Part shown: piece after piece, positions 1 through 64,000 of the stretch
Position numbering within the stretch: the stretch's first letter is position 1
Layout: each line of letters opens with the position of its first letter
NCBI GenBank assembly: GCA_965242865.1
Contig: CBDETK010000013.1
Span: 3,616,001 to 3,680,000 of the forward strand
Direction: 5' to 3'
Length of the DNA: 64,000 nucleotides
Source of the DNA: Candidatus Latescibacterota bacterium
GTDB lineage: Bacteria; Latescibacterota; UBA2968; UBA8231
Program-made: the position numbers and the translations under genes
Notes under the pieces: model-generated
What the model was told of the DNA's origin: nothing
The model's database searches: none
The model's input: the letters and a program-made list of their open reading frames with translations, nothing else

Positions 1-474
1 TTTTAACTCTTCATACTGATTTAAATAAGATAGTCCAGAAATATAGCGAGAACTATCAGGAGAAAGTATCTGCGGATCAATAGGGCCTAGTCTCGAAAAA
101 GAATCCATGAGAATACTATCTCCTGATAATACCAAGACAGTACCCGCAGACATTGCCTTATCTGGAACAGCAAAATGGACCTCTTTATATCTATTACGCA
201 GAACATCAACTATTCGTTCAACAACCTCTACACTACCACCCCCAGTATCCACAATAAATAAAGCTGTATCTCTATGGTTCTCTATCCGTTCTACGGCCTC
301 ACGAATCCCAACATCAACTCCTTCCTGGATTGGGCCATAAAGAACAATCACATCTTTATCTACATGCTCCTCAATAGCTTTTAACTTCTCCCCAAGAAGA
401 TCACGAGCAACAGTATCTACACTAGACGGTGGAGTAAATCTAAGAGCTGATTTATCGCTGGATTCATTCGTCAT
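1..474 (-). CDS. SDH-family Clp-fold serine protease (partial, runs off window start)
   Basis: Translated by hand, absent from the ORF track: MTNESSDKS...IVDTGGGSVEVVERIV...VPDKAMSAGTVLVLSGDSILMDSFSRLGPIDPQ. The GG motif, AMSAGT and LGPIDPQ are typical of SDH_sah/ClpP-class proteases. The DNA is AT-rich. Confidence 0.85.
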   Translation of the reverse strand, partial: MTNESSDKSALRFTPPSSVDTVARDLLGEKLKAIEEHVDKDVIVLYGPIQEGVDVGIREAVERIENHRDTALFIVDTGGGSVEVVERIVDVLRNRYKEVHFAVPDKAMSAGTVLVLSGDSILMDSFSRLGPIDPQILSPDSSRYISGLSYLNQYEELK

Positions 475-615
475 CTCTATCGTTGTACTTTCTTTTAATG
501 ATTATACGATACGCACATTGTACGCGCAAAAACTACGGTCAGAGGTCATATCTGTCAACCGTTTTTCATTTTACGTCTTGTTTTACTAGAAGGAATTTCC
601 CTATCTTTTAGGCGA

Positions 616-790
616 TCCAACGTCTTGTGCAGATCCCGCTTAGTCGGGTCATCTGCTGAATAAAACAGCCAGACCCGGCGAAGGGTAGCTCCCTTCTGCC
701 TTGGCAAATAGGTAGAGCGTACGATGCAGATGGACAACCAACTGCGCCTACTGCACGAGACGTTGGACTGGCCCGGCCCTTTCGAGGGCT
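616..790 (+). other. Putative structured leader RNA or MITE upstream of lipoprotein gene
   Basis: 17-bp closing stem 616-632/751-767 (one G-U); inner stems 643-650/672-679 and 680-685/691-696; then a UUCG hairpin at 775-790. Confidence 0.4.
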
Positions 791-820
791 TTCCCATTTC
801 TCCCGTCCAAGGAGAACGTC

Positions 821-1177
821 ATGTCTCGTCTCGTCGCTTTCGCAGGGAGTCTGCTTTTTTGTCTGTCCTGCTCTAATCATCAAGCTCCGCTAGCTCCCCA
901 AGAAGTTTCTACGGAGTCAGGCCCCGCCATACGGTTGTCGTATGTAGCCAAGCCCGCGACCAATGGTACACGCTGCATGTACGACCGGCCTAGACTGCTC
1001 TATTGGTCGTCTCAAGGACTGACGGCGACAGTGCTGTCAAAAGGCCAATGGGTGTACCACACCTATACTTGGGATTACATCGGCATTGAGCCGGCTGCTG
1101 GCGAAGTCTTCTACGGCATCAATAATGGTCGCCTGATCTTTCCCGGAGACCTTCGCGCCATCTGGACACCTCAATAG
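821..1177 (+). CDS. Hypothetical lipoprotein
   Basis: AAGGAG RBS; hydrophobic signal with lipobox-like LSC. Confidence 0.7.
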   Translation: MSRLVAFAGSLLFCLSCSNHQAPLAPQEVSTESGPAIRLSYVAKPATNGTRCMYDRPRLLYWSSQGLTATVLSKGQWVYHTYTWDYIGIEPAAGEVFYGINNGRLIFPGDLRAIWTPQ

Positions 1178-1183
1178 GCGGGT

Positions 1184-1258
1184 GAAGGGTAGGTCGCCAG
1201 ATGGAAAGGACTTAGGTTGAAGGCGAGAGACTATAACCTGCTGCGCGACCTACCCTTC
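1184..1258. terminator. Long stem-loop (possible terminator)
   Basis: Perfect 14-bp inverted repeat gaagggtaggtcgc (1184-1197) / gcgacctacccttc (1245-1258) right after the stop codon. Confidence 0.45.
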
Positions 1259-1482
1259 TAAAAAATGAGAGTGCTTCTCTGCCTAAAAATTTCAAAATGA
1301 AAGTGATATTCGCCCAAGAGGAACAAGCCGCTTGAGGCATCCCATGCGTACGAGCCGCCCACAAGGGCCTTGAGCACCGCCGCACCCCCTGCGAATGTGC
1401 CCGTAGAGCCGCCAAGCGAATCATTTGCGCCCAACCGCAGCACGGGCCATTATTCAATCGTCTGCTCAACCAAGGAGATGCC

Positions 1483-2655
1483 ATGATCATCCGACCCAAA
1501 GTTCGCGGCTTTATATGCACTACGGCCCATCCCGACGGCTGCGCTCGCGCTGTCCAAGACCAGATCGACTGGGTCAAACGCCAGCCCCCCTTCAACGGCC
1601 CCAAGAAAGTCCTCGTCGTCGGTGCTTCTACCGGCTACGGGCTAGCGTCGCGCATCGCCACCTGCTTTGGCGCGGGTGCGGCCACGCTCGGGGTCTTTTT
1701 CGAGCGGCCAGCGGCCGGCAACCGCACGGCAACGGCCGGGTGGTACAATAGCGCGGCCTTTCACGAGGCCGCACGCAACGCTGGCCACTACGCCCGCAGC
1801 ATCAACGGCGATGCCTTCTCCAGCGCGATCAAGGCCGAGACAATCGCCGCCATCCGCGAGGACCTGCAAGCCGTTGATTTGGTCGTTTACAGCCTAGCGT
1901 CGCCGCGGCGGACTCATCCGCGCACCGGCGAAAACTTCAGCTCCGTCCTCAAGCCCATCGGCCGCTCCTATACCAGCAAGACCGTCCACGTCCAAACCGG
2001 CGAGGTTTCCGACATCGCCATCAGCCCGGCGAGCGAAGAAGAGATCGCCCATACCACCGCGGTGATGGGGGGGGAAGACTGGCAGATGTGGATCGAAGCC
2101 CTCGACGAGGCGGGGGTGCTCGCCGACGGCGTTCGCACGGTCGCTTATACCTATATCGGCCCGGCAATGACCCACCCGGTCTATCGCGACGGGACCATCG
2201 GCCAAGCCAAGAATCACCTAGAAAAGACAGCCAAAACGCTCGACAAGTATCTACAAGCTAAAAGCGGCAGTGCCCACATCTCCGTCAACAAGGCCATGGT
2301 GACCCAATCGAGCGCGGCTATCCCGGTCGTGCCGCTCTATATCTCGCTGCTGTACAAGGTGATGAAAGGAAAAGGCTGCCACGAAAGCTGCATCGAGCAG
2401 ATGCACCGCCTCTTCGCCGATGGCCTCTATGCAGACGCCTCCACCGACGCCGAGGGGCGCATCCGCATGGACGACCGAGAAATGCGCGAGGATGTGCAGG
2501 GGGAAGTCGCGGTGCTGTGGGAGCAAGTCAACACCGACAACCTCGCGGCACTGTCGGATATCGAGAGTTATCGCACGGAGTTTCTGGGGCTTTTCGGCTT
2601 TGGCCTTGCGGGCATCAACTACGCGGCAGAGGTCGATCCCGACAGGCCGCTATAA
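1483..2655 (+). CDS. fabV: Enoyl-ACP reductase FabV / trans-2-enoyl-CoA reductase
   Basis: MIIRPKVRGFICTTAHP, GASTGYGLASR, YSLASP, VMGGEDW, YRDGTIGQAK motifs. Confidence 0.95.
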   Translation: MIIRPKVRGFICTTAHPDGCARAVQDQIDWVKRQPPFNGPKKVLVVGASTGYGLASRIATCFGAGAATLGVFFERPAAGNRTATAGWYNSAAFHEAARNAGHYARSINGDAFSSAIKAETIAAIREDLQAVDLVVYSLASPRRTHPRTGENFSSVLKPIGRSYTSKTVHVQTGEVSDIAISPASEEEIAHTTAVMGGEDWQMWIEALDEAGVLADGVRTVAYTYIGPAMTHPVYRDGTIGQAKNHLEKTAKTLDKYLQAKSGSAHISVNKAMVTQSSAAIPVVPLYISLLYKVMKGKGCHESCIEQMHRLFADGLYADASTDAEGRIRMDDREMREDVQGEVAVLWEQVNTDNLAALSDIESYRTEFLGLFGFGLAGINYAAEVDPDRPL

Positions 2656-2667
2656 GAAGCGTCAGCA

Positions 2668-5637
2668 ATGGTTTTGCTGGTGCTGATGCTGGCGGCATGG
2701 ACGCCCGGGCACGCGAGCGAGTGGCTGCAATTGCGCGGCGACCGCCAGATGAGCGGCCGGGCCTCGGGGATCGGTCAAATGCGCCACGGCCCGCCGCAAG
2801 AACGCTGGCGTTACGACATCGCCGCTTGGGAGGGCTATGTGGAAGTAGCCCAGCAGGAGGGCGACGCCTCGGTGGCCTTGCCCTTTGCCGCCCCAGTAGC
2901 TCCCAATTACATCGGCACCCAAGGGCGAGCTTGGGGGGTCGGGCCACCGATTTTTGACCTCGGCGGCGTCGAGGTCGCCATGCCGCTGGACAATGGCTTC
3001 AAAGTGGCCCAGATACTGCCCGGGGAGGCGGGCTTGCAGCGCTTTGAGATGGGAAATTCTTTCAGCGATGGCGGGGCCGCGCCCAAGCAGGGCCGACTGC
3101 TCGCGTACGACCACGGCGAGCCCTGGGTCGTGTGGGAGACCGAGTTCTTTGCCAACACTTGGGATCCCAATGTCTTGGTGGTGGACGTCGATGCAGACGG
3201 CCAACTCGACATCGTCGTGGCCACCCACTACCGCATCCTCGTCTTCGACGGGGCCACCGGAGAAACCAAAATGCAGTTGCAGTACCACGGGTATCGCAAC
3301 TACGGCTGGTTCGGGGCCGCCAACATCGACGACGATCCGTATCCCGAGTTCGGGGTGGTGGCCGATTTTAGCATGCACACCGAGGTCATTGACAACGACG
3401 GGACGGAATTGACCCTGCGCTGGCTGCGCGACATTCAGCCCGACCCAGCGCAATCAACCAAGGTCGTGCGGCCCAAACCGCAGGCCCTAGTGGATGTGGA
3501 CGGCGATGGTCGCTTTGAGCTGGTGTACAGCATCTACAACGATCAAGGCGATGGGCAGTGGCACGTGGTCGGCGTCGATGCGCTCAGCGGCGAGACCCGT
3601 TTTGATTTCCCGCAGCACCATTTGCACGGTATGGCCGATGTGGATGGCGACGGGCGTTTGGAGCTGTTCGTCTCGGCTACGACTGGCGAAGCCCTGCCAA
3701 CGTATGCGCCGCTGGCGGTCTGGTCCTTGACGGCGGGAGCGGCAACCGTGCGCTGGAGCCACGAGCGAGGCCGCTTCAGTACGGTACTGCTGAACCAATT
3801 GCCCCTAGCGGTGAGCACCGGCGCGGCCGACGGACTGCGCACGGTGTCAACCGGCGACGTAGATGGCGATGGCCGGCGCGATTTCTTCGCGCTCGCGCCG
3901 GACGGGGCCGGCGAAGTGTTAGCCGCTTGGGGCAGCGATCACACGGGACGCATCGGACCGCGCTGGTCGGTGCGCGGTCCGGCCGGGATGGCCCTAGAAG
4001 CAGCGGCGGTGGCGGACAACGGGGCGGCCCTGCTGTATCTCAAGGGACGGGGGCTTCCCAGTCAGACGCTGATGCTGGAGCAGGCCTCGGGCGAGTTGCA
4101 CCAGTGGAGCCGCCAAGCATTTACCCCGGCCGGCACACCCGTAGTAGCTGATTTGGAGGGCGATGGCCGGGTGGAGGTGGTCGTGCAGACCGCGACCCAA
4201 GAAGTGCTGTGTCTGCAAGACTGGGGCGAGGGCGAGCCTCAACGGCGGTGGCAGGTGTCAGGTTACGGCCAGACCAACAACGCGCCCCACCACTGGGGCG
4301 TGGTCGCCGCCGATGTAGATGGCGATGGGCACCGGGAAGTACTGGCGGCGCGGGAGGCGGCCAGCGGCAACGCCAGCTTGGTGGCACTCGCGGCCGATGG
4401 CTCCATCCGCTGGCAGACCGAGTTCGTTGGCTTTGACGGCAGCATGCCGATATGGAATTTCAGCGGCCTGTCCTACTGGAGTGCTGGGTACTTTCGCAGC
4501 AACGAGTACATGGATGTATTCGCCAGTCTGCGGCGCGGCAAGTTGGGCAGCGAAGTGGGCTTTTTGCTCGACGGGCGCAGCGGTGAAATCGTCTGGGAAT
4601 CCAATGGTTTCGTCCTGCCCGAGGACGGCAGCGGTCGCAGTCTGGGGGGCCATCCCAGCGCGGCCGGGGATGTGGACGGCGACGGCTTAGACGAGATCGT
4701 GGTGATGTGGCCCGACCGACTACACATCGTCGACGGAGTCACGGGCACGGCGCAGGTGGTGCGCCAAGCTTATGGGTATTCCAACGGCCTCAATCCGCTG
4801 TTTGAGAGCGATTCCTTTGTCGGCTATGCCTTCCCAGCGGTGGTCGATTTATTTGGCGACAGCCGGCCCGAGCTCCTCTGGGGGCACTGCGGCTATTTGA
4901 ACGCCGTTTTGGACAGCCATGGCCAGCGCATCTGGCAGACCCCGTACCGCAACAATACCGAAGTGCAATCGCTGATGGGAGTGGGCGACAGCGATGGCGA
5001 TGGGGCCGCGGAACTACTCGCTTCCACCGCCGAGGGCGTCCGTCTTTTCCAAGCGGCGGATGGCGCGGTTTTGCTGGAGTTCGACGATGGGGTGCGGGCC
5101 TATACAGACGTGGTCTCCGGCGATGTGGACGGCGATGGGCGCGACGAGTTCCTGTTTGGCAGCGGCACCCAGTTGATCTGCGTGGAACAGGCCGAAGGCA
5201 CCCTGCGCCGGGCTTGGACGCTCGAGGTGGAGGGTCGCAGCAGCGACATTGCCTTGGCCGATGTGGATAGGGACGGTTTTCTGGACATCGTGGTGACGAC
5301 CGCGGATGGCTATGTAAAGGTGTATGTGGGGGAAGAGGACGCCACCGCGGTACAGGCTGCGGAGCGGACGCCGCAGAAAACCGATTTACATTTGCCCTAT
5401 CCCAACCCCTTCAACAGTCAAGTGCATATCGATTTCAGCGTGGGACGAGCCGGGATGGTGCGGCTGGAGGTTTTCGGCCCAACGGGACAGCGGGTGAAAA
5501 CGCTCGTGGCGGCGTGGCGCAAACGCGGGGCTTACCGGGTGCGTTGGGACGCGGGCGAACTCGCCAGTGGGGTGTATGTCGTGCGCTTGCAAGCGGGCGA
5601 TACCGTGCAGGAACGCAAGGTGTCGTTGGTCAAGTGA
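2668..5637 (+). CDS. Secreted FG-GAP/VCBS repeat protein with C-terminal T9SS/FlgD-Ig sorting domain
   Basis: Signal peptide; many DxDGDGxxE/D repeats; C-terminal YPNPFNS...LASGVYVVRL...KVSLVK. Confidence 0.85.
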   Translation: MVLLVLMLAAWTPGHASEWLQLRGDRQMSGRASGIGQMRHGPPQERWRYDIAAWEGYVEVAQQEGDASVALPFAAPVAPNYIGTQGRAWGVGPPIFDLGGVEVAMPLDNGFKVAQILPGEAGLQRFEMGNSFSDGGAAPKQGRLLAYDHGEPWVVWETEFFANTWDPNVLVVDVDADGQLDIVVATHYRILVFDGATGETKMQLQYHGYRNYGWFGAANIDDDPYPEFGVVADFSMHTEVIDNDGTELTLRWLRDIQPDPAQSTKVVRPKPQALVDVDGDGRFELVYSIYNDQGDGQWHVVGVDALSGETRFDFPQHHLHGMADVDGDGRLELFVSATTGEALPTYAPLAVWSLTAGAATVRWSHERGRFSTVLLNQLPLAVSTGAADGLRTVSTGDVDGDGRRDFFALAPDGAGEVLAAWGSDHTGRIGPRWSVRGPAGMALEAAAVADNGAALLYLKGRGLPSQTLMLEQASGELHQWSRQAFTPAGTPVVADLEGDGRVEVVVQTATQEVLCLQDWGEGEPQRRWQVSGYGQTNNAPHHWGVVAADVDGDGHREVLAAREAASGNASLVALAADGSIRWQTEFVGFDGSMPIWNFSGLSYWSAGYFRSNEYMDVFASLRRGKLGSEVGFLLDGRSGEIVWESNGFVLPEDGSGRSLGGHPSAAGDVDGDGLDEIVVMWPDRLHIVDGVTGTAQVVRQAYGYSNGLNPLFESDSFVGYAFPAVVDLFGDSRPELLWGHCGYLNAVLDSHGQRIWQTPYRNNTEVQSLMGVGDSDGDGAAELLASTAEGVRLFQAADGAVLLEFDDGVRAYTDVVSGDVDGDGRDEFLFGSGTQLICVEQAEGTLRRAWTLEVEGRSSDIALADVDRDGFLDIVVTTADGYVKVYVGEEDATAVQAAERTPQKTDLHLPYPNPFNSQVHIDFSVGRAGMVRLEVFGPTGQRVKTLVAAWRKRGAYRVRWDAGELASGVYVVRLQAGDTVQERKVSLVK

Positions 5638-5770
5638 GCCGGCGCGGAGCAGAGATCCCAAAGACCCGTCTGAAACCGATAGCAAGCGGCGCATTGACAA
5701 CTCAGATGGAGGAAATGTGTGGCCCCGTATCTTATGAAGGGACACGACAGGCGAGTGGGGGCAACGGGGC

Positions 5771-5799
5771 TTGACCCGATGCGAGGGATACGATACACT
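5771..5799 (+). promoter_or_regulatory. Putative sigma70 promoter of the dndA/dndC-like operon
   Basis: TTGACC-17 nt-TACACT. Confidence 0.5.
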
Positions 5800-5916
5800 G
5801 AGTCTAACAGCTTACTTGGATGAGACGGCATCGGTTTCCTTGGTTGGTAAGCCATGCCTCCTTTACTAAGGGCCTGTCTTTATTTAGCCGCTTTACGGAA
5901 AAACGATCTCCGACTC

Positions 5917-7146
5917 ATGTATCCCGTTTATTTGGACTATGCCGCAACGACGCCTGTCGACCCGCAGGTCATCGCGGTGATGACCCAGTACCTAGGGCTG
6001 GATGGGACGTTCGGCAACGCAGCGTCGCGTTCACATCGCTTTGGACAAGAAGCCGGGGCGGCAGTGGAGAAGGCACGGAATCAGGTGGCCCAACTCATCA
6101 ACGCTGACCCGTCCGAGATCGTTTGGACATCGGGAGCCACCGAATCCGTCAATTTAGCTATCAAGGGCGTAGCGCATGGATATGCCCATCGAGGCAAACA
6201 TATCGTAACCTCAAGTCTGGAGCACAAAGCGGTTCTGGCTTCATGCGATAAACTAGCTCGTGAAGGATTCAAAATTACCTATATCAGCCCTAATCAGGAC
6301 GGTCTAATCTCCCCAGAACTCGTGAAGGAAGCGATGAGAGACGACACCATCCTCGTCTCCCTTATACACGTGAACAACGAAGTCGGGACCATCACCGACG
6401 TCAATGCGATCAGCGAAATAACTCGCACTCAGGGGATACCACTCCATGTGGACGCTGCTCAAAGCGTCGCTCGTTTATCGCTTGATACACGCTCTGTGAA
6501 AGCGGATCTTATTTCACTTAGCGGCCACAAGATGTACGGGCCAAAGGGCGTCGGAGCACTCTACGTGCGACGCTGCTGGCCCCGTGTCCAAATCGAACCT
6601 CAAATACATGGCGGCGGCCAAGAACAGGGCATCCGCTCGGGGACATTGGCAACACATCAACTAGTCGGCATGGGCGAGGCCGCACAATTGATATGTGAAC
6701 GTCGAAACCGCGATGTTGAAGCTATCGCCGAACTCGATCGCCGCTTGCTTGATCGTCTTGCAGATATTGAGCATACCTTCATAAACGGCAACAGTGCGAA
6801 CCGCGTTTCAGGAATCGTGAACGTAGGATTCGCTTGTGTCGAGAGTGAGTCCCTGATGATGTCGTTGAAGGACGTTGCTATCTCATCCGGCTCGGCCTGT
6901 ACGTCATCCCGCGTTGAGCCTTCCCATGTATTGCGGTCTTTAGGCTTGCCCGAGGATCTCGCAAGCTGCTCAGTCCGCTTCAGTCTCGGACGATTCACGA
7001 CTGAAGAAGAAGTCGACTTTGCTGTGTCATGCGTCCGGAACTCCGTTGACGCCTTGCGCCAATTGTCCCCCCAATGGCGAGCACTTCGCCGAAGGGACCA
7101 TGGCACCAACCCGTACTCTCTGGTACGGCCGGCAGTGATGACATGA
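5917..7146 (+). CDS. dndA: IscS/DndA-type cysteine desulfurase
   Basis: YLDYAATTP, TSGATES, SGHKMYGPKG (PLP Lys) and SSGSACTS (catalytic Cys). Overlaps a DndC-like gene, with no isc genes nearby. Start moved to the ATG at 5917. Confidence 0.85.
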   Translation: MYPVYLDYAATTPVDPQVIAVMTQYLGLDGTFGNAASRSHRFGQEAGAAVEKARNQVAQLINADPSEIVWTSGATESVNLAIKGVAHGYAHRGKHIVTSSLEHKAVLASCDKLAREGFKITYISPNQDGLISPELVKEAMRDDTILVSLIHVNNEVGTITDVNAISEITRTQGIPLHVDAAQSVARLSLDTRSVKADLISLSGHKMYGPKGVGALYVRRCWPRVQIEPQIHGGGQEQGIRSGTLATHQLVGMGEAAQLICERRNRDVEAIAELDRRLLDRLADIEHTFINGNSANRVSGIVNVGFACVESESLMMSLKDVAISSGSACTSSRVEPSHVLRSLGLPEDLASCSVRFSLGRFTTEEEVDFAVSCVRNSVDALRQLSPQWRALRRRDHGTNPYSLVRPAVMT

Positions 7147-8333
7147 ACGAGCACACCCAACAGAGATCCGGCGCAAGCGATAGCCATAGTGTCGTCGAGC
7201 GGCTCGACGACACTATGGACATCATTCGGAGGGAGTACTTGCGTAAGCATCTCGACCCGTGGGTAGTGGCCTATTCTGGTGGAAAAGATTCGACCTTGCT
7301 TCTCCAACTGATATGGGAGGTGTTGGCACCGCTTCCTGCCCATTCGCGGCGGCGCAAGGTCTATATAGTAGGCAATGATACGCTAGTCGAGTCGCCGCTG
7401 GTCATCCGACATCTCAAAACTACCATATCGACGATCAGCACCGCTGCCGCCGCGAACGAACTGCCGATCGAGACGCAGATCACGAGGCCGCATATCGATC
7501 AAACTTTCTGGGTCAACGTGATTGGACGTGGCTACATTCCCCCGACACGAAATTTCCGATGGTGTACCGATCGAATGAAAATTGTCCCAACTAGCCAATT
7601 ACTCGAAAATCTTGTTCGTACGCACAAGCGTACTGTGCTATTGGTGGGAACGCGCAAGAGTGAGTCCGAGAACCGCCGCCGCAACATGGCAAAGCACGGC
7701 GTTTCGGCAACCAAGATGAATCCTCACAGTTCTGTCGAGGGGTGCCGTATCTTCGCACCGCTCGCCGAATTCAAAGACGAGGATGTGTGGCTGATCCTAA
7801 TGCAACGAAGGCCACCATGGGGAGGCTCGCATCGCGATCTAATCACTCTGTATCGGAACGCTGGTGGAGGGGAATGCCCGCTGGTACTGACCAAGGACGA
7901 TGCACCCTCATGTGGAACAACCTCACCTAGGTTCGGTTGCTGGACATGTACCGTCGTCAGTAAAGATCGGAGCTTGCGCGGCTTAATCGATTCTGGCCAC
8001 GAAGATGCAGAGGTTTTCACACGTCTCTTCGACTTCCGTGAGCGGCTGGTCCAACTCCGCGAAGACGATGCAAACCGTCAGCGCGTACGGCGAGATGGAA
8101 ACTTGAAATCCCGTGCCGACGGAACTCCTGTCATGGGACCTTTCAAACTCGATGTCCGCAAGCGTATTCTGAGTGAATTGCAGGCTTTGCAACAAGAAAT
8201 AGCACAACAGCTAATTACCGAATCAGAACTCGACGTCATCGAGGACATCTGGCGTCGAGACCAAATTCGCCAAGACTGTCGTTCGGCCCTAGACGAAGCG
8301 ATTACTCCTAATCCTGAAGGAGCTTCGGCTTGA
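7143..8333 (+). CDS. dndC: DndC-type DNA phosphorothioation sulfurtransferase (PAPS reductase family)
   Basis: PWVVAYSGGKDS PP-loop, NDTLVE, FWVNVIGRGY, FRWCTDRMKI, GTRKSES, ECPLV, SCG..SPRFGCWTCTVV..DRS; ATGA overlap with the upstream stop. Confidence 0.9.
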   Translation: MNEHTQQRSGASDSHSVVERLDDTMDIIRREYLRKHLDPWVVAYSGGKDSTLLLQLIWEVLAPLPAHSRRRKVYIVGNDTLVESPLVIRHLKTTISTISTAAAANELPIETQITRPHIDQTFWVNVIGRGYIPPTRNFRWCTDRMKIVPTSQLLENLVRTHKRTVLLVGTRKSESENRRRNMAKHGVSATKMNPHSSVEGCRIFAPLAEFKDEDVWLILMQRRPPWGGSHRDLITLYRNAGGGECPLVLTKDDAPSCGTTSPRFGCWTCTVVSKDRSLRGLIDSGHEDAEVFTRLFDFRERLVQLREDDANRQRVRRDGNLKSRADGTPVMGPFKLDVRKRILSELQALQQEIAQQLITESELDVIEDIWRRDQIRQDCRSALDEAITPNPEGASA

Positions 8334-10126
8334 CAAAGCAATCTCAGACTGTTATCGGGGCAGAAGCGATGTTGTTTTCGGATCTGTTCCAACAGGGCCG
8401 TTTCGATGTCCCGTGGCATCAGCGCTATTACGATTGGCAGCAGAGCGATGTCCATGCACTACTCCACGACATCAATGATGCGATCAAGGAAAGCCGCGAC
8501 TGCTACTTCCTAGGTGCCATCATGCTCGTAACGGTTGGACAACGACGGTGGGAGATAAACGATGGCCAACAACGAATGGTAACGATATCGTTGATTTGCG
8601 CCGCGCTTTGCCGCCGGTTCGTACATAAAGCAAAGGGTTCGCAACGGGAAGGACTCGCGTTAAGGATGCTGTTCGACCTTGATGCCCAAAGGACATGGAT
8701 CATAGACAACACAGATCGTTACACCCCTCGGATTTTTCCGGCGAAGAATGACGCTATGCCATATCGCCAAATGATTCGTGGGAACCCGATTAGGGCCAAC
8801 GGTCCACTCACTGCCGCATGGACAGAGATCGAGAGCTTCTTCTCTCCCATGAGTTACGAGGAATCAGAACGGTATTTCGACTTTCTTCTTGAGAAGCTCG
8901 AAGTAGCATGTCTGCGGGTTCCACCGCACATCGATCCGAACGCCGTATATGAGACAATCAACTGTAGAGGTAAGCAACTAGACGACTTGGACCTCATCCG
9001 CAATTATCTATATTCGCATTTTAACTCGGAAAGCGATTCCGAGAGAAAAAATTCGGTGCATGAAAATCTAGAGAAAATCCGAACAATTATTCCTAGCTCT
9101 AAGAAAGCATCCGAATACATGCGGTGCCACCTACAGTGCAAATTCGGCTTTCTACGCAAGGATCACTTCTACCGCGACGCACGGGACGCTATCCGTACCC
9201 AGAGGGACAGAAGACACGGAACGACTGAGCTTTTAGCGGATTATACGTTCAACTTGATTGAACAAATCACCTCTCCCGAGTCTTTGGAACTCTTCCGAAC
9301 GCTAGCGGCGGCGACTCCCGACCCTGACTTTATCCGCGAATTCAGAGTGGCTTCAGGCACAACTAACTCTCCTAGGAATTTGGCGGTTTTTCTTCGAGAA
9401 TTGCGCAGATATACAATTACTCAGCCCTTGATATTTGCCATGTTGACTCGGTGGGTTCAAGAATCGGATGGCCGCAAAAAGAAACGGATTGCGCGAATTG
9501 CCAATAGAAATCTGAGTCGTCTAGCGACTTTCGTCCTCAGAACAGCGTTCATTACACCCAAGTTTGAGCCGTCTCACTTTGAATCTGAGTTCTCGAACTA
9601 TGCAAAGAATATCGCAGCAGCCGACGATATTCCTGATGACGAATTCGCTAATTTCTTACAGAGTTGCGATCGGTCGGCGCATGCACATGGAGTGCTAGAC
9701 GACTCCAAATTTCTGGACGAGATGGTTGAGGCTAGAATGACCGCTCACCCGAAAATCAAGCAGCTCCTACTCGGGATCAACGGTGCCATACAGGGCGACG
9801 CACAGCTATTCATTGAACGAGATTGCAATGTGGAGCACATACTTCCAAAGTCTCCGCAGCATTGGAGTGGCTGGAGTAGCTTCAATGACGTCGATAGATC
9901 CGAATGGGTCCACCGGATCGGAAACTTGACACTAATGGGACCGGCGGACAATAGGCCCGGGGAGAAATATAACGGTAATTTCGCGAAGAAACGTGAGAGC
10001 TATCAAGACAGTAGTATCATGCTTACACGTAGCCTAAGCCAATATGATGACTGGAGTCCGGCTAATATCGAAATCAGGCAGCGAGAAATGGCAAAACTGG
10101 CAGTTCGTGTATGGAAGTTTGTTTGA
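8330..10126 (+). CDS. DUF262 + DUF1524 (HNH) protein, SspE/GmrSD-like modification-dependent nuclease
   Basis: VPWHQRYYDW, YFLGAI, DGQQR, YETINCRG; C-terminal VEHILP...RIGNLTL; TTGA overlap. Confidence 0.88.
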   Translation: MTKQSQTVIGAEAMLFSDLFQQGRFDVPWHQRYYDWQQSDVHALLHDINDAIKESRDCYFLGAIMLVTVGQRRWEINDGQQRMVTISLICAALCRRFVHKAKGSQREGLALRMLFDLDAQRTWIIDNTDRYTPRIFPAKNDAMPYRQMIRGNPIRANGPLTAAWTEIESFFSPMSYEESERYFDFLLEKLEVACLRVPPHIDPNAVYETINCRGKQLDDLDLIRNYLYSHFNSESDSERKNSVHENLEKIRTIIPSSKKASEYMRCHLQCKFGFLRKDHFYRDARDAIRTQRDRRHGTTELLADYTFNLIEQITSPESLELFRTLAAATPDPDFIREFRVASGTTNSPRNLAVFLRELRRYTITQPLIFAMLTRWVQESDGRKKKRIARIANRNLSRLATFVLRTAFITPKFEPSHFESEFSNYAKNIAAADDIPDDEFANFLQSCDRSAHAHGVLDDSKFLDEMVEARMTAHPKIKQLLLGINGAIQGDAQLFIERDCNVEHILPKSPQHWSGWSSFNDVDRSEWVHRIGNLTLMGPADNRPGEKYNGNFAKKRESYQDSSIMLTRSLSQYDDWSPANIEIRQREMAKLAVRVWKFV

Positions 10127-11526
10127 CGTCTGACTTGCGATACCTTCGCCGTTTCGCAGAAAGCCAACTCGGCGTTCCCGCGACGCTCCACAATTACCAG
10201 TGGGAGGGTATCGCGTTTTTGTATCGATCTCGCTCTGCCCTCCTCGCTGACGAGATGGGGCTGGGGAAAACTGTCCAGACTGCGGTAGCACTAGCACTTC
10301 TCTTGAACGGACAGAGCGAGGTACGCCGGGCCTTGATCGTCGCACCCGCATCGCTGACGACGAACTGGATGATGGAGATCTCGACTTGGGCACCATCAGT
10401 GGCGACGCGGCGCGTACAGGGTACTGTACGCGACCGTAAAGCGTTTTACCTACTGCCAATCCCTGTCCTCGTGAGTTCTTACGAGCAAATTCGATTCGAT
10501 GGCTTGGACCGGATTCCCTCGGATACCTTCGATCTCGTGATTCTTGATGAGGCCCAACGAATCAAAAACAGGGATTCCACTACTGCATTAGCCTGCCGGC
10601 TCCTGCCGCGCAAACGTGCTTGGGCGTTGTCTGCTACACCTCTCGAAAACGACGAAAATGATATTGTATCTATTCTCCGTTTCCTCGACCCGTCGGTTGG
10701 ACGAGAGCTTTCTAAATCGTACTTGGTCAAAAAATTGGAGTCGATGATGCTTCGCCGGCGAAAGTCTGGCGTTCGTACTGAACTGCCGCCAGTTATATTC
10801 CAAGACTTGAAAATCGAACTCTCAGTACCGCAGAGAACAAGGTACGACGAACTATGGGTAAATCGCACCCAGACCATCATTAAAAACTCATCTGACGGAG
10901 ATCGCAGCACCGCGTTGCTTGGGCTCATCACACGACTGAAGATTATCTGTAATTTCGATGCACCCGCGAACGCCTCGTCAAAATTGGACGCTCTGAAGAC
11001 GATTAGCGAAGGGGTCGGAAATTCTGCTCGCATTCTTGTATTCTCGCAGTTCGTCGAAACTCTACGATGGATTTCGGATAGGATTGAACTTCCGCACGAC
11101 CTCTTGACAGGATCAATGTCGCTTGCCGAGAGGCAGATTGCCATAAACCGGTTTAGGACCGGGGCTACGCCTCGGGGACTTATGGTATCTCTTCGGGCAG
11201 GAGGCGTGGGCTTGAACTTGGGAGAGGCGACGCACGTCGTGCTCTTCGACAGGTGGTGGAATCCCGCAGTCGAGGTCCAAGCGATCTATCGAGCTCATCG
11301 CTTTGACCGAGAGGAGCCATTACACGTTATTCGTTTCCTCGTAGCCGATTCGATCGAGGAGCGCATCGAAACGATACTTGAACAAAAGAAATGTCTGTTC
11401 GATGAAGTAATCGAATCCGCGGAAACACCTACTCATCGCTTCACAAAGGAGGAACTGATGCAGATTTTGGAACTTACAACCGGAGACATCTTTCTGGCGC
11501 ACACACACAAAAAAGAGGAGATCTAA
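10123..11526 (+). CDS. Stand-alone SNF2-family ATPase/translocase
   Basis: LLADEMGLGKT, DEAQ, SATPLEN, LVFSQF, GGVGLNL, DRWWNPAVEVQAIYRAHR; probable TTG start overlapping the upstream TGA. Confidence 0.9.
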   Translation: MTSDLRYLRRFAESQLGVPATLHNYQWEGIAFLYRSRSALLADEMGLGKTVQTAVALALLLNGQSEVRRALIVAPASLTTNWMMEISTWAPSVATRRVQGTVRDRKAFYLLPIPVLVSSYEQIRFDGLDRIPSDTFDLVILDEAQRIKNRDSTTALACRLLPRKRAWALSATPLENDENDIVSILRFLDPSVGRELSKSYLVKKLESMMLRRRKSGVRTELPPVIFQDLKIELSVPQRTRYDELWVNRTQTIIKNSSDGDRSTALLGLITRLKIICNFDAPANASSKLDALKTISEGVGNSARILVFSQFVETLRWISDRIELPHDLLTGSMSLAERQIAINRFRTGATPRGLMVSLRAGGVGLNLGEATHVVLFDRWWNPAVEVQAIYRAHRFDREEPLHVIRFLVADSIEERIETILEQKKCLFDEVIESAETPTHRFTKEELMQILELTTGDIFLAHTHKKEEI

Positions 11527-11530
11527 AGTC

Positions 11531-12355
11531 ATGGCAAAGATCGTTGAGTATAAAGATATTCCGCTCGATAACCTGACCATTGGAAAAGGGCAGGCACGGG
11601 TCCAAGACGTCGGCAAGGAAATTGAAGACTTGGCCGAAAGCATCAAAGTGCAAGGACTGCTACAGCCGATTGTAGTCTGTCCAGCGAGGGATGCGGGTAA
11701 GTGGGAGATTCTCACAGGCCAGCGGCGGTTCTTGGCACATAAGGATCTGAGCCGGGAAAGCATCACGGCAGCCATTCTTGACGAACGAGTTGAAGAGCAC
11801 GAAGCCAAGGCCATCTCGATTACCGAGAATCTTATTCGGCGAAAGCTCTCCGGAAAAGATCTTATCGACGGAGTCACTTACCTGTACAACGCCTATGGAG
11901 GAAATGCAAAGGCTGTAACGGAAGCTACGGGCTTGTCCTACAAAAACGTGCGGGATTACGTGAAGTACCCGCGGTTGGCATCCAAGTTGAAAGAGATGGT
12001 TGATGAAGGGCAAATCGGTGTCAATGTCGCCCTAAAGGCGCAAGATGCTGCCACTAAGGACGACGGAGAGACAGACATTGATGTCGCTACTAAATTAGCC
12101 CAAGAAATGGAACAAATGACGGGCCCCCAACGCACAAAATTTTCTGAGGAATTTAAGAAAAACCCTGCCAAACCAATTGACGACAAAATTGAGGATGCGA
12201 GAACTGGGGCTAGAGTAACGCAGGTAACGGTGACCCACGACACACACAGGGCTATCCGAAGGTTTGCACAAGAAGAAGGTACCAACCAAGACGAGGCGAT
12301 TTCTGCCCTCATCGAAGAAGCACTGATTGGGCGCGGCCTCTTAGAGGAGGAGTAG
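11531..12355 (+). CDS. ParB/Spo0J-like protein (ParB N-domain + HTH, possible C-terminal ribbon-helix-helix)
   Basis: LAESIKVQGLLQPIVV, TGQRRFLA (GxRR box), ISITENLIRRKLS; GAGGAG RBS. Confidence 0.85.
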   Translation: MAKIVEYKDIPLDNLTIGKGQARVQDVGKEIEDLAESIKVQGLLQPIVVCPARDAGKWEILTGQRRFLAHKDLSRESITAAILDERVEEHEAKAISITENLIRRKLSGKDLIDGVTYLYNAYGGNAKAVTEATGLSYKNVRDYVKYPRLASKLKEMVDEGQIGVNVALKAQDAATKDDGETDIDVATKLAQEMEQMTGPQRTKFSEEFKKNPAKPIDDKIEDARTGARVTQVTVTHDTHRAIRRFAQEEGTNQDEAISALIEEALIGRGLLEEE

Positions 12356-12360
12356 AGTCG

Positions 12361-13083
12361 ATGCTGGCCGGGTTGAGCACCTTGGAACTTGCACGCCTTC
12401 GGATGTCCGTGGGTTACGGGACACACAAGAAGGGGCGCCCGTACTCTCCCATAGAGGTGGGATCACTTTTCCGCAAAGCTCGCGACTCAGGTGCATCTCT
12501 CAGGGACTGTGCAACCGAGGCCCGCATCGACGGAACAGGCGTCGGTCGTTTTTTACGAATTCTCGACCTACCGCACGATCTTCGACATCTAGTTGATTGG
12601 GGATCTGGCAAGGACGCTATCGGCTTTTCGTCCGCTATTGAGTTGGTACGGCTTCAGGATCTTGACGATCAGCGTATCGTCGCTAGTTCGATCCTCGCAG
12701 ATGGCCTCAATGGAAAAGAGGTCCGACAGGTCGTACAACTTAGAATGCGTTCGGAGCGTCCTATTTGCACATGCCTAAAGGAAATCTTAGGTATGCGTCC
12801 AGTAATCGAAAGACGCTACGTCTTCATCGGTTCGGTTGTTGATCAGAATGTCGAGGACGCTCTCATAGAACTCACGCAGACGGAGAGAGATTCGATTCTT
12901 GAGTCGGGTATCAAACTTCTCAACATCCGAGGAGCGTCTGGTCGGCTCGGAAAGCGATTCTTCACACTAGTCGGAAACGAGGGCTTTGATGCGTCAATGA
13001 AGAGCATTGGCAAGGAGAGCATTGAGGCGCGGCTTCGAACCCACATCTCGGAGACTGTTGAGAATGCCCGACCCCATTGTTGA
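12361..13083 (+). CDS. ParB-type HTH protein lacking the N-terminal NTPase domain
   Basis: SPIEVG...SLRDCA...VGRFLRILDLP..LRHLV...IGFSSAIEL...GLNGKEVRQVV matches the ParB HTH/spacer pattern by eye; strong RBS. Confidence 0.6.
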   Translation: MLAGLSTLELARLRMSVGYGTHKKGRPYSPIEVGSLFRKARDSGASLRDCATEARIDGTGVGRFLRILDLPHDLRHLVDWGSGKDAIGFSSAIELVRLQDLDDQRIVASSILADGLNGKEVRQVVQLRMRSERPICTCLKEILGMRPVIERRYVFIGSVVDQNVEDALIELTQTERDSILESGIKLLNIRGASGRLGKRFFTLVGNEGFDASMKSIGKESIEARLRTHISETVENARPHC

Positions 13084-14095
13084 CGTTCTTGAGAGTGGTG
13101 CCGTCTGCCTCGGGTCAAAAGTAGTGTGTGATGGTTTCGCCGAAGGATACCCTTTCCGCGTCCAGACACATATCCACGATGACCACATGGGCGAGTTCGA
13201 CAAGAGCAAGGGCTTTCAGGATTTTCTGATGAGTCCAGAAACGTATGCACTTCTGGTAGAGGAACGCAATGCAGACCTTGAGTTCCGTGACAATATTCAC
13301 CGAGTAAATCGAGGCGACGAGCGTGTGCTCGACGACGGCTCGAAGCTATCCCTTCTTCCCTCCAACCACATGCTCGGCTCATGTCAAGTCGCACTGGAAT
13401 TACCCGACGGCCTCCGAGTCGGCTATTCAAGTGACTTCGGCTGGCCCCTCAATGAGGTTATTCAAGTCGACGAGCTCGTTGTGGACAGCACCTATGGGAG
13501 TCCCAGAAGCGTACGCCGCTACACCCAAGCGGAAGCGGAGGAGTGTCTGTTAAACCTCGTATGCGAGCGATTGCGACATGGTTCTGTGCATGTCAAAGCT
13601 CACAGAGGAACTATCGAGCGCGTGTTGCATGTACTCGGGGTCAACGTAGGGGTTCCGATTTTGGCCAGCGAACGACTCATTGGGGAAGTGAAGGTCTATC
13701 AGAATCACGGATCCGCTATCGGGGACCTATACGCACTCGACTCGGACGCAGGTCAATCTGCCATGAGGGAACGAGCCTATATTCGACTGTATTCAAAGGG
13801 AGATGGTTTAGGCAACGAACCAATCGGCGAAACGAGCGTCACATGCAGCGCGTACATGGCCAATGCCGATGATCCGCTGGTGACATATTCTGATCGGGCT
13901 TATAGGGTGGCGTTATCTAATCATGCGGACTTCAATGAAACGCTTGAGTACGTTAAGGCGACGAGGGCCAAGAAAATTGTCACGGATAACACACGAAACC
14001 ACGGAGTGGATTTGGCCACCGCCATCAATGAGCGTCTCCCGGGCGTACAGGCTCATCCATCAACGAATAACCCCGGACATAATCCATATCGTTGA
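13064..14095 (+). CDS. Metallo-beta-lactamase/beta-CASP nuclease (SNM1/Artemis-like)
   Basis: THIHDDH, NHMLGS, YSSDF, VDSTYG, LSNHADF motifs; ATG at 13064 overlaps the upstream gene. Confidence 0.85.
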   Translation: MPDPIVDVLESGAVCLGSKVVCDGFAEGYPFRVQTHIHDDHMGEFDKSKGFQDFLMSPETYALLVEERNADLEFRDNIHRVNRGDERVLDDGSKLSLLPSNHMLGSCQVALELPDGLRVGYSSDFGWPLNEVIQVDELVVDSTYGSPRSVRRYTQAEAEECLLNLVCERLRHGSVHVKAHRGTIERVLHVLGVNVGVPILASERLIGEVKVYQNHGSAIGDLYALDSDAGQSAMRERAYIRLYSKGDGLGNEPIGETSVTCSAYMANADDPLVTYSDRAYRVALSNHADFNETLEYVKATRAKKIVTDNTRNHGVDLATAINERLPGVQAHPSTNNPGHNPYR

Positions 14096-14177
14096 AGACC
14101 GAAGGTAATTAAGACGCGGACATGGCCTACAGCAATTCACATGGCCCGTCTATGTACCTTCCTCAAAGGAGCGATGC

Positions 14178-17126
14178 CTAGTCCGCATCCGCCGGTCCTA
14201 CGGCGGCCTCATGGTGCTCTCTGAGCAGTTCGTCAAGGGCCTTGGAGGTATCCAAGTAATTGGACCATTCGTACGGCGTGATGCCAAAGCGCAGATCCCC
14301 TACCAATGGGTTCGCGCCCCGCGCCAAGAGCAGGCGAGCCATCGCTAGCTGATCGGCCATGACGGTTTTGTGCAGCGGCGTACTGCCGCGATCGTACCGG
14401 CTAAACCCACCGGCCAACCCGTTAATATCCGCGCCGCGATCCAACAAAAACTCCGCCGCTTCCAACGCGCCACTATAAGCCGCAAAATTGAGTGCTTCCA
14501 CCATAATCTGATCGGCGGTGAGCACGGTGTCCGGGTCCGGGTGGTAGAGGTGTCCGGTTCCTTCTTTCAACTTGTCCTCTGGGTCGAAGAACTCGGCCAT
14601 CAGGTCAATGCGGTTGACGCCCGCGGCAAAGCGCAAATCCACGGTCGCTCCCTCGGCTACCAACATGTGCGCCAAATCTAGGTCCCTCTCCCTAAGCGCG
14701 TTCCATAACATTCGGCCCCGGTTGCGGTTCACATCCACGCCGTTGGACACTAGGAGCTGGATCATTTCGGGCTTGCTCTCGGCCCATTCGAGCTGATCGC
14801 TTTCTACGAACAGATCCAGCACGGCGACCGAGTCGTACGTGGCGGCGTTGGGGTCGGCTCCTGCTGCGAGTAACGCCGCGGCGAGTTCAACCGCGTTTGC
14901 CGGCAACGGCACTCGCTGTGGCTCGCCGGCTAGGTGGTGCAAGAGCGTGGCCCCGCGAAAGTGCGGGTATTCGTAATACTCGTCGAAATAGCCGCGGGCT
15001 GTCGTTAGCTTGGGGTGTTCTGCCAGCAACTTTTGCAGGGCCTCGGCGTCGCCGGCATCAATGGCTGCTACCGCCTCGTAATAGGCGTTGTAGTTGGCAT
15101 CGCCGCGGTCTCGGCCTTGGGGCGGCAGTCTTTCTCCCTCGCGGGGAATGGCCAAGGCGACCAATTCGGGCGGACGCCTTCGGTTGCCCAGCGGCACGAC
15201 CACGAACTGACGACCGCCAGCCGTGTAGCTCATCGGCGCACCGTAGGCGTTGCTAGGCAATTCGACGCGGCCAATCTGTTCGCCGGACGCCAAATCGTAT
15301 CCCCGCAGTGACGCATCGCGATCGACGAAGTAATCCTCGCCCGCGTCGGCTAGGCCGTGGGGGTCTTCGGAAGTGGCCAACAGAAGGTTCGGCGTGGCCA
15401 AGACGAAGGTGCGGTTGGCCCAGCCCATATACGGCAGGTCGAGGTCCTTGAGAGCCGGATGATCGACCGGACCTTTGCCCACCGTCGTCCGCCAGATATG
15501 CTCGCCGCTGTTGAGGTCAATCGCCGTGATGCTGCCGTAGGGCGGCTTGACCAGCGGCAGACCCCGAGGGCCAGCGACATACTCGTCAACGCGAGCAGAA
15601 AACGCCGAGTGTGCTTCTGGGTTCTCTACCGGGCGCAACTCCACGGTGGTGATGGCCTTATGCGACGGCACGTACAGGACGCCGGTGCGCGGATCGGCCG
15701 CACCGCCCGCCCAGTCCGCACCACCCCTTTGACCGGGGACTGACAAGACGCCCTTCTCGGTCGGCGGCGTGTAGAGCGGACCGTAGTCATACTCAGCGAG
15801 AATGGCCTTAGCCTCCTCCCGCAACTCCGGCGTGAAGTCAATCAGATCGTCCTCGCTGATGCCTTGATGTTCAAAGGCCGCCGGTTTGGTCGGAAAGGGC
15901 TGCGTCGGCGCGGTCTGTTCGCTTGGCACCTGCGACTGCGGCACCGGCTTTTCGACAATCGGCCAAATCGGTTCGCCGGTGACGCGGTCAAAGACGAAGC
16001 AGAAAGCCTGTTTAGTCAGTTGGACGACGACCTTGCGCGCTTGACCATCGACGACCACGTCCAACAGAAGGGGCGCAGCCGGCGGGTCGTAATCCCACAG
16101 GCCGTGGTGAACCAACTGATAGTGCCACACCCGCTCGCCGGTCGCGGCCTTGAGACAGACCACCGACTCGCTGAATAGGTTGTCGCCGGGGCGCTCGCCG
16201 CCGTAGTAGTCGTGGCTGGCCGTGCTCACCGGCAGGTAGAAGTAGCCCAATTCCTCGTCGGCGGTCATCGTCGCCCATACATTGGCCGCACCGTATTTCT
16301 TCCACGCCTCGTTTTCCCACGTTTCGTTGCCGTATTCGCCCTCTAACGGAATCGTGTGAAACTCCCACACCTTCGCGCCGGTCCGCACGTCAAACGCTTG
16401 CACATCGCCGGGAGGCGTGTACTCGGCCGGCGGCCGACCACGCACATCTAAGATCGCCGAGCCAACAGCCACCACATCGCGACACACCACGGGCGGTGCC
16501 GTAACTCCGTAGCCTCTGCGCTCTCTTTCGCCCAGCGGCCGACGCAGCAAGGCACCCAAATCGACGCGCCCGCCCTCGCCAAAATTCGGATCTGGGACGC
16601 CGGTCTTGGCGTCGATGGAATACAGATGGGCGGTCGAAGTGGCCAGAAACACCCGCTCAACCTCGCCATCGGTCCAATAGCTCACCCCGCGCGAATTGCC
16701 CAAGAAAAAGGAACCAGCCTTCCAAGCCTCTGGGTCGAAAGCCCATAGCTCCTCGCCACTTTGGCCGTCAATGGCCGAGAGGATGTTGAAGGGCGAGCCA
16801 TAGTAGAGCACGCCGTTCACGGCCAGCGGCGTGGCGCGGTGATTGTCGAAACGGAGGCGGGAACGACCGCGCCGCCGACCACCCCGGCCCCGATCCCGGC
16901 TTCGGCTAGCATTGGCCGCCTCATAGATCTGCTGATCGCGGGGGCGATAACGCCAGATTACGCGCAACTGATCGAAGTTGTCGCGATTGATCTGATCGGC
17001 CGGAGTGTAGCGGGTGCCGCCTCGGTCAGCAGCGTAGTACGGCCAATCAACCTCACCGGCAAACGCCGCGAGTGCGAACGACAGCGACAACAAGATCGAC
17101 GAGGTCCTACAGGCGCGTTTATTCAT
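14178..17126 (-). CDS. PQQ-dependent (glucose/quinate-type) dehydrogenase fused to C-terminal ankyrin repeats
   Basis: Signal peptide, WPYYAADRGGTRY, HHGLWDYDPPAAP, KPPYGSITAIDL; C-terminal GATLLHH, STPLHK, GADIN ankyrin motifs; start MNKRAC at 17126. Confidence 0.85.
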   Translation of the reverse strand: MNKRACRTSSILLSLSFALAAFAGEVDWPYYAADRGGTRYTPADQINRDNFDQLRVIWRYRPRDQQIYEAANASRSRDRGRGGRRRGRSRLRFDNHRATPLAVNGVLYYGSPFNILSAIDGQSGEELWAFDPEAWKAGSFFLGNSRGVSYWTDGEVERVFLATSTAHLYSIDAKTGVPDPNFGEGGRVDLGALLRRPLGERERRGYGVTAPPVVCRDVVAVGSAILDVRGRPPAEYTPPGDVQAFDVRTGAKVWEFHTIPLEGEYGNETWENEAWKKYGAANVWATMTADEELGYFYLPVSTASHDYYGGERPGDNLFSESVVCLKAATGERVWHYQLVHHGLWDYDPPAAPLLLDVVVDGQARKVVVQLTKQAFCFVFDRVTGEPIWPIVEKPVPQSQVPSEQTAPTQPFPTKPAAFEHQGISEDDLIDFTPELREEAKAILAEYDYGPLYTPPTEKGVLSVPGQRGGADWAGGAADPRTGVLYVPSHKAITTVELRPVENPEAHSAFSARVDEYVAGPRGLPLVKPPYGSITAIDLNSGEHIWRTTVGKGPVDHPALKDLDLPYMGWANRTFVLATPNLLLATSEDPHGLADAGEDYFVDRDASLRGYDLASGEQIGRVELPSNAYGAPMSYTAGGRQFVVVPLGNRRRPPELVALAIPREGERLPPQGRDRGDANYNAYYEAVAAIDAGDAEALQKLLAEHPKLTTARGYFDEYYEYPHFRGATLLHHLAGEPQRVPLPANAVELAAALLAAGADPNAATYDSVAVLDLFVESDQLEWAESKPEMIQLLVSNGVDVNRNRGRMLWNALRERDLDLAHMLVAEGATVDLRFAAGVNRIDLMAEFFDPEDKLKEGTGHLYHPDPDTVLTADQIMVEALNFAAYSGALEAAEFLLDRGADINGLAGGFSRYDRGSTPLHKTVMADQLAMARLLLARGANPLVGDLRFGITPYEWSNYLDTSKALDELLREHHEAAVGPADAD

Positions 17127-17249
17127 CGGATTTTCCTTTTCCGTGCTGGGTGCCGCTTCAAGGCTTCGCGCAGTTACCGTAGGGCGTGAGGCGTCTCGCC
17201 CCAGCGCACGGTGCCGATCAAGGAGCCGCGCTCCGACGGTCAAGTAGCG

Positions 17250-17905
17250 GCATCCTAGCGGGTGCCCGCCTTCTCTACTGCGGCCTTCATGGTGCGCTCT
17301 AAGCAACTCGTCGAGGGCCTTAGAGGTATCTCAACTGGGCCATCTCTAGCTGATTGGCCATGAAGGTTTTGTGCAGGGGTTTAGTAACTAATGGTGCTAG
17401 TATGTTGACCGTGGTCAAAGTAGTTCCTACGCTGAGGGTATCTCACCTTTCAGCCAAGGAGCGTCCTGATGACCACGGCCGAGTTTATAATAGCCCTGTT
17501 TTACCGAATCGACAATCAGATGCTTGCCGTGCCCAAACACCCGCAAGCGTCCTTATATCCGAGTGAGGTAGTCACTTTAGGGGTGTTGTATGCGCTCAAA
17601 GGCGGGGGTAAACGGGCATTTTACCACGGGCTGGTGCGGGACTGGCAGGCTTGGTTCCCGCGCCTGCCGTCGCGCACCCGCTTGTTCCGCCTCTTCGCCG
17701 CTCATGCCGATTGGACCGACCGCTTCCGAGCGGAGCCGACGACATTGGGAGTGGTCGACAGCTATGGCATTGAGTTGCGCCATCCGGTGCGTCAAGGCCG
17801 GGCGCAGCACGCCATTGGGAAGAAAGGGCTATCCAATCACCGTTGGATCAAAACACTAGCACCATTAGTTAGTACAGTGGTCGAAGCGGTGGAACCCAGT
17901 AGCAA
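17250..17905 (-). pseudogene. 3' remnant of a third PQQ-ankyrin gene, interrupted by IS982-like copy 1
   Basis: With the IS removed it reads GFHRFDHCTKPLHKTFMANQLEMAQL [deletion] DTSKALDELLRAHHE, homologous to the C-terminus of 14178-17126. Confidence 0.75.
17387..17869 (+). mobile_element. IS982-family-like element, internally deleted copy
   Basis: 15-bp TIR actaatggtgctagt/actagcaccattagt; TAGTA duplicated at 17382-17386 and 17870-17874; lacks the segment equivalent to 41658-42060 of copy 2. Confidence 0.85.
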
Positions 17906-18097
17906 AGAGGGCTCGACGTCCAAAACTTCGATGCAGCCGGCCGAGGACATCTGCGGCCAGAACAGGCCTTTGAGGGATCCCTTTGGCTTGGATCATTTGG
18001 GGAGACTTTATACGGTTTAAACAGGTTACTCACTTTGATGATCGATGTTTCCCTCTCCTTTCTGGAAGTGGAAAATTTGAAAAGCAAGTAGCGCGGC

Positions 18098-20287
18098 TCA
18101 AAAGTTTGACATATAGCTAATTTTCGTCAGCAACACGCGCTCCACGGCCTCGTCCTTGGCCCGGTGTTCGTTATACGCGATGTAGAACCGGCTGTCGTTG
18201 ACGCCGAACCTGTAGCTCAAAAGGAGATTGAGATCGAGGGTGTCCTCGTGGAAGCTGCGCTGAAAAAAGCTGCGGACGAACACGTCGCGCTGGAAGAAGT
18301 ACGTCGTCCGCAGCAACAGGACGCGCTTGACTTCGTCCAACTCCCCGGAAGGGAAATACTCCCACACGGATTCGGTGCTAGAATCAAAAAAGAACCCCTT
18401 CCCCAAGTTGAATCGCAGTACGCCCGCTACGCGACGTATGTTGCCCAAATACTCGTCTTGAAAATCATATTGGTCTCGTAGTTGGCCGAAGACCTGGATC
18501 CGGTATCTGCGCCCGTTGCCGGTGTCAAAGCTAGCTTCAAACGAGTCGCCCTTGTACGTGTTTCGCTGCCACCGCATTTGCCAGTTCTTGTGATTGAACC
18601 ACGCGGACGAGTCATCCCATCGCCGCACAGACAGATCGACGTTGGTCCACTGCCATTCCCAGCCCTCTTCGTTGGTCCGCTGCTCGGCGACAAGCTCTTG
18701 GCCCAAGTAGATTTTTTGGATGCCGAGAAAATCGGGACGGAAGCTGTAGCTGCCATCAATGCCGAACTCTCGCTCGCCGACATCGGCGTCGTGCGGGATA
18801 AAGCCGATTTGATCGACGTTGAACCCCGGGTCAATCCAAGACGCCCAAGCCCGGAAGGGCCAGCGGTCGGAATTTCGCGTCAGGCGGCCGGTGTGCATTT
18901 TGTTTTGCTCGCCGACGTCCGCGCCAAAGCTCATGGCCGAACCGAGGAAGAGCTTGGCGTTTTCAGTCAGGCTCAACACGAGGTCGCTGCCGATGGCCTG
19001 CTGCCCTAGACTGTCATCCCTGCCGACCGCCAACGCGCCGATAGAGGAGTTGACCCCGAGGTCGCGCTTGAGGCGCAAGACGCCAAAATGCGGCTTGGTG
19101 CCATCCTCTTGGCGGTTGCGCGCCGCGATCAGGCCGAGGCTGTTCTTGCCGATCTTACCCGTTATTTTGCTGCCGACATCTGGGTCGCTAATCCGGCGAC
19201 TGTAAAAGAGATCCATCGGCGTAAAGAGCGTTTGCCCTTCGAGGAAGAAGGGCCGCTTCTCTCTAAGGTAGAGTTCAAACCGCGTCAGGTTGATTTGGCT
19301 TTCGTCGGCTTCGATGTGGGCAAAGTCTGGGTTGAGGGTGGCGTCGAGGGTGAGGTTGGAGGCGATGCCGTACTTCAGGTCGAGTCCCAAGTCGCCGGTC
19401 CACCCTTCGGTGGGCTGATCGCGCCGCTTTTCGTAACGCCCGGTCACATAAGGCCGGGTCTCTAAATGCAGCCCCTGTTTGATGCGGCCAATGCCGTGGA
19501 GGTGGCCGGCCTTGGACACCGTTAAGAGGTAGCGGACGTCTCTGGAGATAAACGCCCAGTTGCTGTTCTCGGTCCCGGTCCGGGCGATGCGTTGGACGTT
19601 GAGCCCCCACGTGTGCTGTTCGGATTCGGGGAAGCGCAGGGTCTTGAACGGGATGGCGAGCTCGGCACTCCAGCCGCGGTCGTGAAGGTGGGTCTCGGCC
19701 TGCCAGACGCCGTCCCAGTTCTGGTCGATGCCGCCCCAGCCGCCCGCCCCGTCGTCTTGGACGCGAAAATCGTTTTGGATGCCATAAGCGTTTATGTAGA
19801 AGCCGTAGGCGTTTTGGTGATCGTGATAGGTGTCTAGCACGAGGCCGACTAAGTCCAGCGGCGCGAACCGGCCATCTCGCTCCACCATGCGTCCTTCTAT
19901 GTTACTGGGTTCCTCGTCTAGCATGTCGAGGCCGATGTACAGGTAATCGGCGTCGTATAAGACGCGGATGAAGGTTTGGTTGGTGGCGGCGACGCCCTCA
20001 TGGGGGTCGATCAAAATGAAGCCGGTCGAAGGGGTGGCGATCTTCCAGCATTCGTCGTTTAGGGCACCATCTACTTTCGGTGGGATGTGCGTCTTGAAGG
20101 CGTCCATCTCTTTGTCGCTCTCGTGAGCCGGTGCGGACGGTGCGACGACGAGCATGGCCCAAGAGAGTAGAACCGCGAGGATGCGCTTGGTTGCATAAGC
20201 TGGGTTCGCTGTCATACTGGCCCTAATGCCGGGTGGCAGCCCTGAGCCATCCGTGGTGCTAAGCAGACATCCACTGTTCACAACCAT
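18098..20287 (-). CDS. DUF5916 protein with carbohydrate-binding family 9-like N-domain (probable outer-membrane protein)
   Basis: PKVDGAL...W, LDTYHD, WSAELAIPFKTLRF, DATLNPDFAHIEAD, EKRPFFLEG, LFYSRRI; ends in F. Confidence 0.8.
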   Translation of the reverse strand: MVVNSGCLLSTTDGSGLPPGIRASMTANPAYATKRILAVLLSWAMLVVAPSAPAHESDKEMDAFKTHIPPKVDGALNDECWKIATPSTGFILIDPHEGVAATNQTFIRVLYDADYLYIGLDMLDEEPSNIEGRMVERDGRFAPLDLVGLVLDTYHDHQNAYGFYINAYGIQNDFRVQDDGAGGWGGIDQNWDGVWQAETHLHDRGWSAELAIPFKTLRFPESEQHTWGLNVQRIARTGTENSNWAFISRDVRYLLTVSKAGHLHGIGRIKQGLHLETRPYVTGRYEKRRDQPTEGWTGDLGLDLKYGIASNLTLDATLNPDFAHIEADESQINLTRFELYLREKRPFFLEGQTLFTPMDLFYSRRISDPDVGSKITGKIGKNSLGLIAARNRQEDGTKPHFGVLRLKRDLGVNSSIGALAVGRDDSLGQQAIGSDLVLSLTENAKLFLGSAMSFGADVGEQNKMHTGRLTRNSDRWPFRAWASWIDPGFNVDQIGFIPHDADVGEREFGIDGSYSFRPDFLGIQKIYLGQELVAEQRTNEEGWEWQWTNVDLSVRRWDDSSAWFNHKNWQMRWQRNTYKGDSFEASFDTGNGRRYRIQVFGQLRDQYDFQDEYLGNIRRVAGVLRFNLGKGFFFDSSTESVWEYFPSGELDEVKRVLLLRTTYFFQRDVFVRSFFQRSFHEDTLDLNLLLSYRFGVNDSRFYIAYNEHRAKDEAVERVLLTKISYMSNF

Positions 20288-20382
20288 TGTGTTTCTCCTC
20301 TTACCTTATTGTCCACCACTGGGAAACCCGTACGAGCCGCCCAGATCAAGACCCTTGTCTCCGTGTAGGTACCTTCCCCGTT

Positions 20383-22206
20383 CTATTTATATCTATCGGC
20401 CTGCATTTTGAACATTGAAGCGTACTTCCCATCCGCCGCCATGAGTTCCGCGTGACTGCCGTCTTCGGCAATACTCCCTTTGTCCAGAACGATAATGCGA
20501 TCGGCCATTTTGACGGTGGAAAGCCGGTGGGATATGAGCAATGTTATCTTGCCCTGCGTCAGTCCTTTGAACCGAAGATACATAGAATACTCTGCCTCGG
20601 CATCTAAGGCAGATGTAGGTTCATCGAGAATGAGTAAACCCGCATCGCTTCTGACGAAGGCTCTCGCCATCGCAACTTTCTGCCATTCTCCTTCAGATAG
20701 GTCAACGCCGCCAGCAAACTGTCTGCCTAATAGGGTGGAGTAGCCGTTAGCTAGCTTGGCAATAAGAGGGGTAGCCATACCCTTCTCGGCAGCTTCCTTT
20801 ATTAAGGCCAGATCGTCCACATTTTCTACTTTTCCGATTCCTATATTCTCGCGTACCGTCAGACTGAAACGCGAGAAGTCTTGAAAAATAGCTGAAATAT
20901 TGTTCCTCCAAGAATCGACTTCGTATTGTCTCAAATCAACTCCATTGATAAGGATACATCCGCTCGTCGGATCGTAGAAGCGACACAACAATTTGACAAT
21001 AGTGCTCTTTCCGGCTCCGTTGTCGCCTATCAAGGCGACAGTCTCGCCGGCGTTTATGGTGAAAGATACCCCTCCTAAAATTTCAGTCGCGCTTTCGGGA
21101 TAAGAGAAGTGGACATTCCTAAATTCAATAGTGGCCAGAGGTTTTTGGTGCTCGTGTGCTTCCAGTTCAGCCTTGGTCAATACAGGTTTGAGATTCAAAA
21201 ATTTCATAAAATCTCTATACTGAAAAGCCACCTCGGATAATTGGCCGCTCATCAAGGTGAACATCCAAAGAGTTTCCTGAACGGTTGTAACTGCTGAAAA
21301 ATAAAGCGCGATATCACCCGGTGTTATATCTCCTCTGGTGACGAGGTAGGTCACATAGACATACATACTAGCTAGCCCAATTCCACTCAACAAGGCAAAT
21401 TTTGACGTTAAGTGAGCGTGATCTATTTTTACAACCTTTACTGTTTTTAGGATTTTGTCGAACCCCGTGCTATATCGGTTTATGAAATACTTTCCGATAT
21501 TTAATGTCTTTATTTCTTTGATGGTCTTGGGATCGACCATTATCTGGAAGTAATAGTCGAGCTTACGAGATTCCGGCACATTGCTCCACATGACATCGTA
21601 CGATTTTTTATAATGGCGAAGCTGGACAATCAGGTGAGGGATAGAAACAATCACTAGTACCAAAGGTATAACCCAGTCTATTTTGAATAAGAGAAACAAA
21701 ATAAAAATCAGTGTGACGAAATTGCGAATTGAGGCTGAGATGAGCCAGAGCATAGTTTCAGGTAGAAACGTATGACGTTGCAGATATTGAAGGCGGTCGT
21801 AGAATTTAGGGGTTTCAAAGTAAAAAAGTCCGGGTAAAGAGGCTGAAGTCTCCATAATCATTTGATCGACTTTTCTTTGCAAACGATCGCACAGAGTTGT
21901 TCTAATCGCTTCACTTGCCGGGTTTATAATGAAATAGGCTACTTGAGAAAAAATAAAAATACCTCCCCAAAAAATGTGGCGATACGTAGCACCATCTTCC
22001 TGCGCTTGGTTGGTATCTATAATCGAGTACGAGATTTGATCGACGACGTACTTGACGACTAAAGCCGATAGCCCCGGTAGGATGCTTGCTAAAGTAAGCA
22101 AAAGAATAAACGCGATTGTCAGAAAGGCATCAGCTTTCCATGCTAAGTAAATAATACTACCACTAGCTCTTACCAGTTGTTTCGTTTGACTGATTAGCCG
22201 GTTCAT
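20383..22206 (-). CDS. ABC exporter (TMD+NBD), lasso cluster D2
   Basis: GDNGAGKST, LSEGEWQK, LILDEPT, ISHR. Confidence 0.92.
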   Translation of the reverse strand: MNRLISQTKQLVRASGSIIYLAWKADAFLTIAFILLLTLASILPGLSALVVKYVVDQISYSIIDTNQAQEDGATYRHIFWGGIFIFSQVAYFIINPASEAIRTTLCDRLQRKVDQMIMETSASLPGLFYFETPKFYDRLQYLQRHTFLPETMLWLISASIRNFVTLIFILFLLFKIDWVIPLVLVIVSIPHLIVQLRHYKKSYDVMWSNVPESRKLDYYFQIMVDPKTIKEIKTLNIGKYFINRYSTGFDKILKTVKVVKIDHAHLTSKFALLSGIGLASMYVYVTYLVTRGDITPGDIALYFSAVTTVQETLWMFTLMSGQLSEVAFQYRDFMKFLNLKPVLTKAELEAHEHQKPLATIEFRNVHFSYPESATEILGGVSFTINAGETVALIGDNGAGKSTIVKLLCRFYDPTSGCILINGVDLRQYEVDSWRNNISAIFQDFSRFSLTVRENIGIGKVENVDDLALIKEAAEKGMATPLIAKLANGYSTLLGRQFAGGVDLSEGEWQKVAMARAFVRSDAGLLILDEPTSALDAEAEYSMYLRFKGLTQGKITLLISHRLSTVKMADRIIVLDKGSIAEDGSHAELMAADGKYASMFKMQADRYK

Positions 22207-24065
22207 CTTTTATATTGCTTCGCTTGCATATTATACAATTCTGAGTAAACTCCTCGGAGATTGATCAGGGCACTATGGTTGCCTTCTTCTACGATACGGC
22301 CCCCTTCCAAGACTATGATTCTATCCACTACATGGGCTGTGGATAGCCGGTGGGATATGATCAGCGTGACCTTGTTCTTCGTTAAATCGCGAAAGTGGAG
22401 ATACGTTTCGTATTCGCTTTGCACATCTAGTGCTGCCGTGGGTTCATCCAGAATCAAAATCCGTGCATCTCTAAAAAAAGCACGGGCGATAGCCAGTTTT
22501 TGCCATTGGCCAATGGACAATTCAGTGCCTCCCTCAAACTGTTTTCCGAGGAGGGTGGCAAATTTATTTGGAAGTTTTTTAATAAAATCAGCTCCTGCTT
22601 GGTCTGCGGCCTCTTTTATCTTCTTCTTTTTTATAAGGCTTAGATTCCCCAACCCTATGTTTTCTTCGACCGTCAATTGATATCGGTTATAGTCTTGAAA
22701 AACAATTCCTATATTCTTTCGCAGTTCATCGAGGTCAAAGTGGCTGATTGGAATCCCATTGATCAGAATCTGTCCGCTGTGCGGATCGTACAAACGGACC
22801 AAGAGTTTGACAATAGTGGTCTTGCCAGCACCGTTTCTTCCCACTAGGGAAACTGATTCGTTGAAACTGATCGAAAAGGATACCTGATTTAATATCAGAC
22901 GGTCTGTTCTAGGGTATCTAAAACTCACCTCCTTAAAGTCAACGCGCTCGATAAAATCTGGGAAGGATCTCATTTTTTGATTGGAAATTATTTTAATAGC
23001 AGGTTTGGCTTGCAGAAGTGCAAAAAGATGAGAGAGCAACCTACCTCTTTGGAAAAGCATAGCAACGCCGAACATGCACTCGTTTGAATACATCCACAAC
23101 TGTATCGCTGCCGTTAGATAAGCGACTAAAGATCCGACAGTTAGCAATCCTTCCGTGGCTTGATGGACTAGATGGCTATAGACTGCATATAGGCCCACGC
23201 TACCAAATACGGTACACAAGGACAGCCAGAGAAACTCTCTGAAACGGACATTCCACAGAGTCGCCGTTATCTTCTTGAAAGTCTCATCGTACCGCAATAA
23301 AAAGAAACGGTACAGTCCCAGTAATTTTACATCCTTAGCGACTTCATACGAAAGCATCTGATTGCGGTAATAATCGAGCTTCCTCGCTTCAGGAGCCTGA
23401 TGTTGTATAGCAATGCCGGCCCTATTGGTGAAGACGTAATTCACTAAAGCATACGGTATTATTGTTAAAAGAAAAAAACCAGCAAAAATAAAATCGAGGG
23501 TGCTTAAAAACATGGCAATAAATACTATTTGCAATACATATTTACATGTATCAAAACCAAATATAACCACATCCGCAACGTTGGGCTGAATCCTTTGAAT
23601 TTGCCGTAATTGGTCGTGAAATTTCGGGTTTTCAAAATGCACCAGATCGGGCAACCCATCAACCGCATCCATCGTCAAGGTCGCGATATAACCTTTCATT
23701 TTATCCGCTAAAATACTTTGAAGGGCTAACGCTATAGGGGAAGTAATCGCGGTTAAGACAATGATGCACACCAATGCTATAAGATATAATAAAATGGAGT
23801 CGATGTCTCTATTTTCCATCTTGGATATTTTGATAGCATCATCGATCACAAATTTCATCAAATAAAGTTTCAAGGCCGGTAATATACTTTGTATGAGGGT
23901 CAGAGTGGCCATGCCAGACAATAAAGACAGTGGTGCCACCTGCCATATCATTACCGCAGTTTTACCTATCGCCGTACTAGCACTTTTTAACTCTTTGATA
24001 GAAGGCCACCAAGATTCGAGTTCTATTTTTTTATTTTTGTCCATTACCTTGGAATCCATTGCCAA
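22203..24065 (-). CDS. ABC exporter (TMD+NBD), lasso cluster D1
   Basis: GRNGAGKTT, LSIGQWQK, ILDEPT; overlaps both neighbours. Confidence 0.92.
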   Translation of the reverse strand: MAMDSKVMDKNKKIELESWWPSIKELKSASTAIGKTAVMIWQVAPLSLLSGMATLTLIQSILPALKLYLMKFVIDDAIKISKMENRDIDSILLYLIALVCIIVLTAITSPIALALQSILADKMKGYIATLTMDAVDGLPDLVHFENPKFHDQLRQIQRIQPNVADVVIFGFDTCKYVLQIVFIAMFLSTLDFIFAGFFLLTIIPYALVNYVFTNRAGIAIQHQAPEARKLDYYRNQMLSYEVAKDVKLLGLYRFFLLRYDETFKKITATLWNVRFREFLWLSLCTVFGSVGLYAVYSHLVHQATEGLLTVGSLVAYLTAAIQLWMYSNECMFGVAMLFQRGRLLSHLFALLQAKPAIKIISNQKMRSFPDFIERVDFKEVSFRYPRTDRLILNQVSFSISFNESVSLVGRNGAGKTTIVKLLVRLYDPHSGQILINGIPISHFDLDELRKNIGIVFQDYNRYQLTVEENIGLGNLSLIKKKKIKEAADQAGADFIKKLPNKFATLLGKQFEGGTELSIGQWQKLAIARAFFRDARILILDEPTAALDVQSEYETYLHFRDLTKNKVTLIISHRLSTAHVVDRIIVLEGGRIVEEGNHSALINLRGVYSELYNMQAKQYKR

Positions 24066-25003
24066 AGGGTCGAGTGGTTGAACTTAGTTATCTGCTTAGT
24101 CCCCAATTCAAATCCTTTGTAGAGAACTTCGACATCCCACTTCCAAATACAACCAGATGCTCCCGGACTAGCAATTAACCGGACGTCAACTCTGTCGTTT
24201 TCGTTGATGGGTAATGGCTTATAAATGGGTAAAAATATATTGTCCCAAGATGCCGTCTTTGAAGGAGGTGCATTAGTAATATATATGTCGTCAAATAGAC
24301 ACGCTCTAAACCATCCGCAAAGCCCTTGAAGTGTACCTTCTCTTTTTATTTTAAATGAAAATTTTGGACTTGCAAATCCAGATTTCTTTTTAGTATGGAA
24401 ATTGATCTGATGCACTGTTTGAGGTTCACTTAAGAAGTAAGACGGTTTTGCTCTAGTGCTATACACTTCATTCAGAGCCATTTCTCTTACACAAGAAAAA
24501 TCTATTCCGTACACATCTATACTCCATATATCTACTTCGCCATATAGTTGGTCATCTTCGACAGGTACGAGTATCATTTGTAAGCTAGTTGGTACTATCT
24601 TGCCGTTCTTCTTTAGAAATCTGTCACGGGCATCTGATATTGTCTCCACCACATTTTGGCCGAGCCCAAATTTTGAAATTAATTCAGAGATTATGACATC
24701 TGCCTTTTGTGGAATTTCGACATTTTGAGATTCGTCATTAATAAAAGTGATCTGTCTTGTGAAATTATTGCATTTAGCAATCTTTTCCGCCACTTTTACC
24801 ATTGCTGTCCTTTCAATCGCGTAAACTCGCTTTGCGCCAGCTTGGCACGCGAAGAAGGCCAATAATCCACTGCCCGTCCCAATATCGACAACAACGTCTC
24901 CTGGATTAACGCTACGCATTATTGCTTCTCTGTATAGCTGGTTGCGTAATGTATCTCCGACTAATAGTCGATGAAACGAGACACTGCTGAAATCTTCTGA
25001 CAT
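24044..25003 (-). CDS. Protein-arginine N-methyltransferase (PRMT)-like SAM-dependent methyltransferase
   Basis: H....D..R...Y..AI helix, VVDIGTGSGLLA, AGAKRVYAIE, DVIISE, ARDRFLKKNG..VP, beta-barrel GLCGWF and ASW loop (THW/FSW equivalent). Confidence 0.8.
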   Translation of the reverse strand: MSEDFSSVSFHRLLVGDTLRNQLYREAIMRSVNPGDVVVDIGTGSGLLAFFACQAGAKRVYAIERTAMVKVAEKIAKCNNFTRQITFINDESQNVEIPQKADVIISELISKFGLGQNVVETISDARDRFLKKNGKIVPTSLQMILVPVEDDQLYGEVDIWSIDVYGIDFSCVREMALNEVYSTRAKPSYFLSEPQTVHQINFHTKKKSGFASPKFSFKIKREGTLQGLCGWFRACLFDDIYITNAPPSKTASWDNIFLPIYKPLPINENDRVDVRLIASPGASGCIWKWDVEVLYKGFELGTKQITKFNHSTLWQWIPR

Positions 25004-25176
25004 TTTGTACCCTCGTTAATCTTAATCTCTTAAAAATAACAAATCTGCCTCAAATCAGGCTATGCTTCTACCTCGATAGGAGAGTTTTGGATAATATGCT
25101 CTTTTCCCGCGAAAACGGGAATCCAGCCGGTATCGTTTAGACGCAAAGGACAACCATCAGAGTTTTCAGACAGCTT

Positions 25177-25288
25177 TGCTCTGTTGAAAAGGCTTATTTA
25201 TTAGCTTGGTTCGCTCCATTATTCTATAATAACATCGTAGGAGCAAGCTATACAAGAAGCCTCCTTAACTCTGCTTTTCAACAGAGCA
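25177..25288. mobile_element. 112-bp MITE
   Basis: Perfect 15-bp TIR tgctctgttgaaaag/cttttcaacagagca flanked by a 9-bp direct repeat agacagctt (25168-25176, 25289-25297). Confidence 0.8.
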
Positions 25289-25297
25289 AGACAGCTT

Positions 25298-25465
25298 CTA
25301 AGAAGCGTTCTTAAATAGGTATTCGGGGTCTCCGGGGTCTCAATCGGCTCAGGCTATTTAGGGCCGCGGCCATCTTCGCCCTATGAAAAACGCTGGACGC
25401 CAAGGCCGCTCGACAGCCTCGCCAAGCACCAAGCGTCCAACAGGGATTTTAAAAAGGCTTCTTAG
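25298..25465. mobile_element. Second MITE-like element
   Basis: Imperfect 18-bp TIR (16/18) ctaagaagcgttcttaaa / tttaaaaaggcttcttag; the right end overlaps the stop codon of 25462-26517. Confidence 0.55.
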
Positions 25466-26517
25466 TTTTCTATTTTTAAAACTTCCAATTTTCTAGTTCC
25501 GCTCATAGCGGCCGATTTAACGCCAGCATAAATCTCACCTTGGCTACCTTCTACTAAGCGGTATATTTCTCCATATTCTCTGTCTTTCTCCAGTTCGATC
25601 CAAACCTCTCTACATTTCCCATTCTCTCTCATCAACAGGAGTTTTACTCCACCTTTTCTCTGGAAATATGGAAGAGATATCAACATATCGCTGTCCCTTT
25701 GTAAAATCGATTGAGTAAAGCTTTTTCCAGCTTTAAGGTACTCGTCATCTATCTTACCATAAGTTACAACTCTATCTTCTCGAGTAAACAAGTGTATTGT
25801 ACCTGTAGCATCCCGGATAATGCGGCTTCCATCTTTCATAATTCCGACACACCTGCCCTCAGACTCTGTAGGCAAGCGGGCAACTTCGATTTCTTTTTTT
25901 TCTTCCAAAGTATAGATGGTCCCTTCTCTTCCCAACCATAAAATCTTACTATTTTGCCACCAGATGCTGTAAGGAGGCTTTGTACAGCCCCATACCTCAG
26001 CAACGCATTCTGATTCATTTGTACTGACATCAACTCGGTAGACTTGGTCATGTGGATATGCTATAGCGTAGAAGATAGGCTCTCTTGGCACCTTCGCCAG
26101 AGATCTAATCCCTTGTCTTTCTGCTACAAATCCCAATCTTCGGGGTTTCCACTCAGGGGATGAGCAGCTAAAAATGTACCCACCTTTATACTCATAACTA
26201 GGATCTTGGGTGATATTGGGCGTGGGACCATGGTGGGTAGCTCCGTATAAAATGCCATCTTCTCGCAGCAGAGACATATACACTTTAGAGTGAAATCTGG
26301 GTTCTGAAGCCAGATCTAGATCCGATGCGAGCATGACTCTCTTACTAATGTGGGATAGCGTATTGATTGCATACATCTGACAAGCCCGTTGTTTAAAACC
26401 CCACGTCGACAATGGAACAAAAAGAGTCTCATCAATGCATTCCATGTCCCAGATAACGGCTAACTGATTTTCTTTATCCACATACGAAGCGATTATATTT
26501 GCCTTCCAACGTTCCAT
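25462..26517 (-). CDS. Hypothetical beta-propeller-like protein in lasso cluster
   Basis: 351-aa ORF, co-oriented, with RBS; repeated DG.LYG / G.IY / QVYRVD blade-like segments. Confidence 0.6.
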   Translation of the reverse strand: MERWKANIIASYVDKENQLAVIWDMECIDETLFVPLSTWGFKQRACQMYAINTLSHISKRVMLASDLDLASEPRFHSKVYMSLLREDGILYGATHHGPTPNITQDPSYEYKGGYIFSCSSPEWKPRRLGFVAERQGIRSLAKVPREPIFYAIAYPHDQVYRVDVSTNESECVAEVWGCTKPPYSIWWQNSKILWLGREGTIYTLEEKKEIEVARLPTESEGRCVGIMKDGSRIIRDATGTIHLFTREDRVVTYGKIDDEYLKAGKSFTQSILQRDSDMLISLPYFQRKGGVKLLLMRENGKCREVWIELEKDREYGEIYRLVEGSQGEIYAGVKSAAMSGTRKLEVLKIEN

Positions 26518-26526
26518 TTTTTCCTC

Positions 26527-27795
26527 TTAAGATGGGTGTAGGTCACGTGGGGACTTTATTTTTACTTTTTCTTTTTTCTCTTTAGCACTCGCTACTTTAG
26601 CGGCGATTATCTGACCGATCTCTCCATTTCTTATAACTACCCCGTTTGCCGTTAATAGATGCACTCCATTCAACCATCTGTTCGGATTGCACAGTCGGCC
26701 TGATATGTCTTGATGAGGTATTCTTATCTCTCTTTTCCCAGGTACAATCTGACCCTCGGAATTTACGTCCAATACTAATATATCATCTTTGCTGTCGCTC
26801 TCAGAAGTTCCAATTACTCTTATCAGGGCATCCAAGCTATCGCCTTGGAAAAGAGCATTCATCTTTCTAAAAAAATAGCCCATCGGGACCTGTAACTGAT
26901 GTTCGAATATTCTTTCTGCTATAATTTCTATACCTTCTTCGCTACTCACTACCTGATCTAACAGGATGTTGAGATTAGCGAAACGCCCCAGTTCCAAGTC
27001 GCTACCTATGATAGAAGCCGTCAAGCTCTGCATGAACACGGCTGCTTCATTCGCCAAGAGGAGGAAAGAATCGATAAGGTCTGGAACCCGGAGAGGTAAG
27101 CCCAATAAATCTGTTGTTATGGCGCGGTCATTCGCGCTTTTCCAAAGACCCATGGGTTGGGGGCCATTATCTTTATACGGCCTAATCGTCATTAGTGGTC
27201 TCGAGCCATCAGTCGAAAGAGACTGCGCCATTCGCTGAATAAAAGGATAAAGTCTATCAATAACTGGATCGGCTAAATCACTATATGGATCGTCGAAACT
27301 TTTAAATAGGTTCAAGCGCGGTAAAGAGAAAAGCTTGTATTCTGTGGCTAGTATATCTTTAACCTCGTCTACTGCTTTTTCGTTGACTAAGATTTCTACC
27401 GAACGGGAGCGCCCAAAGGAATCCTCGCCATAAATCCTTCGTCCCAACCCCATAGTCGGCCATATGGTAAAATCAACTCCTCGTTTCAGCAACATGCTGC
27501 CAAACTGGCGTAGCAGCGCGAGTTGATATCTCTCCAGATTGGCCAGTTCCGCACGAAAAAACAGACACTCTGGATCTATCGGATTCAAAGTTTCCTCCGG
27601 GGGCCGCATAGTGTACTGGAACCGGTATCTCAGCATATGGGGCAACACACGCTGTTGCAGCAGCACAGATAGTAGCGGCCTATTTTCGCTCTGGAGTATA
27701 TCGGGCGGTTTGAGGGAGTCTATATAAGCCAGATCGAATTTGGGTTTAGCCAATTCAACCATTATCTCCCATACATCTTCTTTCAATTCTTCCAT
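26527..27795 (-). CDS. Nucleotidyltransferase-family-like protein (degenerate)
   Basis: LLKRGVDF....GLGRRIYG....GRSRSVEILV resembles the NTP_transf_5 signature (KG..l...Y....R...DxD.l) but lacks the DxD; this family is common in lasso clusters. Confidence 0.5.
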   Translation of the reverse strand: MEELKEDVWEIMVELAKPKFDLAYIDSLKPPDILQSENRPLLSVLLQQRVLPHMLRYRFQYTMRPPEETLNPIDPECLFFRAELANLERYQLALLRQFGSMLLKRGVDFTIWPTMGLGRRIYGEDSFGRSRSVEILVNEKAVDEVKDILATEYKLFSLPRLNLFKSFDDPYSDLADPVIDRLYPFIQRMAQSLSTDGSRPLMTIRPYKDNGPQPMGLWKSANDRAITTDLLGLPLRVPDLIDSFLLLANEAAVFMQSLTASIIGSDLELGRFANLNILLDQVVSSEEGIEIIAERIFEHQLQVPMGYFFRKMNALFQGDSLDALIRVIGTSESDSKDDILVLDVNSEGQIVPGKREIRIPHQDISGRLCNPNRWLNGVHLLTANGVVIRNGEIGQIIAAKVASAKEKKEKVKIKSPRDLHPS

Positions 27796-27810
27796 TTCCA
27801 GTCACTTCTA

Positions 27811-28464
27811 TCAATTGTGGTTCTGTTTTTTGTCTTGAATTAGTTTCGCTCCGACCTCCAAAAGTGCTTGGGGGCCATTTCGTCGCAATCCTTTAATGTA
27901 CATCTCAGGCTTATTAGCTCGATATTGGACTTCTTCAGCGAAGAAATAGGCAATGTCGGTGTTGGCCTTGATCCACCTTTCTTTTTGAACTAGATTTTGG
28001 ATAGCTCTTCGGATAGCGAGTGGGTCAGTCCAGTTTGCTTTGAAAACCACCTTACCCTCTTTGTCAATTATCCAACTCATATTGGGTCGGGACCCGTAAA
28101 GCTTGTGAGCTTTTTCATCAAACCTATCGACCCATATATCGCGCTTTACACCATATAATCTCTTGAATGCCCATGCGTGATCTATTTTCTGTTCAATTGA
28201 GCGGTGTTCAGGCCAGTATTCTCCTGGATGTGCCTCGGATGTATATACAAAAACTAGTTCAAAACCAAATTCTGAAAACTCTACATTTAAATATTCCATC
28301 GCTGGAATGACATCGACACAGTAGGGACAAGTAATACTTCCAAATTCGAGGACCACATGTTGTCGGCCGATATAGTCCGATAAGTTGGCTTCTCCCTTTC
28401 CCAGATTAATAGCGCAGAAATCTGGAGCTTGCTCAAGCAGTTTTATCCTGTCTGTGAAACTCAT
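27811..28464 (-). CDS. Thioredoxin-fold, deiodinase-like protein with CxxC
   Basis: APDF, VLEFGSITCPYC, VYTSEAHPGE, YGSRPN..WIIDKEGKVVF. Confidence 0.75.
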   Translation of the reverse strand: MSFTDRIKLLEQAPDFCAINLGKGEANLSDYIGRQHVVLEFGSITCPYCVDVIPAMEYLNVEFSEFGFELVFVYTSEAHPGEYWPEHRSIEQKIDHAWAFKRLYGVKRDIWVDRFDEKAHKLYGSRPNMSWIIDKEGKVVFKANWTDPLAIRRAIQNLVQKERWIKANTDIAYFFAEEVQYRANKPEMYIKGLRRNGPQALLEVGAKLIQDKKQNHN

Positions 28465-28507
28465 AACAGCGATCTTAAGTTTAACTGTAGGTCTACTAGT
28501 CTTACCG

Positions 28508-28552
28508 AAAAGTGCAATGAGCCTTAATTTTCATCATTAAGGCTCATTGCAC
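28508..28552 (-). terminator. Stem-loop with short U-tract downstream of precursor genes
   Basis: Perfect 17-bp stem 28512-28528/28536-28552 followed by TTTT on the minus strand. Confidence 0.75.
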
Positions 28553-28610
28553 AGACTCAGGAGGGGTGTCTCAAACCTTAACCATCAGGTTATTTGGTTT
28601 GGATTGAGGG

Positions 28611-28754
28611 TTAGCAATTGACTTTCCGAGTACAATTGGCATCATAGGCCTGGCTACCGCCAGCAGTGACTAGCCCCACGGCATTGCCGAACCTAACCAC
28701 GACGGGAATGACATATTCCTTTTTCGCGGTCTTTGCCTGTTCTTCCTTACTCAT
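28611..28754 (-). CDS. Lasso peptide precursor A2 (47 aa; not in ORF track)
   Basis: Hand translation MSKEEQAKTAKKEYVIPVVVRFGNAVGLVTAGGSQAYDANCTRKVNC; AAGGAGGTG RBS; YxxPxVxxxG leader; Asp ring acceptor. Confidence 0.9.
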   Translation of the reverse strand: MSKEEQAKTAKKEYVIPVVVRFGNAVGLVTAGGSQAYDANCTRKVNC

Positions 28755-28792
28755 GATTTATCACCTCCTTCCTTCTAGGTTTCATCTTGTGT

Positions 28793-28954
28793 CTAACCGC
28801 AGTGTTGACGGGTCCCTCCTGTTTCGAACTGGCAGTTGCCATTACCAGCGGCGAGCGTGGCAACATTGCCGAAATTGACTAGTACAGGGGACTGATAGTT
28901 CTTCTTTTTTGGAGGAACCTGTCCCTGCTCGTGAGGTTGGTGCTTCTTGTGCAT
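28793..28954 (-). CDS. Lasso peptide precursor A1 (53 aa)
   Basis: MHKKHQPHEQGQVPPKKKNYQSPVLVNFGNVATLAAGNGNCQFETGGTRQHCG; AAAGGAGA RBS; YxxPxLxxxG leader; core G1...E8. Confidence 0.9.
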   Translation of the reverse strand: MHKKHQPHEQGQVPPKKKNYQSPVLVNFGNVATLAAGNGNCQFETGGTRQHCG

Positions 28955-29012
28955 TTTCAGTCTCCTTTCACTCCAGTGGCTAAAGTTGTATTGACACCGA
29001 CTCCTGAGTCGA

Positions 29013-30974
29013 TTAGATGCCATATTTTCTATGCATTCTATCGAGCCATAGCTCGATAGAAAGAGCATTTAGAAGATTCCCCAGATGTGTCCAATTACCT
29101 TGCATCCAATGAGATAGACTTCGTGTAAATTTATCGTGATCTAAATAGCCTCTCCTAACCGTTTCAAATCCTCTCGTCTGGCCCTTCTCTATGAGACGGG
29201 GCAATTCTTGCTGTAAGCCTCTAAGAGCTGGACGACCGAAATCAGGGCCTCTTCGACGCGTCCTCACTTCTTCAGGTAGTATATCTTTTAGTGCCTCCCG
29301 CATAATTACTTTTCTATGACGTCTACCTGAAGGCACTTCAATATAGGTCTTCAAGCCCATAGGTACACCTAGCATATATTCAAGAAGACGCTTATCATAG
29401 TATGGCATACGTATTTCGATAGATTGAGGCGACGCGACATATTCATCCATCCAACAGTATCCTGTGTCTTCATATAACGACCGATACTCAATCCGCATAG
29501 ACTGAACTGGGAAATGACGATCTGGAAGTAATTCTCGGAGTCTTTTACGGGCACCCATTTTTTTGGCAAAATCGGGATTCACCCAGTCTACCATAACAGG
29601 GCCTCCAAAGGAATCGAAATAATGCCAGTATTCAGGCTTGACGTGTAAAATAGGACTCAAGATAGTTTGCCAAAACTCGGGAACGAGGGGTTTAATAGCA
29701 AAATTTATTAAAGCATGTAGGTACGTCTGGTTCCTTGCATATGACCACATTTTAAGCTCACGCGTTAGCTCTTTGAACCTTCCCTTACGTAATAGATCGG
29801 CTAGATATAAGGGATTACCTTGTAGAATGGCATCTCCACCATCCCCCCTAAGCCAAACTCGTGCGCCAAATCTATATACAGCCGAAACAGTACGTAATAC
29901 CTGATCATAAGCTGAGAATCCACCACTCGGCTCATCTGTAAGGGGAGCATGTTGAAGCTGATTCTGAAAAAGGAAAAAGTCGTCCGACGGAATTTCAATG
30001 GTATTTTTGATTTGGTATTTATCTACTACTTGCCGTTGAAAATACCGCTCATCTGACTCAGGAAAGTCATCAAAGACCATTGAGCAGGTTGTAAAGCCGT
30101 TAGAAGGAATCTCGCCTTGATTATATATCTCTTGTGCCATAGACACAATCGAGGACGAGTCCAAACCACCGCTGAGGTCTGAGACCACGGGTTTCATACA
30201 ACGCAACCGGCACCTAACCGCCTCGCGAAAAAGTTCCCGTAGCCGTTCTTGATAGTCTTCGGTTTTCTGATAGCGAACCTCAGAAACTTCACGCGGGTCC
30301 CAATAAGCAATAGGGTCACTTACCCCATGCCGATCTACTTTTATATAATGAGCCGGTGGTAATCTCAATATATCCTCAAATACAGTAGTTGGAGTAGATA
30401 GCGGTCCAACTGCACAATATAACAGATAGTCAAGGATATAGTTATCATTTATTTTCATCGGAAAGGATGGTTCCTGAAAAATCTGTCTAATCGAAGACCC
30501 CCATATCAAAGTATTCTTGAACTTAGTATAATAAAACGGACGGATCCCCATAAAATCACGTGCACAGAGCAGTGTTTCCGTTTTCGCATCCCAGATGGAA
30601 AATGCGAAATCCCCAACTATTTTTTTTAAGCATTCAATATTCCATTTTTCGTAAGACAGCAAAATTAACTCTGCATCTGTCGGGGAAAATTGAGGGGTTT
30701 TATCTTTTTTTAATAGAGAGATCAGCTCATCCCGATTATCTACGCGCCCATCGCAGACTATCCAGATATTGGAACCCCTAATCGACAAGGGCTGGATCTC
30801 CCTGTAGGATTCTTCGGTCGTATGAAATTGGCAATGAGCCATACCTATATGGTATAGTACAGTCTGATTTACCCGTTCAGCACCCCGATGAGAAATTTGC
30901 ATAATCATATTTTTCAGCATATTCTCATCAATCGGTTTTTTGTCTAGGTTTAATATCCCCGCAATACCAGCCAT
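29013..30974 (-). CDS. Lasso peptide macrolactam cyclase (asparagine synthetase-like, C protein)
   Basis: AsnB fold; N-terminus MAGIAG lacks the Ntn Cys; SDLSGGLDSSS; adjacent to B1/B2 and precursors. Confidence 0.92.
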   Translation of the reverse strand: MAGIAGILNLDKKPIDENMLKNMIMQISHRGAERVNQTVLYHIGMAHCQFHTTEESYREIQPLSIRGSNIWIVCDGRVDNRDELISLLKKDKTPQFSPTDAELILLSYEKWNIECLKKIVGDFAFSIWDAKTETLLCARDFMGIRPFYYTKFKNTLIWGSSIRQIFQEPSFPMKINDNYILDYLLYCAVGPLSTPTTVFEDILRLPPAHYIKVDRHGVSDPIAYWDPREVSEVRYQKTEDYQERLRELFREAVRCRLRCMKPVVSDLSGGLDSSSIVSMAQEIYNQGEIPSNGFTTCSMVFDDFPESDERYFQRQVVDKYQIKNTIEIPSDDFFLFQNQLQHAPLTDEPSGGFSAYDQVLRTVSAVYRFGARVWLRGDGGDAILQGNPLYLADLLRKGRFKELTRELKMWSYARNQTYLHALINFAIKPLVPEFWQTILSPILHVKPEYWHYFDSFGGPVMVDWVNPDFAKKMGARKRLRELLPDRHFPVQSMRIEYRSLYEDTGYCWMDEYVASPQSIEIRMPYYDKRLLEYMLGVPMGLKTYIEVPSGRRHRKVIMREALKDILPEEVRTRRRGPDFGRPALRGLQQELPRLIEKGQTRGFETVRRGYLDHDKFTRSLSHWMQGNWTHLGNLLNALSIELWLDRMHRKYGI

Positions 30975-31022
30975 CTTATTTTCCTTAATCGGTCAATCGG
31001 TCGTTTTATCCGTAATCGTGGA

Positions 31023-31463
31023 TCAGCAAACAGATATTACCGAATACCTATCTCTAAGATCCACAGAATCATTTACTACTTTGCCATAGCACTCAACCCA
31101 AGCATGAAAAACTAGCGGAGGGAACTTCGTATATCCGATACACAACTCAGCCGGAAACCTATACTTTCTAAGCAAGGAACAGATAACCAAAGACCTTTCA
31201 AGGCACTTTACGCGCCTTACATAAATTCGTGCGGCCTGCTTACCAATTTCTGAGATAAGGTCTACCAAATCAACTTCAGAAACCATTTGGTTTTCGTTCC
31301 TTGGCTTCGTAATAACGTGCTGCTTCACTAGGCTCTGGGCACATTTTCCAAAGCCGAACAGTCGCAGATATATATCGGTTTTTACATAGAGCGTGTACGC
31401 CTGTAAAAAAATGTAGAAATACTTTAGCCGCTTTTCAGGGGCCATTAAATTGGTGTCAGTCAT
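31023..31463 (-). CDS. Lasso peptide leader peptidase B2 (transglutaminase-like)
   Basis: KCLERSL, LCIG, FHAWVE...VVND (Cys-His-Asp). Confidence 0.92.
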   Translation of the reverse strand: MTDTNLMAPEKRLKYFYIFLQAYTLYVKTDIYLRLFGFGKCAQSLVKQHVITKPRNENQMVSEVDLVDLISEIGKQAARIYVRRVKCLERSLVICSLLRKYRFPAELCIGYTKFPPLVFHAWVECYGKVVNDSVDLRDRYSVISVC

Positions 31464-31746
31464 TTCGTATATCTAACACTCCGTTTTTATTTAACTCAGT
31501 TATCAGAGCTAATATATCTCCCCGTAACTGATCTTCGCCGACATCGTATTCCTCCATTAAATCTCTCAATATCTGCTCTATGGCTATACCGTCTTTTTTA
31601 TGATTCGCCAGTTCCCAGAAACTTTTACCGACAGCTACCAACCCATAGAACTCGCCGCTTTCAAAATTCAGGATCACCACATTTTCGCCATCTATTGTCG
31701 ATTCAACATGGTCTGGAATCGAAATCTTAGTTGAGGGATCTATCAT
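31456..31746 (-). CDS. Lasso peptide RRE / PqqD-family B1 protein
   Basis: DGENVVILNFESGEFYGL..VG..FWEL...L..EYDV....L..DI..LI.EL...G. Confidence 0.92.
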   Translation of the reverse strand: MIDPSTKISIPDHVESTIDGENVVILNFESGEFYGLVAVGKSFWELANHKKDGIAIEQILRDLMEEYDVGEDQLRGDILALITELNKNGVLDIRND

Positions 31747-31939
31747 TATTTCTTTTTTTAAAGTAACGTTAAGTAAGGTTAGGTATAGTGTGAAGGCTCC
31801 TGAGCATAAATGGCTTGGGTTCTCACCCCGAACTTTGCTGTTATACCGCTATAGGAGATAGAGATATCGATCGTATGTTTTGGACTTGGGACTTGGATAT
31901 ATTTAGTATAGTATTAGATATTTGTCAAGCGAAAAATGG

Positions 31940-32196
31940 ACTTGTCTCAAGTATTACCGGCAGGCCAACCCCGACGGGAGCGGCAATGTCCGTCTTGACG
32001 AGGTGACCATCGGCGAGGAGGGAAGGATTGTGTATCTGCGGGGGTACGGTTTTGTCCGAGTATTTCGGACTGTCTCCCGACACAGGGGGTTGAGGACGGA
32101 GATCGGTTGGTACGAGGCCAAGACCGCCATCGTCAGAGAGGCTGTACGCCGCTATCTCAGACAGCCCACCTACTACCTCAACCCAACTGCGTAGTC
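31940..32196 (+). mobile_element. IS701-family-like transposase remnant
   Basis: NPDGSGN...VYLRGYGFVRVFRTVS joined by a deletion to WYEAKTAIVREAVRRYL..P....PTA*; ends caactgcgta. Confidence 0.6.
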
Positions 32197-32351
32197 ACGC
32201 GCAACTGCTCGAAGTTGTCGCGATTGATCTGATCGGCTGGGGTGTAGCGGGTGCCGCCTCGGTCGGCTCCGTAATGCGGCCAATCAACGGCACCGGCAGA
32301 CGCGGCGAGCGACCACGACGCCAGCAAAATCCCACAGGCTCGTTTGTTCAT
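32196..32351 (-). pseudogene. 5' remnant of third PQQ-ankyrin gene
   Basis: MNKRACGILL...VDWPHYGADRGGTRYTPADQINRDNFEQLRV is closely similar to the start of 14178-17126 and is cut at the IS remnant. Confidence 0.85.
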
Positions 32352-32361
32352 GCTTTCTCCT

Positions 32362-35244
32362 CTATTGTTTTGCTTCCTTGGTCGCCGCATCCGATGCGCC
32401 GAGGGCCTTGCGCATGGCGTCGTTGTCATAGTAGCCGGCCCAATCGTACGGCGTCTCGCCCCAGCGGGCGTCGCCAATAGTCCTAGCCGCGCCCCTTTTG
32501 AGCAAGTAGCGAATCAACTCGACGTCTTCGGTATCAACGGCCTTGTGCAGGGCTGTGCTGCCCCAGTCCCACGGCCAGAACCCGCCGACTAAAGCGTCGA
32601 TGTTGGCCCCGCGCTCCAACAAGAAATCAATGGCCTCCCGGCCGCCGCTGTACACCGCATAGTGCAGGGCCTCATCGACGACCTGCTGGCCGGTGAGGAC
32701 GGTGTCGGGGTTGGCGCGGTAGAGGCGATTGGCCTCGGGCGTGGGCGCACTGTCTTTGAAAAAGCCAGCCATCAGGTCCGTGCGATTGAGCCCAGCGGCA
32801 AAGCGCAAATCAACCTCGGCCCCAGCACGGAGAAGCACCTCGGCCAACTCCCTTTCGCGGCGGATCAGCAGGTCGTGCAGCAGCTTGCCGTTGTTGCGGT
32901 TGGGGTCGGCCCCCTTGTCGTACAGCAACGAGAGCAGATCGCCCTTGGTCCCGGCCCATTCAAGCTGAACAGCGGTAGTTGCAAGCTCGGCCGTGGTCGC
33001 TGAATCGAGCGTCGCGGCATCGGGATCGGCACCCGCGTTGAGCAGGGCCGCGGCCAAGCTCACGGCATTATTGGGCAGGGCCGCACGCAGCGGTGCGCCG
33101 GCCGTCAGGTGCAAGAGCGTGGCACCGCGCAAGCGGGGGAACTCGTACCACTCGTCCAAAAAGCCGCGGGCCTGCGCTAGTCCGGTGTGCTCTTTGAGGA
33201 GCGTGCTCAACTGCTCGCTGTCGCCCGCGTCAATAGCTCTTACCGCCTCGTAATAGGCTCTGTGGTCGGCGTCTTGGCGGCTCTCGCCCTGCTCGGGGAT
33301 GGCCTCGCCCGGGCGCGGAATGGCCAAGGCCACGAGCTCGCTCGGCCGGTAGGAATCGCCCAGCGACAAGACCACGTATTGGCGGCCGGCCGCTTGGTAC
33401 ACGGCCGGGCTAGCATACGCATTGCCCGGCAATTCGACTTGGCCGACCAACTCGCCCGTCATCGGGTCAAAGGCCCGCAAATACGCCTCGCGCTGCACGA
33501 AGTAACCTCGGCCGGCGGCCGGACCGAAGTGGCCATCGCGCGGGTCTTCGGTCGCGGTCAGCAGGAGCGTCGCGGTCAGCAGCGGAAAGGTCCGCGAAGG
33601 CCAACCCAAGTCTTCTTTGATTTCGAGGTCGCGCAGCAGGGGATGGTCAACCGGCCCGCGGCCCATCGGTCGCATCCACAGGTGCCGGCCCGTGTTGAGG
33701 TCAATGGCGGTGAGGCGACCGTAGGGCGGCTTGAGCAGCGGCAGGTTTTCCGCAGCGGTGAAGTTGTGCCTGACGACGCCAGTATATGCGGAAGCGGCCT
33801 CGCTGTCGTCGGTCGGTCGCAGCGTTACCAGATAAGGCATGGTCTTGGAAGGCACGTAGAGTACGCCCGTCGCCGGATTCACCGCGCCGCCCGACCAATC
33901 CGAGCCGCCCAAAAGGCCCGGCACAAAAACCGTTCCCTTTTCCGCCGGCGGCGCGTACAAGGGGCCGTAGCTGTGCCCCCCAATCGCCTCCATTGCCATT
34001 TGCCGCAGTCCGGGCGTGAAGTCGATCAGGTCGTCGATGCTCAAGCCTTGGCGGTCGTACGGCCGGGGCCAGACGGGGATTGGCTGGGTCGCAGCGACCG
34101 CTTCGCCAGCGATGGTCGAGGGTGGCACCGGCATCTCGACGATCGGCCACACCGGCGCACCTGTGACGCGGTCAAAGACAAAGCAGAAGGCTTGTTTGGT
34201 CAGTTGCACTACGGCTTGGATCGGCTTGCCGCCAACCTCGATATCGACGAGGATCGGCGCGGCCGGCGGATCGTAGTCCCAAACTCCGTGATGGGCAATC
34301 TGGAAGTGCCAGACCCGGTCCCCGGTCCGGGCGTCGAGACAAACGATGCTGTCGCCGAAGAGGTTGTCGCCCGGGCGCTCGCCGCCGTAAAAGTCATTGC
34401 TCGGGGTGCTAACGGGCAGATAGACGTAGCCCAACGCGGGGTCGAGGCTCATCATCGACCACACATTGGCTCCCCCAAAGTCCTTCCACGAGCCGGCCCC
34501 CCAAGTCTCATGGCCTAAGTCGCCTTCTTGGGGAATCGTCTCAAAGATCCACTTTTGCTCGCCGGTGCGTACATCAAAGGCGCGCACATCGCCCGGCGGC
34601 ATGGGCCGGGGCACGGGTTGCCCGCGAATGTCCGGGATGGACGAGCCGACGATGGCCAAGCGACCGTAGATCATCGGTGGCGAGACCGAAAGGTATTCAC
34701 CGCGCCGCACCGCCCGGCGCATGCCTTGGGTCAGATCGACGCACCCGCTGTCGCCGAAGGCTGGGTCGGGATGGCCGGTCTCGGCGTCGAGCGAGTAGAG
34801 GTAGCCGTCGGTCGTGCCGAAGAGGACGCGCTTGGTGCCGCCCTCTTCCCAATAGGCTACGCCTCGATGGGTGCTGGAAAACCAGCCATCGAGACGCCAA
34901 GACTGCGGATCGAACTTCCACAACTCCTCGCCGGTGGCTGCGTTGAGCGCGGCCACGATGCCAAAGGGCGAGCTAGCGTAGAGTACTCCATTGACGACGA
35001 TTGGCGTACTGCGGTAGTAGTTTCTATCGACATCGTGCTCTGTGAGAATTTCCGCCTCCGGGGGCCGCCAACGCCATACAATGCGTACGTCGGCGAAGTT
35101 ATCGCGGTCGATCTGAGCAAGCGGCGCGTACTTGGTGCTGCCCGCGTCGCCGCCGTAATAGCGCCAGTCCGCCGATTGGGAGGACGCGGCCGCATGAAGC
35201 AGCAGAACGCAAAAAAAGCCAACGCCGAAACCGATCTGTCTCAC
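32362..35244 (-). CDS. PQQ-dependent dehydrogenase fused to C-terminal ankyrin repeats
   Basis: WRYYGGDAGSTKYAPL, HHGVWDYDPPAAP, KPPYG; GATLLHL, STALHKAV, GETPYDWA. Confidence 0.87.
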   Translation of the reverse strand: MRQIGFGVGFFCVLLLHAAASSQSADWRYYGGDAGSTKYAPLAQIDRDNFADVRIVWRWRPPEAEILTEHDVDRNYYRSTPIVVNGVLYASSPFGIVAALNAATGEELWKFDPQSWRLDGWFSSTHRGVAYWEEGGTKRVLFGTTDGYLYSLDAETGHPDPAFGDSGCVDLTQGMRRAVRRGEYLSVSPPMIYGRLAIVGSSIPDIRGQPVPRPMPPGDVRAFDVRTGEQKWIFETIPQEGDLGHETWGAGSWKDFGGANVWSMMSLDPALGYVYLPVSTPSNDFYGGERPGDNLFGDSIVCLDARTGDRVWHFQIAHHGVWDYDPPAAPILVDIEVGGKPIQAVVQLTKQAFCFVFDRVTGAPVWPIVEMPVPPSTIAGEAVAATQPIPVWPRPYDRQGLSIDDLIDFTPGLRQMAMEAIGGHSYGPLYAPPAEKGTVFVPGLLGGSDWSGGAVNPATGVLYVPSKTMPYLVTLRPTDDSEAASAYTGVVRHNFTAAENLPLLKPPYGRLTAIDLNTGRHLWMRPMGRGPVDHPLLRDLEIKEDLGWPSRTFPLLTATLLLTATEDPRDGHFGPAAGRGYFVQREAYLRAFDPMTGELVGQVELPGNAYASPAVYQAAGRQYVVLSLGDSYRPSELVALAIPRPGEAIPEQGESRQDADHRAYYEAVRAIDAGDSEQLSTLLKEHTGLAQARGFLDEWYEFPRLRGATLLHLTAGAPLRAALPNNAVSLAAALLNAGADPDAATLDSATTAELATTAVQLEWAGTKGDLLSLLYDKGADPNRNNGKLLHDLLIRRERELAEVLLRAGAEVDLRFAAGLNRTDLMAGFFKDSAPTPEANRLYRANPDTVLTGQQVVDEALHYAVYSGGREAIDFLLERGANIDALVGGFWPWDWGSTALHKAVDTEDVELIRYLLKRGAARTIGDARWGETPYDWAGYYDNDAMRKALGASDAATKEAKQ

Positions 35245-35417
35245 GCACTCCTCTCTTTTGTATCAAGGTCCTAAGTACGCGACCCCTATGATTCGTCCGG
35301 TACGGTATGGAGGCGGGTGGCTGGGAGCCGTGTGCTTAGTGCAAGGTCTTAAGCGAAGGACGAGTTGGCGTTAAACAGTGTCAACGGGGCCGTTCGTCGC
35401 AACGACTCCTGCGAGCT

Positions 35418-36161
35418 TCAGCGGTACTGGTCCAAATTCCCCTTGTATTCCAAGCCCAGCACTTCCCGGCCCCGCGCCGTATTGCAGGTGGCGTCGGCTT
35501 CGGGCATGCCCACGATGTGCAGCACATCGAACTTCACTTCGTCCCGCTCCAAGGCCAGTCGGCAGGCTTCGGCCAAATCGTGGCGGCAGACCAAGCCGTT
35601 GCGGATGTTCTGCAATGGCTCCCGGTGTCTGCCGATTCCCAAGCGCGAATCCACGATATAGTCGGGCCGCAAGACCACGATAGGCAGCCCAAAGGCTTCG
35701 TGAAACTGGCGGCACATTTCCTCCTGTAATCGCTTGCCCACCGCGTACAGGCTGCCGTCGGGCCGCCGCACCTCCGCGGAGAAGAAAATTCCCTCGGGAT
35801 GCACGGTCTGGCACGAGCCGATGTGTACTACTTTGCGGACGCCCTGCTCTTGGGCCGCTTGCAGGACATTCCACAACCCCTTGAGATTGACGAGGAAGGG
35901 CTTGTCGTCGTCCGGGTCGCCGCCAGAGTAAACCGCCGTGTGAATGACGCAATCTACGCCGCAGATGGCTCGCTCCACCGCGCGGTAATCAACTATATCG
36001 CCGTGGATCACTTCGCCGCCGTTCCAAGCACCGTCTAGGTCGCGCCAAGCCTCCCACGCTTGGGGGCCGTAGTCAAAGGCGCGGACATCGCGTTTGCCAG
36101 CCAAATTTTGCAAGACAGCGCGGCCCAACCAACCGGCAGCACCGAAAACCACTGTTTTCAT
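35418..36161 (-). CDS. NAD-dependent epimerase/dehydratase (extended SDR)
   Basis: GAAGWLG, YAVGK (YxxxK). Confidence 0.85.
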   Translation of the reverse strand: MKTVVFGAAGWLGRAVLQNLAGKRDVRAFDYGPQAWEAWRDLDGAWNGGEVIHGDIVDYRAVERAICGVDCVIHTAVYSGGDPDDDKPFLVNLKGLWNVLQAAQEQGVRKVVHIGSCQTVHPEGIFFSAEVRRPDGSLYAVGKRLQEEMCRQFHEAFGLPIVVLRPDYIVDSRLGIGRHREPLQNIRNGLVCRHDLAEACRLALERDEVKFDVLHIVGMPEADATCNTARGREVLGLEYKGNLDQYR

Positions 36162-36223
36162 CGGGGACTCCTTTCTCAAAATCGCCACGACCAAAGGCAG
36201 CACGGCAGTCGCTCGCTATTATT

Positions 36224-37846
36224 TCACTCCACGCCGAAGGTCGCACGGGTCTCTTGGCTCTCCCGGTATCCAATGCGGATCGCCCTAGCTCGCAAGGTGG
36301 TCGTCCCAGCTTCCATGCGTAGCGGCTCAGTGTACAGTTGCCAGTGCGGACAATCGTCCACGGAATATGCAATAGAAGCACCCTGCGTGGCGCAGTGGAG
36401 CTGCACCCGCAGCGGCCCTCGGAATGCACCGCCTGCCAGCGCGGGCTCGGTCCCGGGGCTGTCGGCGCAAATGGGGACGCATACCGGCGGGGCTGTCTGT
36501 GGCTGTTCGCCATCGGGATACCACTGCCGCACCATTTCGCTTTCCGTCATTCGGCCCATGTCGCCCACTTCGCCCAGCCACTCGTCCAAGGCTCCGCGCA
36601 GGCGATCCCGCTCTGGCTGGTACTGGGGATTGGCCGCCAAGTTGTCGATCTCGTGCGGGTCGGCGGCGGTGTCGTACAGCTCTTCAACCGGCCTCGGATA
36701 CCGGAACATGGCCGCTTGCGTCTCGTCCAGTTCGCCAGCCAAGTGCAAACGCCACATCTCCTGCATAATGGGATGCCGATTGCGGTAGGGGATCCATGAC
36801 AAATAGGGGAGGTCGGGCCGATAGTTGCGGATGTACTTAAAGCGGCGGTCGCGCACGGCCCGCACCATGTCGTACGCCACGTCGTGCCGGTCCCGGCTCG
36901 CGTATATGAACTCCCGCGGCGGCTGGGCTTGGCGGCCCAAAAACGCCCGACCCTGTATATGGGCGGGCACTTCAATCCCCGCGAGCGAAAGCACCGTAGG
37001 GCCAAGATCAACAGTGCTTACCAAGTCCTCGCACACCTGCCCCGCTTCCATGCCCGGGCCGCGGACGATCAGGGGCACGTGAATGCCCGCGTCGTACGGC
37101 CAGCGCTTGCCGCGCGGCAGCGGGCCGTGATCGCTCCAGTGAAAGACATACGTATTGTCGGACAGGCCGTCTTCGTCGAGCTGTTGCAGGAACTGGGCAA
37201 GCTCTCGGTCGCTGTGCTCAAGGTGCGTGTACATCCGCGCCATGGCTTGGCGCACGGCGGGAGTATCGGGAAAATAGGGCGGCAGCGGGATGGCGTCCGG
37301 GTCGAACTCCGGCTCAGGACACCTCTCGGGCCACATGCCGCTTTCGTGGGTGCGCGTGGGGTTGAAGACCGCGAAAAAGGGCTGGTCTGGGGCCGGGCGG
37401 TCGCGCCAGTGAGCGTCCGGCCCGAGCGCGTCCCAAGCGGTCAGTGGGGGGTCAAACTGGTAGTCGGTCTTTGCGTTGTTGCTACAGTAGTACCCGGCCG
37501 CCCGCAGGTATTCCGGGAAGCACTTTACGTAGTGCGGCACAACGGCCGAATACGGCGTGGGCAGCTCGGGAGTGGCGCGATTGGTGTGCGTGGTGCGCAT
37601 CTGGTGGGTGCCGATGGAGATCGAGTACATGCCAGTGATAATGGCCGAGCGCGCCGGGGCGCAGACGCCGGCGGTGGAGAAGCAGCGCGTCCAGCGGCAG
37701 CCCTCGGCGGCGAGCCGGTCCAACGTGGGCGTCCGCGCCACCGGGTCGCCGTAGCACCCGTATCGAGGGTTGGTATCCTCAAATGAAACCCACAGAAAAT
37801 TGGGTTTGTCTCGGCTTAACGTCGAGGTGAAGCGTTCCGTCGCCAT
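36224..37846 (-). CDS. Sulfatase with C-terminal chitobiase/Fn3-associated domain
   Basis: KPNFLW, TPTLD, CAPARSAIITG (CxPxR), ELYD...DPHE..NL. Confidence 0.9.
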   Translation of the reverse strand: MATERFTSTLSRDKPNFLWVSFEDTNPRYGCYGDPVARTPTLDRLAAEGCRWTRCFSTAGVCAPARSAIITGMYSISIGTHQMRTTHTNRATPELPTPYSAVVPHYVKCFPEYLRAAGYYCSNNAKTDYQFDPPLTAWDALGPDAHWRDRPAPDQPFFAVFNPTRTHESGMWPERCPEPEFDPDAIPLPPYFPDTPAVRQAMARMYTHLEHSDRELAQFLQQLDEDGLSDNTYVFHWSDHGPLPRGKRWPYDAGIHVPLIVRGPGMEAGQVCEDLVSTVDLGPTVLSLAGIEVPAHIQGRAFLGRQAQPPREFIYASRDRHDVAYDMVRAVRDRRFKYIRNYRPDLPYLSWIPYRNRHPIMQEMWRLHLAGELDETQAAMFRYPRPVEELYDTAADPHEIDNLAANPQYQPERDRLRGALDEWLGEVGDMGRMTESEMVRQWYPDGEQPQTAPPVCVPICADSPGTEPALAGGAFRGPLRVQLHCATQGASIAYSVDDCPHWQLYTEPLRMEAGTTTLRARAIRIGYRESQETRATFGVE

Positions 37847-37967
37847 AGCTTCCTAGCCTTTGTTTTGAGTTGACAACGTGATAATTCGCACTTCTCGCGG
37901 TGCCCTGTCAATGCACCTCGGCCCGCAGGGTTGTTTGTCGCATACTCGTTACGCATACTATGCGCTG

Positions 37968-38499
37968 CCATTAGACGAGCTTTGTGTACGGGTCTTGGAT
38001 GCCGAGCTGGATCAAAAGTTGCGCGGTCGGCACCTGCTTCTGCCCCATCTCAAGGCACGTCTGCTCAACCTGCAAACGCCCGCCCGCTCCTTCCACGTCG
38101 GCCAGCATCACTACGACAGAGGGAACGATCTGTACCGGGCTATGCTCGACCAGCGCATGATCTACAGCTGCGGGTACTGGCGCAATGCCGCCAATTTAGA
38201 CAAAGCGCAAGAAGCCAAGCTCGATTTGTGCTGCCGCAAGCTGGGGCTGGGGAGGGTCTTTCGTCTTAGAGGACTGGCACGCTTTCGGCCCGCATTACGA
38301 CCGGACGCTGATGGCTTGGTACGACAACTTCAACGAGGCTTGGAGCAAACTCAAGGCCCAGTACGACGACCGCTTCTACCGGATGTGGACGTTCTACCTG
38401 CTGACCTGTGCCGGCTCCTTCCGCGCCCGGTCGAACCAACTCTGGCAAGTGCTCTTCTCGCCCAGCGGGATTAGAGGGTCTTACGAAGTGCCGCGATAA
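37968..38499 (+). pseudogene. cfa: Cyclopropane-fatty-acyl-phospholipid synthase remnant (5' and central deletions)
   Basis: HYDRGNDLYRAMLD.RM.YSCGYW...AQEAKLDL.CRKLGL joined out of frame to EDWH.FG.HYDRTLMAW...RFYRMWTFYLL.CAG.FRAR; the SAM-binding part is missing. Confidence 0.85.
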
Positions 38500-38521
38500 C
38501 GATGCCTACAGGAGGTTGATT

Positions 38522-39079
38522 TTGACCGCAGTGAAACACCTATCCATGGAAGCACTAACCGCAGGGCTCGACGACATTCGTCAGTCGCCCAAGGCCATCG
38601 GCGTATTGGAGCTGATCGTGCGGCGGCCGCAAACGGAGGCGCGAGAAGTCTTAGACGTGGGGGAGCTCGATCTAGTTGAAGGGCTAGTGGGTGACAACTG
38701 GAAACGGCGCGGTAGCTCGCTAACCGCAGATGGATTGGCGCACCCGGACATGCAGCTCACGGTGACCAATGCCCGCTTGATGGCCCTAGTGGCCCAAGAG
38801 AGGAAGCGTTGGCCTCTAGCCGGGGATCAGCTATACATTGACTTTGACCTGAGCGTGGACAACGCGCCGCCCGGAACTCGCCTGTCCCTGGGCGCGGCCG
38901 TGATCCAAATCACGGAGCCGCCACACACCGGTTGTAAAAAATTCGCGGCCCGCTTTGGGCTGGACGCCCTGAAATTTATCAGTTCCCCGGTGGGCAAACA
39001 GCTTCAACTCCGCGGGGTCAACGCCAAGGTCATTCGCCACGGCGTGATACGGGTTAAAGACGTCGTGAAAAAGCTGTGA
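38522..39079 (+). CDS. MOSC domain protein
   Basis: GLVGD, LAGDQLYIDFDLS, PHTGCKKF, LRGVNAKV; GGAGG RBS with TTG start. Confidence 0.85.
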   Translation: MTAVKHLSMEALTAGLDDIRQSPKAIGVLELIVRRPQTEAREVLDVGELDLVEGLVGDNWKRRGSSLTADGLAHPDMQLTVTNARLMALVAQERKRWPLAGDQLYIDFDLSVDNAPPGTRLSLGAAVIQITEPPHTGCKKFAARFGLDALKFISSPVGKQLQLRGVNAKVIRHGVIRVKDVVKKL

Positions 39080-39208
39080 GCGCAGTGCTTGCTAAAACCC
39101 GCCGCCTCGCGGCCCACCGCGCTGGCACTTCTAAGGATTGCCGTACAAGTAAGCAGGTTGCGGATTCTGTGTTTAGGCTTTTTATTAGACGGCAAAGAAC
39201 CTACAAAG

Positions 39209-39230
39209 GGGCAGGCCCCCGTGCCTGCCC
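39209..39230. repeat. REP-like hairpin
   Basis: gggcaggc/gcctgccc 8-bp stem in intergenic DNA. Confidence 0.35.
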
Positions 39231-39766
39231 GTTACAGCGGCAAATTTGGCACGATCGGTTGGCGAATGATGAACGAGACGATGGTTAAGCATTTCATATC
39301 AGGCAGGGGCCTTGCTGTGGGGCAAAACCCTGTTGGATGCTTGGATTCATCGTCGGATTTAATGCGTCGTAAGTCCTTGAAAAAACAATGACTTACCCCC
39401 CCCCGAAAATTCTCCGCTAGCACCAAGCACTAAACTCTCCACTTCTCAGCATCGGCCGACGGATCGTGCGCGGCTGTTGGGCGTCGCGTCGGTCTGGCCG
39501 CGCGGCCCCAAGCTCACGCTGCCGTGCGGCCTTTGTGCTGATCCACGTTTACTGCACCACCCCCGCAACCTGTCTGCCAAAAACCGAGGGCGGAATCTCC
39601 TCGCCCCGAACACCGCCAGAACACTAGCAAAGGCGCACCCACAGCAAGGGGCGCGTCCTGAGCACTCCAAGTTAGCCCTAGGGCTAGCTCTGCCTCTTTC
39701 GAGGCGTCATGCCCCTCTTCCACACCTCCATACCATTTCTTCCCACACCATACAAAGGAGCAAAAA

Positions 39767-41206
39767 ATGTCTTCGTTGAAATCTCTCAAAACCCTGTTTG
39801 CGTTCGTCCTTTTGGGCATCGTTGCTGCTTGGATGGGCTGCTCAGACTCCGCTCCGGTGGCTTCTCGGCCAGCCGGCAAAGCCACTTGTTCCTTGTGCGA
39901 GTTCTTGGGCGACGACGCCTACACCGCTACCGACGGGCTGCCCGCCCGGGAAAGCCCCGACACCACCCAGACCGACGCTGACGCCGATAGCACCCAGACC
40001 GACGCCGAAGCCGATAGTACCCAAGCGGCCACCGTGGAGTTTGCCGACGCCAATTTGGAGCGAGCGGTACGGGAAGCGTTGGACCGCCCACAAGGGCCGA
40101 TTACCCCGGCAGACTTGGCGGCCCTAACCGAACTTGACGCTAGCTATAAAGACATTGAGAGCTTGGCCGGCCTCGAACACGCCACGGCCCTGACAACGTT
40201 GTATCTACGGGGCAACGCGATTACCGACGTGCAGCCGTTGGCCAGCCTGACCAACCTTCAAACGTTGTCGCTGTGGGGGAACAAGGTGGCGGATGCGAGT
40301 CCGCTGGCCAGCCTGATCAGCTTGCGCAAGCTGGATATGTGGGGCAACGAAATTACGGATGTGCAGCCATTCGCGGGCCTAATCAATCTGCAATTTCTCA
40401 ATCTAGGTGACAACGCGATTGCGGATATAAGTCCCTTGGCTAGCCTGACCAATCTGCAATGGCTGGGCGTGATGGAAAACGCCCTTAGCCAGCACGCGGC
40501 CAACCAACAACTCGCCGCCGCGATAACAAGCGGCCTCCGCGTCGAAGCGGTAATAGAAAAATACCCCCGCGTCGAAACCGTCCAGGTCTATCCAGAAGAA
40601 CCGGATGAAGGGCAGGGAGCAGTAGGGCCCGCCCTATACTTGACAGACGCTGACAGCAATCCGGATCCAGCAGCAAGACGGTCAAAGATTTGGCGTGTCA
40701 GCTTGGATGGCTCAGTCGCCCAATCCTTCGTCCCCAGCCCACGAGTTCATTTTGGTCATGTACGATCCGATGGTCGGATCCCAAGATACTTACAAGGAAG
40801 TAATCCAAATGGCATCGCGGTGGATGTGGCGAACAGAAAGATATACTGGGCGGACGTGATGGCAGGTGGTTCGATTCGGCGTTCCAACTTGGATGGCTCA
40901 GACACGCTAAGAATCGCCTCGAGCGTGGGTTCGCCACAGGGCGTCGCGCTGGATTTGGTGAACAGAAAGATATACTGGGTGAACTGGACCATGGCCACGG
41001 GCAGTAGAATTCAGCGGGCCGACTTGGATGGGGATGGCTCAGACGCCCAAGACGTCACCCCCGCGGGGGTGACGACGCTATGGGGCATCGCGGTGGATGC
41101 GGAGCGCGAAAAGATATACTGGGTGGACCAGGGCGCGGATAACATGGGGAGTGCCGACTTGGATGGCTCAAATTCCCGAGTCCTCCTTAGTAACCAATGG
41201 TGCTAG
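39767..41206 (+). CDS. Lipoprotein with internalin-type LRRs and YWTD (LDL-receptor class B) repeats; C-terminus cut by IS
   Basis: Lipobox MGC; LxxLxLxxNxIxD repeats; GIAVD...KIYWAD/IYWVN/IYWVD; native tail SSRRLMFPKYVALGVW* at 42081-42132. Confidence 0.85.
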   Translation: MSSLKSLKTLFAFVLLGIVAAWMGCSDSAPVASRPAGKATCSLCEFLGDDAYTATDGLPARESPDTTQTDADADSTQTDAEADSTQAATVEFADANLERAVREALDRPQGPITPADLAALTELDASYKDIESLAGLEHATALTTLYLRGNAITDVQPLASLTNLQTLSLWGNKVADASPLASLISLRKLDMWGNEITDVQPFAGLINLQFLNLGDNAIADISPLASLTNLQWLGVMENALSQHAANQQLAAAITSGLRVEAVIEKYPRVETVQVYPEEPDEGQGAVGPALYLTDADSNPDPAARRSKIWRVSLDGSVAQSFVPSPRVHFGHVRSDGRIPRYLQGSNPNGIAVDVANRKIYWADVMAGGSIRRSNLDGSDTLRIASSVGSPQGVALDLVNRKIYWVNWTMATGSRIQRADLDGDGSDAQDVTPAGVTTLWGIAVDAEREKIYWVDQGADNMGSADLDGSNSRVLLSNQWC

Positions 41207-42080
41207 TATGTTGACCGTGGTCATGGTAGTTCCTACGCTGAGGGTATCTCTGACCTTTCAGCCCCGGAGCGTCCTGATGACCACGGCCGAGTTTATAATA
41301 GCCCTGTTCTACCGCATTGACAATCAGATGCTTGATGTGCCCAAACACCCGCAAGCGTCCTTATATCCGAGTGAGGTGGTCACCTTAGGGGTGTTGTATG
41401 CGCTCAAAGGCGGGGGTAAACGGGCATTTTACCGCTGGCTGGTGCGGGACTAGCAGGCTTGGTTCCCGCGCCTACCATCGCGCCCCCGCTTGTTTCGCCT
41501 CTTCGCCGCTCATGCCGAGTGGACCGACCGCTTCCGCGCCGAGCTGACGACCTTGGGAGTGGTCGACAGCTATGGCATTGAGTTGCGCCATCCGGTGCGT
41601 CAAGGCCGGGCGCAGCACGCCATTGGGAAGAAAGGGCTCTCCAACCACCGTTGGATCGTCGGCGGCAAGCTGTGTATGATCGTCAATCAGTGGGGGCGGA
41701 TCGTCGATTGGGATTGGAACACGGCATAAGTCCACGATTCGGTCTTTCATCCGATGATCCGACGCTTCCAACAGCAGATGATCGTCCTCAGCGACCAGGG
41801 CTTTCATGCCCAAGCGGGCGATCCGGCCAATCTGAAAGTGTGTCCCCGGAACACTTGGAACGAGCGGATGCTCATTGAGACGATCTTTTCCATGCTCACC
41901 CGAACCCGCCGCTTTAAGCAGCAGACCCATCGAGCGTGGGCGTATTTCACCGCCCATCTGAGCTTTGCCATGGCCGCCTTCAATCTGCGGGTGCAGTGGC
42001 ATGGATTCCAACCCGATGAAAACGGATTCGTCCCGTTGTCTATCGCCGAGTTCGGATTGTAAAACACTAGCACCATTAGT
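41193..42080 (+). mobile_element. IS982-family-like element, full length (888 bp), transposase with two in-frame stops
   Basis: TIR accaatggtgctagt/actagcaccattagt; TAGTA at 41188-41192 and 42081-42085; transposase from 41277 to 42062 broken by TAG (41451) and TAA (41727); VVDS, LSDQGF, RMLIETIFS DDE motifs. Confidence 0.85.
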
Positions 42081-42163
42081 TAGTAGTAGGAGGTTGATGT
42101 TTCCAAAGTACGTCGCGCTGGGTGTTTGGTAGTCGTGGAGGATCACCGGCCCGGCTTGCATGA

Positions 42164-42308
42164 TTAGGTCACATCCCGGATCGCCTGTTGGACGCCTTCG
42201 ATAAATACCCGGAAGCTATGAGACTTATTCGAGTCCAGCGACATCATCGGGCCGATAGACCTTGACCCCGAAATTTTCTGGTTCTTCCAAAAAGAACACC
42301 AAGTTCAT
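42164..42308 (-). pseudogene. DUF4276-like gene remnant (centre deleted)
   Basis: MNLVFFLEEP start joined out of frame to KISGSRSIGPMMSLDSNKSHSFRVFIEGV...*; follows the AAA ATPase gene. Confidence 0.55.
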
Positions 42309-43276
42309 CCTTGCGGATCGGCTCCCTCAAAAAAACCTTGCTTCCACAGGTAGCCCATCTGATCGCATCCTGCATGTAGGCCGCAACTTGCTCGTTCTCG
42401 CTCGCTCTTTTTAGGGTCGCGTAACCGTCTTCTTTTTGCAACCAGAAGACCTCTTCCAATTGAGCACCATTGAGAAAGTCAGGGGAGTGTGTAGAGACAA
42501 AAACCTGGCCGCCGCGATGGGCGTAGGAGCGAATGGGTAATGCCCGGAACGCGCACTTTCAGCTTGTCCACAATCTCTGACAAAACCGCTGAATGGTTGT
42601 CGTGCAAGTATTCAATGACAAGTGAAAGATTCTCGCCTTCCCGAGACAGGTGTTCCGCATAGCCGGACTCTTGCTCGGACCGCGCTCGGCTTATGCGGAA
42701 GTCGGATACGTGCCAACGCTCAATCAAGTTGCCCAAGGCGACGACAGCGGGGAAGCGCTCAAATTGGGCCAAGCCCTTGATCGCCAGCAGGTCGGACGAC
42801 TTCAATGTCTGTTCGTCGCGTTCGAGTTGCGTTTCGTCCGTCACCTCCTCGGCTTCATTTGTTACGGCAAAACCTTTACCCTCTTTGAAGTCCAAGAAGT
42901 GCCAAGGCTTGCCGCGGCTGAACCGCCTATATCGCAAAATTTCGCGCTCGACGACCGGCTTGCTTCCAGCCCATCCGATTGACACCGAATACGTCACCAG
43001 CGGACTCCCAGACTTCACGCGGTATTTGATCTCAATCTCGATCGGACCGTTGGCATCGCGGCTCCTCACCTCGCTGAAGCCGCGGCTCCCACCGAGCTTG
43101 GACAAGGCCGTTCTGACGTTTGAGTTCATGGCGTCGCGGAGAAACCCGAACACCGCGAACAGAGTAGATTTGCCGGTGCCGTTCGCGCCGACGAGGATGG
43201 CGAGGCGAGGTATGTTGCGCATCTCCACATCCTTAAAGACGCGAAAGTTTTTTATCCGAATTTGCTCGATCTGCAT
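42305..43276 (-). pseudogene. AAA_21/ABC-type ATPase, internally deleted and frameshifted
   Basis: GANGTGKST; signature and Walker B missing; resumes in another frame as GGQVFVSTHSPDFLN...EEVFWL. Confidence 0.75.
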
Positions 43277-43311
43277 GGACTGTTACCGAGGGGGCTTTAG
43301 TCCTGCCAAGC

Positions 43312-44790
43312 TCAGTACGTCCACTGTCGCGGCAGCGGCCGCTCGCGCGCTAGCAGTCGCTCTAGCAGTCGCTTGCGAACCGCTTGCAAGCGAGTGGCAT
43401 ATTCGCCCTCGCCCGCCACGTCTTGGTACGCCAGTGGGTCGCGCTCCAAGTCAAAGAGTGCCTCCGAGCCATCGGCATCCACCACGTAGCGCAACCCCTC
43501 TACGCGCAGCGTTTTCCAGTGCCGCTCGGGCTGGGTCATTTCCGTAACGGCGCGGCCTGCGCCGGCACCGATTAGCTGCCGGTGAATGCGGTGACCTGCA
43601 ACAGGGGTCATTTCCGTAATGGCGCAGCCGGGACCGGCCCCTTGCTCGCGACGCAAGTCGGGCAGCAGGGAGCTGCCTTGCAATGCAGCCGGCCGCTGAA
43701 TTGCCGCGGCTTCAAGCAGCGTGGGCACCACGTCCAATGCCTCGACGATGCGGGAGCAACGCCCAGCACTTGCCCCGGAGGGCCAGCGGACCAGCAGGGG
43801 GACGCGCGTGACCGCATCGTGCCCGGGGTAGCCCTTGCCGTAGCGCAGGTGTTCGCCGAGCCACTCGCCGTGGTCGGACGTGAAGACGACGATGGTGTTG
43901 TCCGCAATGCCGAGGGCGTCGAGTCGATCGAGGATGCGGCCGACGTGGTGATCAACCTCGGACACCATGGCGTAATAGCCGTGGCGTGCGGACCGTAGCT
44001 CGTCGTCGGAAAAATGCTGGGGCCCTCGGCGGGCGTCAAGGGCCGGCGGGAAGGGCGGCAACGTCAGGGTCGCTGGATCGTAGAGATCGAGGAACTCCTG
44101 TGGGGCCACCCACGGATCGTGCGGCGAGTAGAAGCCGGCAACGCACAGGAAAGGGCCATCCCTGTGGCGCGTCAAAAACTCCATGGTCTGCTCGGCGACA
44201 AACGCCGTGTGGGTCAGTTCGCTGCGGCAGCGGCTGGCCAAGGCGCACTTGACAAAACGCTCTTCTGGATGCGCGATCCCGTCGCGGACGTTCATAATTC
44301 GCTTCCACTCAATTGAACTAGGGGCCTCGCCGAGGCTGATGCGGTCGAGTTGCTCAGGGGCCTGCGCCGCTACCCAAGCGCGGTACGCATCGTGGTAGGA
44401 ACCCGGCTCGTCCGAGATTTCTAAGTGGTCGAATCCGTAGTCGGGATGGGGCTGGCGGTGGTCGCGGTTGGCATGCGGCAGAAAGTGCAGCTTGCCAATC
44501 TGGCCGCTGTAATAGCCGTAGTTGCGCAGCAAGCGCGGCAAGGTCGGCGCGTCCGCCGGCACGGGTACTCCCATGTGCGAAAGCCCTAGCGTGGATGGAT
44601 ACTGCCCGGTGAGAAAGCTCACGCGGCTGGGCATACAGACCGGGTTCTGCACAAAGCAATGGTCGAAACTGACCCCGGCAGCAGCCAGCCGGTCCAAGTG
44701 CGGCGTCTCGATTTCGGAGTTGCCGTTGACGCCGAGGGCGTCCCACCGCTGCTGGTCGGTGTAGAGTATGAGGATATTCGGTCGCTGCAT
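43312..44790 (-). CDS. Sulfatase-like hydrolase
   Basis: RPNILILYTDQQR, CMPSRVSFLTG, GKLH, FTSDHGE. Confidence 0.9.
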   Translation of the reverse strand: MQRPNILILYTDQQRWDALGVNGNSEIETPHLDRLAAAGVSFDHCFVQNPVCMPSRVSFLTGQYPSTLGLSHMGVPVPADAPTLPRLLRNYGYYSGQIGKLHFLPHANRDHRQPHPDYGFDHLEISDEPGSYHDAYRAWVAAQAPEQLDRISLGEAPSSIEWKRIMNVRDGIAHPEERFVKCALASRCRSELTHTAFVAEQTMEFLTRHRDGPFLCVAGFYSPHDPWVAPQEFLDLYDPATLTLPPFPPALDARRGPQHFSDDELRSARHGYYAMVSEVDHHVGRILDRLDALGIADNTIVVFTSDHGEWLGEHLRYGKGYPGHDAVTRVPLLVRWPSGASAGRCSRIVEALDVVPTLLEAAAIQRPAALQGSSLLPDLRREQGAGPGCAITEMTPVAGHRIHRQLIGAGAGRAVTEMTQPERHWKTLRVEGLRYVVDADGSEALFDLERDPLAYQDVAGEGEYATRLQAVRKRLLERLLARERPLPRQWTY

Positions 44791-44958
44791 GGTTCGTGGA
44801 TTCCTTGGAGATGGGCTATGGCGGCGTCTGCTTGGTGCGCCCTGATTTTCGCCGCCTTCTAAACAAAAAGCACTGCGGAAAGTCGGGGTCGATGAGCGGG
44901 TTCAGCGGAAACCAAAGCAGCGCGTGGACGACCTTGATTATTTTGTACAAGACGCTTC

Positions 44959-45579
44959 TCATGGTTTTTCTGCCTCAGTAAAGAGTTGATCGACTACCGC
45001 TGCCATTAGCTCGGGGCCGTCGCTCCGGCGGAAGAGGAACCGCACCTTGCCCTGCGGATCGATCAGATAAGTATAGGTTGAGTGATCCACTAAGTAGGCC
45101 TCCTGCTCCTCGCCGAGAGAGTAATGAGCGCCATACTGGCGAACCACTTGGTCGATTTCCTCCTTGTTGCCGCGTAGGCCAATCGCATCAATGGCGAAGT
45201 AGTTGAGGTATTCCGCCAGCTTCCCCTGAGTATCGCGCTGGGGGTCAACGGTGACGAAGAGGGTCGTCAGCTCCTGCTGGTGCTCTTCTAAGAGCTGATA
45301 GACGCGGCCCATCTTCGATAGGGTCACTGGGCAGATGTCGGGGCAATAGGTGTACCCGAAGAAGAGCATGGCGGCCTGACCGCGCAAACTTTGCAACTCA
45401 AAGCGTGCGCCGTGCTGGTCCACGAGCGCGAAGTCACCGCCAATGCCGCCAAAGTCCTGCAAGGGCGGGACCTCTACCTCCACGAGGGGGGGAGCTTCGC
45501 TTTGGGCCTCCGGCTGCGCCTTGCATGCTCCGAGCAGCGCGAAAATCGCGCAAAAGACCAGCGCGTCAGTCGCCTTCAT
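44959..45579 (-). CDS. SCO1/SenC family copper chaperone (lipoprotein)
   Basis: FFGYTYCPDICP, VDPQRD, YLVDHS. Confidence 0.92.
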   Translation of the reverse strand: MKATDALVFCAIFALLGACKAQPEAQSEAPPLVEVEVPPLQDFGGIGGDFALVDQHGARFELQSLRGQAAMLFFGYTYCPDICPVTLSKMGRVYQLLEEHQQELTTLFVTVDPQRDTQGKLAEYLNYFAIDAIGLRGNKEEIDQVVRQYGAHYSLGEEQEAYLVDHSTYTYLIDPQGKVRFLFRRSDGPELMAAVVDQLFTEAEKP

Positions 45580-46003
45580 AGAGCCTTTTCTTTCGCACCG
45601 GCACTGGTACGCGCCGTTCCGTTCCATTGCCAAAGCGCAGCAGCAGCTCCACCTCATCGCCGTCCCGTAGCGGCCGGCGCAGTTCCATCAGCATCAAGTG
45701 GGCACCGCCCGGCTCCAGGGCGACCTCCTCGCCCGCTGGAACCTGTAGCTCGGCGACTTGGCGCATGGTCATCCGGTCATCTTTGTGTTCCATTATGTGT
45801 ATCTCGGTTTGCTCGGCCGCCTCGGTTGCCAACCCGACCAACGCGACGGATTCGCCGCCTCGGTTTTCAATGACCAAGTAACCAGCGGCTGGGCTGCGCG
45901 GCGGCGGCTCGCGGATCCAAGCGTCGCGCACGACAATGGGGTCGCCAGTATGCTCTTGCTCGCATCCGACGACCATCAGCAAAAGCACCGCGACGGTTTT
46001 CAC
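45566..46003 (-). CDS. PCu(A)C copper chaperone
   Basis: DAWIR, EIH...M.M, LEPGGAHLMLM. Confidence 0.92.
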   Translation of the reverse strand: MKTVAVLLLMVVGCEQEHTGDPIVVRDAWIREPPPRSPAAGYLVIENRGGESVALVGLATEAAEQTEIHIMEHKDDRMTMRQVAELQVPAGEEVALEPGGAHLMLMELRRPLRDGDEVELLLRFGNGTERRVPVPVRKKRLYEGD

Positions 46004-47219
46004 GCCGGGGGTGGGATCAAGTACTCGCCCTCGCGGATCCCATAGCTTTCGCCGAGCGCGGGGAAGTCAACCCCGGCGCGACCATTCCAATCCCACACCA
46101 CTTCGCCGTCCTTGACCGTCAGCTCGCAAAACAGCCGCTTGTGGCCACCCAACCGGCCGCCGAAAGAATCGGCGTAGCCAAAATCCCCCTCCATCTGCTG
46201 TAAGACCGCCACATCGGCCACGGCCCCCACCGACAGGTGCCCCAGCTCGGGGTGGCCAATCTCCCGCGCTGGGTTGATGGTGGAGGCGCGGACGACAGCA
46301 CCGAGCGGCATGCCCATCACCAGAAATTTCGACATGGTGGTCGCCATGTCGAGCATACCCATATTCATGCAGAGGGTGTGCAGGTCGGTCGAGATCGAGT
46401 CTGGATAGAAGCCTTGGGCAATAGCAGGGACTGCGTTGCGGAAACAGAAGCTGCCGGCGCCGTGCCCTACGTCCAAGACGACGCCCTTGGCCCGCGCCTC
46501 GTGCAAGTAGGACAGTACCTGGCCCTCGGCGTCAAACCACGGCGTCGGTCCGCGGAAGATGTGAGTGCTTATGTCGCCCGGGCGCAGCTTTTCGCCCAAG
46601 AGTTGGTAGTAGGGGCGTTCCTTTCTGAAGTAGCCAAAGTCAATCATCACCCGCGTCGCGGCCTTTTCGGCAGCCGCGAGCGTACGATCGACCGAAATCC
46701 ATTCGGGGCCCATGTAGTGCGCCGTCTTGATGCCGACGACTACGTCCTCGTTTTCTCGCGCCGCGCCCGCCGTCTTGTCAGGATCCATGTCGTACGGATT
46801 CTGCTCGTGATCCGTTGAAGTCATCCCGGTGCCGGCGATGTTGACCAGCGCGAAGAGCCGCGTTTGGCAGCGGTCGATCACCCGGTAGCGAAAGTCCTCA
46901 AAGTTGCGCCAACCCGCGCTCCCGGTATCCACTAGCGTCGTCACGCCGGTGCGAAAGCTAAAGCCGTCGGGCAGGATGCTGTTGTCGCCGGCCCACGTGT
47001 TGCGGTGACCGGCCGTGGCATAGGCGTGGATGTGAATATCCACCACCCCGGCGTCACGTAGAGGCCGCTCACGTCGATGACCTGCCCGGCGGCCTCAACC
47101 GGCAGTTCCGCATCTACGGCCGCGACCGCCTTCCCCTTGATGCCAATGTCCTTGGGCGCGTCAATGCCGTTGTGGGGATCAATCAGATGTCCGCCCTTGA
47201 GTACCAGATCAAACTGCAT
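46000..47219 (-). pseudogene. Amidohydrolase/deacetylase (dihydroorotase-like), frameshifted near 47046
   Basis: N-part MQFDLVLKGGHLIDP...YVTPG and C-part VDIHIH...DVGHGAGSF...SISTDLH are in different frames (1-nt loss). Confidence 0.75.
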
Positions 47220-47293
47220 AGTGAATTTCTCCGAGAATTTGATGAAGGTTAAAAGATAAAAAACAGCACCGCTGCCTGCTACGCGCCCGAACT

Positions 47294-48334
47294 TCAGGCC
47301 GGAGCTTCGACGTGCGAGGGCAGGTTGCACGTAAACCGCGCAAACAGTGCCTTGAGCGCGACATCGCTGGGCGCCATAAGGCTGGTCGCGATCGCGGTGG
47401 CCCACACGCTGCGCCGCGAAATTTTGACCTGCTGCCCACTGGTAAAATCCGCGCGGGCGTGGATGCGGCGCAGCGTCAGTACGGCCATGCCCAAGGCCCA
47501 AAGACAGAACCGGCGAATGCCGGTTTCGCGCCCGGGGATGAGCAACGTAAACGCGAGTGCATTGCCGAGGTGCATCCGGGCCAAGCCGATCAGCTTGCTC
47601 AGTGCCGTGCGGAACGCGGGGTCCGCGTGGCCGGTCTCGAGCGAGCGCAAATCAAACCCGGCTTGCTGGAACACGTCCCGCGGCAGCCAACACGCGCCGC
47701 GCATTCGGTCGTCCCAGATGTCCTTGAGGATGTTGGTCATCTGCAAGCCTTGGCCGAACGACACGGCGAGCGGCAACAGCTTCTCGCGGTGGCGGTCGAT
47801 TTCCGCCGAATAATCGCAGAACAGCTCGGTGAGCATCTCGCCGACAACGCCGGCGACGTGGTAACAATAGCGGTCGAGCTGGGAGAGATCCTTTAGACCT
47901 TTGAGGCCCGGGTTTTGCTGAAACTCGGCCATGCCGTGCGACATGATTCGCACACAGCGCACGAGGGCCGCACGCTGCCGGTCGGAAAACCTTTGCGTGA
48001 TTCGGAACACCCGCGGGGTGTTGGCCACGAGCTGGCGTTCGGCGAGCAGCATGCTGTCGGACAGGCGCGGCGCGAGCTGCTCGGCGAATGGGGCCGGCGG
48101 CTCCTCGCCGGCGATAACCCGGGTAAATCGCTCGGAAAACTCGCGCTTCTCGTCGGCCAACAAAGCTGGATCATCCTCGATGGTATCCGCGATGCGGCAC
48201 AGCAGGTACGCGTTGCCTACGACATCGCGCAGGCCCGCCGGAAGCTGCGGAATGGTGAGCGCGAATGTGCGCGAGACATCTTGCAGGATCGCGTACTGCC
48301 ACGCGAGATCAGCGGCATGTTCATCGGTCGTCAT
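47294..48334 (-). CDS. Phytoene/squalene synthase family protein
   Basis: VSRTFAL, YLLCRIADTIEDD, YCYHVAGVVG, GLQMTNILKD. Confidence 0.9.
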   Translation of the reverse strand: MTTDEHAADLAWQYAILQDVSRTFALTIPQLPAGLRDVVGNAYLLCRIADTIEDDPALLADEKREFSERFTRVIAGEEPPAPFAEQLAPRLSDSMLLAERQLVANTPRVFRITQRFSDRQRAALVRCVRIMSHGMAEFQQNPGLKGLKDLSQLDRYCYHVAGVVGEMLTELFCDYSAEIDRHREKLLPLAVSFGQGLQMTNILKDIWDDRMRGACWLPRDVFQQAGFDLRSLETGHADPAFRTALSKLIGLARMHLGNALAFTLLIPGRETGIRRFCLWALGMAVLTLRRIHARADFTSGQQVKISRRSVWATAIATSLMAPSDVALKALFARFTCNLPSHVEAPA

Positions 48335-48427
48335 GGCTATCTCAAGGTATTTTAATATAATATACAACGAAACAGGTCCCCTACACTGCTGCCGCCGCGT
48401 TCGTTGCCGAAAGCACATCTCATTGCG

Positions 48428-49039
48428 ATGGAAATAGACCTTAATCACCGCTTCAAAGGCGTCAACTACATTGAGTCGCCCAATCAAGGCGGCCCCTTTG
48501 CCCCGGGCGCACCCGACGCGATCATCATTCACTTTACGGCCACCACCAATGCCGAGGCGGCCATCCACACCCTCTGCGACGACCAGCGCGAAAACAAGGT
48601 CTCGGCCCATTTAGTGGTTGCCCGCGACGGCACTGTGACCCAGTTGTTGCCCTTTGACACCATTGGCTGGCACGCGGGCGTGAGCCAGTGGGGGACGCGC
48701 ACCGGGTTCAACAAGTATGCAGTCGGCATTGAGATCGATAACGCCGGCCAGCTTTGCGAGCGAGAGGGCCGCTACGAGTCGTGGTTTGGGCAGGTATATC
48801 CGCCCGAGGAAGTGGTGCGCGGCGTCCATCGCAATCAGTCGGAGGCCTCGTACTGGCACCGCTATACAGACGCGCAGCTAGCAGTCGTCGAGGCGATTTG
48901 CGCCGCGCTAATTCAACGCTACGGCATCCAACACATTCTCGGCCACGAGGAAATCGCCCCTTCCCGCAAGGTCGATCCCGGCCCGGCCTTCCCCCTTGAT
49001 TCCCTGCGCGCTCGGCTCTGCGACCGCCCCCTCGCCTAG
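48428..49039 (+). CDS. N-acetylmuramoyl-L-alanine amidase (Amidase_2)
   Basis: IIIHFTA, VSAHLVV, WHAGVS, GIEIDN, GHEEIAPSRKVDPGPAF. Confidence 0.92.
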   Translation: MEIDLNHRFKGVNYIESPNQGGPFAPGAPDAIIIHFTATTNAEAAIHTLCDDQRENKVSAHLVVARDGTVTQLLPFDTIGWHAGVSQWGTRTGFNKYAVGIEIDNAGQLCEREGRYESWFGQVYPPEEVVRGVHRNQSEASYWHRYTDAQLAVVEAICAALIQRYGIQHILGHEEIAPSRKVDPGPAFPLDSLRARLCDRPLA

Positions 49040-49260
49040 CGGTCAAGACGCGCCGGTCCCTGCTTTTCTCTGTTGATCCTTTCGGTTATATTCGCCCTTT
49101 CCCCTCTAACCCATGGGAGGCGCGAAGCCCTTGGCTGTGCCCGATGGCGGGGAGCATGCTGGTAGGAGCGCGAGCGTTTTGGTTGTGGGGAGTGCGGCAC
49201 TATTCAGGGGCGTCGGCCTAGCGACGGTCCATTTTTCCACTTTAGAAAAGGACGACAGAA

Positions 49261-50250
49261 ATGAACGATAGACCGAGCGGCATGCACGTCGGGGTGCAGG
49301 GGATTGGGACCTCAAAGGTCGAGCTGGAGTTTCTGGTGCGCCACGGGGTGACGCACATGGACGCCGTTGTTGAGGACAACGAGGTCGAGACCTTGGTGCG
49401 GCATAAGGCGGCCGCGGCCGAGTACGGGGTGAGCATGGAGTCGATCCACATTGGCGTTCCCAAAAGCATCACGCTGGCGCGGGATCCACAGCGAGACCGG
49501 GACCTCGACGAGGTCTGCCGCTGGATCGAAAACGCGGGTACGGCCGGGCTGCGGGCATTGCTCTATAACTTCTGCATCCTGCCGCACCAGCGCACCGCCC
49601 CTACGCCCGGGCGCGGGGGCGTGATGTACAGCTCGTTTGACTTGGCGAAATTCGACAACGAAACCCTGAGCGAAGCGGGGGTGGTCAGCCGCGAAGAAGC
49701 GTTTGAACGGGCGGCCTACTGGCTCGAGCGCGTGATTCCGGTCGCCGAGGAAAACAAGGTGCAGATGGCCTGCCACCTCGACGACCCGCCCGCGCCGGTG
49801 CTGCGCGGCGTCGAGCGCTGGAACTGGCCGGTAATGGAGGGGCTCAAGCGCTTTTCCGAGTTGGTCGATAGCCCGTATCACGGCTTTAACTTTTGTTGCG
49901 GCGTGGCGTCTGAGGGGCTGGAAAATCCGGCCGCAGAACTCTGCGACATCGTGCGCTACTTCGGCGAGCGGGGAAAGCTGTTCAATATCCACTACCGCAA
50001 CATCAAGGGGGGGCTACACAACTTCCAAGAGGTCTGGCCCGACGAAGGCGACGTGGACATGCACGAGGTGGTATGCACTTTGAGGGACGTAGGCTATCAG
50101 TACATGCTGATGCCCGACCACGCGCCATCTCACCCGGACGACAAGGCACCCGAGGGCGTTTCGGGCCGGGTTCGCCAGGCCTGGGCCTTCCAGTTCGGGT
50201 ATATCATCGCCATGATCCAAGCGGCGAATAAAGAAGCGCGAACTGCGTAG
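49261..50250 (+). CDS. Mannonate dehydratase (UxuA) family protein
   Basis: IPVAEE..V.MACHLDDPP, IHYRN, DEGDVDM, MPDHAP. Confidence 0.85.
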   Translation: MNDRPSGMHVGVQGIGTSKVELEFLVRHGVTHMDAVVEDNEVETLVRHKAAAAEYGVSMESIHIGVPKSITLARDPQRDRDLDEVCRWIENAGTAGLRALLYNFCILPHQRTAPTPGRGGVMYSSFDLAKFDNETLSEAGVVSREEAFERAAYWLERVIPVAEENKVQMACHLDDPPAPVLRGVERWNWPVMEGLKRFSELVDSPYHGFNFCCGVASEGLENPAAELCDIVRYFGERGKLFNIHYRNIKGGLHNFQEVWPDEGDVDMHEVVCTLRDVGYQYMLMPDHAPSHPDDKAPEGVSGRVRQAWAFQFGYIIAMIQAANKEARTA

Positions 50251-50256
50251 GGACCC

Positions 50257-51156
50257 ATGTTGATCCATGGCCTGAGGGCGGTGCAGTTGCTGGTCCTGCT
50301 CAGCTCGTTTGGCGGCGCTCAGTCTCTAGAAGAAAATGCGTCGCGGGAAGACTTGGAGGCGTTGGAGCGCGTTGTCTATCTAGTGGGGGCGGCCAGTGGG
50401 GTGGCCCTGCTGGTCTCGCTGGGGCTGCTCGTTGCGCGTTGGCGGTTGGGGACGGTGCAGGCGCGGCGCTTTGTATTGCGCGGCGACGAGCACCAACTGC
50501 TGGCTCAACTGGAGCAAGGCCCCGATGGCGGCGAGCTGGAGTTGAGGGATGCCAACGGCGGAATTACCGCTGTGCTGAGCAACAGGCTCCGGTTGTGCGA
50601 CCGCGAAGGACAGGTGCGGGCCGACTTGCGGCTGGAGAGCGATAAGGCCCCGCTGCTCGAATTCTACGACGAGCGGGGCGAAGTGCGGGCGGGCCTTTCG
50701 CTGAGCGAAGACGGCACCGGCAGCTTGGCCTTTTACGACGCGACCGGGCAGCCGCGGGCGGGCCTAGGCAGCGGCCACGCCGGCGCTATGCGGCTGAGCT
50801 TCTTCGATGGCCAAGGACAACTGCGGCTGCAAAGCGGCATTGAAGACGAAGAAGCACCTTCGCTCAAGCTCTACGACGCCCAAGGCGAAGTCCGCGCCAC
50901 CCTGAGCGTGCGAGCCGATGGCATGACCTTGCTCGAAATGCGCGACCAAGCCAGCCAGACGCGCACCATCGTCGGCGTACTGGAGGATGGAATCGCTTGG
51001 CTTGGAGTTCTCGATGAAGAGCAGCGTTTCCGTGCGGGGTTGGGCGTACCGAGCGGCGGGAACCCGCGGCTGGACTTCTACGACGAAGCGGGACAGACGC
51101 AGGCCTCTTTGCACATCAACGACCAAGGCCGTTTTAAGACCGACCCGGACCCCTAG
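50257..51156 (+). CDS. Hypothetical membrane-anchored protein with ~22-aa beta repeats
   Basis: Signal + TM segment, then repeated L.(F/L)YD..G..RA.L units. Confidence 0.7.
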   Translation: MLIHGLRAVQLLVLLSSFGGAQSLEENASREDLEALERVVYLVGAASGVALLVSLGLLVARWRLGTVQARRFVLRGDEHQLLAQLEQGPDGGELELRDANGGITAVLSNRLRLCDREGQVRADLRLESDKAPLLEFYDERGEVRAGLSLSEDGTGSLAFYDATGQPRAGLGSGHAGAMRLSFFDGQGQLRLQSGIEDEEAPSLKLYDAQGEVRATLSVRADGMTLLEMRDQASQTRTIVGVLEDGIAWLGVLDEEQRFRAGLGVPSGGNPRLDFYDEAGQTQASLHINDQGRFKTDPDP

Positions 51157-51607
51157 CACTGCGAATCTCTGTTCGTAGCTCGTCGTAACAGGGCACTTGG
51201 TTGACGAAGCCGCGACCAGCGATATAGCAATAGTGGACCAAGCCATTGGTGACCAAAAGACAGCGGGCCTGAACCACGCGGTTGTACGCAGCGATTTGGT
51301 CGAAGGTCTGCTGATCGATGGAGGTGTCTGGCTCTTTGCACTCGGCCATTAGCAGGGCACGGCCCGTGCGATCGTGGACGACGACGTCGGCGCGAAACCG
51401 CTTGCCGTGGAGATCAATGCTTTTCTCAATGGCGATCAACCCGCGCGGGTATCCCAAGGTCGATACCAGATAGTGCACCAAGTGCTGTCGCACCCACTCC
51501 TCGGGCGTCAACTGCACGTACTTGCGGCGCAAAGGGTCGAGGATCTCGCGCTTGCCCTCGACGTGGCGGATGTCAAACTCCGCAGCCGGGAGGTTGAGGC
51601 GCTGCAT
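51134..51607 (-). CDS. Stand-alone HsdR N-terminal domain protein
   Basis: LNLP, DPLRRKYV.LTPEEWVRQH, RADVVV, ECK, QIAAYN, TNGL.H. Confidence 0.85.
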   Translation of the reverse strand: MQRLNLPAAEFDIRHVEGKREILDPLRRKYVQLTPEEWVRQHLVHYLVSTLGYPRGLIAIEKSIDLHGKRFRADVVVHDRTGRALLMAECKEPDTSIDQQTFDQIAAYNRVVQARCLLVTNGLVHYCYIAGRGFVNQVPCYDELRTEIRSARGPGRS

Positions 51608-51608
51608 G

Positions 51609-53954
51609 TTATTTGAGCAGTAGCATCTTGTGGAATAACGAGGCCGTGCCCTTTTGTAGGCGCGCCAGATAAACTCCTGTGGCCACAGGAGTTCCGCGAG
51701 CGTCTGCCCCATCCCATTCAACTTGATAAGCACCTAGCCCCGTATAGCCATCGGCGAGCGTCTTCACCTTCTTGCCCTGTACGTCAAAAATTTCCAAGCG
51801 CACCCGGCCCGGCTCTTCAATGCGGTAGCGAATGGTGGTGGAGCTATTGAAGGGATTGGGATAGTTCAGCTCTAGGGCAAACTCCCGGGGCGCACCGCTT
51901 GGGCCGCCTTCCTCCTGCACAGCCGTCATACCTCCAGAGGACTGGGCGGCAACCAAGGAAATATCGTCGAGATAGAAGGTTCCGCGCAGGGAGCCGATGA
52001 AGCGCAGCGATTCAATGGGGCCATCGCTGCCGAGCTGGTCCAAGCCGACTTCAAGCACCTGCCACTGATCCAATTCCCAGTCCAATTGATCCGTCAGCTC
52101 CAGCCGATTACTGGTGTCGCCGTTGATAACCCACGCCAAGGAGGGCCGAAAGCCGCCGACCGCGGTCCCGGGATGCAGGGCCAAGCGCAGCCCGCCGTAG
52201 CCGACTTGAGCGACCGGAACGCGGGGCAGGAATTCAATGGTAAAACCGCGCGCTTCCACCCGCATCGCCCGCTGGCCAGCGAAGACGGTATCCGCATGGG
52301 TTGGGTCGATTTGGGCACTGTAGAGCGCGCCTTGATCCCAAGCGAGCTCGTCGGCAAAGAGGACTTGATCCGCTCTGGGCAGCACGGCGATAGAATGCAC
52401 CAGTTTGGTCGCCTCGTCGCCTTGGGCGAGATGCACCACCAGTTTTTTGCGACCGTTGTGCTCGCCGGCCGAGAGATCGGCTTCCAAGCGGTAGGTCTGG
52501 TCATCTATTCGTTGCAACGGCAGTGCTTCAGGGCCGCCCAGCGCAGCTAAGTCGGCCGTCAATTGGGCTGGTTCCGCGCCTTTTACCTGCCGCCGGAGGC
52601 GAATCGTCGAACGCAGGGACAGCACCGCGCCGGCGAGCAGGGTATCGGGCGGGGGGAGGTCCCACGTGCCTTGGAGAGGGCTGGCCTCAATGCGGAAGAC
52701 GGCTTGGGTGAAGTCATCGCTCGTCACGTAGAGGTGTCCGGCCTCGTCGGTAATCAGCCCGACGGGCTTACCCCACACGGTCCTTTCGTTGGGATTGGGA
52801 CGGAACCCGGTGAGAAAGTCGGCGACGCGGGCATTGGACCCATCTGGCTCGGTAAAGAGCGCCATGACCTTGTAGCCGGGATCATTGCCCAAGACCCCTG
52901 CACGGAAGGCGACAAACGCGGCGTGGTTGTACTGGGGGGGGAACTGGTCGTGCTCGTAGAAATGCAGCGCCATGGGCGCCAAGTGGGCCGGGACGAGGGC
53001 TGCCGGACGCTCCATGCTGGCCACCAATAGCGAGTCGGCACCAGTCAGCGGGAAGATCGCCCGTTGGTAGGCACCAATGGAGAAATCGGTCCAGACTTGG
53101 TAGGCGTAAGCCAAGGGCCAGCCATAGAAGTGGCCGTCGCGGAGAGGGGCGATCCACTCCGGCGGCAGGGCTCGGCCTTCGCGGTCGTGCCCGTTGCCAG
53201 CCCCCCACAGTTCGCCCGTAACCGGGTGCAAGTCAAGGCCGATGGCATTGCGCAGCCCAGCGGCAAAAATTCGGCGGCCCGTGCCATCGGCGTTCATCTC
53301 GATAACAGTGGACCGCTCCGGGTTGTCTTCGCGGCACAAGTCGCAACTGGAGCCAACGTGGAAGTAGAGCTTGTCGTTGGACTCGTCGAAAATTAGCGTA
53401 TGGGTCACGTGCTCGGAGGGGCTGCCCATAAAGCCGGGCACTTCGGCAAAGACAGCGCGCTCCTCGTAAAAGCCGTCTGCGTCTCGGTCTTTGAGGCGGT
53501 AGATCGCGTCGTCGTCGGCCACGAAGAGGGCACCTTGGTAGAAGGCGACGCTGTGGGGCCAGTGGAAGTCGTCGGCCACCTGGTACACGGTGTCGGCGCG
53601 GCCATCGCCGTCTCGGTCGGGCAAGGCCAGTACCGTACCTTGGCGGCCAGAGGCTGGGCTCCATTGATTCCTTCCCCGAGTCTTCATGTTGGCCACGTGC
53701 AGGACGCCTCGGTCGTCCCAAGCCATGAAGCGGGCTTTATCGACTTGATCGGAGAAGAGCTTGACCTTAAAGCCGGGCGGGAGGTTGAGCGTGCGATCGG
53801 GAAGCCCTTCGACCGGCACAGATTCGAGGTGGAGGTCCACCTTGGGCGTTAAGCGGATCTGGCCGGGGGGGTACTCGGCGTGAAGGGCCGAACTCGCGAG
53901 GATACAGAGCAGGGAGGCCAGCGTGGGAATCGGCCTAGCAGACAGAACAGACAT
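51609..53954 (-). CDS. Sorbosone/PQQ sugar dehydrogenase-family protein with FlgD-Ig/T9SS tail
   Basis: LPPGFKVKLF, VGSSCD.C.E, GLRNAIG, FYGWP, GKPVGL; NYPNPFNS tail. Confidence 0.85.
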   Translation of the reverse strand: MSVLSARPIPTLASLLCILASSALHAEYPPGQIRLTPKVDLHLESVPVEGLPDRTLNLPPGFKVKLFSDQVDKARFMAWDDRGVLHVANMKTRGRNQWSPASGRQGTVLALPDRDGDGRADTVYQVADDFHWPHSVAFYQGALFVADDDAIYRLKDRDADGFYEERAVFAEVPGFMGSPSEHVTHTLIFDESNDKLYFHVGSSCDLCREDNPERSTVIEMNADGTGRRIFAAGLRNAIGLDLHPVTGELWGAGNGHDREGRALPPEWIAPLRDGHFYGWPLAYAYQVWTDFSIGAYQRAIFPLTGADSLLVASMERPAALVPAHLAPMALHFYEHDQFPPQYNHAAFVAFRAGVLGNDPGYKVMALFTEPDGSNARVADFLTGFRPNPNERTVWGKPVGLITDEAGHLYVTSDDFTQAVFRIEASPLQGTWDLPPPDTLLAGAVLSLRSTIRLRRQVKGAEPAQLTADLAALGGPEALPLQRIDDQTYRLEADLSAGEHNGRKKLVVHLAQGDEATKLVHSIAVLPRADQVLFADELAWDQGALYSAQIDPTHADTVFAGQRAMRVEARGFTIEFLPRVPVAQVGYGGLRLALHPGTAVGGFRPSLAWVINGDTSNRLELTDQLDWELDQWQVLEVGLDQLGSDGPIESLRFIGSLRGTFYLDDISLVAAQSSGGMTAVQEEGGPSGAPREFALELNYPNPFNSSTTIRYRIEEPGRVRLEIFDVQGKKVKTLADGYTGLGAYQVEWDGADARGTPVATGVYLARLQKGTASLFHKMLLLK

Positions 53955-54093
53955 GGGAAACTCCAGCTAAGGGGATCGGCTGTGGCGCAAAGCCGACGGT
54001 TAGCCGCCGGCCAGCTTGAGCTTGAGATACGAGCCTTATTAGATTAAGCAAAACTTGGACTGCGTAAAAGAACCAGCTCGAGGAGCAAAAACA

Positions 54094-56118
54094 GTGCATA
54101 AATGGCCCATTCTCATCGCGCTCGCCCTGACTACAGCCCCGGCCGCCGCCCAGATTTCGCTGTGGAAGCTAGGCGGCCAAGGTTTAGCTTGGAGTCAAAA
54201 CGACAGCAGCGAAGTCTTTATCGACTTCGAGACCTTTCCCGGCTCCATAGCACCGACCTACTTCGATGGCCAAGAGAACATCCTCTCCCAACTTCCCTTT
54301 TGGTCGCCCTTCAAGTTTCCCATTGACTTGGGCTACGAAGACGGGCTCATTCCGCGAGTCTGGCGGGCGGCCAACGGCTTCTATTGGTTCACGGCAGGAA
54401 CCCTGACGACCGAGTGGGTTGACGGCGACAGCTCTTCGTACAGCCCCCCGGTGGCGCGTGGCATCAACTCGGAGTGGTACACCTTTGACGTAGGGGTCCC
54501 AGTGCCCGCCGACCTAGTCGGGTTCTACACCCCGCCGCACGGGTTCCGCGCCGACGGCACGCTTCTGCGCGACGACATCTTCAAGGCGTTTGAGGTCTCA
54601 ATCGCCGAGGAGTTCGACCCGGTCCTCAACCTAGAGAACAACGACAACGACTATCACCGCCTAGAGAAGCTCGTCGCTGATGTACCGCTCAACTTCGACG
54701 CCAACGTTCAACTCGAATTTCCCAAACAGTACGTGCGCTTCATACGCCTCCAGCGCAAGCCCTCCATCGACGACAAAGCCTTTGCCTCGGGCCAAGCCAA
54801 TGTCCAACAGGGAACCATCGGCGAGTTTGAGCTCAAAGGGGAAGGGGTGCCCAAACGGGTATTTTATCTCTCCAAGATCATCTTCTTAGGCCGCACAGTG
54901 AATTTCGGGCGTCTATTCTGGGACGCTACCCCCATGCGCATGATCGCTGGCGTCCCCACCCCGGTTGACGACGCCCAAGCCCGCCTCGCAATCTCCGTGC
55001 GCTCTGGCCGCGACGACGACCCCAACGTCTATTACGAGTTTACCGACACCGGGGCCGAGCGCATGGTCTCGCGCGAGCGATTTGAAAACGAACTCAAGCA
55101 ACCAGACCAGAGTACCGGCGGCCAGATCCAAGAGGGCAAGCCCGGCCTTAGAGCCTCGATCAACTACGACCAAGACAACTGGACCTTCTGGTCGTTTCCC
55201 ATCGCAAGGTCGGGGCAGCTCGCCCCGCTGGAGCGCGGGAACCACATCCAAGTGCGACTCACCTTCGAGAGCAGTTCCTTCTTCGACTTCGTGCGGCTCG
55301 ACTCGCTGTGGATTGAGGCTGCGTCGCCATTGGCCTCGCAGGTCATAGGCGAGATCGCCCGCTTGGACGAACCGACGCCCGATGGCGGCCTAACCGAGGT
55401 GTACTTAGGCGAGATGACGGACTTTACCTACGATGTGCGTACCCAGTTCGACGCGGCAAACCAACCGGGCTTTGATACCATCCGAATTCGCACGGGTAGC
55501 CGCCCCCAGTTCAAGCGGCTAGAGATGGGCCAGCCCCTCCAAGCACTAGAACCCGCTGAAGTGGTCGAGGGCGACAACGAGCTGGTCGTGCATCTACCGC
55601 AGGCGGTCACGCGCAGCCGCAACGAACCCGTGCGGCTGGTCTTTGGCACAGAGGTTTTCATCTTTGCCAACACGTTTGCCGGCGAGGTTTTCGACACGCG
55701 CGGCGAGAGCCTTCCGCAGCAGATTGAGGCCGGCAACGCCACCGACGCGGTCAACACCAACAGCCTGCGGGTTTTGGGCGGCGAACAAAAGGCCGGGGCA
55801 CCCATCGAAAACCTCGCTTTTTCGAGCGAGGTATTGACCCCTAATGGAGACGGCACCAACGATGTGTTGGCCATCAACTATACCTTGTTCCGCCTGCCCG
55901 GGCCGGTGCCTGTGGCCCTCAACATCTACGATTTGCGCGGCATCCGGGTCGGCGGTCTAGACGTTGGAATGCAGGATGCCGGGCCGCAAACCGTGCAATG
56001 GGACGGTCGCGATGCGAGCGGCGAGTTATTGGTCCCGGGTTTGTACCTCGTAGAGATCGCCCTTGAGTCGGAATTCAAAACCTTCCGCCACCAGCAGCCG
56101 TTGGGCTTGGCGTACTAG
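54094..56118 (+). CDS. Secreted hypothetical protein with C-terminal FlgD-Ig-like domain
   Basis: Signal peptide; TPNGDG.ND, IYDLRG, WDGRD.SG...PGLYLV. Confidence 0.75.
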   Translation: MHKWPILIALALTTAPAAAQISLWKLGGQGLAWSQNDSSEVFIDFETFPGSIAPTYFDGQENILSQLPFWSPFKFPIDLGYEDGLIPRVWRAANGFYWFTAGTLTTEWVDGDSSSYSPPVARGINSEWYTFDVGVPVPADLVGFYTPPHGFRADGTLLRDDIFKAFEVSIAEEFDPVLNLENNDNDYHRLEKLVADVPLNFDANVQLEFPKQYVRFIRLQRKPSIDDKAFASGQANVQQGTIGEFELKGEGVPKRVFYLSKIIFLGRTVNFGRLFWDATPMRMIAGVPTPVDDAQARLAISVRSGRDDDPNVYYEFTDTGAERMVSRERFENELKQPDQSTGGQIQEGKPGLRASINYDQDNWTFWSFPIARSGQLAPLERGNHIQVRLTFESSSFFDFVRLDSLWIEAASPLASQVIGEIARLDEPTPDGGLTEVYLGEMTDFTYDVRTQFDAANQPGFDTIRIRTGSRPQFKRLEMGQPLQALEPAEVVEGDNELVVHLPQAVTRSRNEPVRLVFGTEVFIFANTFAGEVFDTRGESLPQQIEAGNATDAVNTNSLRVLGGEQKAGAPIENLAFSSEVLTPNGDGTNDVLAINYTLFRLPGPVPVALNIYDLRGIRVGGLDVGMQDAGPQTVQWDGRDASGELLVPGLYLVEIALESEFKTFRHQQPLGLAY

Positions 56119-56123
56119 CCACA

Positions 56124-56193
56124 TTGTTCTCTCAATGCCTATCAGAGATATAAGCCGCTTGTTCTCTCAATGCCTATCAGAGATATAAGCCGC
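56124..56193. repeat. Perfect 35-bp tandem duplication
   Basis: ttgttctctcaatgcctatcagagatataagccgc x2. Confidence 0.9.
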
Positions 56194-56757
56194 TTGGGCG
56201 AAGACATCGTATTTGAAGAGAGCCTCAGGGGACGCACCTTTACCTTTCACTCCACTTGGGGGCTTTTTAACCCCAAGCGCATCGACCCCGGTACGCGGTT
56301 GCTCATTGACCATATCAAAGCCCGGCCTACCGACTGCTGCCTCGACCTAGGATGCGGATATGGTCCAATCGGCTTGGCGTTGGCTTTTCTCTGCTCAGAG
56401 GGCGAGGTCCACCTAGTCGATAAGGACTTTGTCGCGGTCAACTACGCGGCCCAAAACGCCGAGCGCAACGGACTGGCCAATTGTCGCGCCTACTTGAGTA
56501 ATGCCTTCAGCCACGTGCCCGCACACGTGCGCTTTGACACGATTGCCTCCAACTTGCCCGCAAAAACAGGCAATGAACTCCTGACGATCATCATGCACGA
56601 TGCCTGCGCCCGCCTCAAGCCGGGCGGGCATCTATGGGTCGTCACCATTGCCGGGCTGAAGGAGTACATCAAGCGCAATTTCAAGGAGGTCTTCGGCAAT
56701 TACAAAAAGATCAAACAGCGGGGGACCTACCTATTATCTCTGGCCGTTAAAGAGTAA
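56170..56757 (+). CDS. Small class I SAM methyltransferase (RsmC/MTS-like)
   Basis: GLF....IDPGTRLL, LDLGCGYGPIG, SNLP. Confidence 0.88.
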   Translation: MPIRDISRLGEDIVFEESLRGRTFTFHSTWGLFNPKRIDPGTRLLIDHIKARPTDCCLDLGCGYGPIGLALAFLCSEGEVHLVDKDFVAVNYAAQNAERNGLANCRAYLSNAFSHVPAHVRFDTIASNLPAKTGNELLTIIMHDACARLKPGGHLWVVTIAGLKEYIKRNFKEVFGNYKKIKQRGTYLLSLAVKE

Positions 56758-56775
56758 GGCCGCACTTAGCGAACC

Positions 56776-57828
56776 TTACAGCAGCTCCTCATTTACCTCG
56801 ACGCCAAAGCCCGAGCCTTCGGGCAGTACTAAGTGCCCCTCCCGTGGTTGCGGCTCCCCTGACCACAGCTCGTCGCGCACCGCACCGCGCCGGCCCATGA
56901 CCACTTCGGCCAAATTGTCGCCGTAGCCGGCCGCCAAAAGGTGCAACCCCCAAATCTCGCCGCCGCGGTGCGGCACCAAGGGGACGCCGTGTGCTTGAGC
57001 GAGCTCGGCAATGCGGAGGGCCGCCGTTAAACCGCCGCACCAAGTGACGTCCGGTTGCCACAAGTCCAGTGCCCGCACCTTGGCGATATGACCGAAATCT
57101 CGCACGGTGAATTCGTGTTCGCCGCCCGCTAGCAAAATGGGTTGAAGCTGCGGCCGCAACGCCGCCAAGCCATCCAAGTCGTCGGGCAACAGCACGTCTT
57201 CAAACCAATAGATGTTGAACGGCGCGAGTTGCCGCGCTACGGCCAAGGCAAAGTCGGGCGACCACGACATGTAAGCGTCGATCATCAAGAGCGCGTCTTC
57301 GCCCAAGGTCTGACGCGCTCCTCGGGCCCACTCAAGTATGCCTGCCGCGTCTTCCGCTTGGCTCGCTCTCCGCGTCTGCGAAGCCTTGTGGGCGTCAAAA
57401 CCCAAGTCGCGATACCAAGCACAATCCGGGCCTGTGGCGTAGGCCCGCACCTCGTCTCGCTGCGGTCCCCCCAGCAAGTCGCAGACGGATTTCCCTTCTG
57501 CCCGGCCCAAGACATCCCACAGGGCCAAATCCACGCCGCTGATGGCCATGACGGCGACCCCGCTGCGACCGTAGGGCAAACTGGCCTTGTACTGGTCGTC
57601 CCAGAGCTGGGCGACATCTTCAATGCTGTTGACGCTGCGCCCCACCAGCAACTCGCGCAGGTGGCGGTTGATCACCGCTGCGGCCGCAATCCCGCCGCCA
57701 CCCGCTCCCCAGCCGCTAACGCCGACATCCGTGTCTATGCGCACGACCATCTGCCAGAAGTGTCGGCGCCAAGCAGCGGGCGCGACGCGATAGCGGGGAT
57801 ACACGGACCGCACCTCGGTTATTTTCAT
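56776..57828 (-). CDS. Mandelate racemase/enolase-superfamily dehydratase (rhamnonate dehydratase-like)
   Basis: AISGVDLALWD, LMIDAYM, WFED, GGEHEFT, QPDVTWCGGLT. Confidence 0.88.
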   Translation of the reverse strand: MKITEVRSVYPRYRVAPAAWRRHFWQMVVRIDTDVGVSGWGAGGGGIAAAAVINRHLRELLVGRSVNSIEDVAQLWDDQYKASLPYGRSGVAVMAISGVDLALWDVLGRAEGKSVCDLLGGPQRDEVRAYATGPDCAWYRDLGFDAHKASQTRRASQAEDAAGILEWARGARQTLGEDALLMIDAYMSWSPDFALAVARQLAPFNIYWFEDVLLPDDLDGLAALRPQLQPILLAGGEHEFTVRDFGHIAKVRALDLWQPDVTWCGGLTAALRIAELAQAHGVPLVPHRGGEIWGLHLLAAGYGDNLAEVVMGRRGAVRDELWSGEPQPREGHLVLPEGSGFGVEVNEELL

Positions 57829-57952
57829 GCGTAAACCCTTGTGTACATTTTGTTTTTGTCGCCTTCCATTTTGGAAATAATCCGCTTCGTATCGTATTAT
57901 TTACATATACCAAACACCTTGTATTCTTGTACCCCCATTATAGGAGCAGCCC

Positions 57953-59161
57953 ATGTCCTTAGGACGCAACCTAAAAGAGCTGCGACAGAAACAATCGCTC
58001 AATCAGAAAGACCTCTCAGACCGCTCCGGCGTCTCCCAAGCCACCATCTCCCGCATTGAAACGGGCCGAGTGCAACCGGGTTCGTCTGCTATAAAAAGTT
58101 TAGCCGATGCCCTCTGCGTTTCGACCGACTCCCTAATGGACGACAAGGGGCACTTAGCCCAAGTCCACAAAGACCGTTTGCATCAAATCGCCGAGACCCT
58201 TAACGCCCTCGTCATCCACGAAAGCGGACAGTTGCTCTTCATCAGCCAGACCTTGGCCGACCTGCTGGGTTATCGCGGAGAAGAATTGCTCGCCAAAGAC
58301 AGCATTGAGCTAATGTTCGCTCCTCAGTCTCGGCTCACAGCTCGGCATATTGTTGCTAGCGGCTCGTCCACGGCCTACGAAGTGCTCATGGTGTGCAGGG
58401 ACGGCAACCTTCTTCCCGCTGAGATCAACAACGTCAACATCAGCGAAAAAGTGCGCTTGGTCACTGTGCGCGACATGACCGATCACTGCTGTCAGCAAGG
58501 GGCCTTCCGCGTCTTGCAGGCTGGTTGCGAAGCGGAAAAGGTGCGCGATCTAGACAAGGTCGTGCGCATTCTGGGCGACGAGCTAGAGGCTATGGGCATC
58601 CAATTCGAGGCGGTTGACCTACAGGTCATTGACGAACAAAGGAACCTCTTGGCTTGCTATCGAGCCTATTCCGAAGCACGGGGCTACCACTCCTTACAGA
58701 ACGTGGTACATCTCCGAGAATCGCTCGGGCACTTTGCTTCTCTACGGAGGTTGCTTAGCCACTGGCACCGCCGAAAGGTCTGGGAGCGCAAGGCCGACGA
58801 GGACTTTCAACAGGCGACCCAAGAAATTTTCTCGGACTCGATGTATCGCCCCGGACTGCTGATTGACGTGCCCTTTACCCAGGGCATGCTAGGTTTGGGG
58901 CTACCCATGGGATTACCTAGGCTCCCCAAACAGCTAGCGACCATATTGGACGTGTTCGCCCGCTCTATCTCTTTAGTTGTTAAGCAGCTATTTGAGCTTC
59001 AATCGCTACGCGAAAAGCTGGACTCTTTTCCCATCAGCCCTACGGCTCCTGCCCCAACAGCAGACCTAAAAGCACTTGTCGTTGCTCCCTCTAAAGCTAT
59101 GACCGTGCTTCCTCAGGGAGAACTTTCCGCTGGCCGGAGGGCAGCGGAGGGGCCTCCTTGA
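57953..59161 (+). CDS. XRE-family HTH regulator with PAS domain
   Basis: LKELR...LNQKDL...SGVSQATISRIETG; PAS-like segment LLGYRGEELL...RDG..LPAE...VRDMT. Confidence 0.8.
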   Translation: MSLGRNLKELRQKQSLNQKDLSDRSGVSQATISRIETGRVQPGSSAIKSLADALCVSTDSLMDDKGHLAQVHKDRLHQIAETLNALVIHESGQLLFISQTLADLLGYRGEELLAKDSIELMFAPQSRLTARHIVASGSSTAYEVLMVCRDGNLLPAEINNVNISEKVRLVTVRDMTDHCCQQGAFRVLQAGCEAEKVRDLDKVVRILGDELEAMGIQFEAVDLQVIDEQRNLLACYRAYSEARGYHSLQNVVHLRESLGHFASLRRLLSHWHRRKVWERKADEDFQQATQEIFSDSMYRPGLLIDVPFTQGMLGLGLPMGLPRLPKQLATILDVFARSISLVVKQLFELQSLREKLDSFPISPTAPAPTADLKALVVAPSKAMTVLPQGELSAGRRAAEGPP

Positions 59162-59183
59162 TGTGGGGGCGATCCTTTTTCCC

Positions 59184-60506
59184 CTACGGCTCAAGCGTCT
59201 GGTGCGCTTTGCGCTGCAACTCCTCTACCACCTGTTCGATGTCCCCGCCTTCAATCGCCTCTACCATCGCCTCTTGAATTAACCGCCGCACTTGTTCATA
59301 TCCTGCCATGGTCGGCTCTGATTTTCCGTATTCCAACATTCCAAACGCCACTCCATAATGCGGGTTTTCCTCAAAGTAGCTCTCCAACTCCCGCGCAGTA
59401 CTCTTGCGCACTGGAAAGTAGTTGCTTGCCCGCACCCACCGCGCCTGTTGCTCCGGCGCAGTAAACCACTTGAGGAAAAGCCAAGCCGCTAGCTGTTTTT
59501 CGGGCGTACCAGCGCAGATTGACACGCTGGCCCCATACACGTCAACGACCGGCCTCGGTCCAGTCTGCGGCGGATGGGTTACTCCCCACTCAAAGACCAG
59601 CCCAGAGTCCTCAATGCCGCTCTTGTAAAAGGGTAGCCCAGAGGAAGAAGCCTGAGAGAAGAGGATCTGACCGGTGACAAAGTCGTTTAGATCGGCATCC
59701 TGTTCGCCGGTGATGTCTAGCGCGCCGTCCTGCGCTAACTCCTGTATCAGCTCTAACACCGCTTTAACTTCTGGCGAATCCAGCGCATACGTGGTGCCGG
59801 TCGCATCGACTAGGTCGCCGCCGCGACTGAAGACCATCGCGGCGAATCGGCTGGCGTCAACATCCAACAAAAAACCCAAACTGCGGGCTGGGTCTTCGTT
59901 TTTGCTAAAGGCTTGCTCTTTGGCCAAGCGGCACATCGCGGCAAAATCGTCCCAAGTCGCAGGTGGCCCGTCGTAGCCCAACTCGCGCAACCAATCAAAA
60001 TTGTAGTAGAGCAACTCCATCGAGCGATTCGGCGGGAAGCCTATCTGCACTCCGCCGACCTTGTCCTGCTCCAGAAACGCCTCGACGTAGTCGCCGCGCT
60101 CTTCTGGCGACAATCCCCATTGGGGCGAATCCATATAGGGCGTGATATCCACTATGCCATCGGCTTGGTAGTAAGCCAAGGCTTGGTTTTGGTAGGCTAC
60201 GACCAAGTTGGCGGCCAGCGAACCGCTCTGGATACCCACGTTCATCTTGTTGTAGATGTCCCCATAGCGACCCACGTACTCGCCGCGGACCTCAATCCCA
60301 TAGCGGTTCGTCTGGTTAAAGTCGGCAATTAGGGCTTGCAGGGCCTCTTCGCGCTCGCGGGTGTGTTGATACCAAAAGACGATCTCCTGTCCTTGCGGGT
60401 CGAGGCCTTCGACACTGGTCTGCTGCTCGTAAACGACCTCTTGCGAGCCGCCACAGGCCCCCAGCAAGGCACACCAAACCACCGTCATCGCACTGCTCGG
60501 TTTCAT
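59184..60506 (-). CDS. Carbohydrate ABC transporter substrate-binding lipoprotein
   Basis: Lipobox LGAC; LYYN, PPATWDD, AAWLFLKW. Confidence 0.9.
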   Translation of the reverse strand: MKPSSAMTVVWCALLGACGGSQEVVYEQQTSVEGLDPQGQEIVFWYQHTREREEALQALIADFNQTNRYGIEVRGEYVGRYGDIYNKMNVGIQSGSLAANLVVAYQNQALAYYQADGIVDITPYMDSPQWGLSPEERGDYVEAFLEQDKVGGVQIGFPPNRSMELLYYNFDWLRELGYDGPPATWDDFAAMCRLAKEQAFSKNEDPARSLGFLLDVDASRFAAMVFSRGGDLVDATGTTYALDSPEVKAVLELIQELAQDGALDITGEQDADLNDFVTGQILFSQASSSGLPFYKSGIEDSGLVFEWGVTHPPQTGPRPVVDVYGASVSICAGTPEKQLAAWLFLKWFTAPEQQARWVRASNYFPVRKSTARELESYFEENPHYGVAFGMLEYGKSEPTMAGYEQVRRLIQEAMVEAIEGGDIEQVVEELQRKAHQTLEP

Positions 60507-60529
60507 CGCTATCCTTTATCCTCGCTTTA

Positions 60530-61363
60530 TCACTTGAACCCAGATATGGAAATGCCTTCCGTGAATTCGCGCTGAATGAGAAAATACGCCAAGAGCACGG
60601 GAGCGGTCGCAATGACGGCCCCGGCCATTTGTAGGTGTACCTCGGTCCCGGCCTCACTGGCAAACTGCTGCAAACCCACTGCGATCGGCCGCCAATCGGG
60701 CGTGTTGGTCACGAGTAAAGGCCAAGCCAAGGCGTTCCAAGAACCAATATAGGTAAACATGCCGACCGTCAAGAGCGGTGCCCGACACAGGGGGACCGCG
60801 ATCTGAAACAGAAAGCGCACGTGACCGGCTCCCTCAATCCGGGCCGCATCCCACAGCTCGTTGGGCAGGCCACGCATAAATTGACGCAAAAGAAAAATGC
60901 TAAAAGCACTAGCCATAAAGGGAATGGTCAAGGCCGGCCAGCTATTGAGCCAAGCAAACGGCGTATTGTGGTGCAGCCAAGTCACGACGAGAAAATTCGG
61001 CACGATGGTCACGGCTTCGGGGATCATCAGAGTAGCCAAGACGCCGGTAAAGACCGCATCTCGTCCACGGAACTGCATCCGCGCCAGCGGGTAGGCCGCC
61101 ATAAGCGAGAACAGCAGCGTCCCGCTGACTTGGAGGACGGCGATGATCAGCGAGTTCTCAAAGTAGAGACCAAAATCCGCCTCTTGCCAAGCTGTGATAT
61201 AATTGTCCCATTGTACGCGCTCAGGCAGCAAGGCCCGCCGCAGGGATTCCCCGCGGCTCATAAAAGAGGCCAAAAGCATCCATGCGAACGGAAAGCTCGC
61301 GGCCAGCCCCCCCAAGCTCAAGCCGCAGTAAATCAGCCCCGCTTTGCCACCCCTAGCTGCCAT
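60530..61363 (-). CDS. Carbohydrate ABC transporter permease
   Basis: FLLRQF...P.EL.DAARIEGA (EAA loop). Confidence 0.92.
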   Translation of the reverse strand: MAARGGKAGLIYCGLSLGGLAASFPFAWMLLASFMSRGESLRRALLPERVQWDNYITAWQEADFGLYFENSLIIAVLQVSGTLLFSLMAAYPLARMQFRGRDAVFTGVLATLMIPEAVTIVPNFLVVTWLHHNTPFAWLNSWPALTIPFMASAFSIFLLRQFMRGLPNELWDAARIEGAGHVRFLFQIAVPLCRAPLLTVGMFTYIGSWNALAWPLLVTNTPDWRPIAVGLQQFASEAGTEVHLQMAGAVIATAPVLLAYFLIQREFTEGISISGFK

Positions 61364-62492
61364 AAAACACCCGCCTGCCGAGTGCCCGGTTTTGCAGCAG
61401 CGTCAGTGCCAAAATCGCGACGAAGAGCACAAAAGACATTGCCGAGGCATAGCCTGCGTTGTGGTACTCAAAAACTTGGTCGAAAATGGCAATACTGAGC
61501 ACATCGACCGAGTCGCGGGCCCCCGGGGTCCGCATGATGTAAACGTGGTTAAAGGCTTTGAAGGTCCCAATGACGGCCACCATCGACAAAAAGAACAGGG
61601 TTGGTGAGACCAAGGGCAGGGTAATGTGGCGAAATACTTGCCACTCGCCCGCACCGTCTATCTCGGCGGCCTCATAGTATTGATTGGGGATAGCACTGAG
61701 GCCGGCCAGCAAAATCACCGTGTCGTAGCCGATATAGACCCAAATGTTGTATAGGATGATTGAGGTCAGGGCTAGGCTCGGGAAGACGCTGTCCACCCAC
61801 GCGGGGTAAGAATCAAAACCAACCCCTTGTAGCAGCAGGGCTACGACGGACTTGCTCTCGTAGAGCCAGCGCTGACTCTCCAGCCCCCAAAAGCCCCAGA
61901 AGCGGTTGGCCAGCGAGGAAGGGTGAGGACTAAAGATGGTGCGGAAAACCACGGCTGAGGCGATGATCGGCGTGACATAAGGCAGAAAGAACAGCGTGCG
62001 AAACGCACCCCTAGCCCGGGCGATCTTGAAGAGCAAATACGCCAGCCCGGTGGCCAAGCTCAGCTGGCACGGGATCGTCCCAACCGCGTAGAAAAACGTG
62101 ACCTTGAAGCCGTTGTACAGCACGGGATCGCCGGTTTCGACGAGGCCACCCAAGCCCTGAACCCCCCCCAACCAAAGCCCCGACAGTGCGACTACGCCCC
62201 AAGCGATGCAGACGTAACGGGGACGCAGACCGCGCTTGGATAACGTGGCGCGGAGGCGATAGGCCGCGCAGACGAGGCCCATCCCGGCGATGAAGGCCAA
62301 CAGCTGCTGCGGGTCGCCCAAGGCGCGGACATAGTGGTCGAACCCAACCACCGCTTCCTTCCTTATTCGCCACTTGTGCAGGCTGACGTACAAGGCATAG
62401 CCAATAGGGAAAATTCCAAACGCGCCTAGCAGGACCAAGGCCGGCGCAAGGAGGCCCCAAGCAGTCTGTTGTTCTCGGATGCGGGTACTCAT
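61353..62492 (-). CDS. Carbohydrate ABC transporter permease
   Basis: LAGLSAIP..YYEAAEIDGA...FRHITLP. Confidence 0.92.
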   Translation of the reverse strand: MSTRIREQQTAWGLLAPALVLLGAFGIFPIGYALYVSLHKWRIRKEAVVGFDHYVRALGDPQQLLAFIAGMGLVCAAYRLRATLSKRGLRPRYVCIAWGVVALSGLWLGGVQGLGGLVETGDPVLYNGFKVTFFYAVGTIPCQLSLATGLAYLLFKIARARGAFRTLFFLPYVTPIIASAVVFRTIFSPHPSSLANRFWGFWGLESQRWLYESKSVVALLLQGVGFDSYPAWVDSVFPSLALTSIILYNIWVYIGYDTVILLAGLSAIPNQYYEAAEIDGAGEWQVFRHITLPLVSPTLFFLSMVAVIGTFKAFNHVYIMRTPGARDSVDVLSIAIFDQVFEYHNAGYASAMSFVLFVAILALTLLQNRALGRRVFYGS

Positions 62493-62571
62493 CGGCGTGA
62501 GAGAATGCGGAGACGGGAGACTAAATGCGCGGAGAATGCGGCCTCGCCCCGGTTATCGACGGGATCTAGCC

Positions 62572-62609
62572 AAAAGAAGAAGGCTCCTGAAAGGAACGCT
62601 TCAGGAGCC
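62572..62609 (-). terminator. Intrinsic terminator after tRNA cluster
   Basis: ggctcctgaa/ttcaggagcc 10-bp stem with U-rich tail on the minus strand. Confidence 0.8.
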
Positions 62610-62614
62610 GATAT

Positions 62615-62690
62615 TGGCTGCCCCCCTAGGGCTCGAACCTAGAACCTCCTGATCCAGAGTCAGGCGCACTTCCAATTGTGCTAGAGGGCA
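62615..62690 (-). tRNA. tRNA-Gln(CTG)
   Basis: Cloverleaf TGCCCTC...CTGAC-T-CTG-GA-TCAG...GGTTCGAGCC...GCCA. Confidence 0.95.
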
Positions 62691-62702
62691 ACTAGGGGAA
62701 AT

Positions 62703-62796
<94 letters not shown>

Positions 62797-62869
62797 GAAA
62801 CTCAAAAATAAACTTTTGACGTGCTCCCACCGCTAAAAGGGATGGGGTTGGGGCGGCATCAAATGTAAC

Positions 62870-62956
62870 TGGCGGAGGGTGAGGGACTCGAACCCTCAAG
62901 GGCGTAAGCCCGGCGGTTTTCAAGACCGCTGCCTTACCAATTAGGTCTAACCCTCC
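62870..62956 (-). tRNA. tRNA-Ser(TGA)
   Basis: GGAGGGT...CT-TGA-AA, long variable arm, GGTTCGAGTCC, GCCA end. Confidence 0.93.
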
Positions 62957-62999
62957 TTTTCGCGGCAAGGAAAAAATATACAGGAGGCACCATCTCAGG

Positions 63000-64000
63000 T
63001 CAACCCGAGGGCTTCCCATCGGCCTCGCCATCTTCCCAGCTATTCTCTTCCTCGCTACAGGGCAGTGGGGCCATGTCGATAACTCGGTCGCCCTCGTCCA
63101 GATTGATCACCCGAACTCCTTGGGTATTGCGCCCGATGGGGGGTAACCCTTGTACGGGAATGCGAATCATAATACCGTTCTGGGTTACCACCATGACCTC
63201 CTCTTCGGCTTCGATCTCCCTACAGGCCACTACGTGGCCGTTGCGTGGGGTGGTCTTGATGTCGATGACGCCTTGGCCATCGCGATGCTTGCTGGGGTAC
63301 TCGGCTTGGCTGGTGCGCTTGCCATAGCCATTTTCGCAGATGGTCAACAAAGTGCTGCTTTCGCGCACTACGACCATGTCCACAACTTCGTCCTCTTCTC
63401 CTAGGCGCAAGCTAATGCCCTTAACGCCCGTAGAAACCCGGCCCATAGAGCGGACTTCGCTTTCGCTAAAGCGCATGGCTCGGCCGTTGCGCGTCAACAG
63501 GGCAATATCCTGCTGTCCGTCGGTGATGGCCGCCCCAATCAGGTCGTCGTCGTCTTGGATCTTCAGGGCGATGATCCCGTCGCGGCGGATGTTCTGGTAG
63601 GCCGAGAGCTTGGTCTTCTTGACAATGCCGTTGCGCGTAGCCGTGAACAAGAACCGCTCGTCGGAAAACTCTTGAACTGGTACGATGGCGCATATCTGGT
63701 CGTCTGGGTCAAGCGGCAGCAGGTTGGCTATTGACCGCCCTTGAGCCGTGCGGTCACCTTCGGGTATGCGAAAGACCTTGAGCCAATAACATTTGCCCTT
63801 GGCAGTCAGGAACATGATATAGGAATGGGTCGAAGCCACGAAGAGGTGTTCGACAAAGTCCTCTTCCTTGGTCTTCATACCGGTCACCCCGCGCCCGCCG
63901 CGATTCTGTACTCGATAGGCCCTAGGGGACAGGCGCTTGATATAGCCATTGCGCGAGATGGTGACGACCATGTCCTCTTCGGCAATCAAGTCCTCAATGT
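63000..64000 (-). CDS. gyrA: DNA gyrase subunit A, C-terminal part (partial)
   Basis: GyrA-box QNRGGRG; beta-pinwheel repeats; GRNTQGVRVI. Confidence 0.95.
   Translation of the reverse strand, partial: IEDLIAEEDMVVTISRNGYIKRLSPRAYRVQNRGGRGVTGMKTKEEDFVEHLFVASTHSYIMFLTAKGKCYWLKVFRIPEGDRTAQGRSIANLLPLDPDDQICAIVPVQEFSDERFLFTATRNGIVKKTKLSAYQNIRRDGIIALKIQDDDDLIGAAITDGQQDIALLTRNGRAMRFSESEVRSMGRVSTGVKGISLRLGEEDEVVDMVVVRESSTLLTICENGYGKRTSQAEYPSKHRDGQGVIDIKTTPRNGHVVACREIEAEEEVMVVTQNGIMIRIPVQGLPPIGRNTQGVRVINLDEGDRVIDMAPLPCSEEENSWEDGEADGKPSG

Follow-up and report, generated by a model that had tools for sequence, protein, structure and literature searches.

A seven-gene operon of uncultured bacteria joining DNA sulfur-modification enzymes to an undescribed module of predicted motor, clamp and nuclease

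DndD and DndE are essential in canonical Dnd systems of DNA phosphorothioation (PT). The IscS-DndBCDE-DndI system of Salmonella enterica Cerro 87 combines a cysteine desulfurase and DndC with a protein of about 600 residues carrying DUF262 (DGQQR) and DUF1524 (HNH) domains, and DndI was shown to be an ATPase/nickase that senses PT and is toxic when PT is missing (PMC11662687). In DndCDEA-PbeABCD (Xiong et al. 2019, PMC6459918), PT modification is accompanied by a four-gene accessory cassette with a helicase-type motor, and PbeABCD is reported not to cleave viral DNA. SspABCD-SspE brings together a desulfurase, a PAPS-reductase-type enzyme and a DUF262/DUF1524 effector, and in TdpABC a DndC-type enzyme is said to make PT alone, without DndD/E (introduction of PMC12914056). 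The Dpd 7-deazaguanine system (DpdA-K) is likewise a DNA-modification defence and includes the ParB-like ATPase DpdB and the SNF2 helicase DpdE.

Within the window, as we call the whole 64-kb stretch of DNA analysed, positions 5917–14095 hold seven intact, tightly packed, co-oriented ORFs (g1–g7, + strand). They join DNA sulfur-modification enzymes (g1–g3, module A) to a predicted motor, clamp and nuclease module (g4–g7, module B), of which we found no description in PADLOC 2.0 or the searched literature. The operon looks like a new form of known anti-phage defence; as a preliminary description of this DNA had supposed, neither PADLOC nor the searched literature yielded a published system of this gene content. 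The gene layout given there was re-read and is present throughout, and its domain calls hold for all genes (Pfam, NCBIfam and PADLOC, with profile and Foldseek matches for g6 and g7). Read directly, the g1/g2 overlap is ATGA at 7143–7146, and those of g2/g3 and g3/g4 are TTGA at 8330–8333 and 10123–10126; ORF coordinates give gaps of 4 nt (g4/g5) and 5 nt (g5/g6) and an overlap of 20 nt (g6/g7). The 4-nt g3/g4 overlap makes a single transcript and coupled translation likely. The island is also less GC-rich than its surroundings, as described before (0.48–0.56 in the operon versus 0.60–0.66 in both flanks). A sigma70-like match, TTGACC-17-TACACT, lies at 5771–5799 (+ strand), 118 nt upstream of g1; this previously proposed promoter was not confirmed, such 9-of-12 sites being not above chance (4 in the region versus 6.8 ± 2.5 in shuffles), and the sigma70 consensus may not be that of the host.

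The gene g1 (5917–7146; alternative ATG at 5854) encodes an IscS-subfamily cysteine desulfurase, the putative sulfur donor in the DndA/SspA role. It matches Pfam Aminotran_5 (6.9e-84) and the PADLOC models SspA (1.7e-156) and DndA (4.5e-155); in NCBIfam it exceeds the cut-off of IscS PRK14012 (571 versus 548 bits) and stays below that of DndA TIGR03235 (417 versus 480 bits). The gene g2 (7143–8333; alternative start 7074) encodes a short DndC of the PP-loop ATP pyrophosphatase/sulfurtransferase type, matching Pfam PAPS_reduct and NCBIfam TIGR03183 DndC (346.5 bits, cut-off 290.4). The match covers only profile positions 8–362 of 447 (8–382 of 481 in PADLOC DndC, 1.6e-116): g2 stops short of the ~100 residues with which canonical DndC ends (alignment A3), a block present in all six aligned DndCDE-linked DndCs. 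The motifs SGGKDS, RWCT[DEA]R, G[ED]CPL and FGCW[TV]C are each kept in 62/62 sequences. Unlike SspABCD-SspE, the window has neither SspB nor SspC, and g2 scores as DndC and only weakly as SspD (PADLOC, E 1.1e-6). It shares its DndC type with the TdpABC enzyme; TdpA/B are not known to belong to the SNF2, ParB or beta-CASP families.

The gene g3 (8330–10126) encodes a DndI-like protein with DUF262 (ParB-fold NTPase, DGQQR) and DUF1524 (HNH nickase), matching Pfam GmrSD_N (2.5e-21) and GmrSD_C (5.6e-23) as well as PADLOC HEC-06 (1.2e-72) and 'Orf5' (4.5e-49). DGQQR and EH[IV][LF]P are kept in 51/51 sequences. An earlier assignment as SspE-like gives way to DndI, since PADLOC SspE models match just the N-terminal ~100 residues, whereas DndI (PDB 9JFL; E 7.6e-11, 44.5 bits, 598 vs 596 aa) is the closest solved relative and aligns over both domains. 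Compared with IscS-DndBCDE-DndI, the window lacks DndB, DndD and DndE, has the C-terminally shortened DndC and adds SNF2, ParB, ParB′ and beta-CASP proteins, and the g3–DndI similarity is remote.

In module B, g4 (10123–11526; alternative start 10111) encodes a minimal, core-only SNF2-family ATPase/translocase of 467–471 aa (Pfam SNF2-rel_dom 1.7e-42, Helicase_C 1.8e-19), with Walker A GLGK[TS] kept in 61/61 and DEAQ in 60/61 sequences. Its matches to the PADLOC DpdE (5.5e-60) and ZorD models are confined to their C-terminal helicase part, and the long region at the DpdE N-terminus is missing. Dpd further differs by its transglycosylase and DpdC, both absent from the window, and g5 is of the classical ParB/Noc type, with no match to DpdB models. 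The differences from DndCDEA-PbeABCD are that PbeA and PbeC are absent, that the motor is an SNF2 protein and not a PLD-helicase plus SMC-like ATPase, and that module B carries a nuclease fold.

The gene g5 (11531–12355) encodes a full ParB/Noc-type protein with an N-terminal CTPase-fold domain, an HTH and a C-terminal tail (Pfam ParB_N 1.6e-14; TIGR00180 76 bits, cut-off 58.45). Its residues 7–165 align to Noc/ParB in PDB (E 4.4e-11), and GQRR and EN[LM] are each found in 69/69 sequences. The tail gives a weak ribbon-helix-helix signal (RHH_6, E 0.002, below cut-off), which serves only as a lead. The gene g6 (12361–13083) encodes a ParB protein reduced to the DNA-binding domain (ParB′). A profile built from 30 sequences hits the HTH domain of Spo0J at residues 95–195 (E 4.4e-5), and Noc and KorB too; the top Foldseek matches of the AlphaFold model (pLDDT 92.3) are all Noc/Spo0J/ParB (probability 1.0; TM 0.80 with 6y93, the DNA-binding domain of Noc). 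Its C-terminal alpha/beta domain matched no recognised family, and the g6 family counts 308 representatives at E ≤ 1e-30. With the CTP-dependent DNA clamps ParB/Noc/KorB, g5 thus shares the N-domain (GQRR, ENL) and HTH, and g6 the HTH/DNA-binding domain; however, g6 has no CTPase domain, the window shows no ParA partner or recognisable parS, and the setting is a defence-type operon.

The gene g7 (13064–14095) encodes a predicted nuclease of beta-CASP metallo-beta-lactamase fold (SNM1A/Artemis/CPSF73 type). It matches the NCBIfam 'ligase-associated DNA damage response exonuclease' below cut-off (4e-14), its profile matches aCPSF1 (8e-8) and SNM1A (2e-5) in PDB, and Foldseek places the AlphaFold model (pLDDT 83.4) closest to SNM1A (9e-17), followed by Artemis, Apollo and CPSF73. 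H-x-H-x-D-H, H102, D124, H287 and H313 are invariant in alignment A1. The protein shares fold and metal-binding motifs with SNM1A/Apollo/Artemis and CPSF73/RNase J and has the length of the SNM1A catalytic core, but identity is just 14–20%, it belongs to a bacterial defence operon, and its substrate may be DNA or RNA. Motif C is apparently His (H313), as in beta-CASP enzymes that act on RNA, which would make an RNA substrate possible.

The 20-nt gene overlap, one natural fusion and a weak complex prediction link g6 to g7. The fusion (P0140, 582 aa) could reflect a frameshift or an error of gene calling where the two genes overlap. The predicted complex scored 0.44 (best control 0.00; partner pLDDT at least 79), with runs agreeing in at least 0% of contacts; the mark it passed was reached by 58/80 solved complexes and 2/110 mismatched pairs, and among those passing, scores of 0.60 or lower were given to only 7 of the 80 solved complexes and to both mismatches.

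The comparison set comprised 78 related loci fetched with g7, with matches counted as full-length when they cover at least 80% of the protein in the window. The form with short DndC and DUF262-HNH occurs in 50 of them, from at least 9 phyla; since nearly all loci come from metagenome-assembled genomes (L002, for instance, is an 8.6-kb contig), binning errors may have led to some wrong taxonomic assignments. Among these 50 loci, 38 have all seven genes, g1 is found in 39 and g4 in 47 (three lack an intact g4 at the cut-off used). Synteny in unrelated genomes, on which the preliminary description had staked its proposal, is conserved: all seven genes are colinear on one strand in 36/78 loci from 8 phyla, spanning 8.0–8.4 kb except for one operon that reaches 11 kb through an insert. 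Dozens of uncultured bacteria that are not related thus share the gene order. Purifying selection acts on all seven genes (dN/dS 0.11–0.30 in 20/21 gene comparisons; one saturated).

The absence of canonical partners was also borne out. DndD and DndE were found in 0/50 short-DndC loci within about 10 kb, although copies may lie elsewhere in these genomes, and DndD, DndE, DndB, DndF-H, Pbe and SspB/C gave no PADLOC/Pfam match among the ORFs scanned in the 64-kb window. In 11 more distant loci, however, the SNF2-ParB-ParB′-nuclease module adjoins full-length DndC-DndD-DndE (PADLOC; DndD E down to 1e-227). L062 and L051 read DndCDE-g4-g5-g6-g7 on one strand; L060 carries DndB-C-D-E-A plus 'Orf5' alongside module B, and DndB also lies beside DndCDE and module B in L064, L056 and L053. 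In two loci, L063 and L070, the trio g5-g6-g7 comes immediately after PbeA-(PbeB)-PbeC-(PbeD), and SspC-SspD lie upstream in L063. Because module B or the trio is found in these three PT architectures (short DndC, DndCDE with or without DndB, and Pbe with SspCD), module B is a portable companion of PT systems. The g5+g6+g7 tree nests the window's form among DndCDE-linked relatives, in clades with L036 (support 100) and L051 (98), although it is rooted at midpoint only and the branch between L036 and the window's form has weak support (49); on this basis the window's form appears to derive from a DndCDE-linked ancestor.

We favour, with moderate confidence, the reading that the operon is a derived, streamlined PT defence member in which write/read module A and effector/scanning module B travel together. 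In this scheme, where every activity is predicted, g1 would pass sulfur to the short DndC, which retains the PP-loop and cysteine motifs and would have lost the C-terminal region of DndD/DndE-partnered DndCs. PT would then be written without DndD/E; TdpC is a precedent for writing by a single DndC-type protein, as related in the introduction of PMC12914056. The translationally coupled g3, with its DGQQR NTPase and HNH domains, would be a PT-sensing nickase, a role supported by its being most like DndI. With its CTPase-type motif intact, g5 may form a DNA clamp, g6 may carry or position the SNM1/Artemis-like nuclease g7, and the minimal SNF2 motor g4 would drive the assembly along DNA. Module B is probably an effector that would restrict and not modify, attacking DNA without the PT mark and possibly enlarging nicks made by g3.

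Module B might instead belong to modification, SNF2 and ParB proteins replacing DndD, DndE and DndB in locating and opening the target sites of DndC and leaving g3 and g7 as sole effectors. This would fit the absence of DndD/E from all 50 short-DndC loci, the missing DndC block, the g3/g4 coupling and the fact that DndB and DpdB are ParB-superfamily proteins acting in modification (PMC10853773, PMC12839542). We regard it as unlikely: coexistence with complete DndCDE, with DndB in four loci, and with PbeABCD, a restriction-side module, argues that module B was not born as a replacement, and g7, its best conserved part (median identity 68%), is integral to it. Module B is an addition to modification modules that are already complete, and the earlier proposal that SNF2 and ParB replace DndD and DndB is not supported as worded. 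The two modules are nonetheless separable, as seen from their mutual inversion in L032 and L040, the ankyrin-SH3 gene inserted between them in L019, the loci lacking g4, and L061 and L071, where module B or the trio stands without PT genes within reach (its neighbours in L071 are two DNA methylases and a gene resembling a type II REase). The inverted and split loci, and L061 and L071, would suit two independent systems that share a defence island side by side, one a minimal PT system of DndA-DndC-DndI-like type and the other an SNF2-ParB-ParB′-nuclease system working on its own; this is quite improbable, given that g2–g3 are kept with g4–g7 in 47/50 loci, that g3 and g4 overlap and that adjacency to PT genes in three architectures is hard to obtain by chance.

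Maintenance or repair of PT-modified host DNA, with the SNM1-like exonuclease and remodeller acting on PT sites that are nicked or broken by oxidation, would account for the top sequence-family match of g7, its fold similarity to SNM1A and Apollo, which are nucleases of cross-link repair, and the company of PT writers. However, the loci scanned show no linked ligase, polymerase or recombinase, the trio also follows PbeABCD, a defence module, and both the broad horizontal spread and the low GC of the island agree with defence genes, which makes a repair role very improbable. That the operon is a decayed canonical dnd island, no longer modifying DNA, is hardly credible. Relatives with DndD/E, named beforehand as a sign of decay, do exist, with the window's form nested among them, and L025, L052, L058 and L068 are clearly decaying (truncations or transposases); but the derived form keeps one layout across the 50 loci with full-length genes, catalytic motifs and purifying selection, which argues against decay. 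Compared with its neighbours in the operon, g3 is the most variable gene (median identity 50.5%), and its allele has been swapped (dS between the window and L001 is 1.18, versus 0.10–0.36 for the other genes).

The operon at 5917–14095 of the window consists of seven open reading frames on the forward strand, with intergenic gaps of 5 nt or less throughout. Its first part, module A, encodes an IscS/DndA-type cysteine desulfurase (g1), a short DndC (g2) and a DndI-like DUF262-HNH protein (g3). Module B encodes an SNF2 ATPase (g4), a ParB/Noc protein (g5), a protein with only the DNA-binding domain of ParB (g6, ParB′) and a beta-CASP nuclease (g7). This domain list, including the two ParB derivatives named in the preliminary description, proved correct in Pfam, NCBIfam and PADLOC searches, sequence profiles and predicted structures. 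Coordinates and direct reading also bear out the co-oriented tight packing, overlaps, short gaps and lower G+C content reported there: neighboring genes join at ATGA (7143–7146) and TTGA (8330–8333 and 10123–10126), the g4/g5 and g5/g6 gaps measure 4 and 5 nt and the g6/g7 overlap 20 nt in window coordinates, and G+C content is 0.48–0.56 in the operon versus 0.60–0.66 on either side. The upstream flank encodes an FG-GAP/T9SS-tail protein, and a convergent downstream gene encodes a PQQ-dehydrogenase-ankyrin fusion. The sigma70-like promoter proposed at 5771–5799 did not hold up: the region contains four such matches versus 6.8 ± 2.5 in shuffled sequences, so the site carries no weight, and a scan of the operon region for promoters and terminators returned nothing above chance.

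The gene g1 encodes a protein identified by its sequence as a cysteine desulfurase, the activity (DndA or IscS) required by the Dnd modification system. It exceeds the NCBIfam cut-off of the IscS equivalog PRK14012 (571 vs. 548 bits) and matches the PADLOC DndA model at 4.5e-155, with the SspA model scoring equally. The product of g2 scores above the cut-off of the DndC model TIGR03183 (346.5 vs. 290.4 bits), covering profile positions 8–362 of 447. It possesses the PP-loop and Fe-S cysteines expected of DndC in a Dnd system; an alignment with six full-length DndCs of related loci shows SGGKDS (PP-loop), RWCTD, GECPL, SCG and FGCWTC retained, and g2 ending approximately 100 residues before the others, the C-terminal part being missing. 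The accessible text of PMC12345140 yielded nothing on the DndC region contacting DndD/E.

Protein g3 (8330–10126) contains both GmrSD Pfam domains above their cut-offs and shares the architecture of DndI/SspE effectors, an N-terminal DUF262 domain with DGQQR followed by a C-terminal DUF1524 HNH domain; DGQQR and EH[IV][LF]P are each present in 51/51 g3-type sequences. Its closest solved relative is DndI (9JFL; E-value 7.6e-11, 598 vs. 596 residues), with both domains aligned, although the pairwise alignment is too weak to locate the tyrosine of a hydrophobic PT-sensing (phosphorothioation-sensing) patch. The PADLOC models 'Orf5' and HEC-06 span the full length of g3, SspE models reach the N-terminus only, and an 'Orf5' protein adjoins dndBCDEA in one related locus (L060). 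DndI was shown in the accessible part of PMC11662687 to be a PT-sensing ATPase and nickase, harmful to PT-free cells. Compared with the related locus L001, g3 differs from its six neighbors: it has a dS of 1.18 at 75% identity (L001 positions 5270–7054) against 0.10–0.36 at 87–95% identity for the other genes, indicating that g3 was exchanged through recombination. It is 91% identical to the g3 of another locus, L002 (1616–3403). Such exchange is what one would expect of a rapidly evolving component that sets specificity or takes part in an arms race.

In module B, g4 is a bare SNF2 core according to Pfam and PADLOC. Residues 7–165 of g5 form a CTPase-fold domain and helix-turn-helix of the classical ParB/Noc type with a GQRR motif, while its C-terminus (12131–12352) resembles a ribbon-helix-helix below the cut-off (RHH_6, E-value 0.002–0.006). 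As DndE is a double ribbon-helix-helix protein according to the accessible part of PMC10853773, this segment could echo DndE in function, which we treat only as a lead. Taken alone, g6 matches no family significantly (Pfam HTH_ParB at a sub-threshold E-value of 0.0057), but a profile of 30 g6 sequences matches the DNA-binding domain of Spo0J/Noc/KorB, and its predicted structure (pLDDT 92.3) gives a Foldseek probability of 1.0 for ParB/Noc structures only. For its C-terminal alpha/beta half no match was obtained, and a relaxed-threshold Pfam search gave nothing credible; an ESM Atlas search with g6 returned ParB-HTH clusters only and no new lead.

The product of g7 is a beta-CASP metallo-beta-lactamase. 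Its profile matches aCPSF1 and SNM1A, and its model (pLDDT 83.4) resembles SNM1A, Artemis, Apollo, CPSF73 and RNase J with E-values down to 9e-17. Foldseek yielded 261 PDB matches at E ≤ 0.001, and the 50 listed are all beta-CASP nucleases or complexes containing one, among them SNM1A, Artemis, Apollo, CPSF73, RNase J and type VII Cas14. Metallo-beta-lactamase motifs 1–4, motifs A–C and the CASP insert are all present, with residues assigned to motifs by eye, and HxHxDH, H102, D124, H287 and H313 are invariant across the alignment of 21 g7 sequences. The invariant H313 probably represents motif C, which is a histidine in RNA-acting members of the family and a valine in SNM1/Artemis; a histidine there makes an RNA substrate possible for g7.

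As g6 itself does in the window, tblastn matches to g6 extend beyond the start of g7 in most related loci. The g6 family comprises 308 representatives at E ≤ 1e-30, one of which (P0140, 582 aa) is 38% identical to g6 over residues 17–233 and 49% identical to g7 over residues 241–574; it is either a natural g6-g7 fusion or a read-through or artefact across the overlapping genes. Longer fused forms of g7 (602–2000 aa) were searched for and none was found, an absence that is weak evidence. A predicted g7-g6 complex receives weak support, with a score of 0.44, the best control scoring 0.00. Of 80 solved complexes 58 reach the mark for this score, as do 2 of 110 mismatched pairs; at ≤0.60 only 7 of the 80 reach it, together with both passing mismatches. 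Run-to-run contact agreement for this pair was at least 0% and partner pLDDT at least 79.

The seven-gene form recurs far beyond the window. Of 4364 candidates, 1034 are g7 relatives at E ≤ 0.001, the 120 listed all being at least 69% identical. The 21-sequence g7 alignment, used to search a one-genome-per-species collection, matched 115 stretches, 79 of them confirmed and giving 78 loci, nearly all from metagenome-assembled genomes and with crude gene calling. When the seven window proteins were run against these by tblastn, at least one was matched over ≥80% of its length in 72 loci; the other six (L073–L078) contain g7 fragments only. The window's form, a short DndC and a DUF262 gene, was defined by a g2 of at least 55% identity together with g3, and is found in 50/78 loci. 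All seven genes are present in 38 of them; nine are without g1 (including L002, where it is cut by the contig end), two without g1 and g4, and one without g4 only. Among the complete loci 36/38 are colinear and on one strand, spanning 8006–8418 bp except for L019 (11015 bp), where an ankyrin-SH3 gene (4164–6700) lies between modules A and B; the two halves are mutually inverted in L032 and L040. The colinear loci belong to Acidobacteriota (11), Pseudomonadota (9), Binatota (6), Thermodesulfobacteriota (3), Rhodothermota (3), Gemmatimonadota (2), Latescibacterota (1) and Bacteroidota (1). Compared with L001, L002 and L003, all seven window genes have a dN/dS of 0.11–0.30 (20 of 21 comparisons; one is saturated), and catalytic motifs are kept across loci almost without exception. 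The synteny is therefore conserved in unrelated genomes; the preliminary description had named lack of such conservation as grounds for abandoning its proposal. Searches of plasmids and phages with g7 and of plasmids with g6 (tblastn) gave no match, and hence no annotated mobile-element example.

Decaying copies also occur: L025 has a shortened g5 and otherwise only g6 and g7, and in L052 g4 is split into two pieces. Transposases lie within or adjoin the module in L058 and L068, and L073 and L075–L078 contain lone C-terminal g7 fragments.

More distant loci, with g7 46–55% identical and genes called as the longest non-overlapping ORFs, reveal the company that module B keeps elsewhere. They were annotated by PADLOC (95 ORFs from 8/78 loci and 14 further ORFs) and Pfam (47 ORFs from 10 loci), and their DndC, DndD, DndE and DndB proteins were run by tblastn against all 78 loci. 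In these loci g4-g5-g6-g7 adjoins a full-length DndC (480–540 aa), DndD and DndE: the order DndC-DndD-DndE-g4-g5-g6-g7 occupies one strand in L062 and is followed by DndA in L051, module B and DndC/D/E are convergent in L059, and L060 carries g4–g7, 'Orf5', DndA, DndE, DndD, DndC and DndB. Both DndD and DndE occur in 11 loci (L051, L056, L059, L060, L062, L064–L067, L069 and L072), and in L036 DndE lies at the contig start directly before g4. Two further loci, L063 (1–11014) and L070 (3466–10996), have no SNF2 gene; PbeA, a small ORF, PbeC and an ORF of ~150 aa directly precede g5-g6-g7, with SspC, SspD and a BrnT toxin gene upstream in L063. The gene order corresponds to the PbeABCD layout in the accessible part of PMC6459918, making these loci a second, unrelated PT backbone that bears the g5-g6-g7 trio. 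In Mycobacterium sp. MFM001 (L069, 269–11038), the only locus not labelled as a metagenome-assembled genome in its record, the genes after DndCDE encode a methyltransferase-like protein, a 158-aa product, an 816-aa SMC/LmuB-like ATPase where SNF2 otherwise stands, a partial g5 match, g6 and g7. Together these arrangements point to a constant ParB-ParB′-nuclease core with an exchangeable motor, and this core adjoins PT genes of three kinds. The trio of L071 (7446–15083) has no DndC beside it; its neighbors are a 322-aa weakly SspD-like protein, two N6/N4 DNA methylases and a type II REase-like gene, so that the trio may pair with methylation there.

Two readings of the missing DndD and DndE have to be weighed, a derived architecture and a decayed dnd island. 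PADLOC gave no DndD/PbeC-type match among 13 ORFs of 1483–22206, and Pfam no DndD-like protein among 37 further window ORFs; the sole ABC-type fragment in the scanned ORFs is HEC-01B-like (42479–43276). No DndE model matched in the window, where operon gaps of at most 5 nt leave no room for a small gene. Three DndD queries and three DndE queries in tblastn found neither protein across the 50 loci that share the window's form. The DndD and DndE components of the Dnd modification system are thus lacking both from the window ORFs scanned and from these loci. In a midpoint-rooted quick IQ-TREE analysis of concatenated g5, g6 and g7 (67 rows, omitting 12 loci in which one or more of the three proteins fell short of 85% coverage: L006, L025, L058, L060, L068, L069 and L073–L078), the 51 rows that have the window's form make up a single cluster with one label change. 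It is nested in DndCDE-linked rows, namely L036 (support 100), L051 (98) and then Poribacteria, and the branch dividing it from L036 is weak (support 49). The preliminary description had listed dndD/E deletion in relatives, a decayed canonical island, as a refuting outcome. The deletion holds historically, as DndCDE-linked relatives enclose the window's form; decay is rejected, because the derived architecture is conserved, with dN/dS well below one in every unsaturated comparison and its motifs intact. The simplest reading is that DndD/E were lost once, while DndC was truncated and the DndI-like gene became fixed, and that the resulting form then spread widely by horizontal transfer.

The operon does not fit several other known systems. 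An Ssp system is rejected, as there is no SspB (DUF4007) or SspC match and g2 scores 1.1e-6 with SspD against 1.6e-116 with DndC. For BREX type 4, BrxP alone matches, and only in part, at the PP-loop region of g2 (9.8e-14); there is no BrxC, PglZ or BrxL. PbeABCD would require PbeA (PLD-helicase) and PbeC (SMC-like ATPase), both upstream of the trio in L063 and L070 and neither found in the window. Only the helicase core of DpdE, from the Dpd system, matches g4, and the operon is without the DpdA transglycosylase, DpdB and DpdC. ParABS partition is likewise rejected: the operon has no ParA-type gene, and a palindrome scan of 5600–14300 for parS-like sites found only short or imperfect palindromes within coding sequence, none convincing.

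No PADLOC 2.0 model matches g6 or g7, and g5 has just a marginal match to PD-Lambda-5_A; NCBIfam gives nothing above cut-off for g3, g4, g6 and g7 and only the generic ParB model TIGR00180 for g5. The preliminary description knew of no system with such a gene set, and neither PADLOC 2.0 nor the full-text literature searched contains a DndC/PT system with an SNF2 protein, ParB and a metallo-beta-lactamase nuclease. The accessible part of PMC10853773 lists HKD-SF2, wHTH-SAD-HNH, HARE-HTH-REase, URI, NERD, HEPN and PIN nucleases in Dnd neighborhoods, a list from which module B is absent. The accessible text of a survey of the ParB-CTPase fold (PMC12704722) contains 'SNF2', 'lactamase' and 'PAPS' 0 times each, and those of PMC12839542 and PMC3632139 yielded no such combined system. 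Module A is partly anticipated by PMC12914056, whose accessible text points out, as candidates for new PT systems, small clusters in which DndC is joined by a P-loop NTPase and in one case by a DUF262 gene; 'SNF2' appears 0 times in its main text, and its figures and supplements may show more. Neither the PT chemistry nor the DndI-like reader is new; new as far as the literature was searched are the ParB-ParB′-beta-CASP module together with its SNF2 motor, and the layout lacking DndD/E.

Persulfide sulfur transfer is established for DndA/IscS and DndC, and by analogy g1 would hand persulfide sulfur to g2. The accessible part of PMC12914056 says that TdpC suffices for PT synthesis, an analogous precedent for writing by g2 without DndD/E. 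If g3 acts as DndI does, it may bind and nick DNA, with PT-stimulated NTP hydrolysis freeing it from PT-marked self DNA. Homology and gene context suggest that g5 could load as a nucleotide-gated clamp, g6 tether g7, g4 translocate the assembly and g7 degrade DNA, perhaps starting at nicks made by g3. SNM1-type 5′ exonucleases start at 5′-phosphate ends. We speculate, while considering it unlikely, that the operon represents a DndD/E-independent PT route in which a ParB CTPase clamp and an SNF2 motor guide the shortened DndC, and the same assembly carries a beta-CASP nuclease to break down unmarked DNA. In that case it would be the first defense system with a ParB-type sliding clamp scanning self and non-self, spread horizontally over many phyla of uncultured, apparently host-associated bacteria.

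Known PT writers are Dnd, Ssp, Tdp and BREX-4, and known effectors DndFGH, DndI, PbeABCD, SspE and SspFGH; the locus bears on both lists. SNF2-ParB-ParB′-beta-CASP is a new candidate effector module on at least three different PT backbones, and a DndC without its C-terminal region and DndD/E, yet selected in at least nine phyla, offers a natural experiment on the need for DndD/E. ParB-CTPase clamps are known in segregation, nucleoid occlusion and plasmid gene silencing, and a place within a restriction machine would be a novel role for ParB.

Poribacteria, Binatia, Latescibacterota and similar lineages commonly carry the module. Both window flanks are shared with L001, a Latescibacterota metagenome-assembled genome, at 85–90% nucleotide identity, so the island is older than their split. 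Across 7.4 kb of the operon, L002, an 8.6-kb contig binned as Dehalococcoidia, has 88% nucleotide identity with the window; either the operon crossed between phyla very recently or the contig was mis-binned. Many carrier lineages, such as Poribacteria, are presumably sponge- or coral-associated; a literature search on their habitat found nothing. The window itself encodes two paralogous PQQ-dehydrogenase-ankyrin fusions (14178–17306 and 32362–35244, reverse strand), a protein with LRR and LDL-receptor repeats (39767–41206, forward strand) and two sulfatases (36224–37846 and 43312–44790, reverse strand). A eukaryote-like repeat repertoire is typical of animal-associated symbionts, and together with the presumed habitat of the carrier taxa it suggests a sponge or other host association. 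PT genes are enriched in sponge metagenomes 'even though not functionally complete', according to the accessible part of PMC5099237, and operons of this type may explain such incomplete-looking gene sets.

A low-GC block on the reverse strand (20383–31463, G+C 0.41–0.45) looks horizontally acquired; it contains two ABC transporter genes, a PRMT-like methyltransferase gene and asparagine-synthase-like and transglutaminase-like (Transglut_core3) genes, a pair that we take to be a signature of lasso-peptide biosynthesis. The HEC-01B-like ATPase gene (265 aa, reverse strand) matches its PADLOC model at 3.2e-104 over profile positions 1–248 of 395, and is probably a truncated remnant of another defense gene.

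Follow-up and report, generated by a model that had tools for sequence, protein, structure and literature searches.

A lasso peptide gene cluster from a Latescibacterota bacterium that encodes a PRMT-fold methyltransferase of a lasso-linked clade

The methyltransferases known from lasso peptide biosynthesis include the C-terminal carboxyl O-methyltransferase LasF/StspM (PMC9266682) and the PIMT-type aspartimide formers TceM/LihM (PMC13352647), all of them SAM-dependent tailoring enzymes encoded inside a lasso cluster. The methyltransferase described here (hereafter MT) resembles these enzymes in its location and cofactor but belongs to another fold family, that of the eukaryotic type I PRMTs (PRMT1, PRMT2, PRMT6, PRMT8, CARM1, yeast Hmt1), with which it shares a Rossmann SAM domain and a beta-barrel. 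StspM is set apart in that it was modelled on the mitomycin 7-O-methyltransferase, not on a PRMT (PMC9266682). MT reaches 19 bits with the PIMT model NF001453, the cut-off of which is 188, and the cores encoded in the window differ from the TceM/LihM systems in that they offer no surplus Asp or Glu from which an aspartimide could form. A search of the literature found no description of a lasso methyltransferase with the PRMT fold.

The window, a 64,000-nucleotide stretch from a Candidatus Latescibacterota bacterium, contains at positions 20383-31746 a complete lasso peptide cluster of eleven genes, all on the minus strand: B1, B2, C, two precursors, a CxxC thioredoxin/deiodinase-like protein, two orphans, MT and two ABC exporters. 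The original prediction had listed the same eleven genes on the same strand and had read them as a lasso cluster, a reading that is borne out by the Pfam and NCBIfam family matches. All eleven frames are open. The cluster is AT-rich, as had also been noted, with a GC content of 0.41-0.46 compared with about 0.58 and 0.64 in the flanks. It appears to have been acquired horizontally, apparently intact, because of this low GC content and because an orthologue, sought in 30 related genomes, was found in none of them (best match, 26.6 bits over 65 residues).

B1 (31456..31746; 96 aa) is a PqqD-like leader-binding (RRE) protein (PF05402, 51.1 bits, cut-off 23.4; NF033536 lasso_PqqD_Bac, 46.6 bits, under the cut-off of 80) and overlaps by 8 nt with B2 (31023..31463; 146 aa), a transglutaminase-like leader peptidase (NF033537 lasso_biosyn_B2, 78.2 bits, cut-off 33; PF13471, 75.4 bits). 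C (29013..30974; 653 aa) is an asparagine-synthetase-like lasso cyclase that matches PF00733 (Asn_synthase, 146 bits), GATase_7 and GATase_6; its top NCBIfam match is NF033535, the cyanobacterial-type lasso peptide isopeptide bond-forming cyclase, at 404.5 bits, under the cut-off of 525. Both precursor genes are preceded by GGAG-type ribosome-binding (Shine-Dalgarno) sites, AAAGGAG 7 nt before the ATG of A1 (28793..28954; 53 aa) and GGAGG before the ATG of A2 (28611..28754; 47 aa), and both are recognized by our own precursor HMM, with E-values of 6.8e-16 and 4.2e-13, respectively; A1 also shows a weak match to NF033528 lasso_cyano (24.8 bits, cut-off 33). The core register was fixed by the spacing of the conserved leader motif YxxPxLx3Gx5(T)x; neither A1 nor A2 retains the conserved Thr of this motif at leader position -2. 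The predicted core of A1 is GNGNCQFETGGTRQHCG, with an 8-residue ring G1-E8 and cysteines C5 and C16, and that of A2 is AGGSQAYDANCTRKVNC, with a ring A1-D8 and cysteines C11 and C17; the T12-R13 pair that the original prediction had found in both cores holds in this register. In the proposed pathway, B1 would bind the YxxPxLx3G leader of both precursors, B2 would next remove it, and C would then close the 8-residue macrolactam, G1-E8 in A1 and A1-D8 in A2.

A syntenic cluster (L083) is found in a Candidatus Poribacteria MAG (JAJDXV010000098.1), with the gene order A x4, GT1, B1, B2, C, Trx-like, GT28-like, MT, ABC, ABC. The identities to the window proteins are 50% for MT, 43% for C (over 652 aa), 44% for the Trx-like protein, 39% for B1, and 48% and 47% for the first and second ABC proteins, respectively, and the L083 cores, like those of the window, have an 8-residue ring and R13. 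The L083 cluster differs in having four precursor genes and a GT1 gene upstream of B1, two glycosyltransferases instead of the two orphan genes, and a Trx-like gene in which the codon of the first active-site Cys is an in-frame TGA; it also encodes a sugar nucleotidyltransferase. The 'unusual tailoring set' of the original prediction is only partly borne out: the Trx-like, MT and two ABC genes are kept in L083, whereas the 422-aa and 351-aa orphans are absent.

The Trx-like protein (27811..28464; 217 aa) is a thioredoxin-fold, deiodinase-like oxidoreductase with the active site FGSITCPYC that matches AhpC-TSA (41.1 bits), T4_deiodinase (39.7 bits) and Redoxin (34.2 bits), all above the cut-offs. 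In the fourth step, this CxxC protein may act on the core cysteines, in the simplest case forming C5-C16 in A1 and C11-C17 in A2. The labels previously given to the two orphans find no sequence support. The 422-aa protein (26527..27795; an open frame), taken for 'NTase-like', has no Pfam match at E<=10, and only the protein itself was retrieved from 5.8 billion clusters (word-index search) and 1.84 billion representatives (phmmer). Its language-model neighbours are PF14907 clusters in 28 of 30 matches (score 0.95); hhalign against three lasso-linked PF14907 proteins gives a probability of 0.6%, our own PF14907-type HMM an E-value of 0.92, and the single-sequence model, with a pLDDT of 35, is unusable. 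The 351-aa protein (25462..26517; an open frame), taken for a 'propeller', likewise retrieved only itself in the sequence search, its sole Pfam line being WDR55 at an E-value of 0.12; its atlas neighbours are unnamed, SMP-30-like, Reg_prop or WD40 clusters (0.94-0.96), a weak language-model lead with a recognition value of 2100, below the 2300 mark.

MT (24044..25003; 319 aa) matches PRMT5_C (55 bits) and PRMT_C (52 bits), both above the cut-offs. Among PDB sequences, phmmer retrieves 73 at E<=0.001, the best 60 of the 73 all being PRMTs, with PRMT6 at the top (2e-31), CARM1 at 3.4e-31 and E-values for the eukaryotic type I enzymes of about 1e-30. The predicted model (pLDDT 90.8) aligns in Foldseek with PRMT1/2/6/8/CARM1/Hmt1 at TMq 0.78-0.87 over 313-334 columns, with 22-25% identity. 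Thus, Pfam, phmmer and Foldseek all confirm the full PRMT layout claimed earlier, including the beta-barrel, and MT is therefore not PrmA-like. Unlike the eukaryotic type I PRMTs, MT is bacterial, is encoded within a RiPP cluster and is translationally coupled to an exporter, the predicted overlap with the first exporter gene amounting to 22 nt, with TTG as the exporter start. The two exporter half-transporters (22203..24065, 620 aa, ABC_tran 112.9 bits, MsbA-like NCBIfam matches all under the cut-offs; 20383..22206, 607 aa, ABC_tran 107.5 bits), the genes of which overlap by 4 nt, would form a heterodimeric pair that exports the product in the fifth step.

MT retains the SAM motifs, including motif I and the post-I Glu, along with D17, R20, the THW-loop Trp and E107, which corresponds to the first of the two Glu residues in the double-E loop. 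The sequences ISELISKFGLGQ (residues 105-116) and TASW (250-253) had been read correctly; their counterparts in the alignments with PRMT6 and CARM1 are the double-E loop and the THW loop, respectively. The differences from the PRMTs are Q116 in place of the second catalytic Glu, a Lys inside the double-E loop, and ASW followed by D-N in place of THW, with loss of the His. Q116 aligns with the CARM1 Glu in FNE, which we take to be E267. The CARM1(E267Q) variant serves as a catalytically inactive enzyme (PMC12685296).

The homologues of MT (n=184) include the clade of the window enzyme, 'E..Q', the 'D..x' clade and the canonical 'E..E' clade. When only loci with 5 kb or more of sequence on each side are counted, a lasso cyclase or precursor is present in 5 of 6 for E..Q and 10 of 12 for D..x, compared with 1 of 47 for E..E; the linkage of the MT gene to lasso clusters thus extends to many other genomes. 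Two of the three objections that the original prediction had raised against itself, a PrmA-like structure and the lack of such linkage elsewhere, do not apply because MT has the PRMT beta-barrel and the gene accompanies lasso clusters in other genomes. The E..Q rows belong to one clade (17 E..Q and one E..E, SH-like support 99) with conserved pocket residues: in a 12-sequence alignment, the Gln, the loop Lys (K111) and W-D-N, in which D254 adjoins the pocket Trp, are invariant, which suggests one chemistry for the clade. In the sixth step, MT would act as a SAM-dependent tailoring enzyme of a lasso-specific clade, with an arginine pocket putatively remodelled by the replacement of the second Glu by Gln and of THW by (A/P/T)(S/A)W-D-N, and by the clade-invariant loop Lys. 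Most of the relatives carry a C-terminal, winged-helix-like tail of ~67 aa that is absent from PRMTs; the window enzyme has no such tail, and for this reason it probably either takes the folded peptide without its leader as substrate or relies on B1. The D..A clade, a related one, has I-N-R-R-N in the place of the THW loop, and 15 of its 18 rows listed have a core that ends in -CL. The presence of MT relatives in lasso clusters of many uncultured bacteria points to an undescribed way to decorate lasso peptides.

Some of these clusters resemble the paeninodin/pseudomycoidin type, which combines an HPr-kinase-like kinase with the PsmN nucleotidyltransferase: PF14907 nucleotidyltransferases adjoin PRMT-fold MTs in the related clusters L002, L006 and L007 and were found with our own HMM in 18 of 43 D..x loci, and in E..Q clusters of the L086 type, kinase-like and sulfotransferase-like genes (names read by eye from N-terminal motifs) accompany cores that end in Ser or Thr. 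The window differs from this type in having no kinase and in that its 422-aa protein fails PF14907 by sequence.

Apart from the naming of the methyl acceptor, we consider this explanation of the cluster quite likely to be correct; with Arg13 included as the acceptor, the whole is possible but far from assured. Of the earlier interpretation, the lasso cluster, the PRMT layout and the lasso linkage stand, whereas the choice of Arg13 is still conjectural: Nω-methylation of this residue is the single most likely reaction, and a doubtful one at that. Arg13 occurs in all six cores of the window and L083, the only two clusters in the window's own subclade, and is the only identical non-ring column. 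A tail Arg is also present in three of the four cores beside canonical E..E enzymes (L085, L137, L161). Against Arg13 as the acceptor speak Q116, the lost His of the THW loop and, given the single chemistry suggested for the clade, the cores beside its other members: eight of the nine cores assigned to other E..Q clade members have no Arg, with none in the three L093/L202/L191 cores (GISY..D..NLTP) and, among six hand-picked L086-type cores, one only, in L193. An Arg conserved without exception directly beneath the ring, five residues past its acceptor, would also suit a steric plug, by analogy with Arg15 of capistruin.

Next in rank, and somewhat unlikely in itself, comes methylation of the lasso C-terminal carboxylate, which would yield a methyl ester as in lassomycin through an unrelated enzyme fold. 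No other nucleophile is shared by all 15 cores assigned to E..Q-clade clusters, and C-terminal methylation is already established in lasso peptides (PMC9266682). The pocket speaks in both directions: one carboxylate is lost (E to Q) and the invariant K111 is gained, but E107 is kept and D254 is gained beside the pocket Trp, both of which are unfavourable for anion binding. The I-N-R-R-N loop and the -CL ends in the D..A clade fit C-terminal carboxylate recognition; however, we know of no PRMT-fold carboxyl methyltransferase, and the invariance of R13 would be left unexplained.

A comparably low probability is assigned to methylation of another shared side chain (the amide of an Asn or Gln close to the C-terminus, a Cys thiol, a Thr hydroxyl or a His) or of an added group such as a sugar. 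Asn, Cys and Thr are present in 6/6 cores of the window and L083, and Asn or Gln lies 2-4 residues from the C-terminus in all nine cores of the window, L083 and the L093 type, but none of the candidate residues is positionally conserved. Because only one Cys occurs in each of two L083 cores, disulfide formation cannot account for every Cys; yet the L093-type cores lack Cys altogether, as do five of the six L086-type cores, the remaining one, from L193, having two. An added sugar would be in line with the two glycosyltransferases and the sugar nucleotidyltransferase of L083, but Pfam detects no glycosyltransferase in the window cluster. Finally, it is quite improbable that MT is catalytically dead or nearly so, serving as a scaffold or chaperone, or that the cluster is a decaying passenger of an island: the change at the second Glu is the very one used to inactivate PRMTs by design (PMC12685296), two neighbouring genes are orphans without relatives and the leader -2 Thr is replaced in both precursors, but eleven of the eleven frames are open, the SAM-binding motifs are intact, the Gln is clade-wide rather than scattered, a 98% identical MT is present on another metagenome contig, and the MT-ABC-ABC module is conserved in L083.

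An inverted-repeat search revealed two features in the non-coding parts of the cluster. The 458-bp gap upstream of MT (25004..25461) contains a 16-nt perfect inverted repeat (25176-25191 / 25274-25289) and may provide MT-ABC-ABC with a promoter or regulatory region of its own. A perfect hairpin on the minus strand (28512..28552), with a 17-bp stem and a 7-nt loop followed by TTTTCGG, probably acts, downstream of the precursor genes, as an attenuator or terminator; across the region, terminator-like sites show no excess over shuffled sequences (11 vs 11.4), and therefore only this 17-bp stem stands out.

Family profiles and the precursor leader motif identify, among the 11 minus-strand reading frames at 20383-31746 of the window, the RRE protein (B1), peptidase (B2), cyclase (C) and precursors of a lasso peptide cluster, so that the original prediction of a lasso cluster with a PRMT-like methyltransferase at this position is borne out by both gene content and profile matches. 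B1 is a PqqD-like, leader-binding RRE protein (PF05402, 51.1 bits, cut-off 23.4), B2 is a transglutaminase-like Cys protease of the lasso_biosyn_B2 family (NF033537, 78.2 bits, cut-off 33) with CLERS and FHAW motifs in its translation, and C is an Asn-synthetase-like macrolactam synthetase (PF00733, 146 bits, plus a GATase domain), the top NCBIfam model for which, NF033535 for the cyanobacterial-type lasso cyclase, gives 404.5 bits and so stays below its own cut-off of 525. Profile searches also place two ABC half-transporters in the cluster. To judge from these genes, the machinery is an ordinary lasso core combined with a putative, undescribed family of tailoring enzymes.

Between the C gene and the gene for a 217-aa thioredoxin/deiodinase-like (Trx-like) protein lie two short genes, each with a GGAG-type ribosome-binding site upstream, that encode the lasso precursors A1 and A2; a perfect 17-bp hairpin with a T-run after it is located 3' of both. 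A precursor profile that was seeded with these two sequences and the four precursors of L083, a syntenic cluster in a Candidatus Poribacteria MAG (JAJDXV010000098.1), and run for four iterations over 27,784 small ORFs from all fetched loci recovered 48 ORFs, nearly all of which adjoin lasso genes and bear the leader Y-x-x-P-x-L-x3-G-x5-T-x; both window precursors match this HMM, as do 42 other ORFs that adjoin lasso genes. A1 and A2 retain the Y, P, L/V and G of the leader at the correct spacing, have Ala and Val, respectively, in place of the Thr at leader position -2, and carry E8 or D8 as the ring acceptor. The cleavage site and the 8-residue ring in the window peptides are fixed by the spacing from the conserved leader Gly, which gives the predicted cores GNGNCQFE-TGGTRQHCG for A1 and AGGSQAYD-ANCTRKVNC for A2, and in this register the previously noted T12-R13 pair is indeed common to both cores.

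The 319-aa SAM-dependent methyltransferase (MT; 24044..25003, minus strand) matches PF17286 (PRMT5_C, 55.2 bits) and PF22528 (PRMT_C, 52.2 bits) above the cut-offs, along with generic methyltransferase domains. A phmmer search against PDB sequences yields 73 matches at E<=0.001, and all 60 listed are PRMTs, the best among those listed being PRMT6 (2e-31), followed by CARM1, PRMT3, PRMT8 and PRMT1. The AlphaFold model of MT, built from a 30-sequence alignment (mean pLDDT 90.8), is superposed by Foldseek on PRMT1, 2, 6, 8, CARM1 and Hmt1 over 313-334 columns, with TM values of 0.78-0.87 for the 319-aa model. The PRMT_C/PRMT5_C matches and the full-length superposition on PRMTs indicate that the beta-barrel is present and thereby rule out a PrmA-like enzyme without the barrel. 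A PIMT-type aspartimide former was rejected as well, on account of the low score of NF001453 (19.2 bits vs the cut-off of 188) and of cores that have no spare Asp.

Motif I (VVDIGTGSG) and post-I (VYAIE) of MT pair with those of PRMT6 and CARM1, in columns that are invariant across 30 homologues, and the MT alignments show retention of motif I, D17, R20, the post-I Glu and E107, which is the first glutamate of the double-E loop. In place of the second glutamate this loop has Gln116, leaving one of the two that characterize the PRMT family, and the THW loop reads T-A-S-W, with Trp alone kept. Strictly speaking, the deviation of these two defining loops places MT outside the PRMT family. Of the full PRMT layout that had been claimed, the fold with its beta-barrel stands, as do the readings of Gln for the second Glu and of ASW, and an enzyme with this fold may catalyze PRMT-type arginine methylation.

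Relatives of MT are numerous, with 336 detected at E<=0.001 in the protein database among the candidates scored; one of these is 98% identical and resides on an 8-kb metagenome contig, and three more are 50-51% identical. A scan of genome contigs with the single MT protein as the query returned no relative, and it was the scans with alignment-derived patterns (80 loci per scan, two scans over species-representative genomes and one over metagenomes) that found them, some loci recurring between collections (e.g. L093=L202, L108=L213 and L231=L233). By the two double-E positions, 184 MT matches in 178 loci divide into 110 E..E, 17 E..Q (to which the window MT is to be added), 43 D..x and 14 other enzymes. 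When the window proteins were used as tblastn queries, 46 of 238 loci proved to have lasso genes. The fetched DNA includes a lasso cyclase or precursor for 8 of the 17 E..Q, 30 of the 43 D..x, 5 of the 110 E..E and 4 of the 14 other loci, and when the count is confined to loci flanked by 5 kb or more on each side, these numbers become 5 of 6, 10 of 12, 1 of 47 and 1 of 6, respectively. The linkage of this gene to lasso clusters elsewhere, which the Arg13 proposal presupposed, is thus clearly confirmed by the locus counts. In a FastTree phylogeny of 179 rows, a single clade (SH-like support 99) unites the 17 E..Q enzymes with 1 E..E enzyme, and within it the window MT pairs with that of L083 (support 98). 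Such a family-level pattern was unexpected, and it gives sharp and inexpensive experimental predictions. Nearly all of the clusters belong to uncultured Acidobacteriota, Myxococcota, Binatota, Thermodesulfobacteriota and Poribacteria, phyla whose peptide chemistry is largely unexplored.

Most of the MT relatives carry a C-terminal tail of ~67 aa that is missing from the window and L083 enzymes. Four of 21 tails match PF05402, with a best E of 0.0066, a weak winged-helix/PqqD similarity, and hhalign of the 21 tails against 19 B1 proteins gives a probability of 5%; given this low value and the few PF05402 matches, the tail is termed winged-helix-like, and its identification as an RRE was rejected.

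The gene order in L083, the MT of which is 50% identical to that of the window, is four precursors, a GT1 glycosyltransferase, B1, B2, C, Trx-like, GT28-like, MT, ABC, ABC, and its comparison with the window yields a conserved set consisting of A, B1, B2, C, Trx-like, MT, ABC and ABC. The unusual tailoring set originally proposed for the window is, accordingly, retained in part: the Trx-like protein and MT are conserved in L083, whereas the genes for the 422-aa and 351-aa proteins, although both intact within the window cluster, fall outside the shared set. The Trx-like protein, with the motif FGSITCPYC, is a thioredoxin-fold/deiodinase-like oxidoreductase by AhpC-TSA, T4_deiodinase and Redoxin profiles, all above cut-off; NF038285 (deiodinase_rel) scores 56.6 bits vs a cut-off of 250. 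In its L083 orthologue (L083:8124-8783, plus strand), the first active-site Cys corresponds to an in-frame TGA (FGSMT-TGA-PYC), and the L083 genome encodes SelB (360 bits vs a curated cut-off of 242), so that the L083 lasso cluster probably encodes a selenoprotein, and the Sec/Cys pair at the first active-site position supports a redox-active site. A SECIS-like element 13 nt 3' of the TGA has a 7-bp stem and folds no better than shuffled sequences (z 0.70). Disulfide formation is plausible as a role of the Trx-like protein but is not sufficient, because the number of Cys residues varies among the six window and L083 cores (2, 2, 1, 2, 3 and 1).

The 422-aa protein (26527-27795) has no relative but itself in 5.8 billion clusters or 1.84 billion representatives. 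It had been labeled NTase-like, but the profile of PF14907 (NTP_transf_5, PsmN-like) does not recognize it: there is no Pfam match at E<=10, hhalign against lasso-linked PF14907 proteins gives a probability of 0.6%, and an HMM built in this analysis for such proteins gives it an E of 0.92, the sole lead to this family being language-model neighbors (28 of 30 matches, score 0.95). The single-sequence AlphaFold model of this protein, at a pLDDT of 35.4, is too poor to use. The 351-aa protein (25462-26517) likewise has no relative but itself in the 5.8 billion clusters and shows a weak propeller-like lead (WDR55 at E 0.12, and an Atlas lead below the recognition mark).

Apart from the acidic ring acceptor, Arg13 is the sole column that is identical across the six cores of the window and L083, and its methylation by the window MT is a possible, if doubtful, activity, slightly ahead of the other candidates. 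Arguing for an arginine acceptor are the PRMT fold, the retention of E107, a clade-specific Asp after the pocket Trp (D254) that possibly replaces the lost acid, and the presence of Arg in the tail of three cores (L085, L137 and L161) out of the four that were found next to canonical E..E enzymes. Several observations argue against it. An invariant, bulky Arg soon after the ring also fits a steric plug, as in capistruin. Next to the other members of the E..Q clade, most cores are free of Arg: three distinct L093/L202/L191 cores (GISYNPLDGISNLTP and variants) contain neither Arg nor Lys, and of six cores picked by eye via a W-x-x-P-x-L leader (L086, L098, L182, L183, L193 and L197), only that of L193 has an Arg. 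In the alignment, Gln116 pairs with the Glu of the CARM1 F-N-E motif, which we take to be E267. CARM1(E267Q) serves as a catalytically inactive form (PMC12685296). Nor is the Gln a one-off, given that S-E-L-I-x-K....G-Q and W-D-N are invariant throughout a 12-sequence alignment of E..Q enzymes, which suggests that the whole clade shares a single remodelled pocket. Finally, the sole nucleophile common to all 15 cores is the C-terminal carboxylate. Methylation of this carboxylate appears rather unlikely, slightly more so than that of Arg13, and methylation of another residue or of an appended group is about as probable as that of the carboxylate; an inactive MT is distinctly improbable. The complex predicted for MT (30-row alignment), SAM and the A2 precursor, with scores of 0.00 and 0.02 where the mark is 0.32, weighs on neither side. 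The PRMT fold and the lasso linkage hold, and side-chain methylation of Arg13, the acceptor part of the original prediction, is a candidate activity, so that the prediction is supported in part.

Among the other clades, the D..A enzymes have the loop A-D-Q-I-G-x-F-G-F-E-A-G, with THW replaced by I-N-R-R-N, and adjoin Met-rich cores that end in -CL in 15 of the 18 rows listed; an Arg-rich loop of this kind hints that the C-terminal carboxylate is what these enzymes recognize. The Met-rich -Cys-Leu cores next to a D..A MT occur in L003, L092, L100, L108, L120, L125, L126, L130, L161, L196, L203, L205, L216 and L232. One of these clusters, L161, encodes two PRMT-fold MTs (L161:2123-3271 and 4423-5559), one D..A and one canonical E..E, and its core SGASAGTDGIRMMVACL has both R11 and the -CL end, which makes it a natural test case for two specificities. 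The S-D-x-R-G enzymes adjoin Lys-rich tails, often beside a PF14907 nucleotidyltransferase.

The specificities of these enzymes can be read jointly, in a scheme that we consider quite plausible, if somewhat short of an even prospect: PRMT-fold MTs would be a widespread, undescribed class of lasso tailoring enzymes with at least three specificities readable from the active-site loops, namely Arg for canonical E..E enzymes, cores ending in -Cys-Leu for the D..A enzymes with the Arg-rich loop, and, for the E..Q clade of the window, either methylation of Arg13 with the acid relocated (to D254) or chemistry new for the fold. The window MT would have lost a leader-binding tail and would recognize the threaded peptide itself. 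Two types of lasso methyltransferases, the C-terminal carboxyl type LasF/StspM and the PIMT-type aspartimide formers, appear in the available part of a 2022 review (PMC9266682). The available part of a June 2026 review lists C-terminal methylation, hydroxylation, epimerisation, a second isopeptide bond, aspartimide, prenylation, acetylation and cross-linking, and side-chain N-methylation and PRMT-fold enzymes are absent from that part (PMC13352647). The literature that could be searched contained no account of a lasso enzyme that resembles PRMTs or methylates arginine; a listing in a genome-mining table is possible. Lasso peptides are prized as very stable scaffolds and antibiotics, and every new tailoring reaction broadens the range of products that can be made. 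A bacterial relative of the PRMTs devoted to a small peptide that is genetically encoded would also be a simple system for studying the choice of nucleophile by the PRMT pocket, and the naturally occurring variants (E-to-Q, D..A and E..E), each with a different type of core, amount to a ready-made set of specificity experiments.

Within the E..Q clade, the MT gene in L086, L098, L182, L183 and L197 is preceded by its own PqqD-like gene (~1-3 kb upstream), and the cores of these loci, with the W-x-x-P-x-L leader, are short, end in Ser or Thr and contain Arg in none of the five cases. Judged by eye from N-terminal motifs, the genes in clusters of the L086 type include HPr-kinase-like and, in L182 and L193, also sulfotransferase-like ones. 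In L163:750-2941 and L165:72-2260, a tailed E..Q MT is followed by a conserved Lys-rich ORF of 69-71 aa and a 223-aa ORF; these short contigs contain no lasso gene and may represent another peptide context for the clade.

The GC content is 41-46% in the cluster vs 58% and 64% in the flanks, and no MT orthologue was found in 30 related genomes, of which 18 share the genus and 12 the class (best match 26.6 bits over 65 residues), which together indicate that the cluster is a horizontally acquired island. A direct repeat of ~360 bp (16900-17260 and 32137-32520; 79% mean column identity, with a 123-nt core at 87%) flanks a 15.2-kb stretch; it covers the last part of one PQQ-dehydrogenase-type gene and the first part of the one that follows. 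The PQQ-dehydrogenase start at ~32178-32330 looks truncated. Between the repeat copies lie an IS-like ORF (17469-18020), a DUF5916/CBM9 gene with host-like GC (18098-20287) and the AT-rich lasso cluster. The IS-like ORF, of 183 aa and with no Pfam match, is overlapped by a 27-nt inverted repeat (17382-17408 and 17848-17874; 89% complementary, with 439 nt between the arms), and this repeat may be what is left of a mobile element that bordered the inserted stretch on its left.
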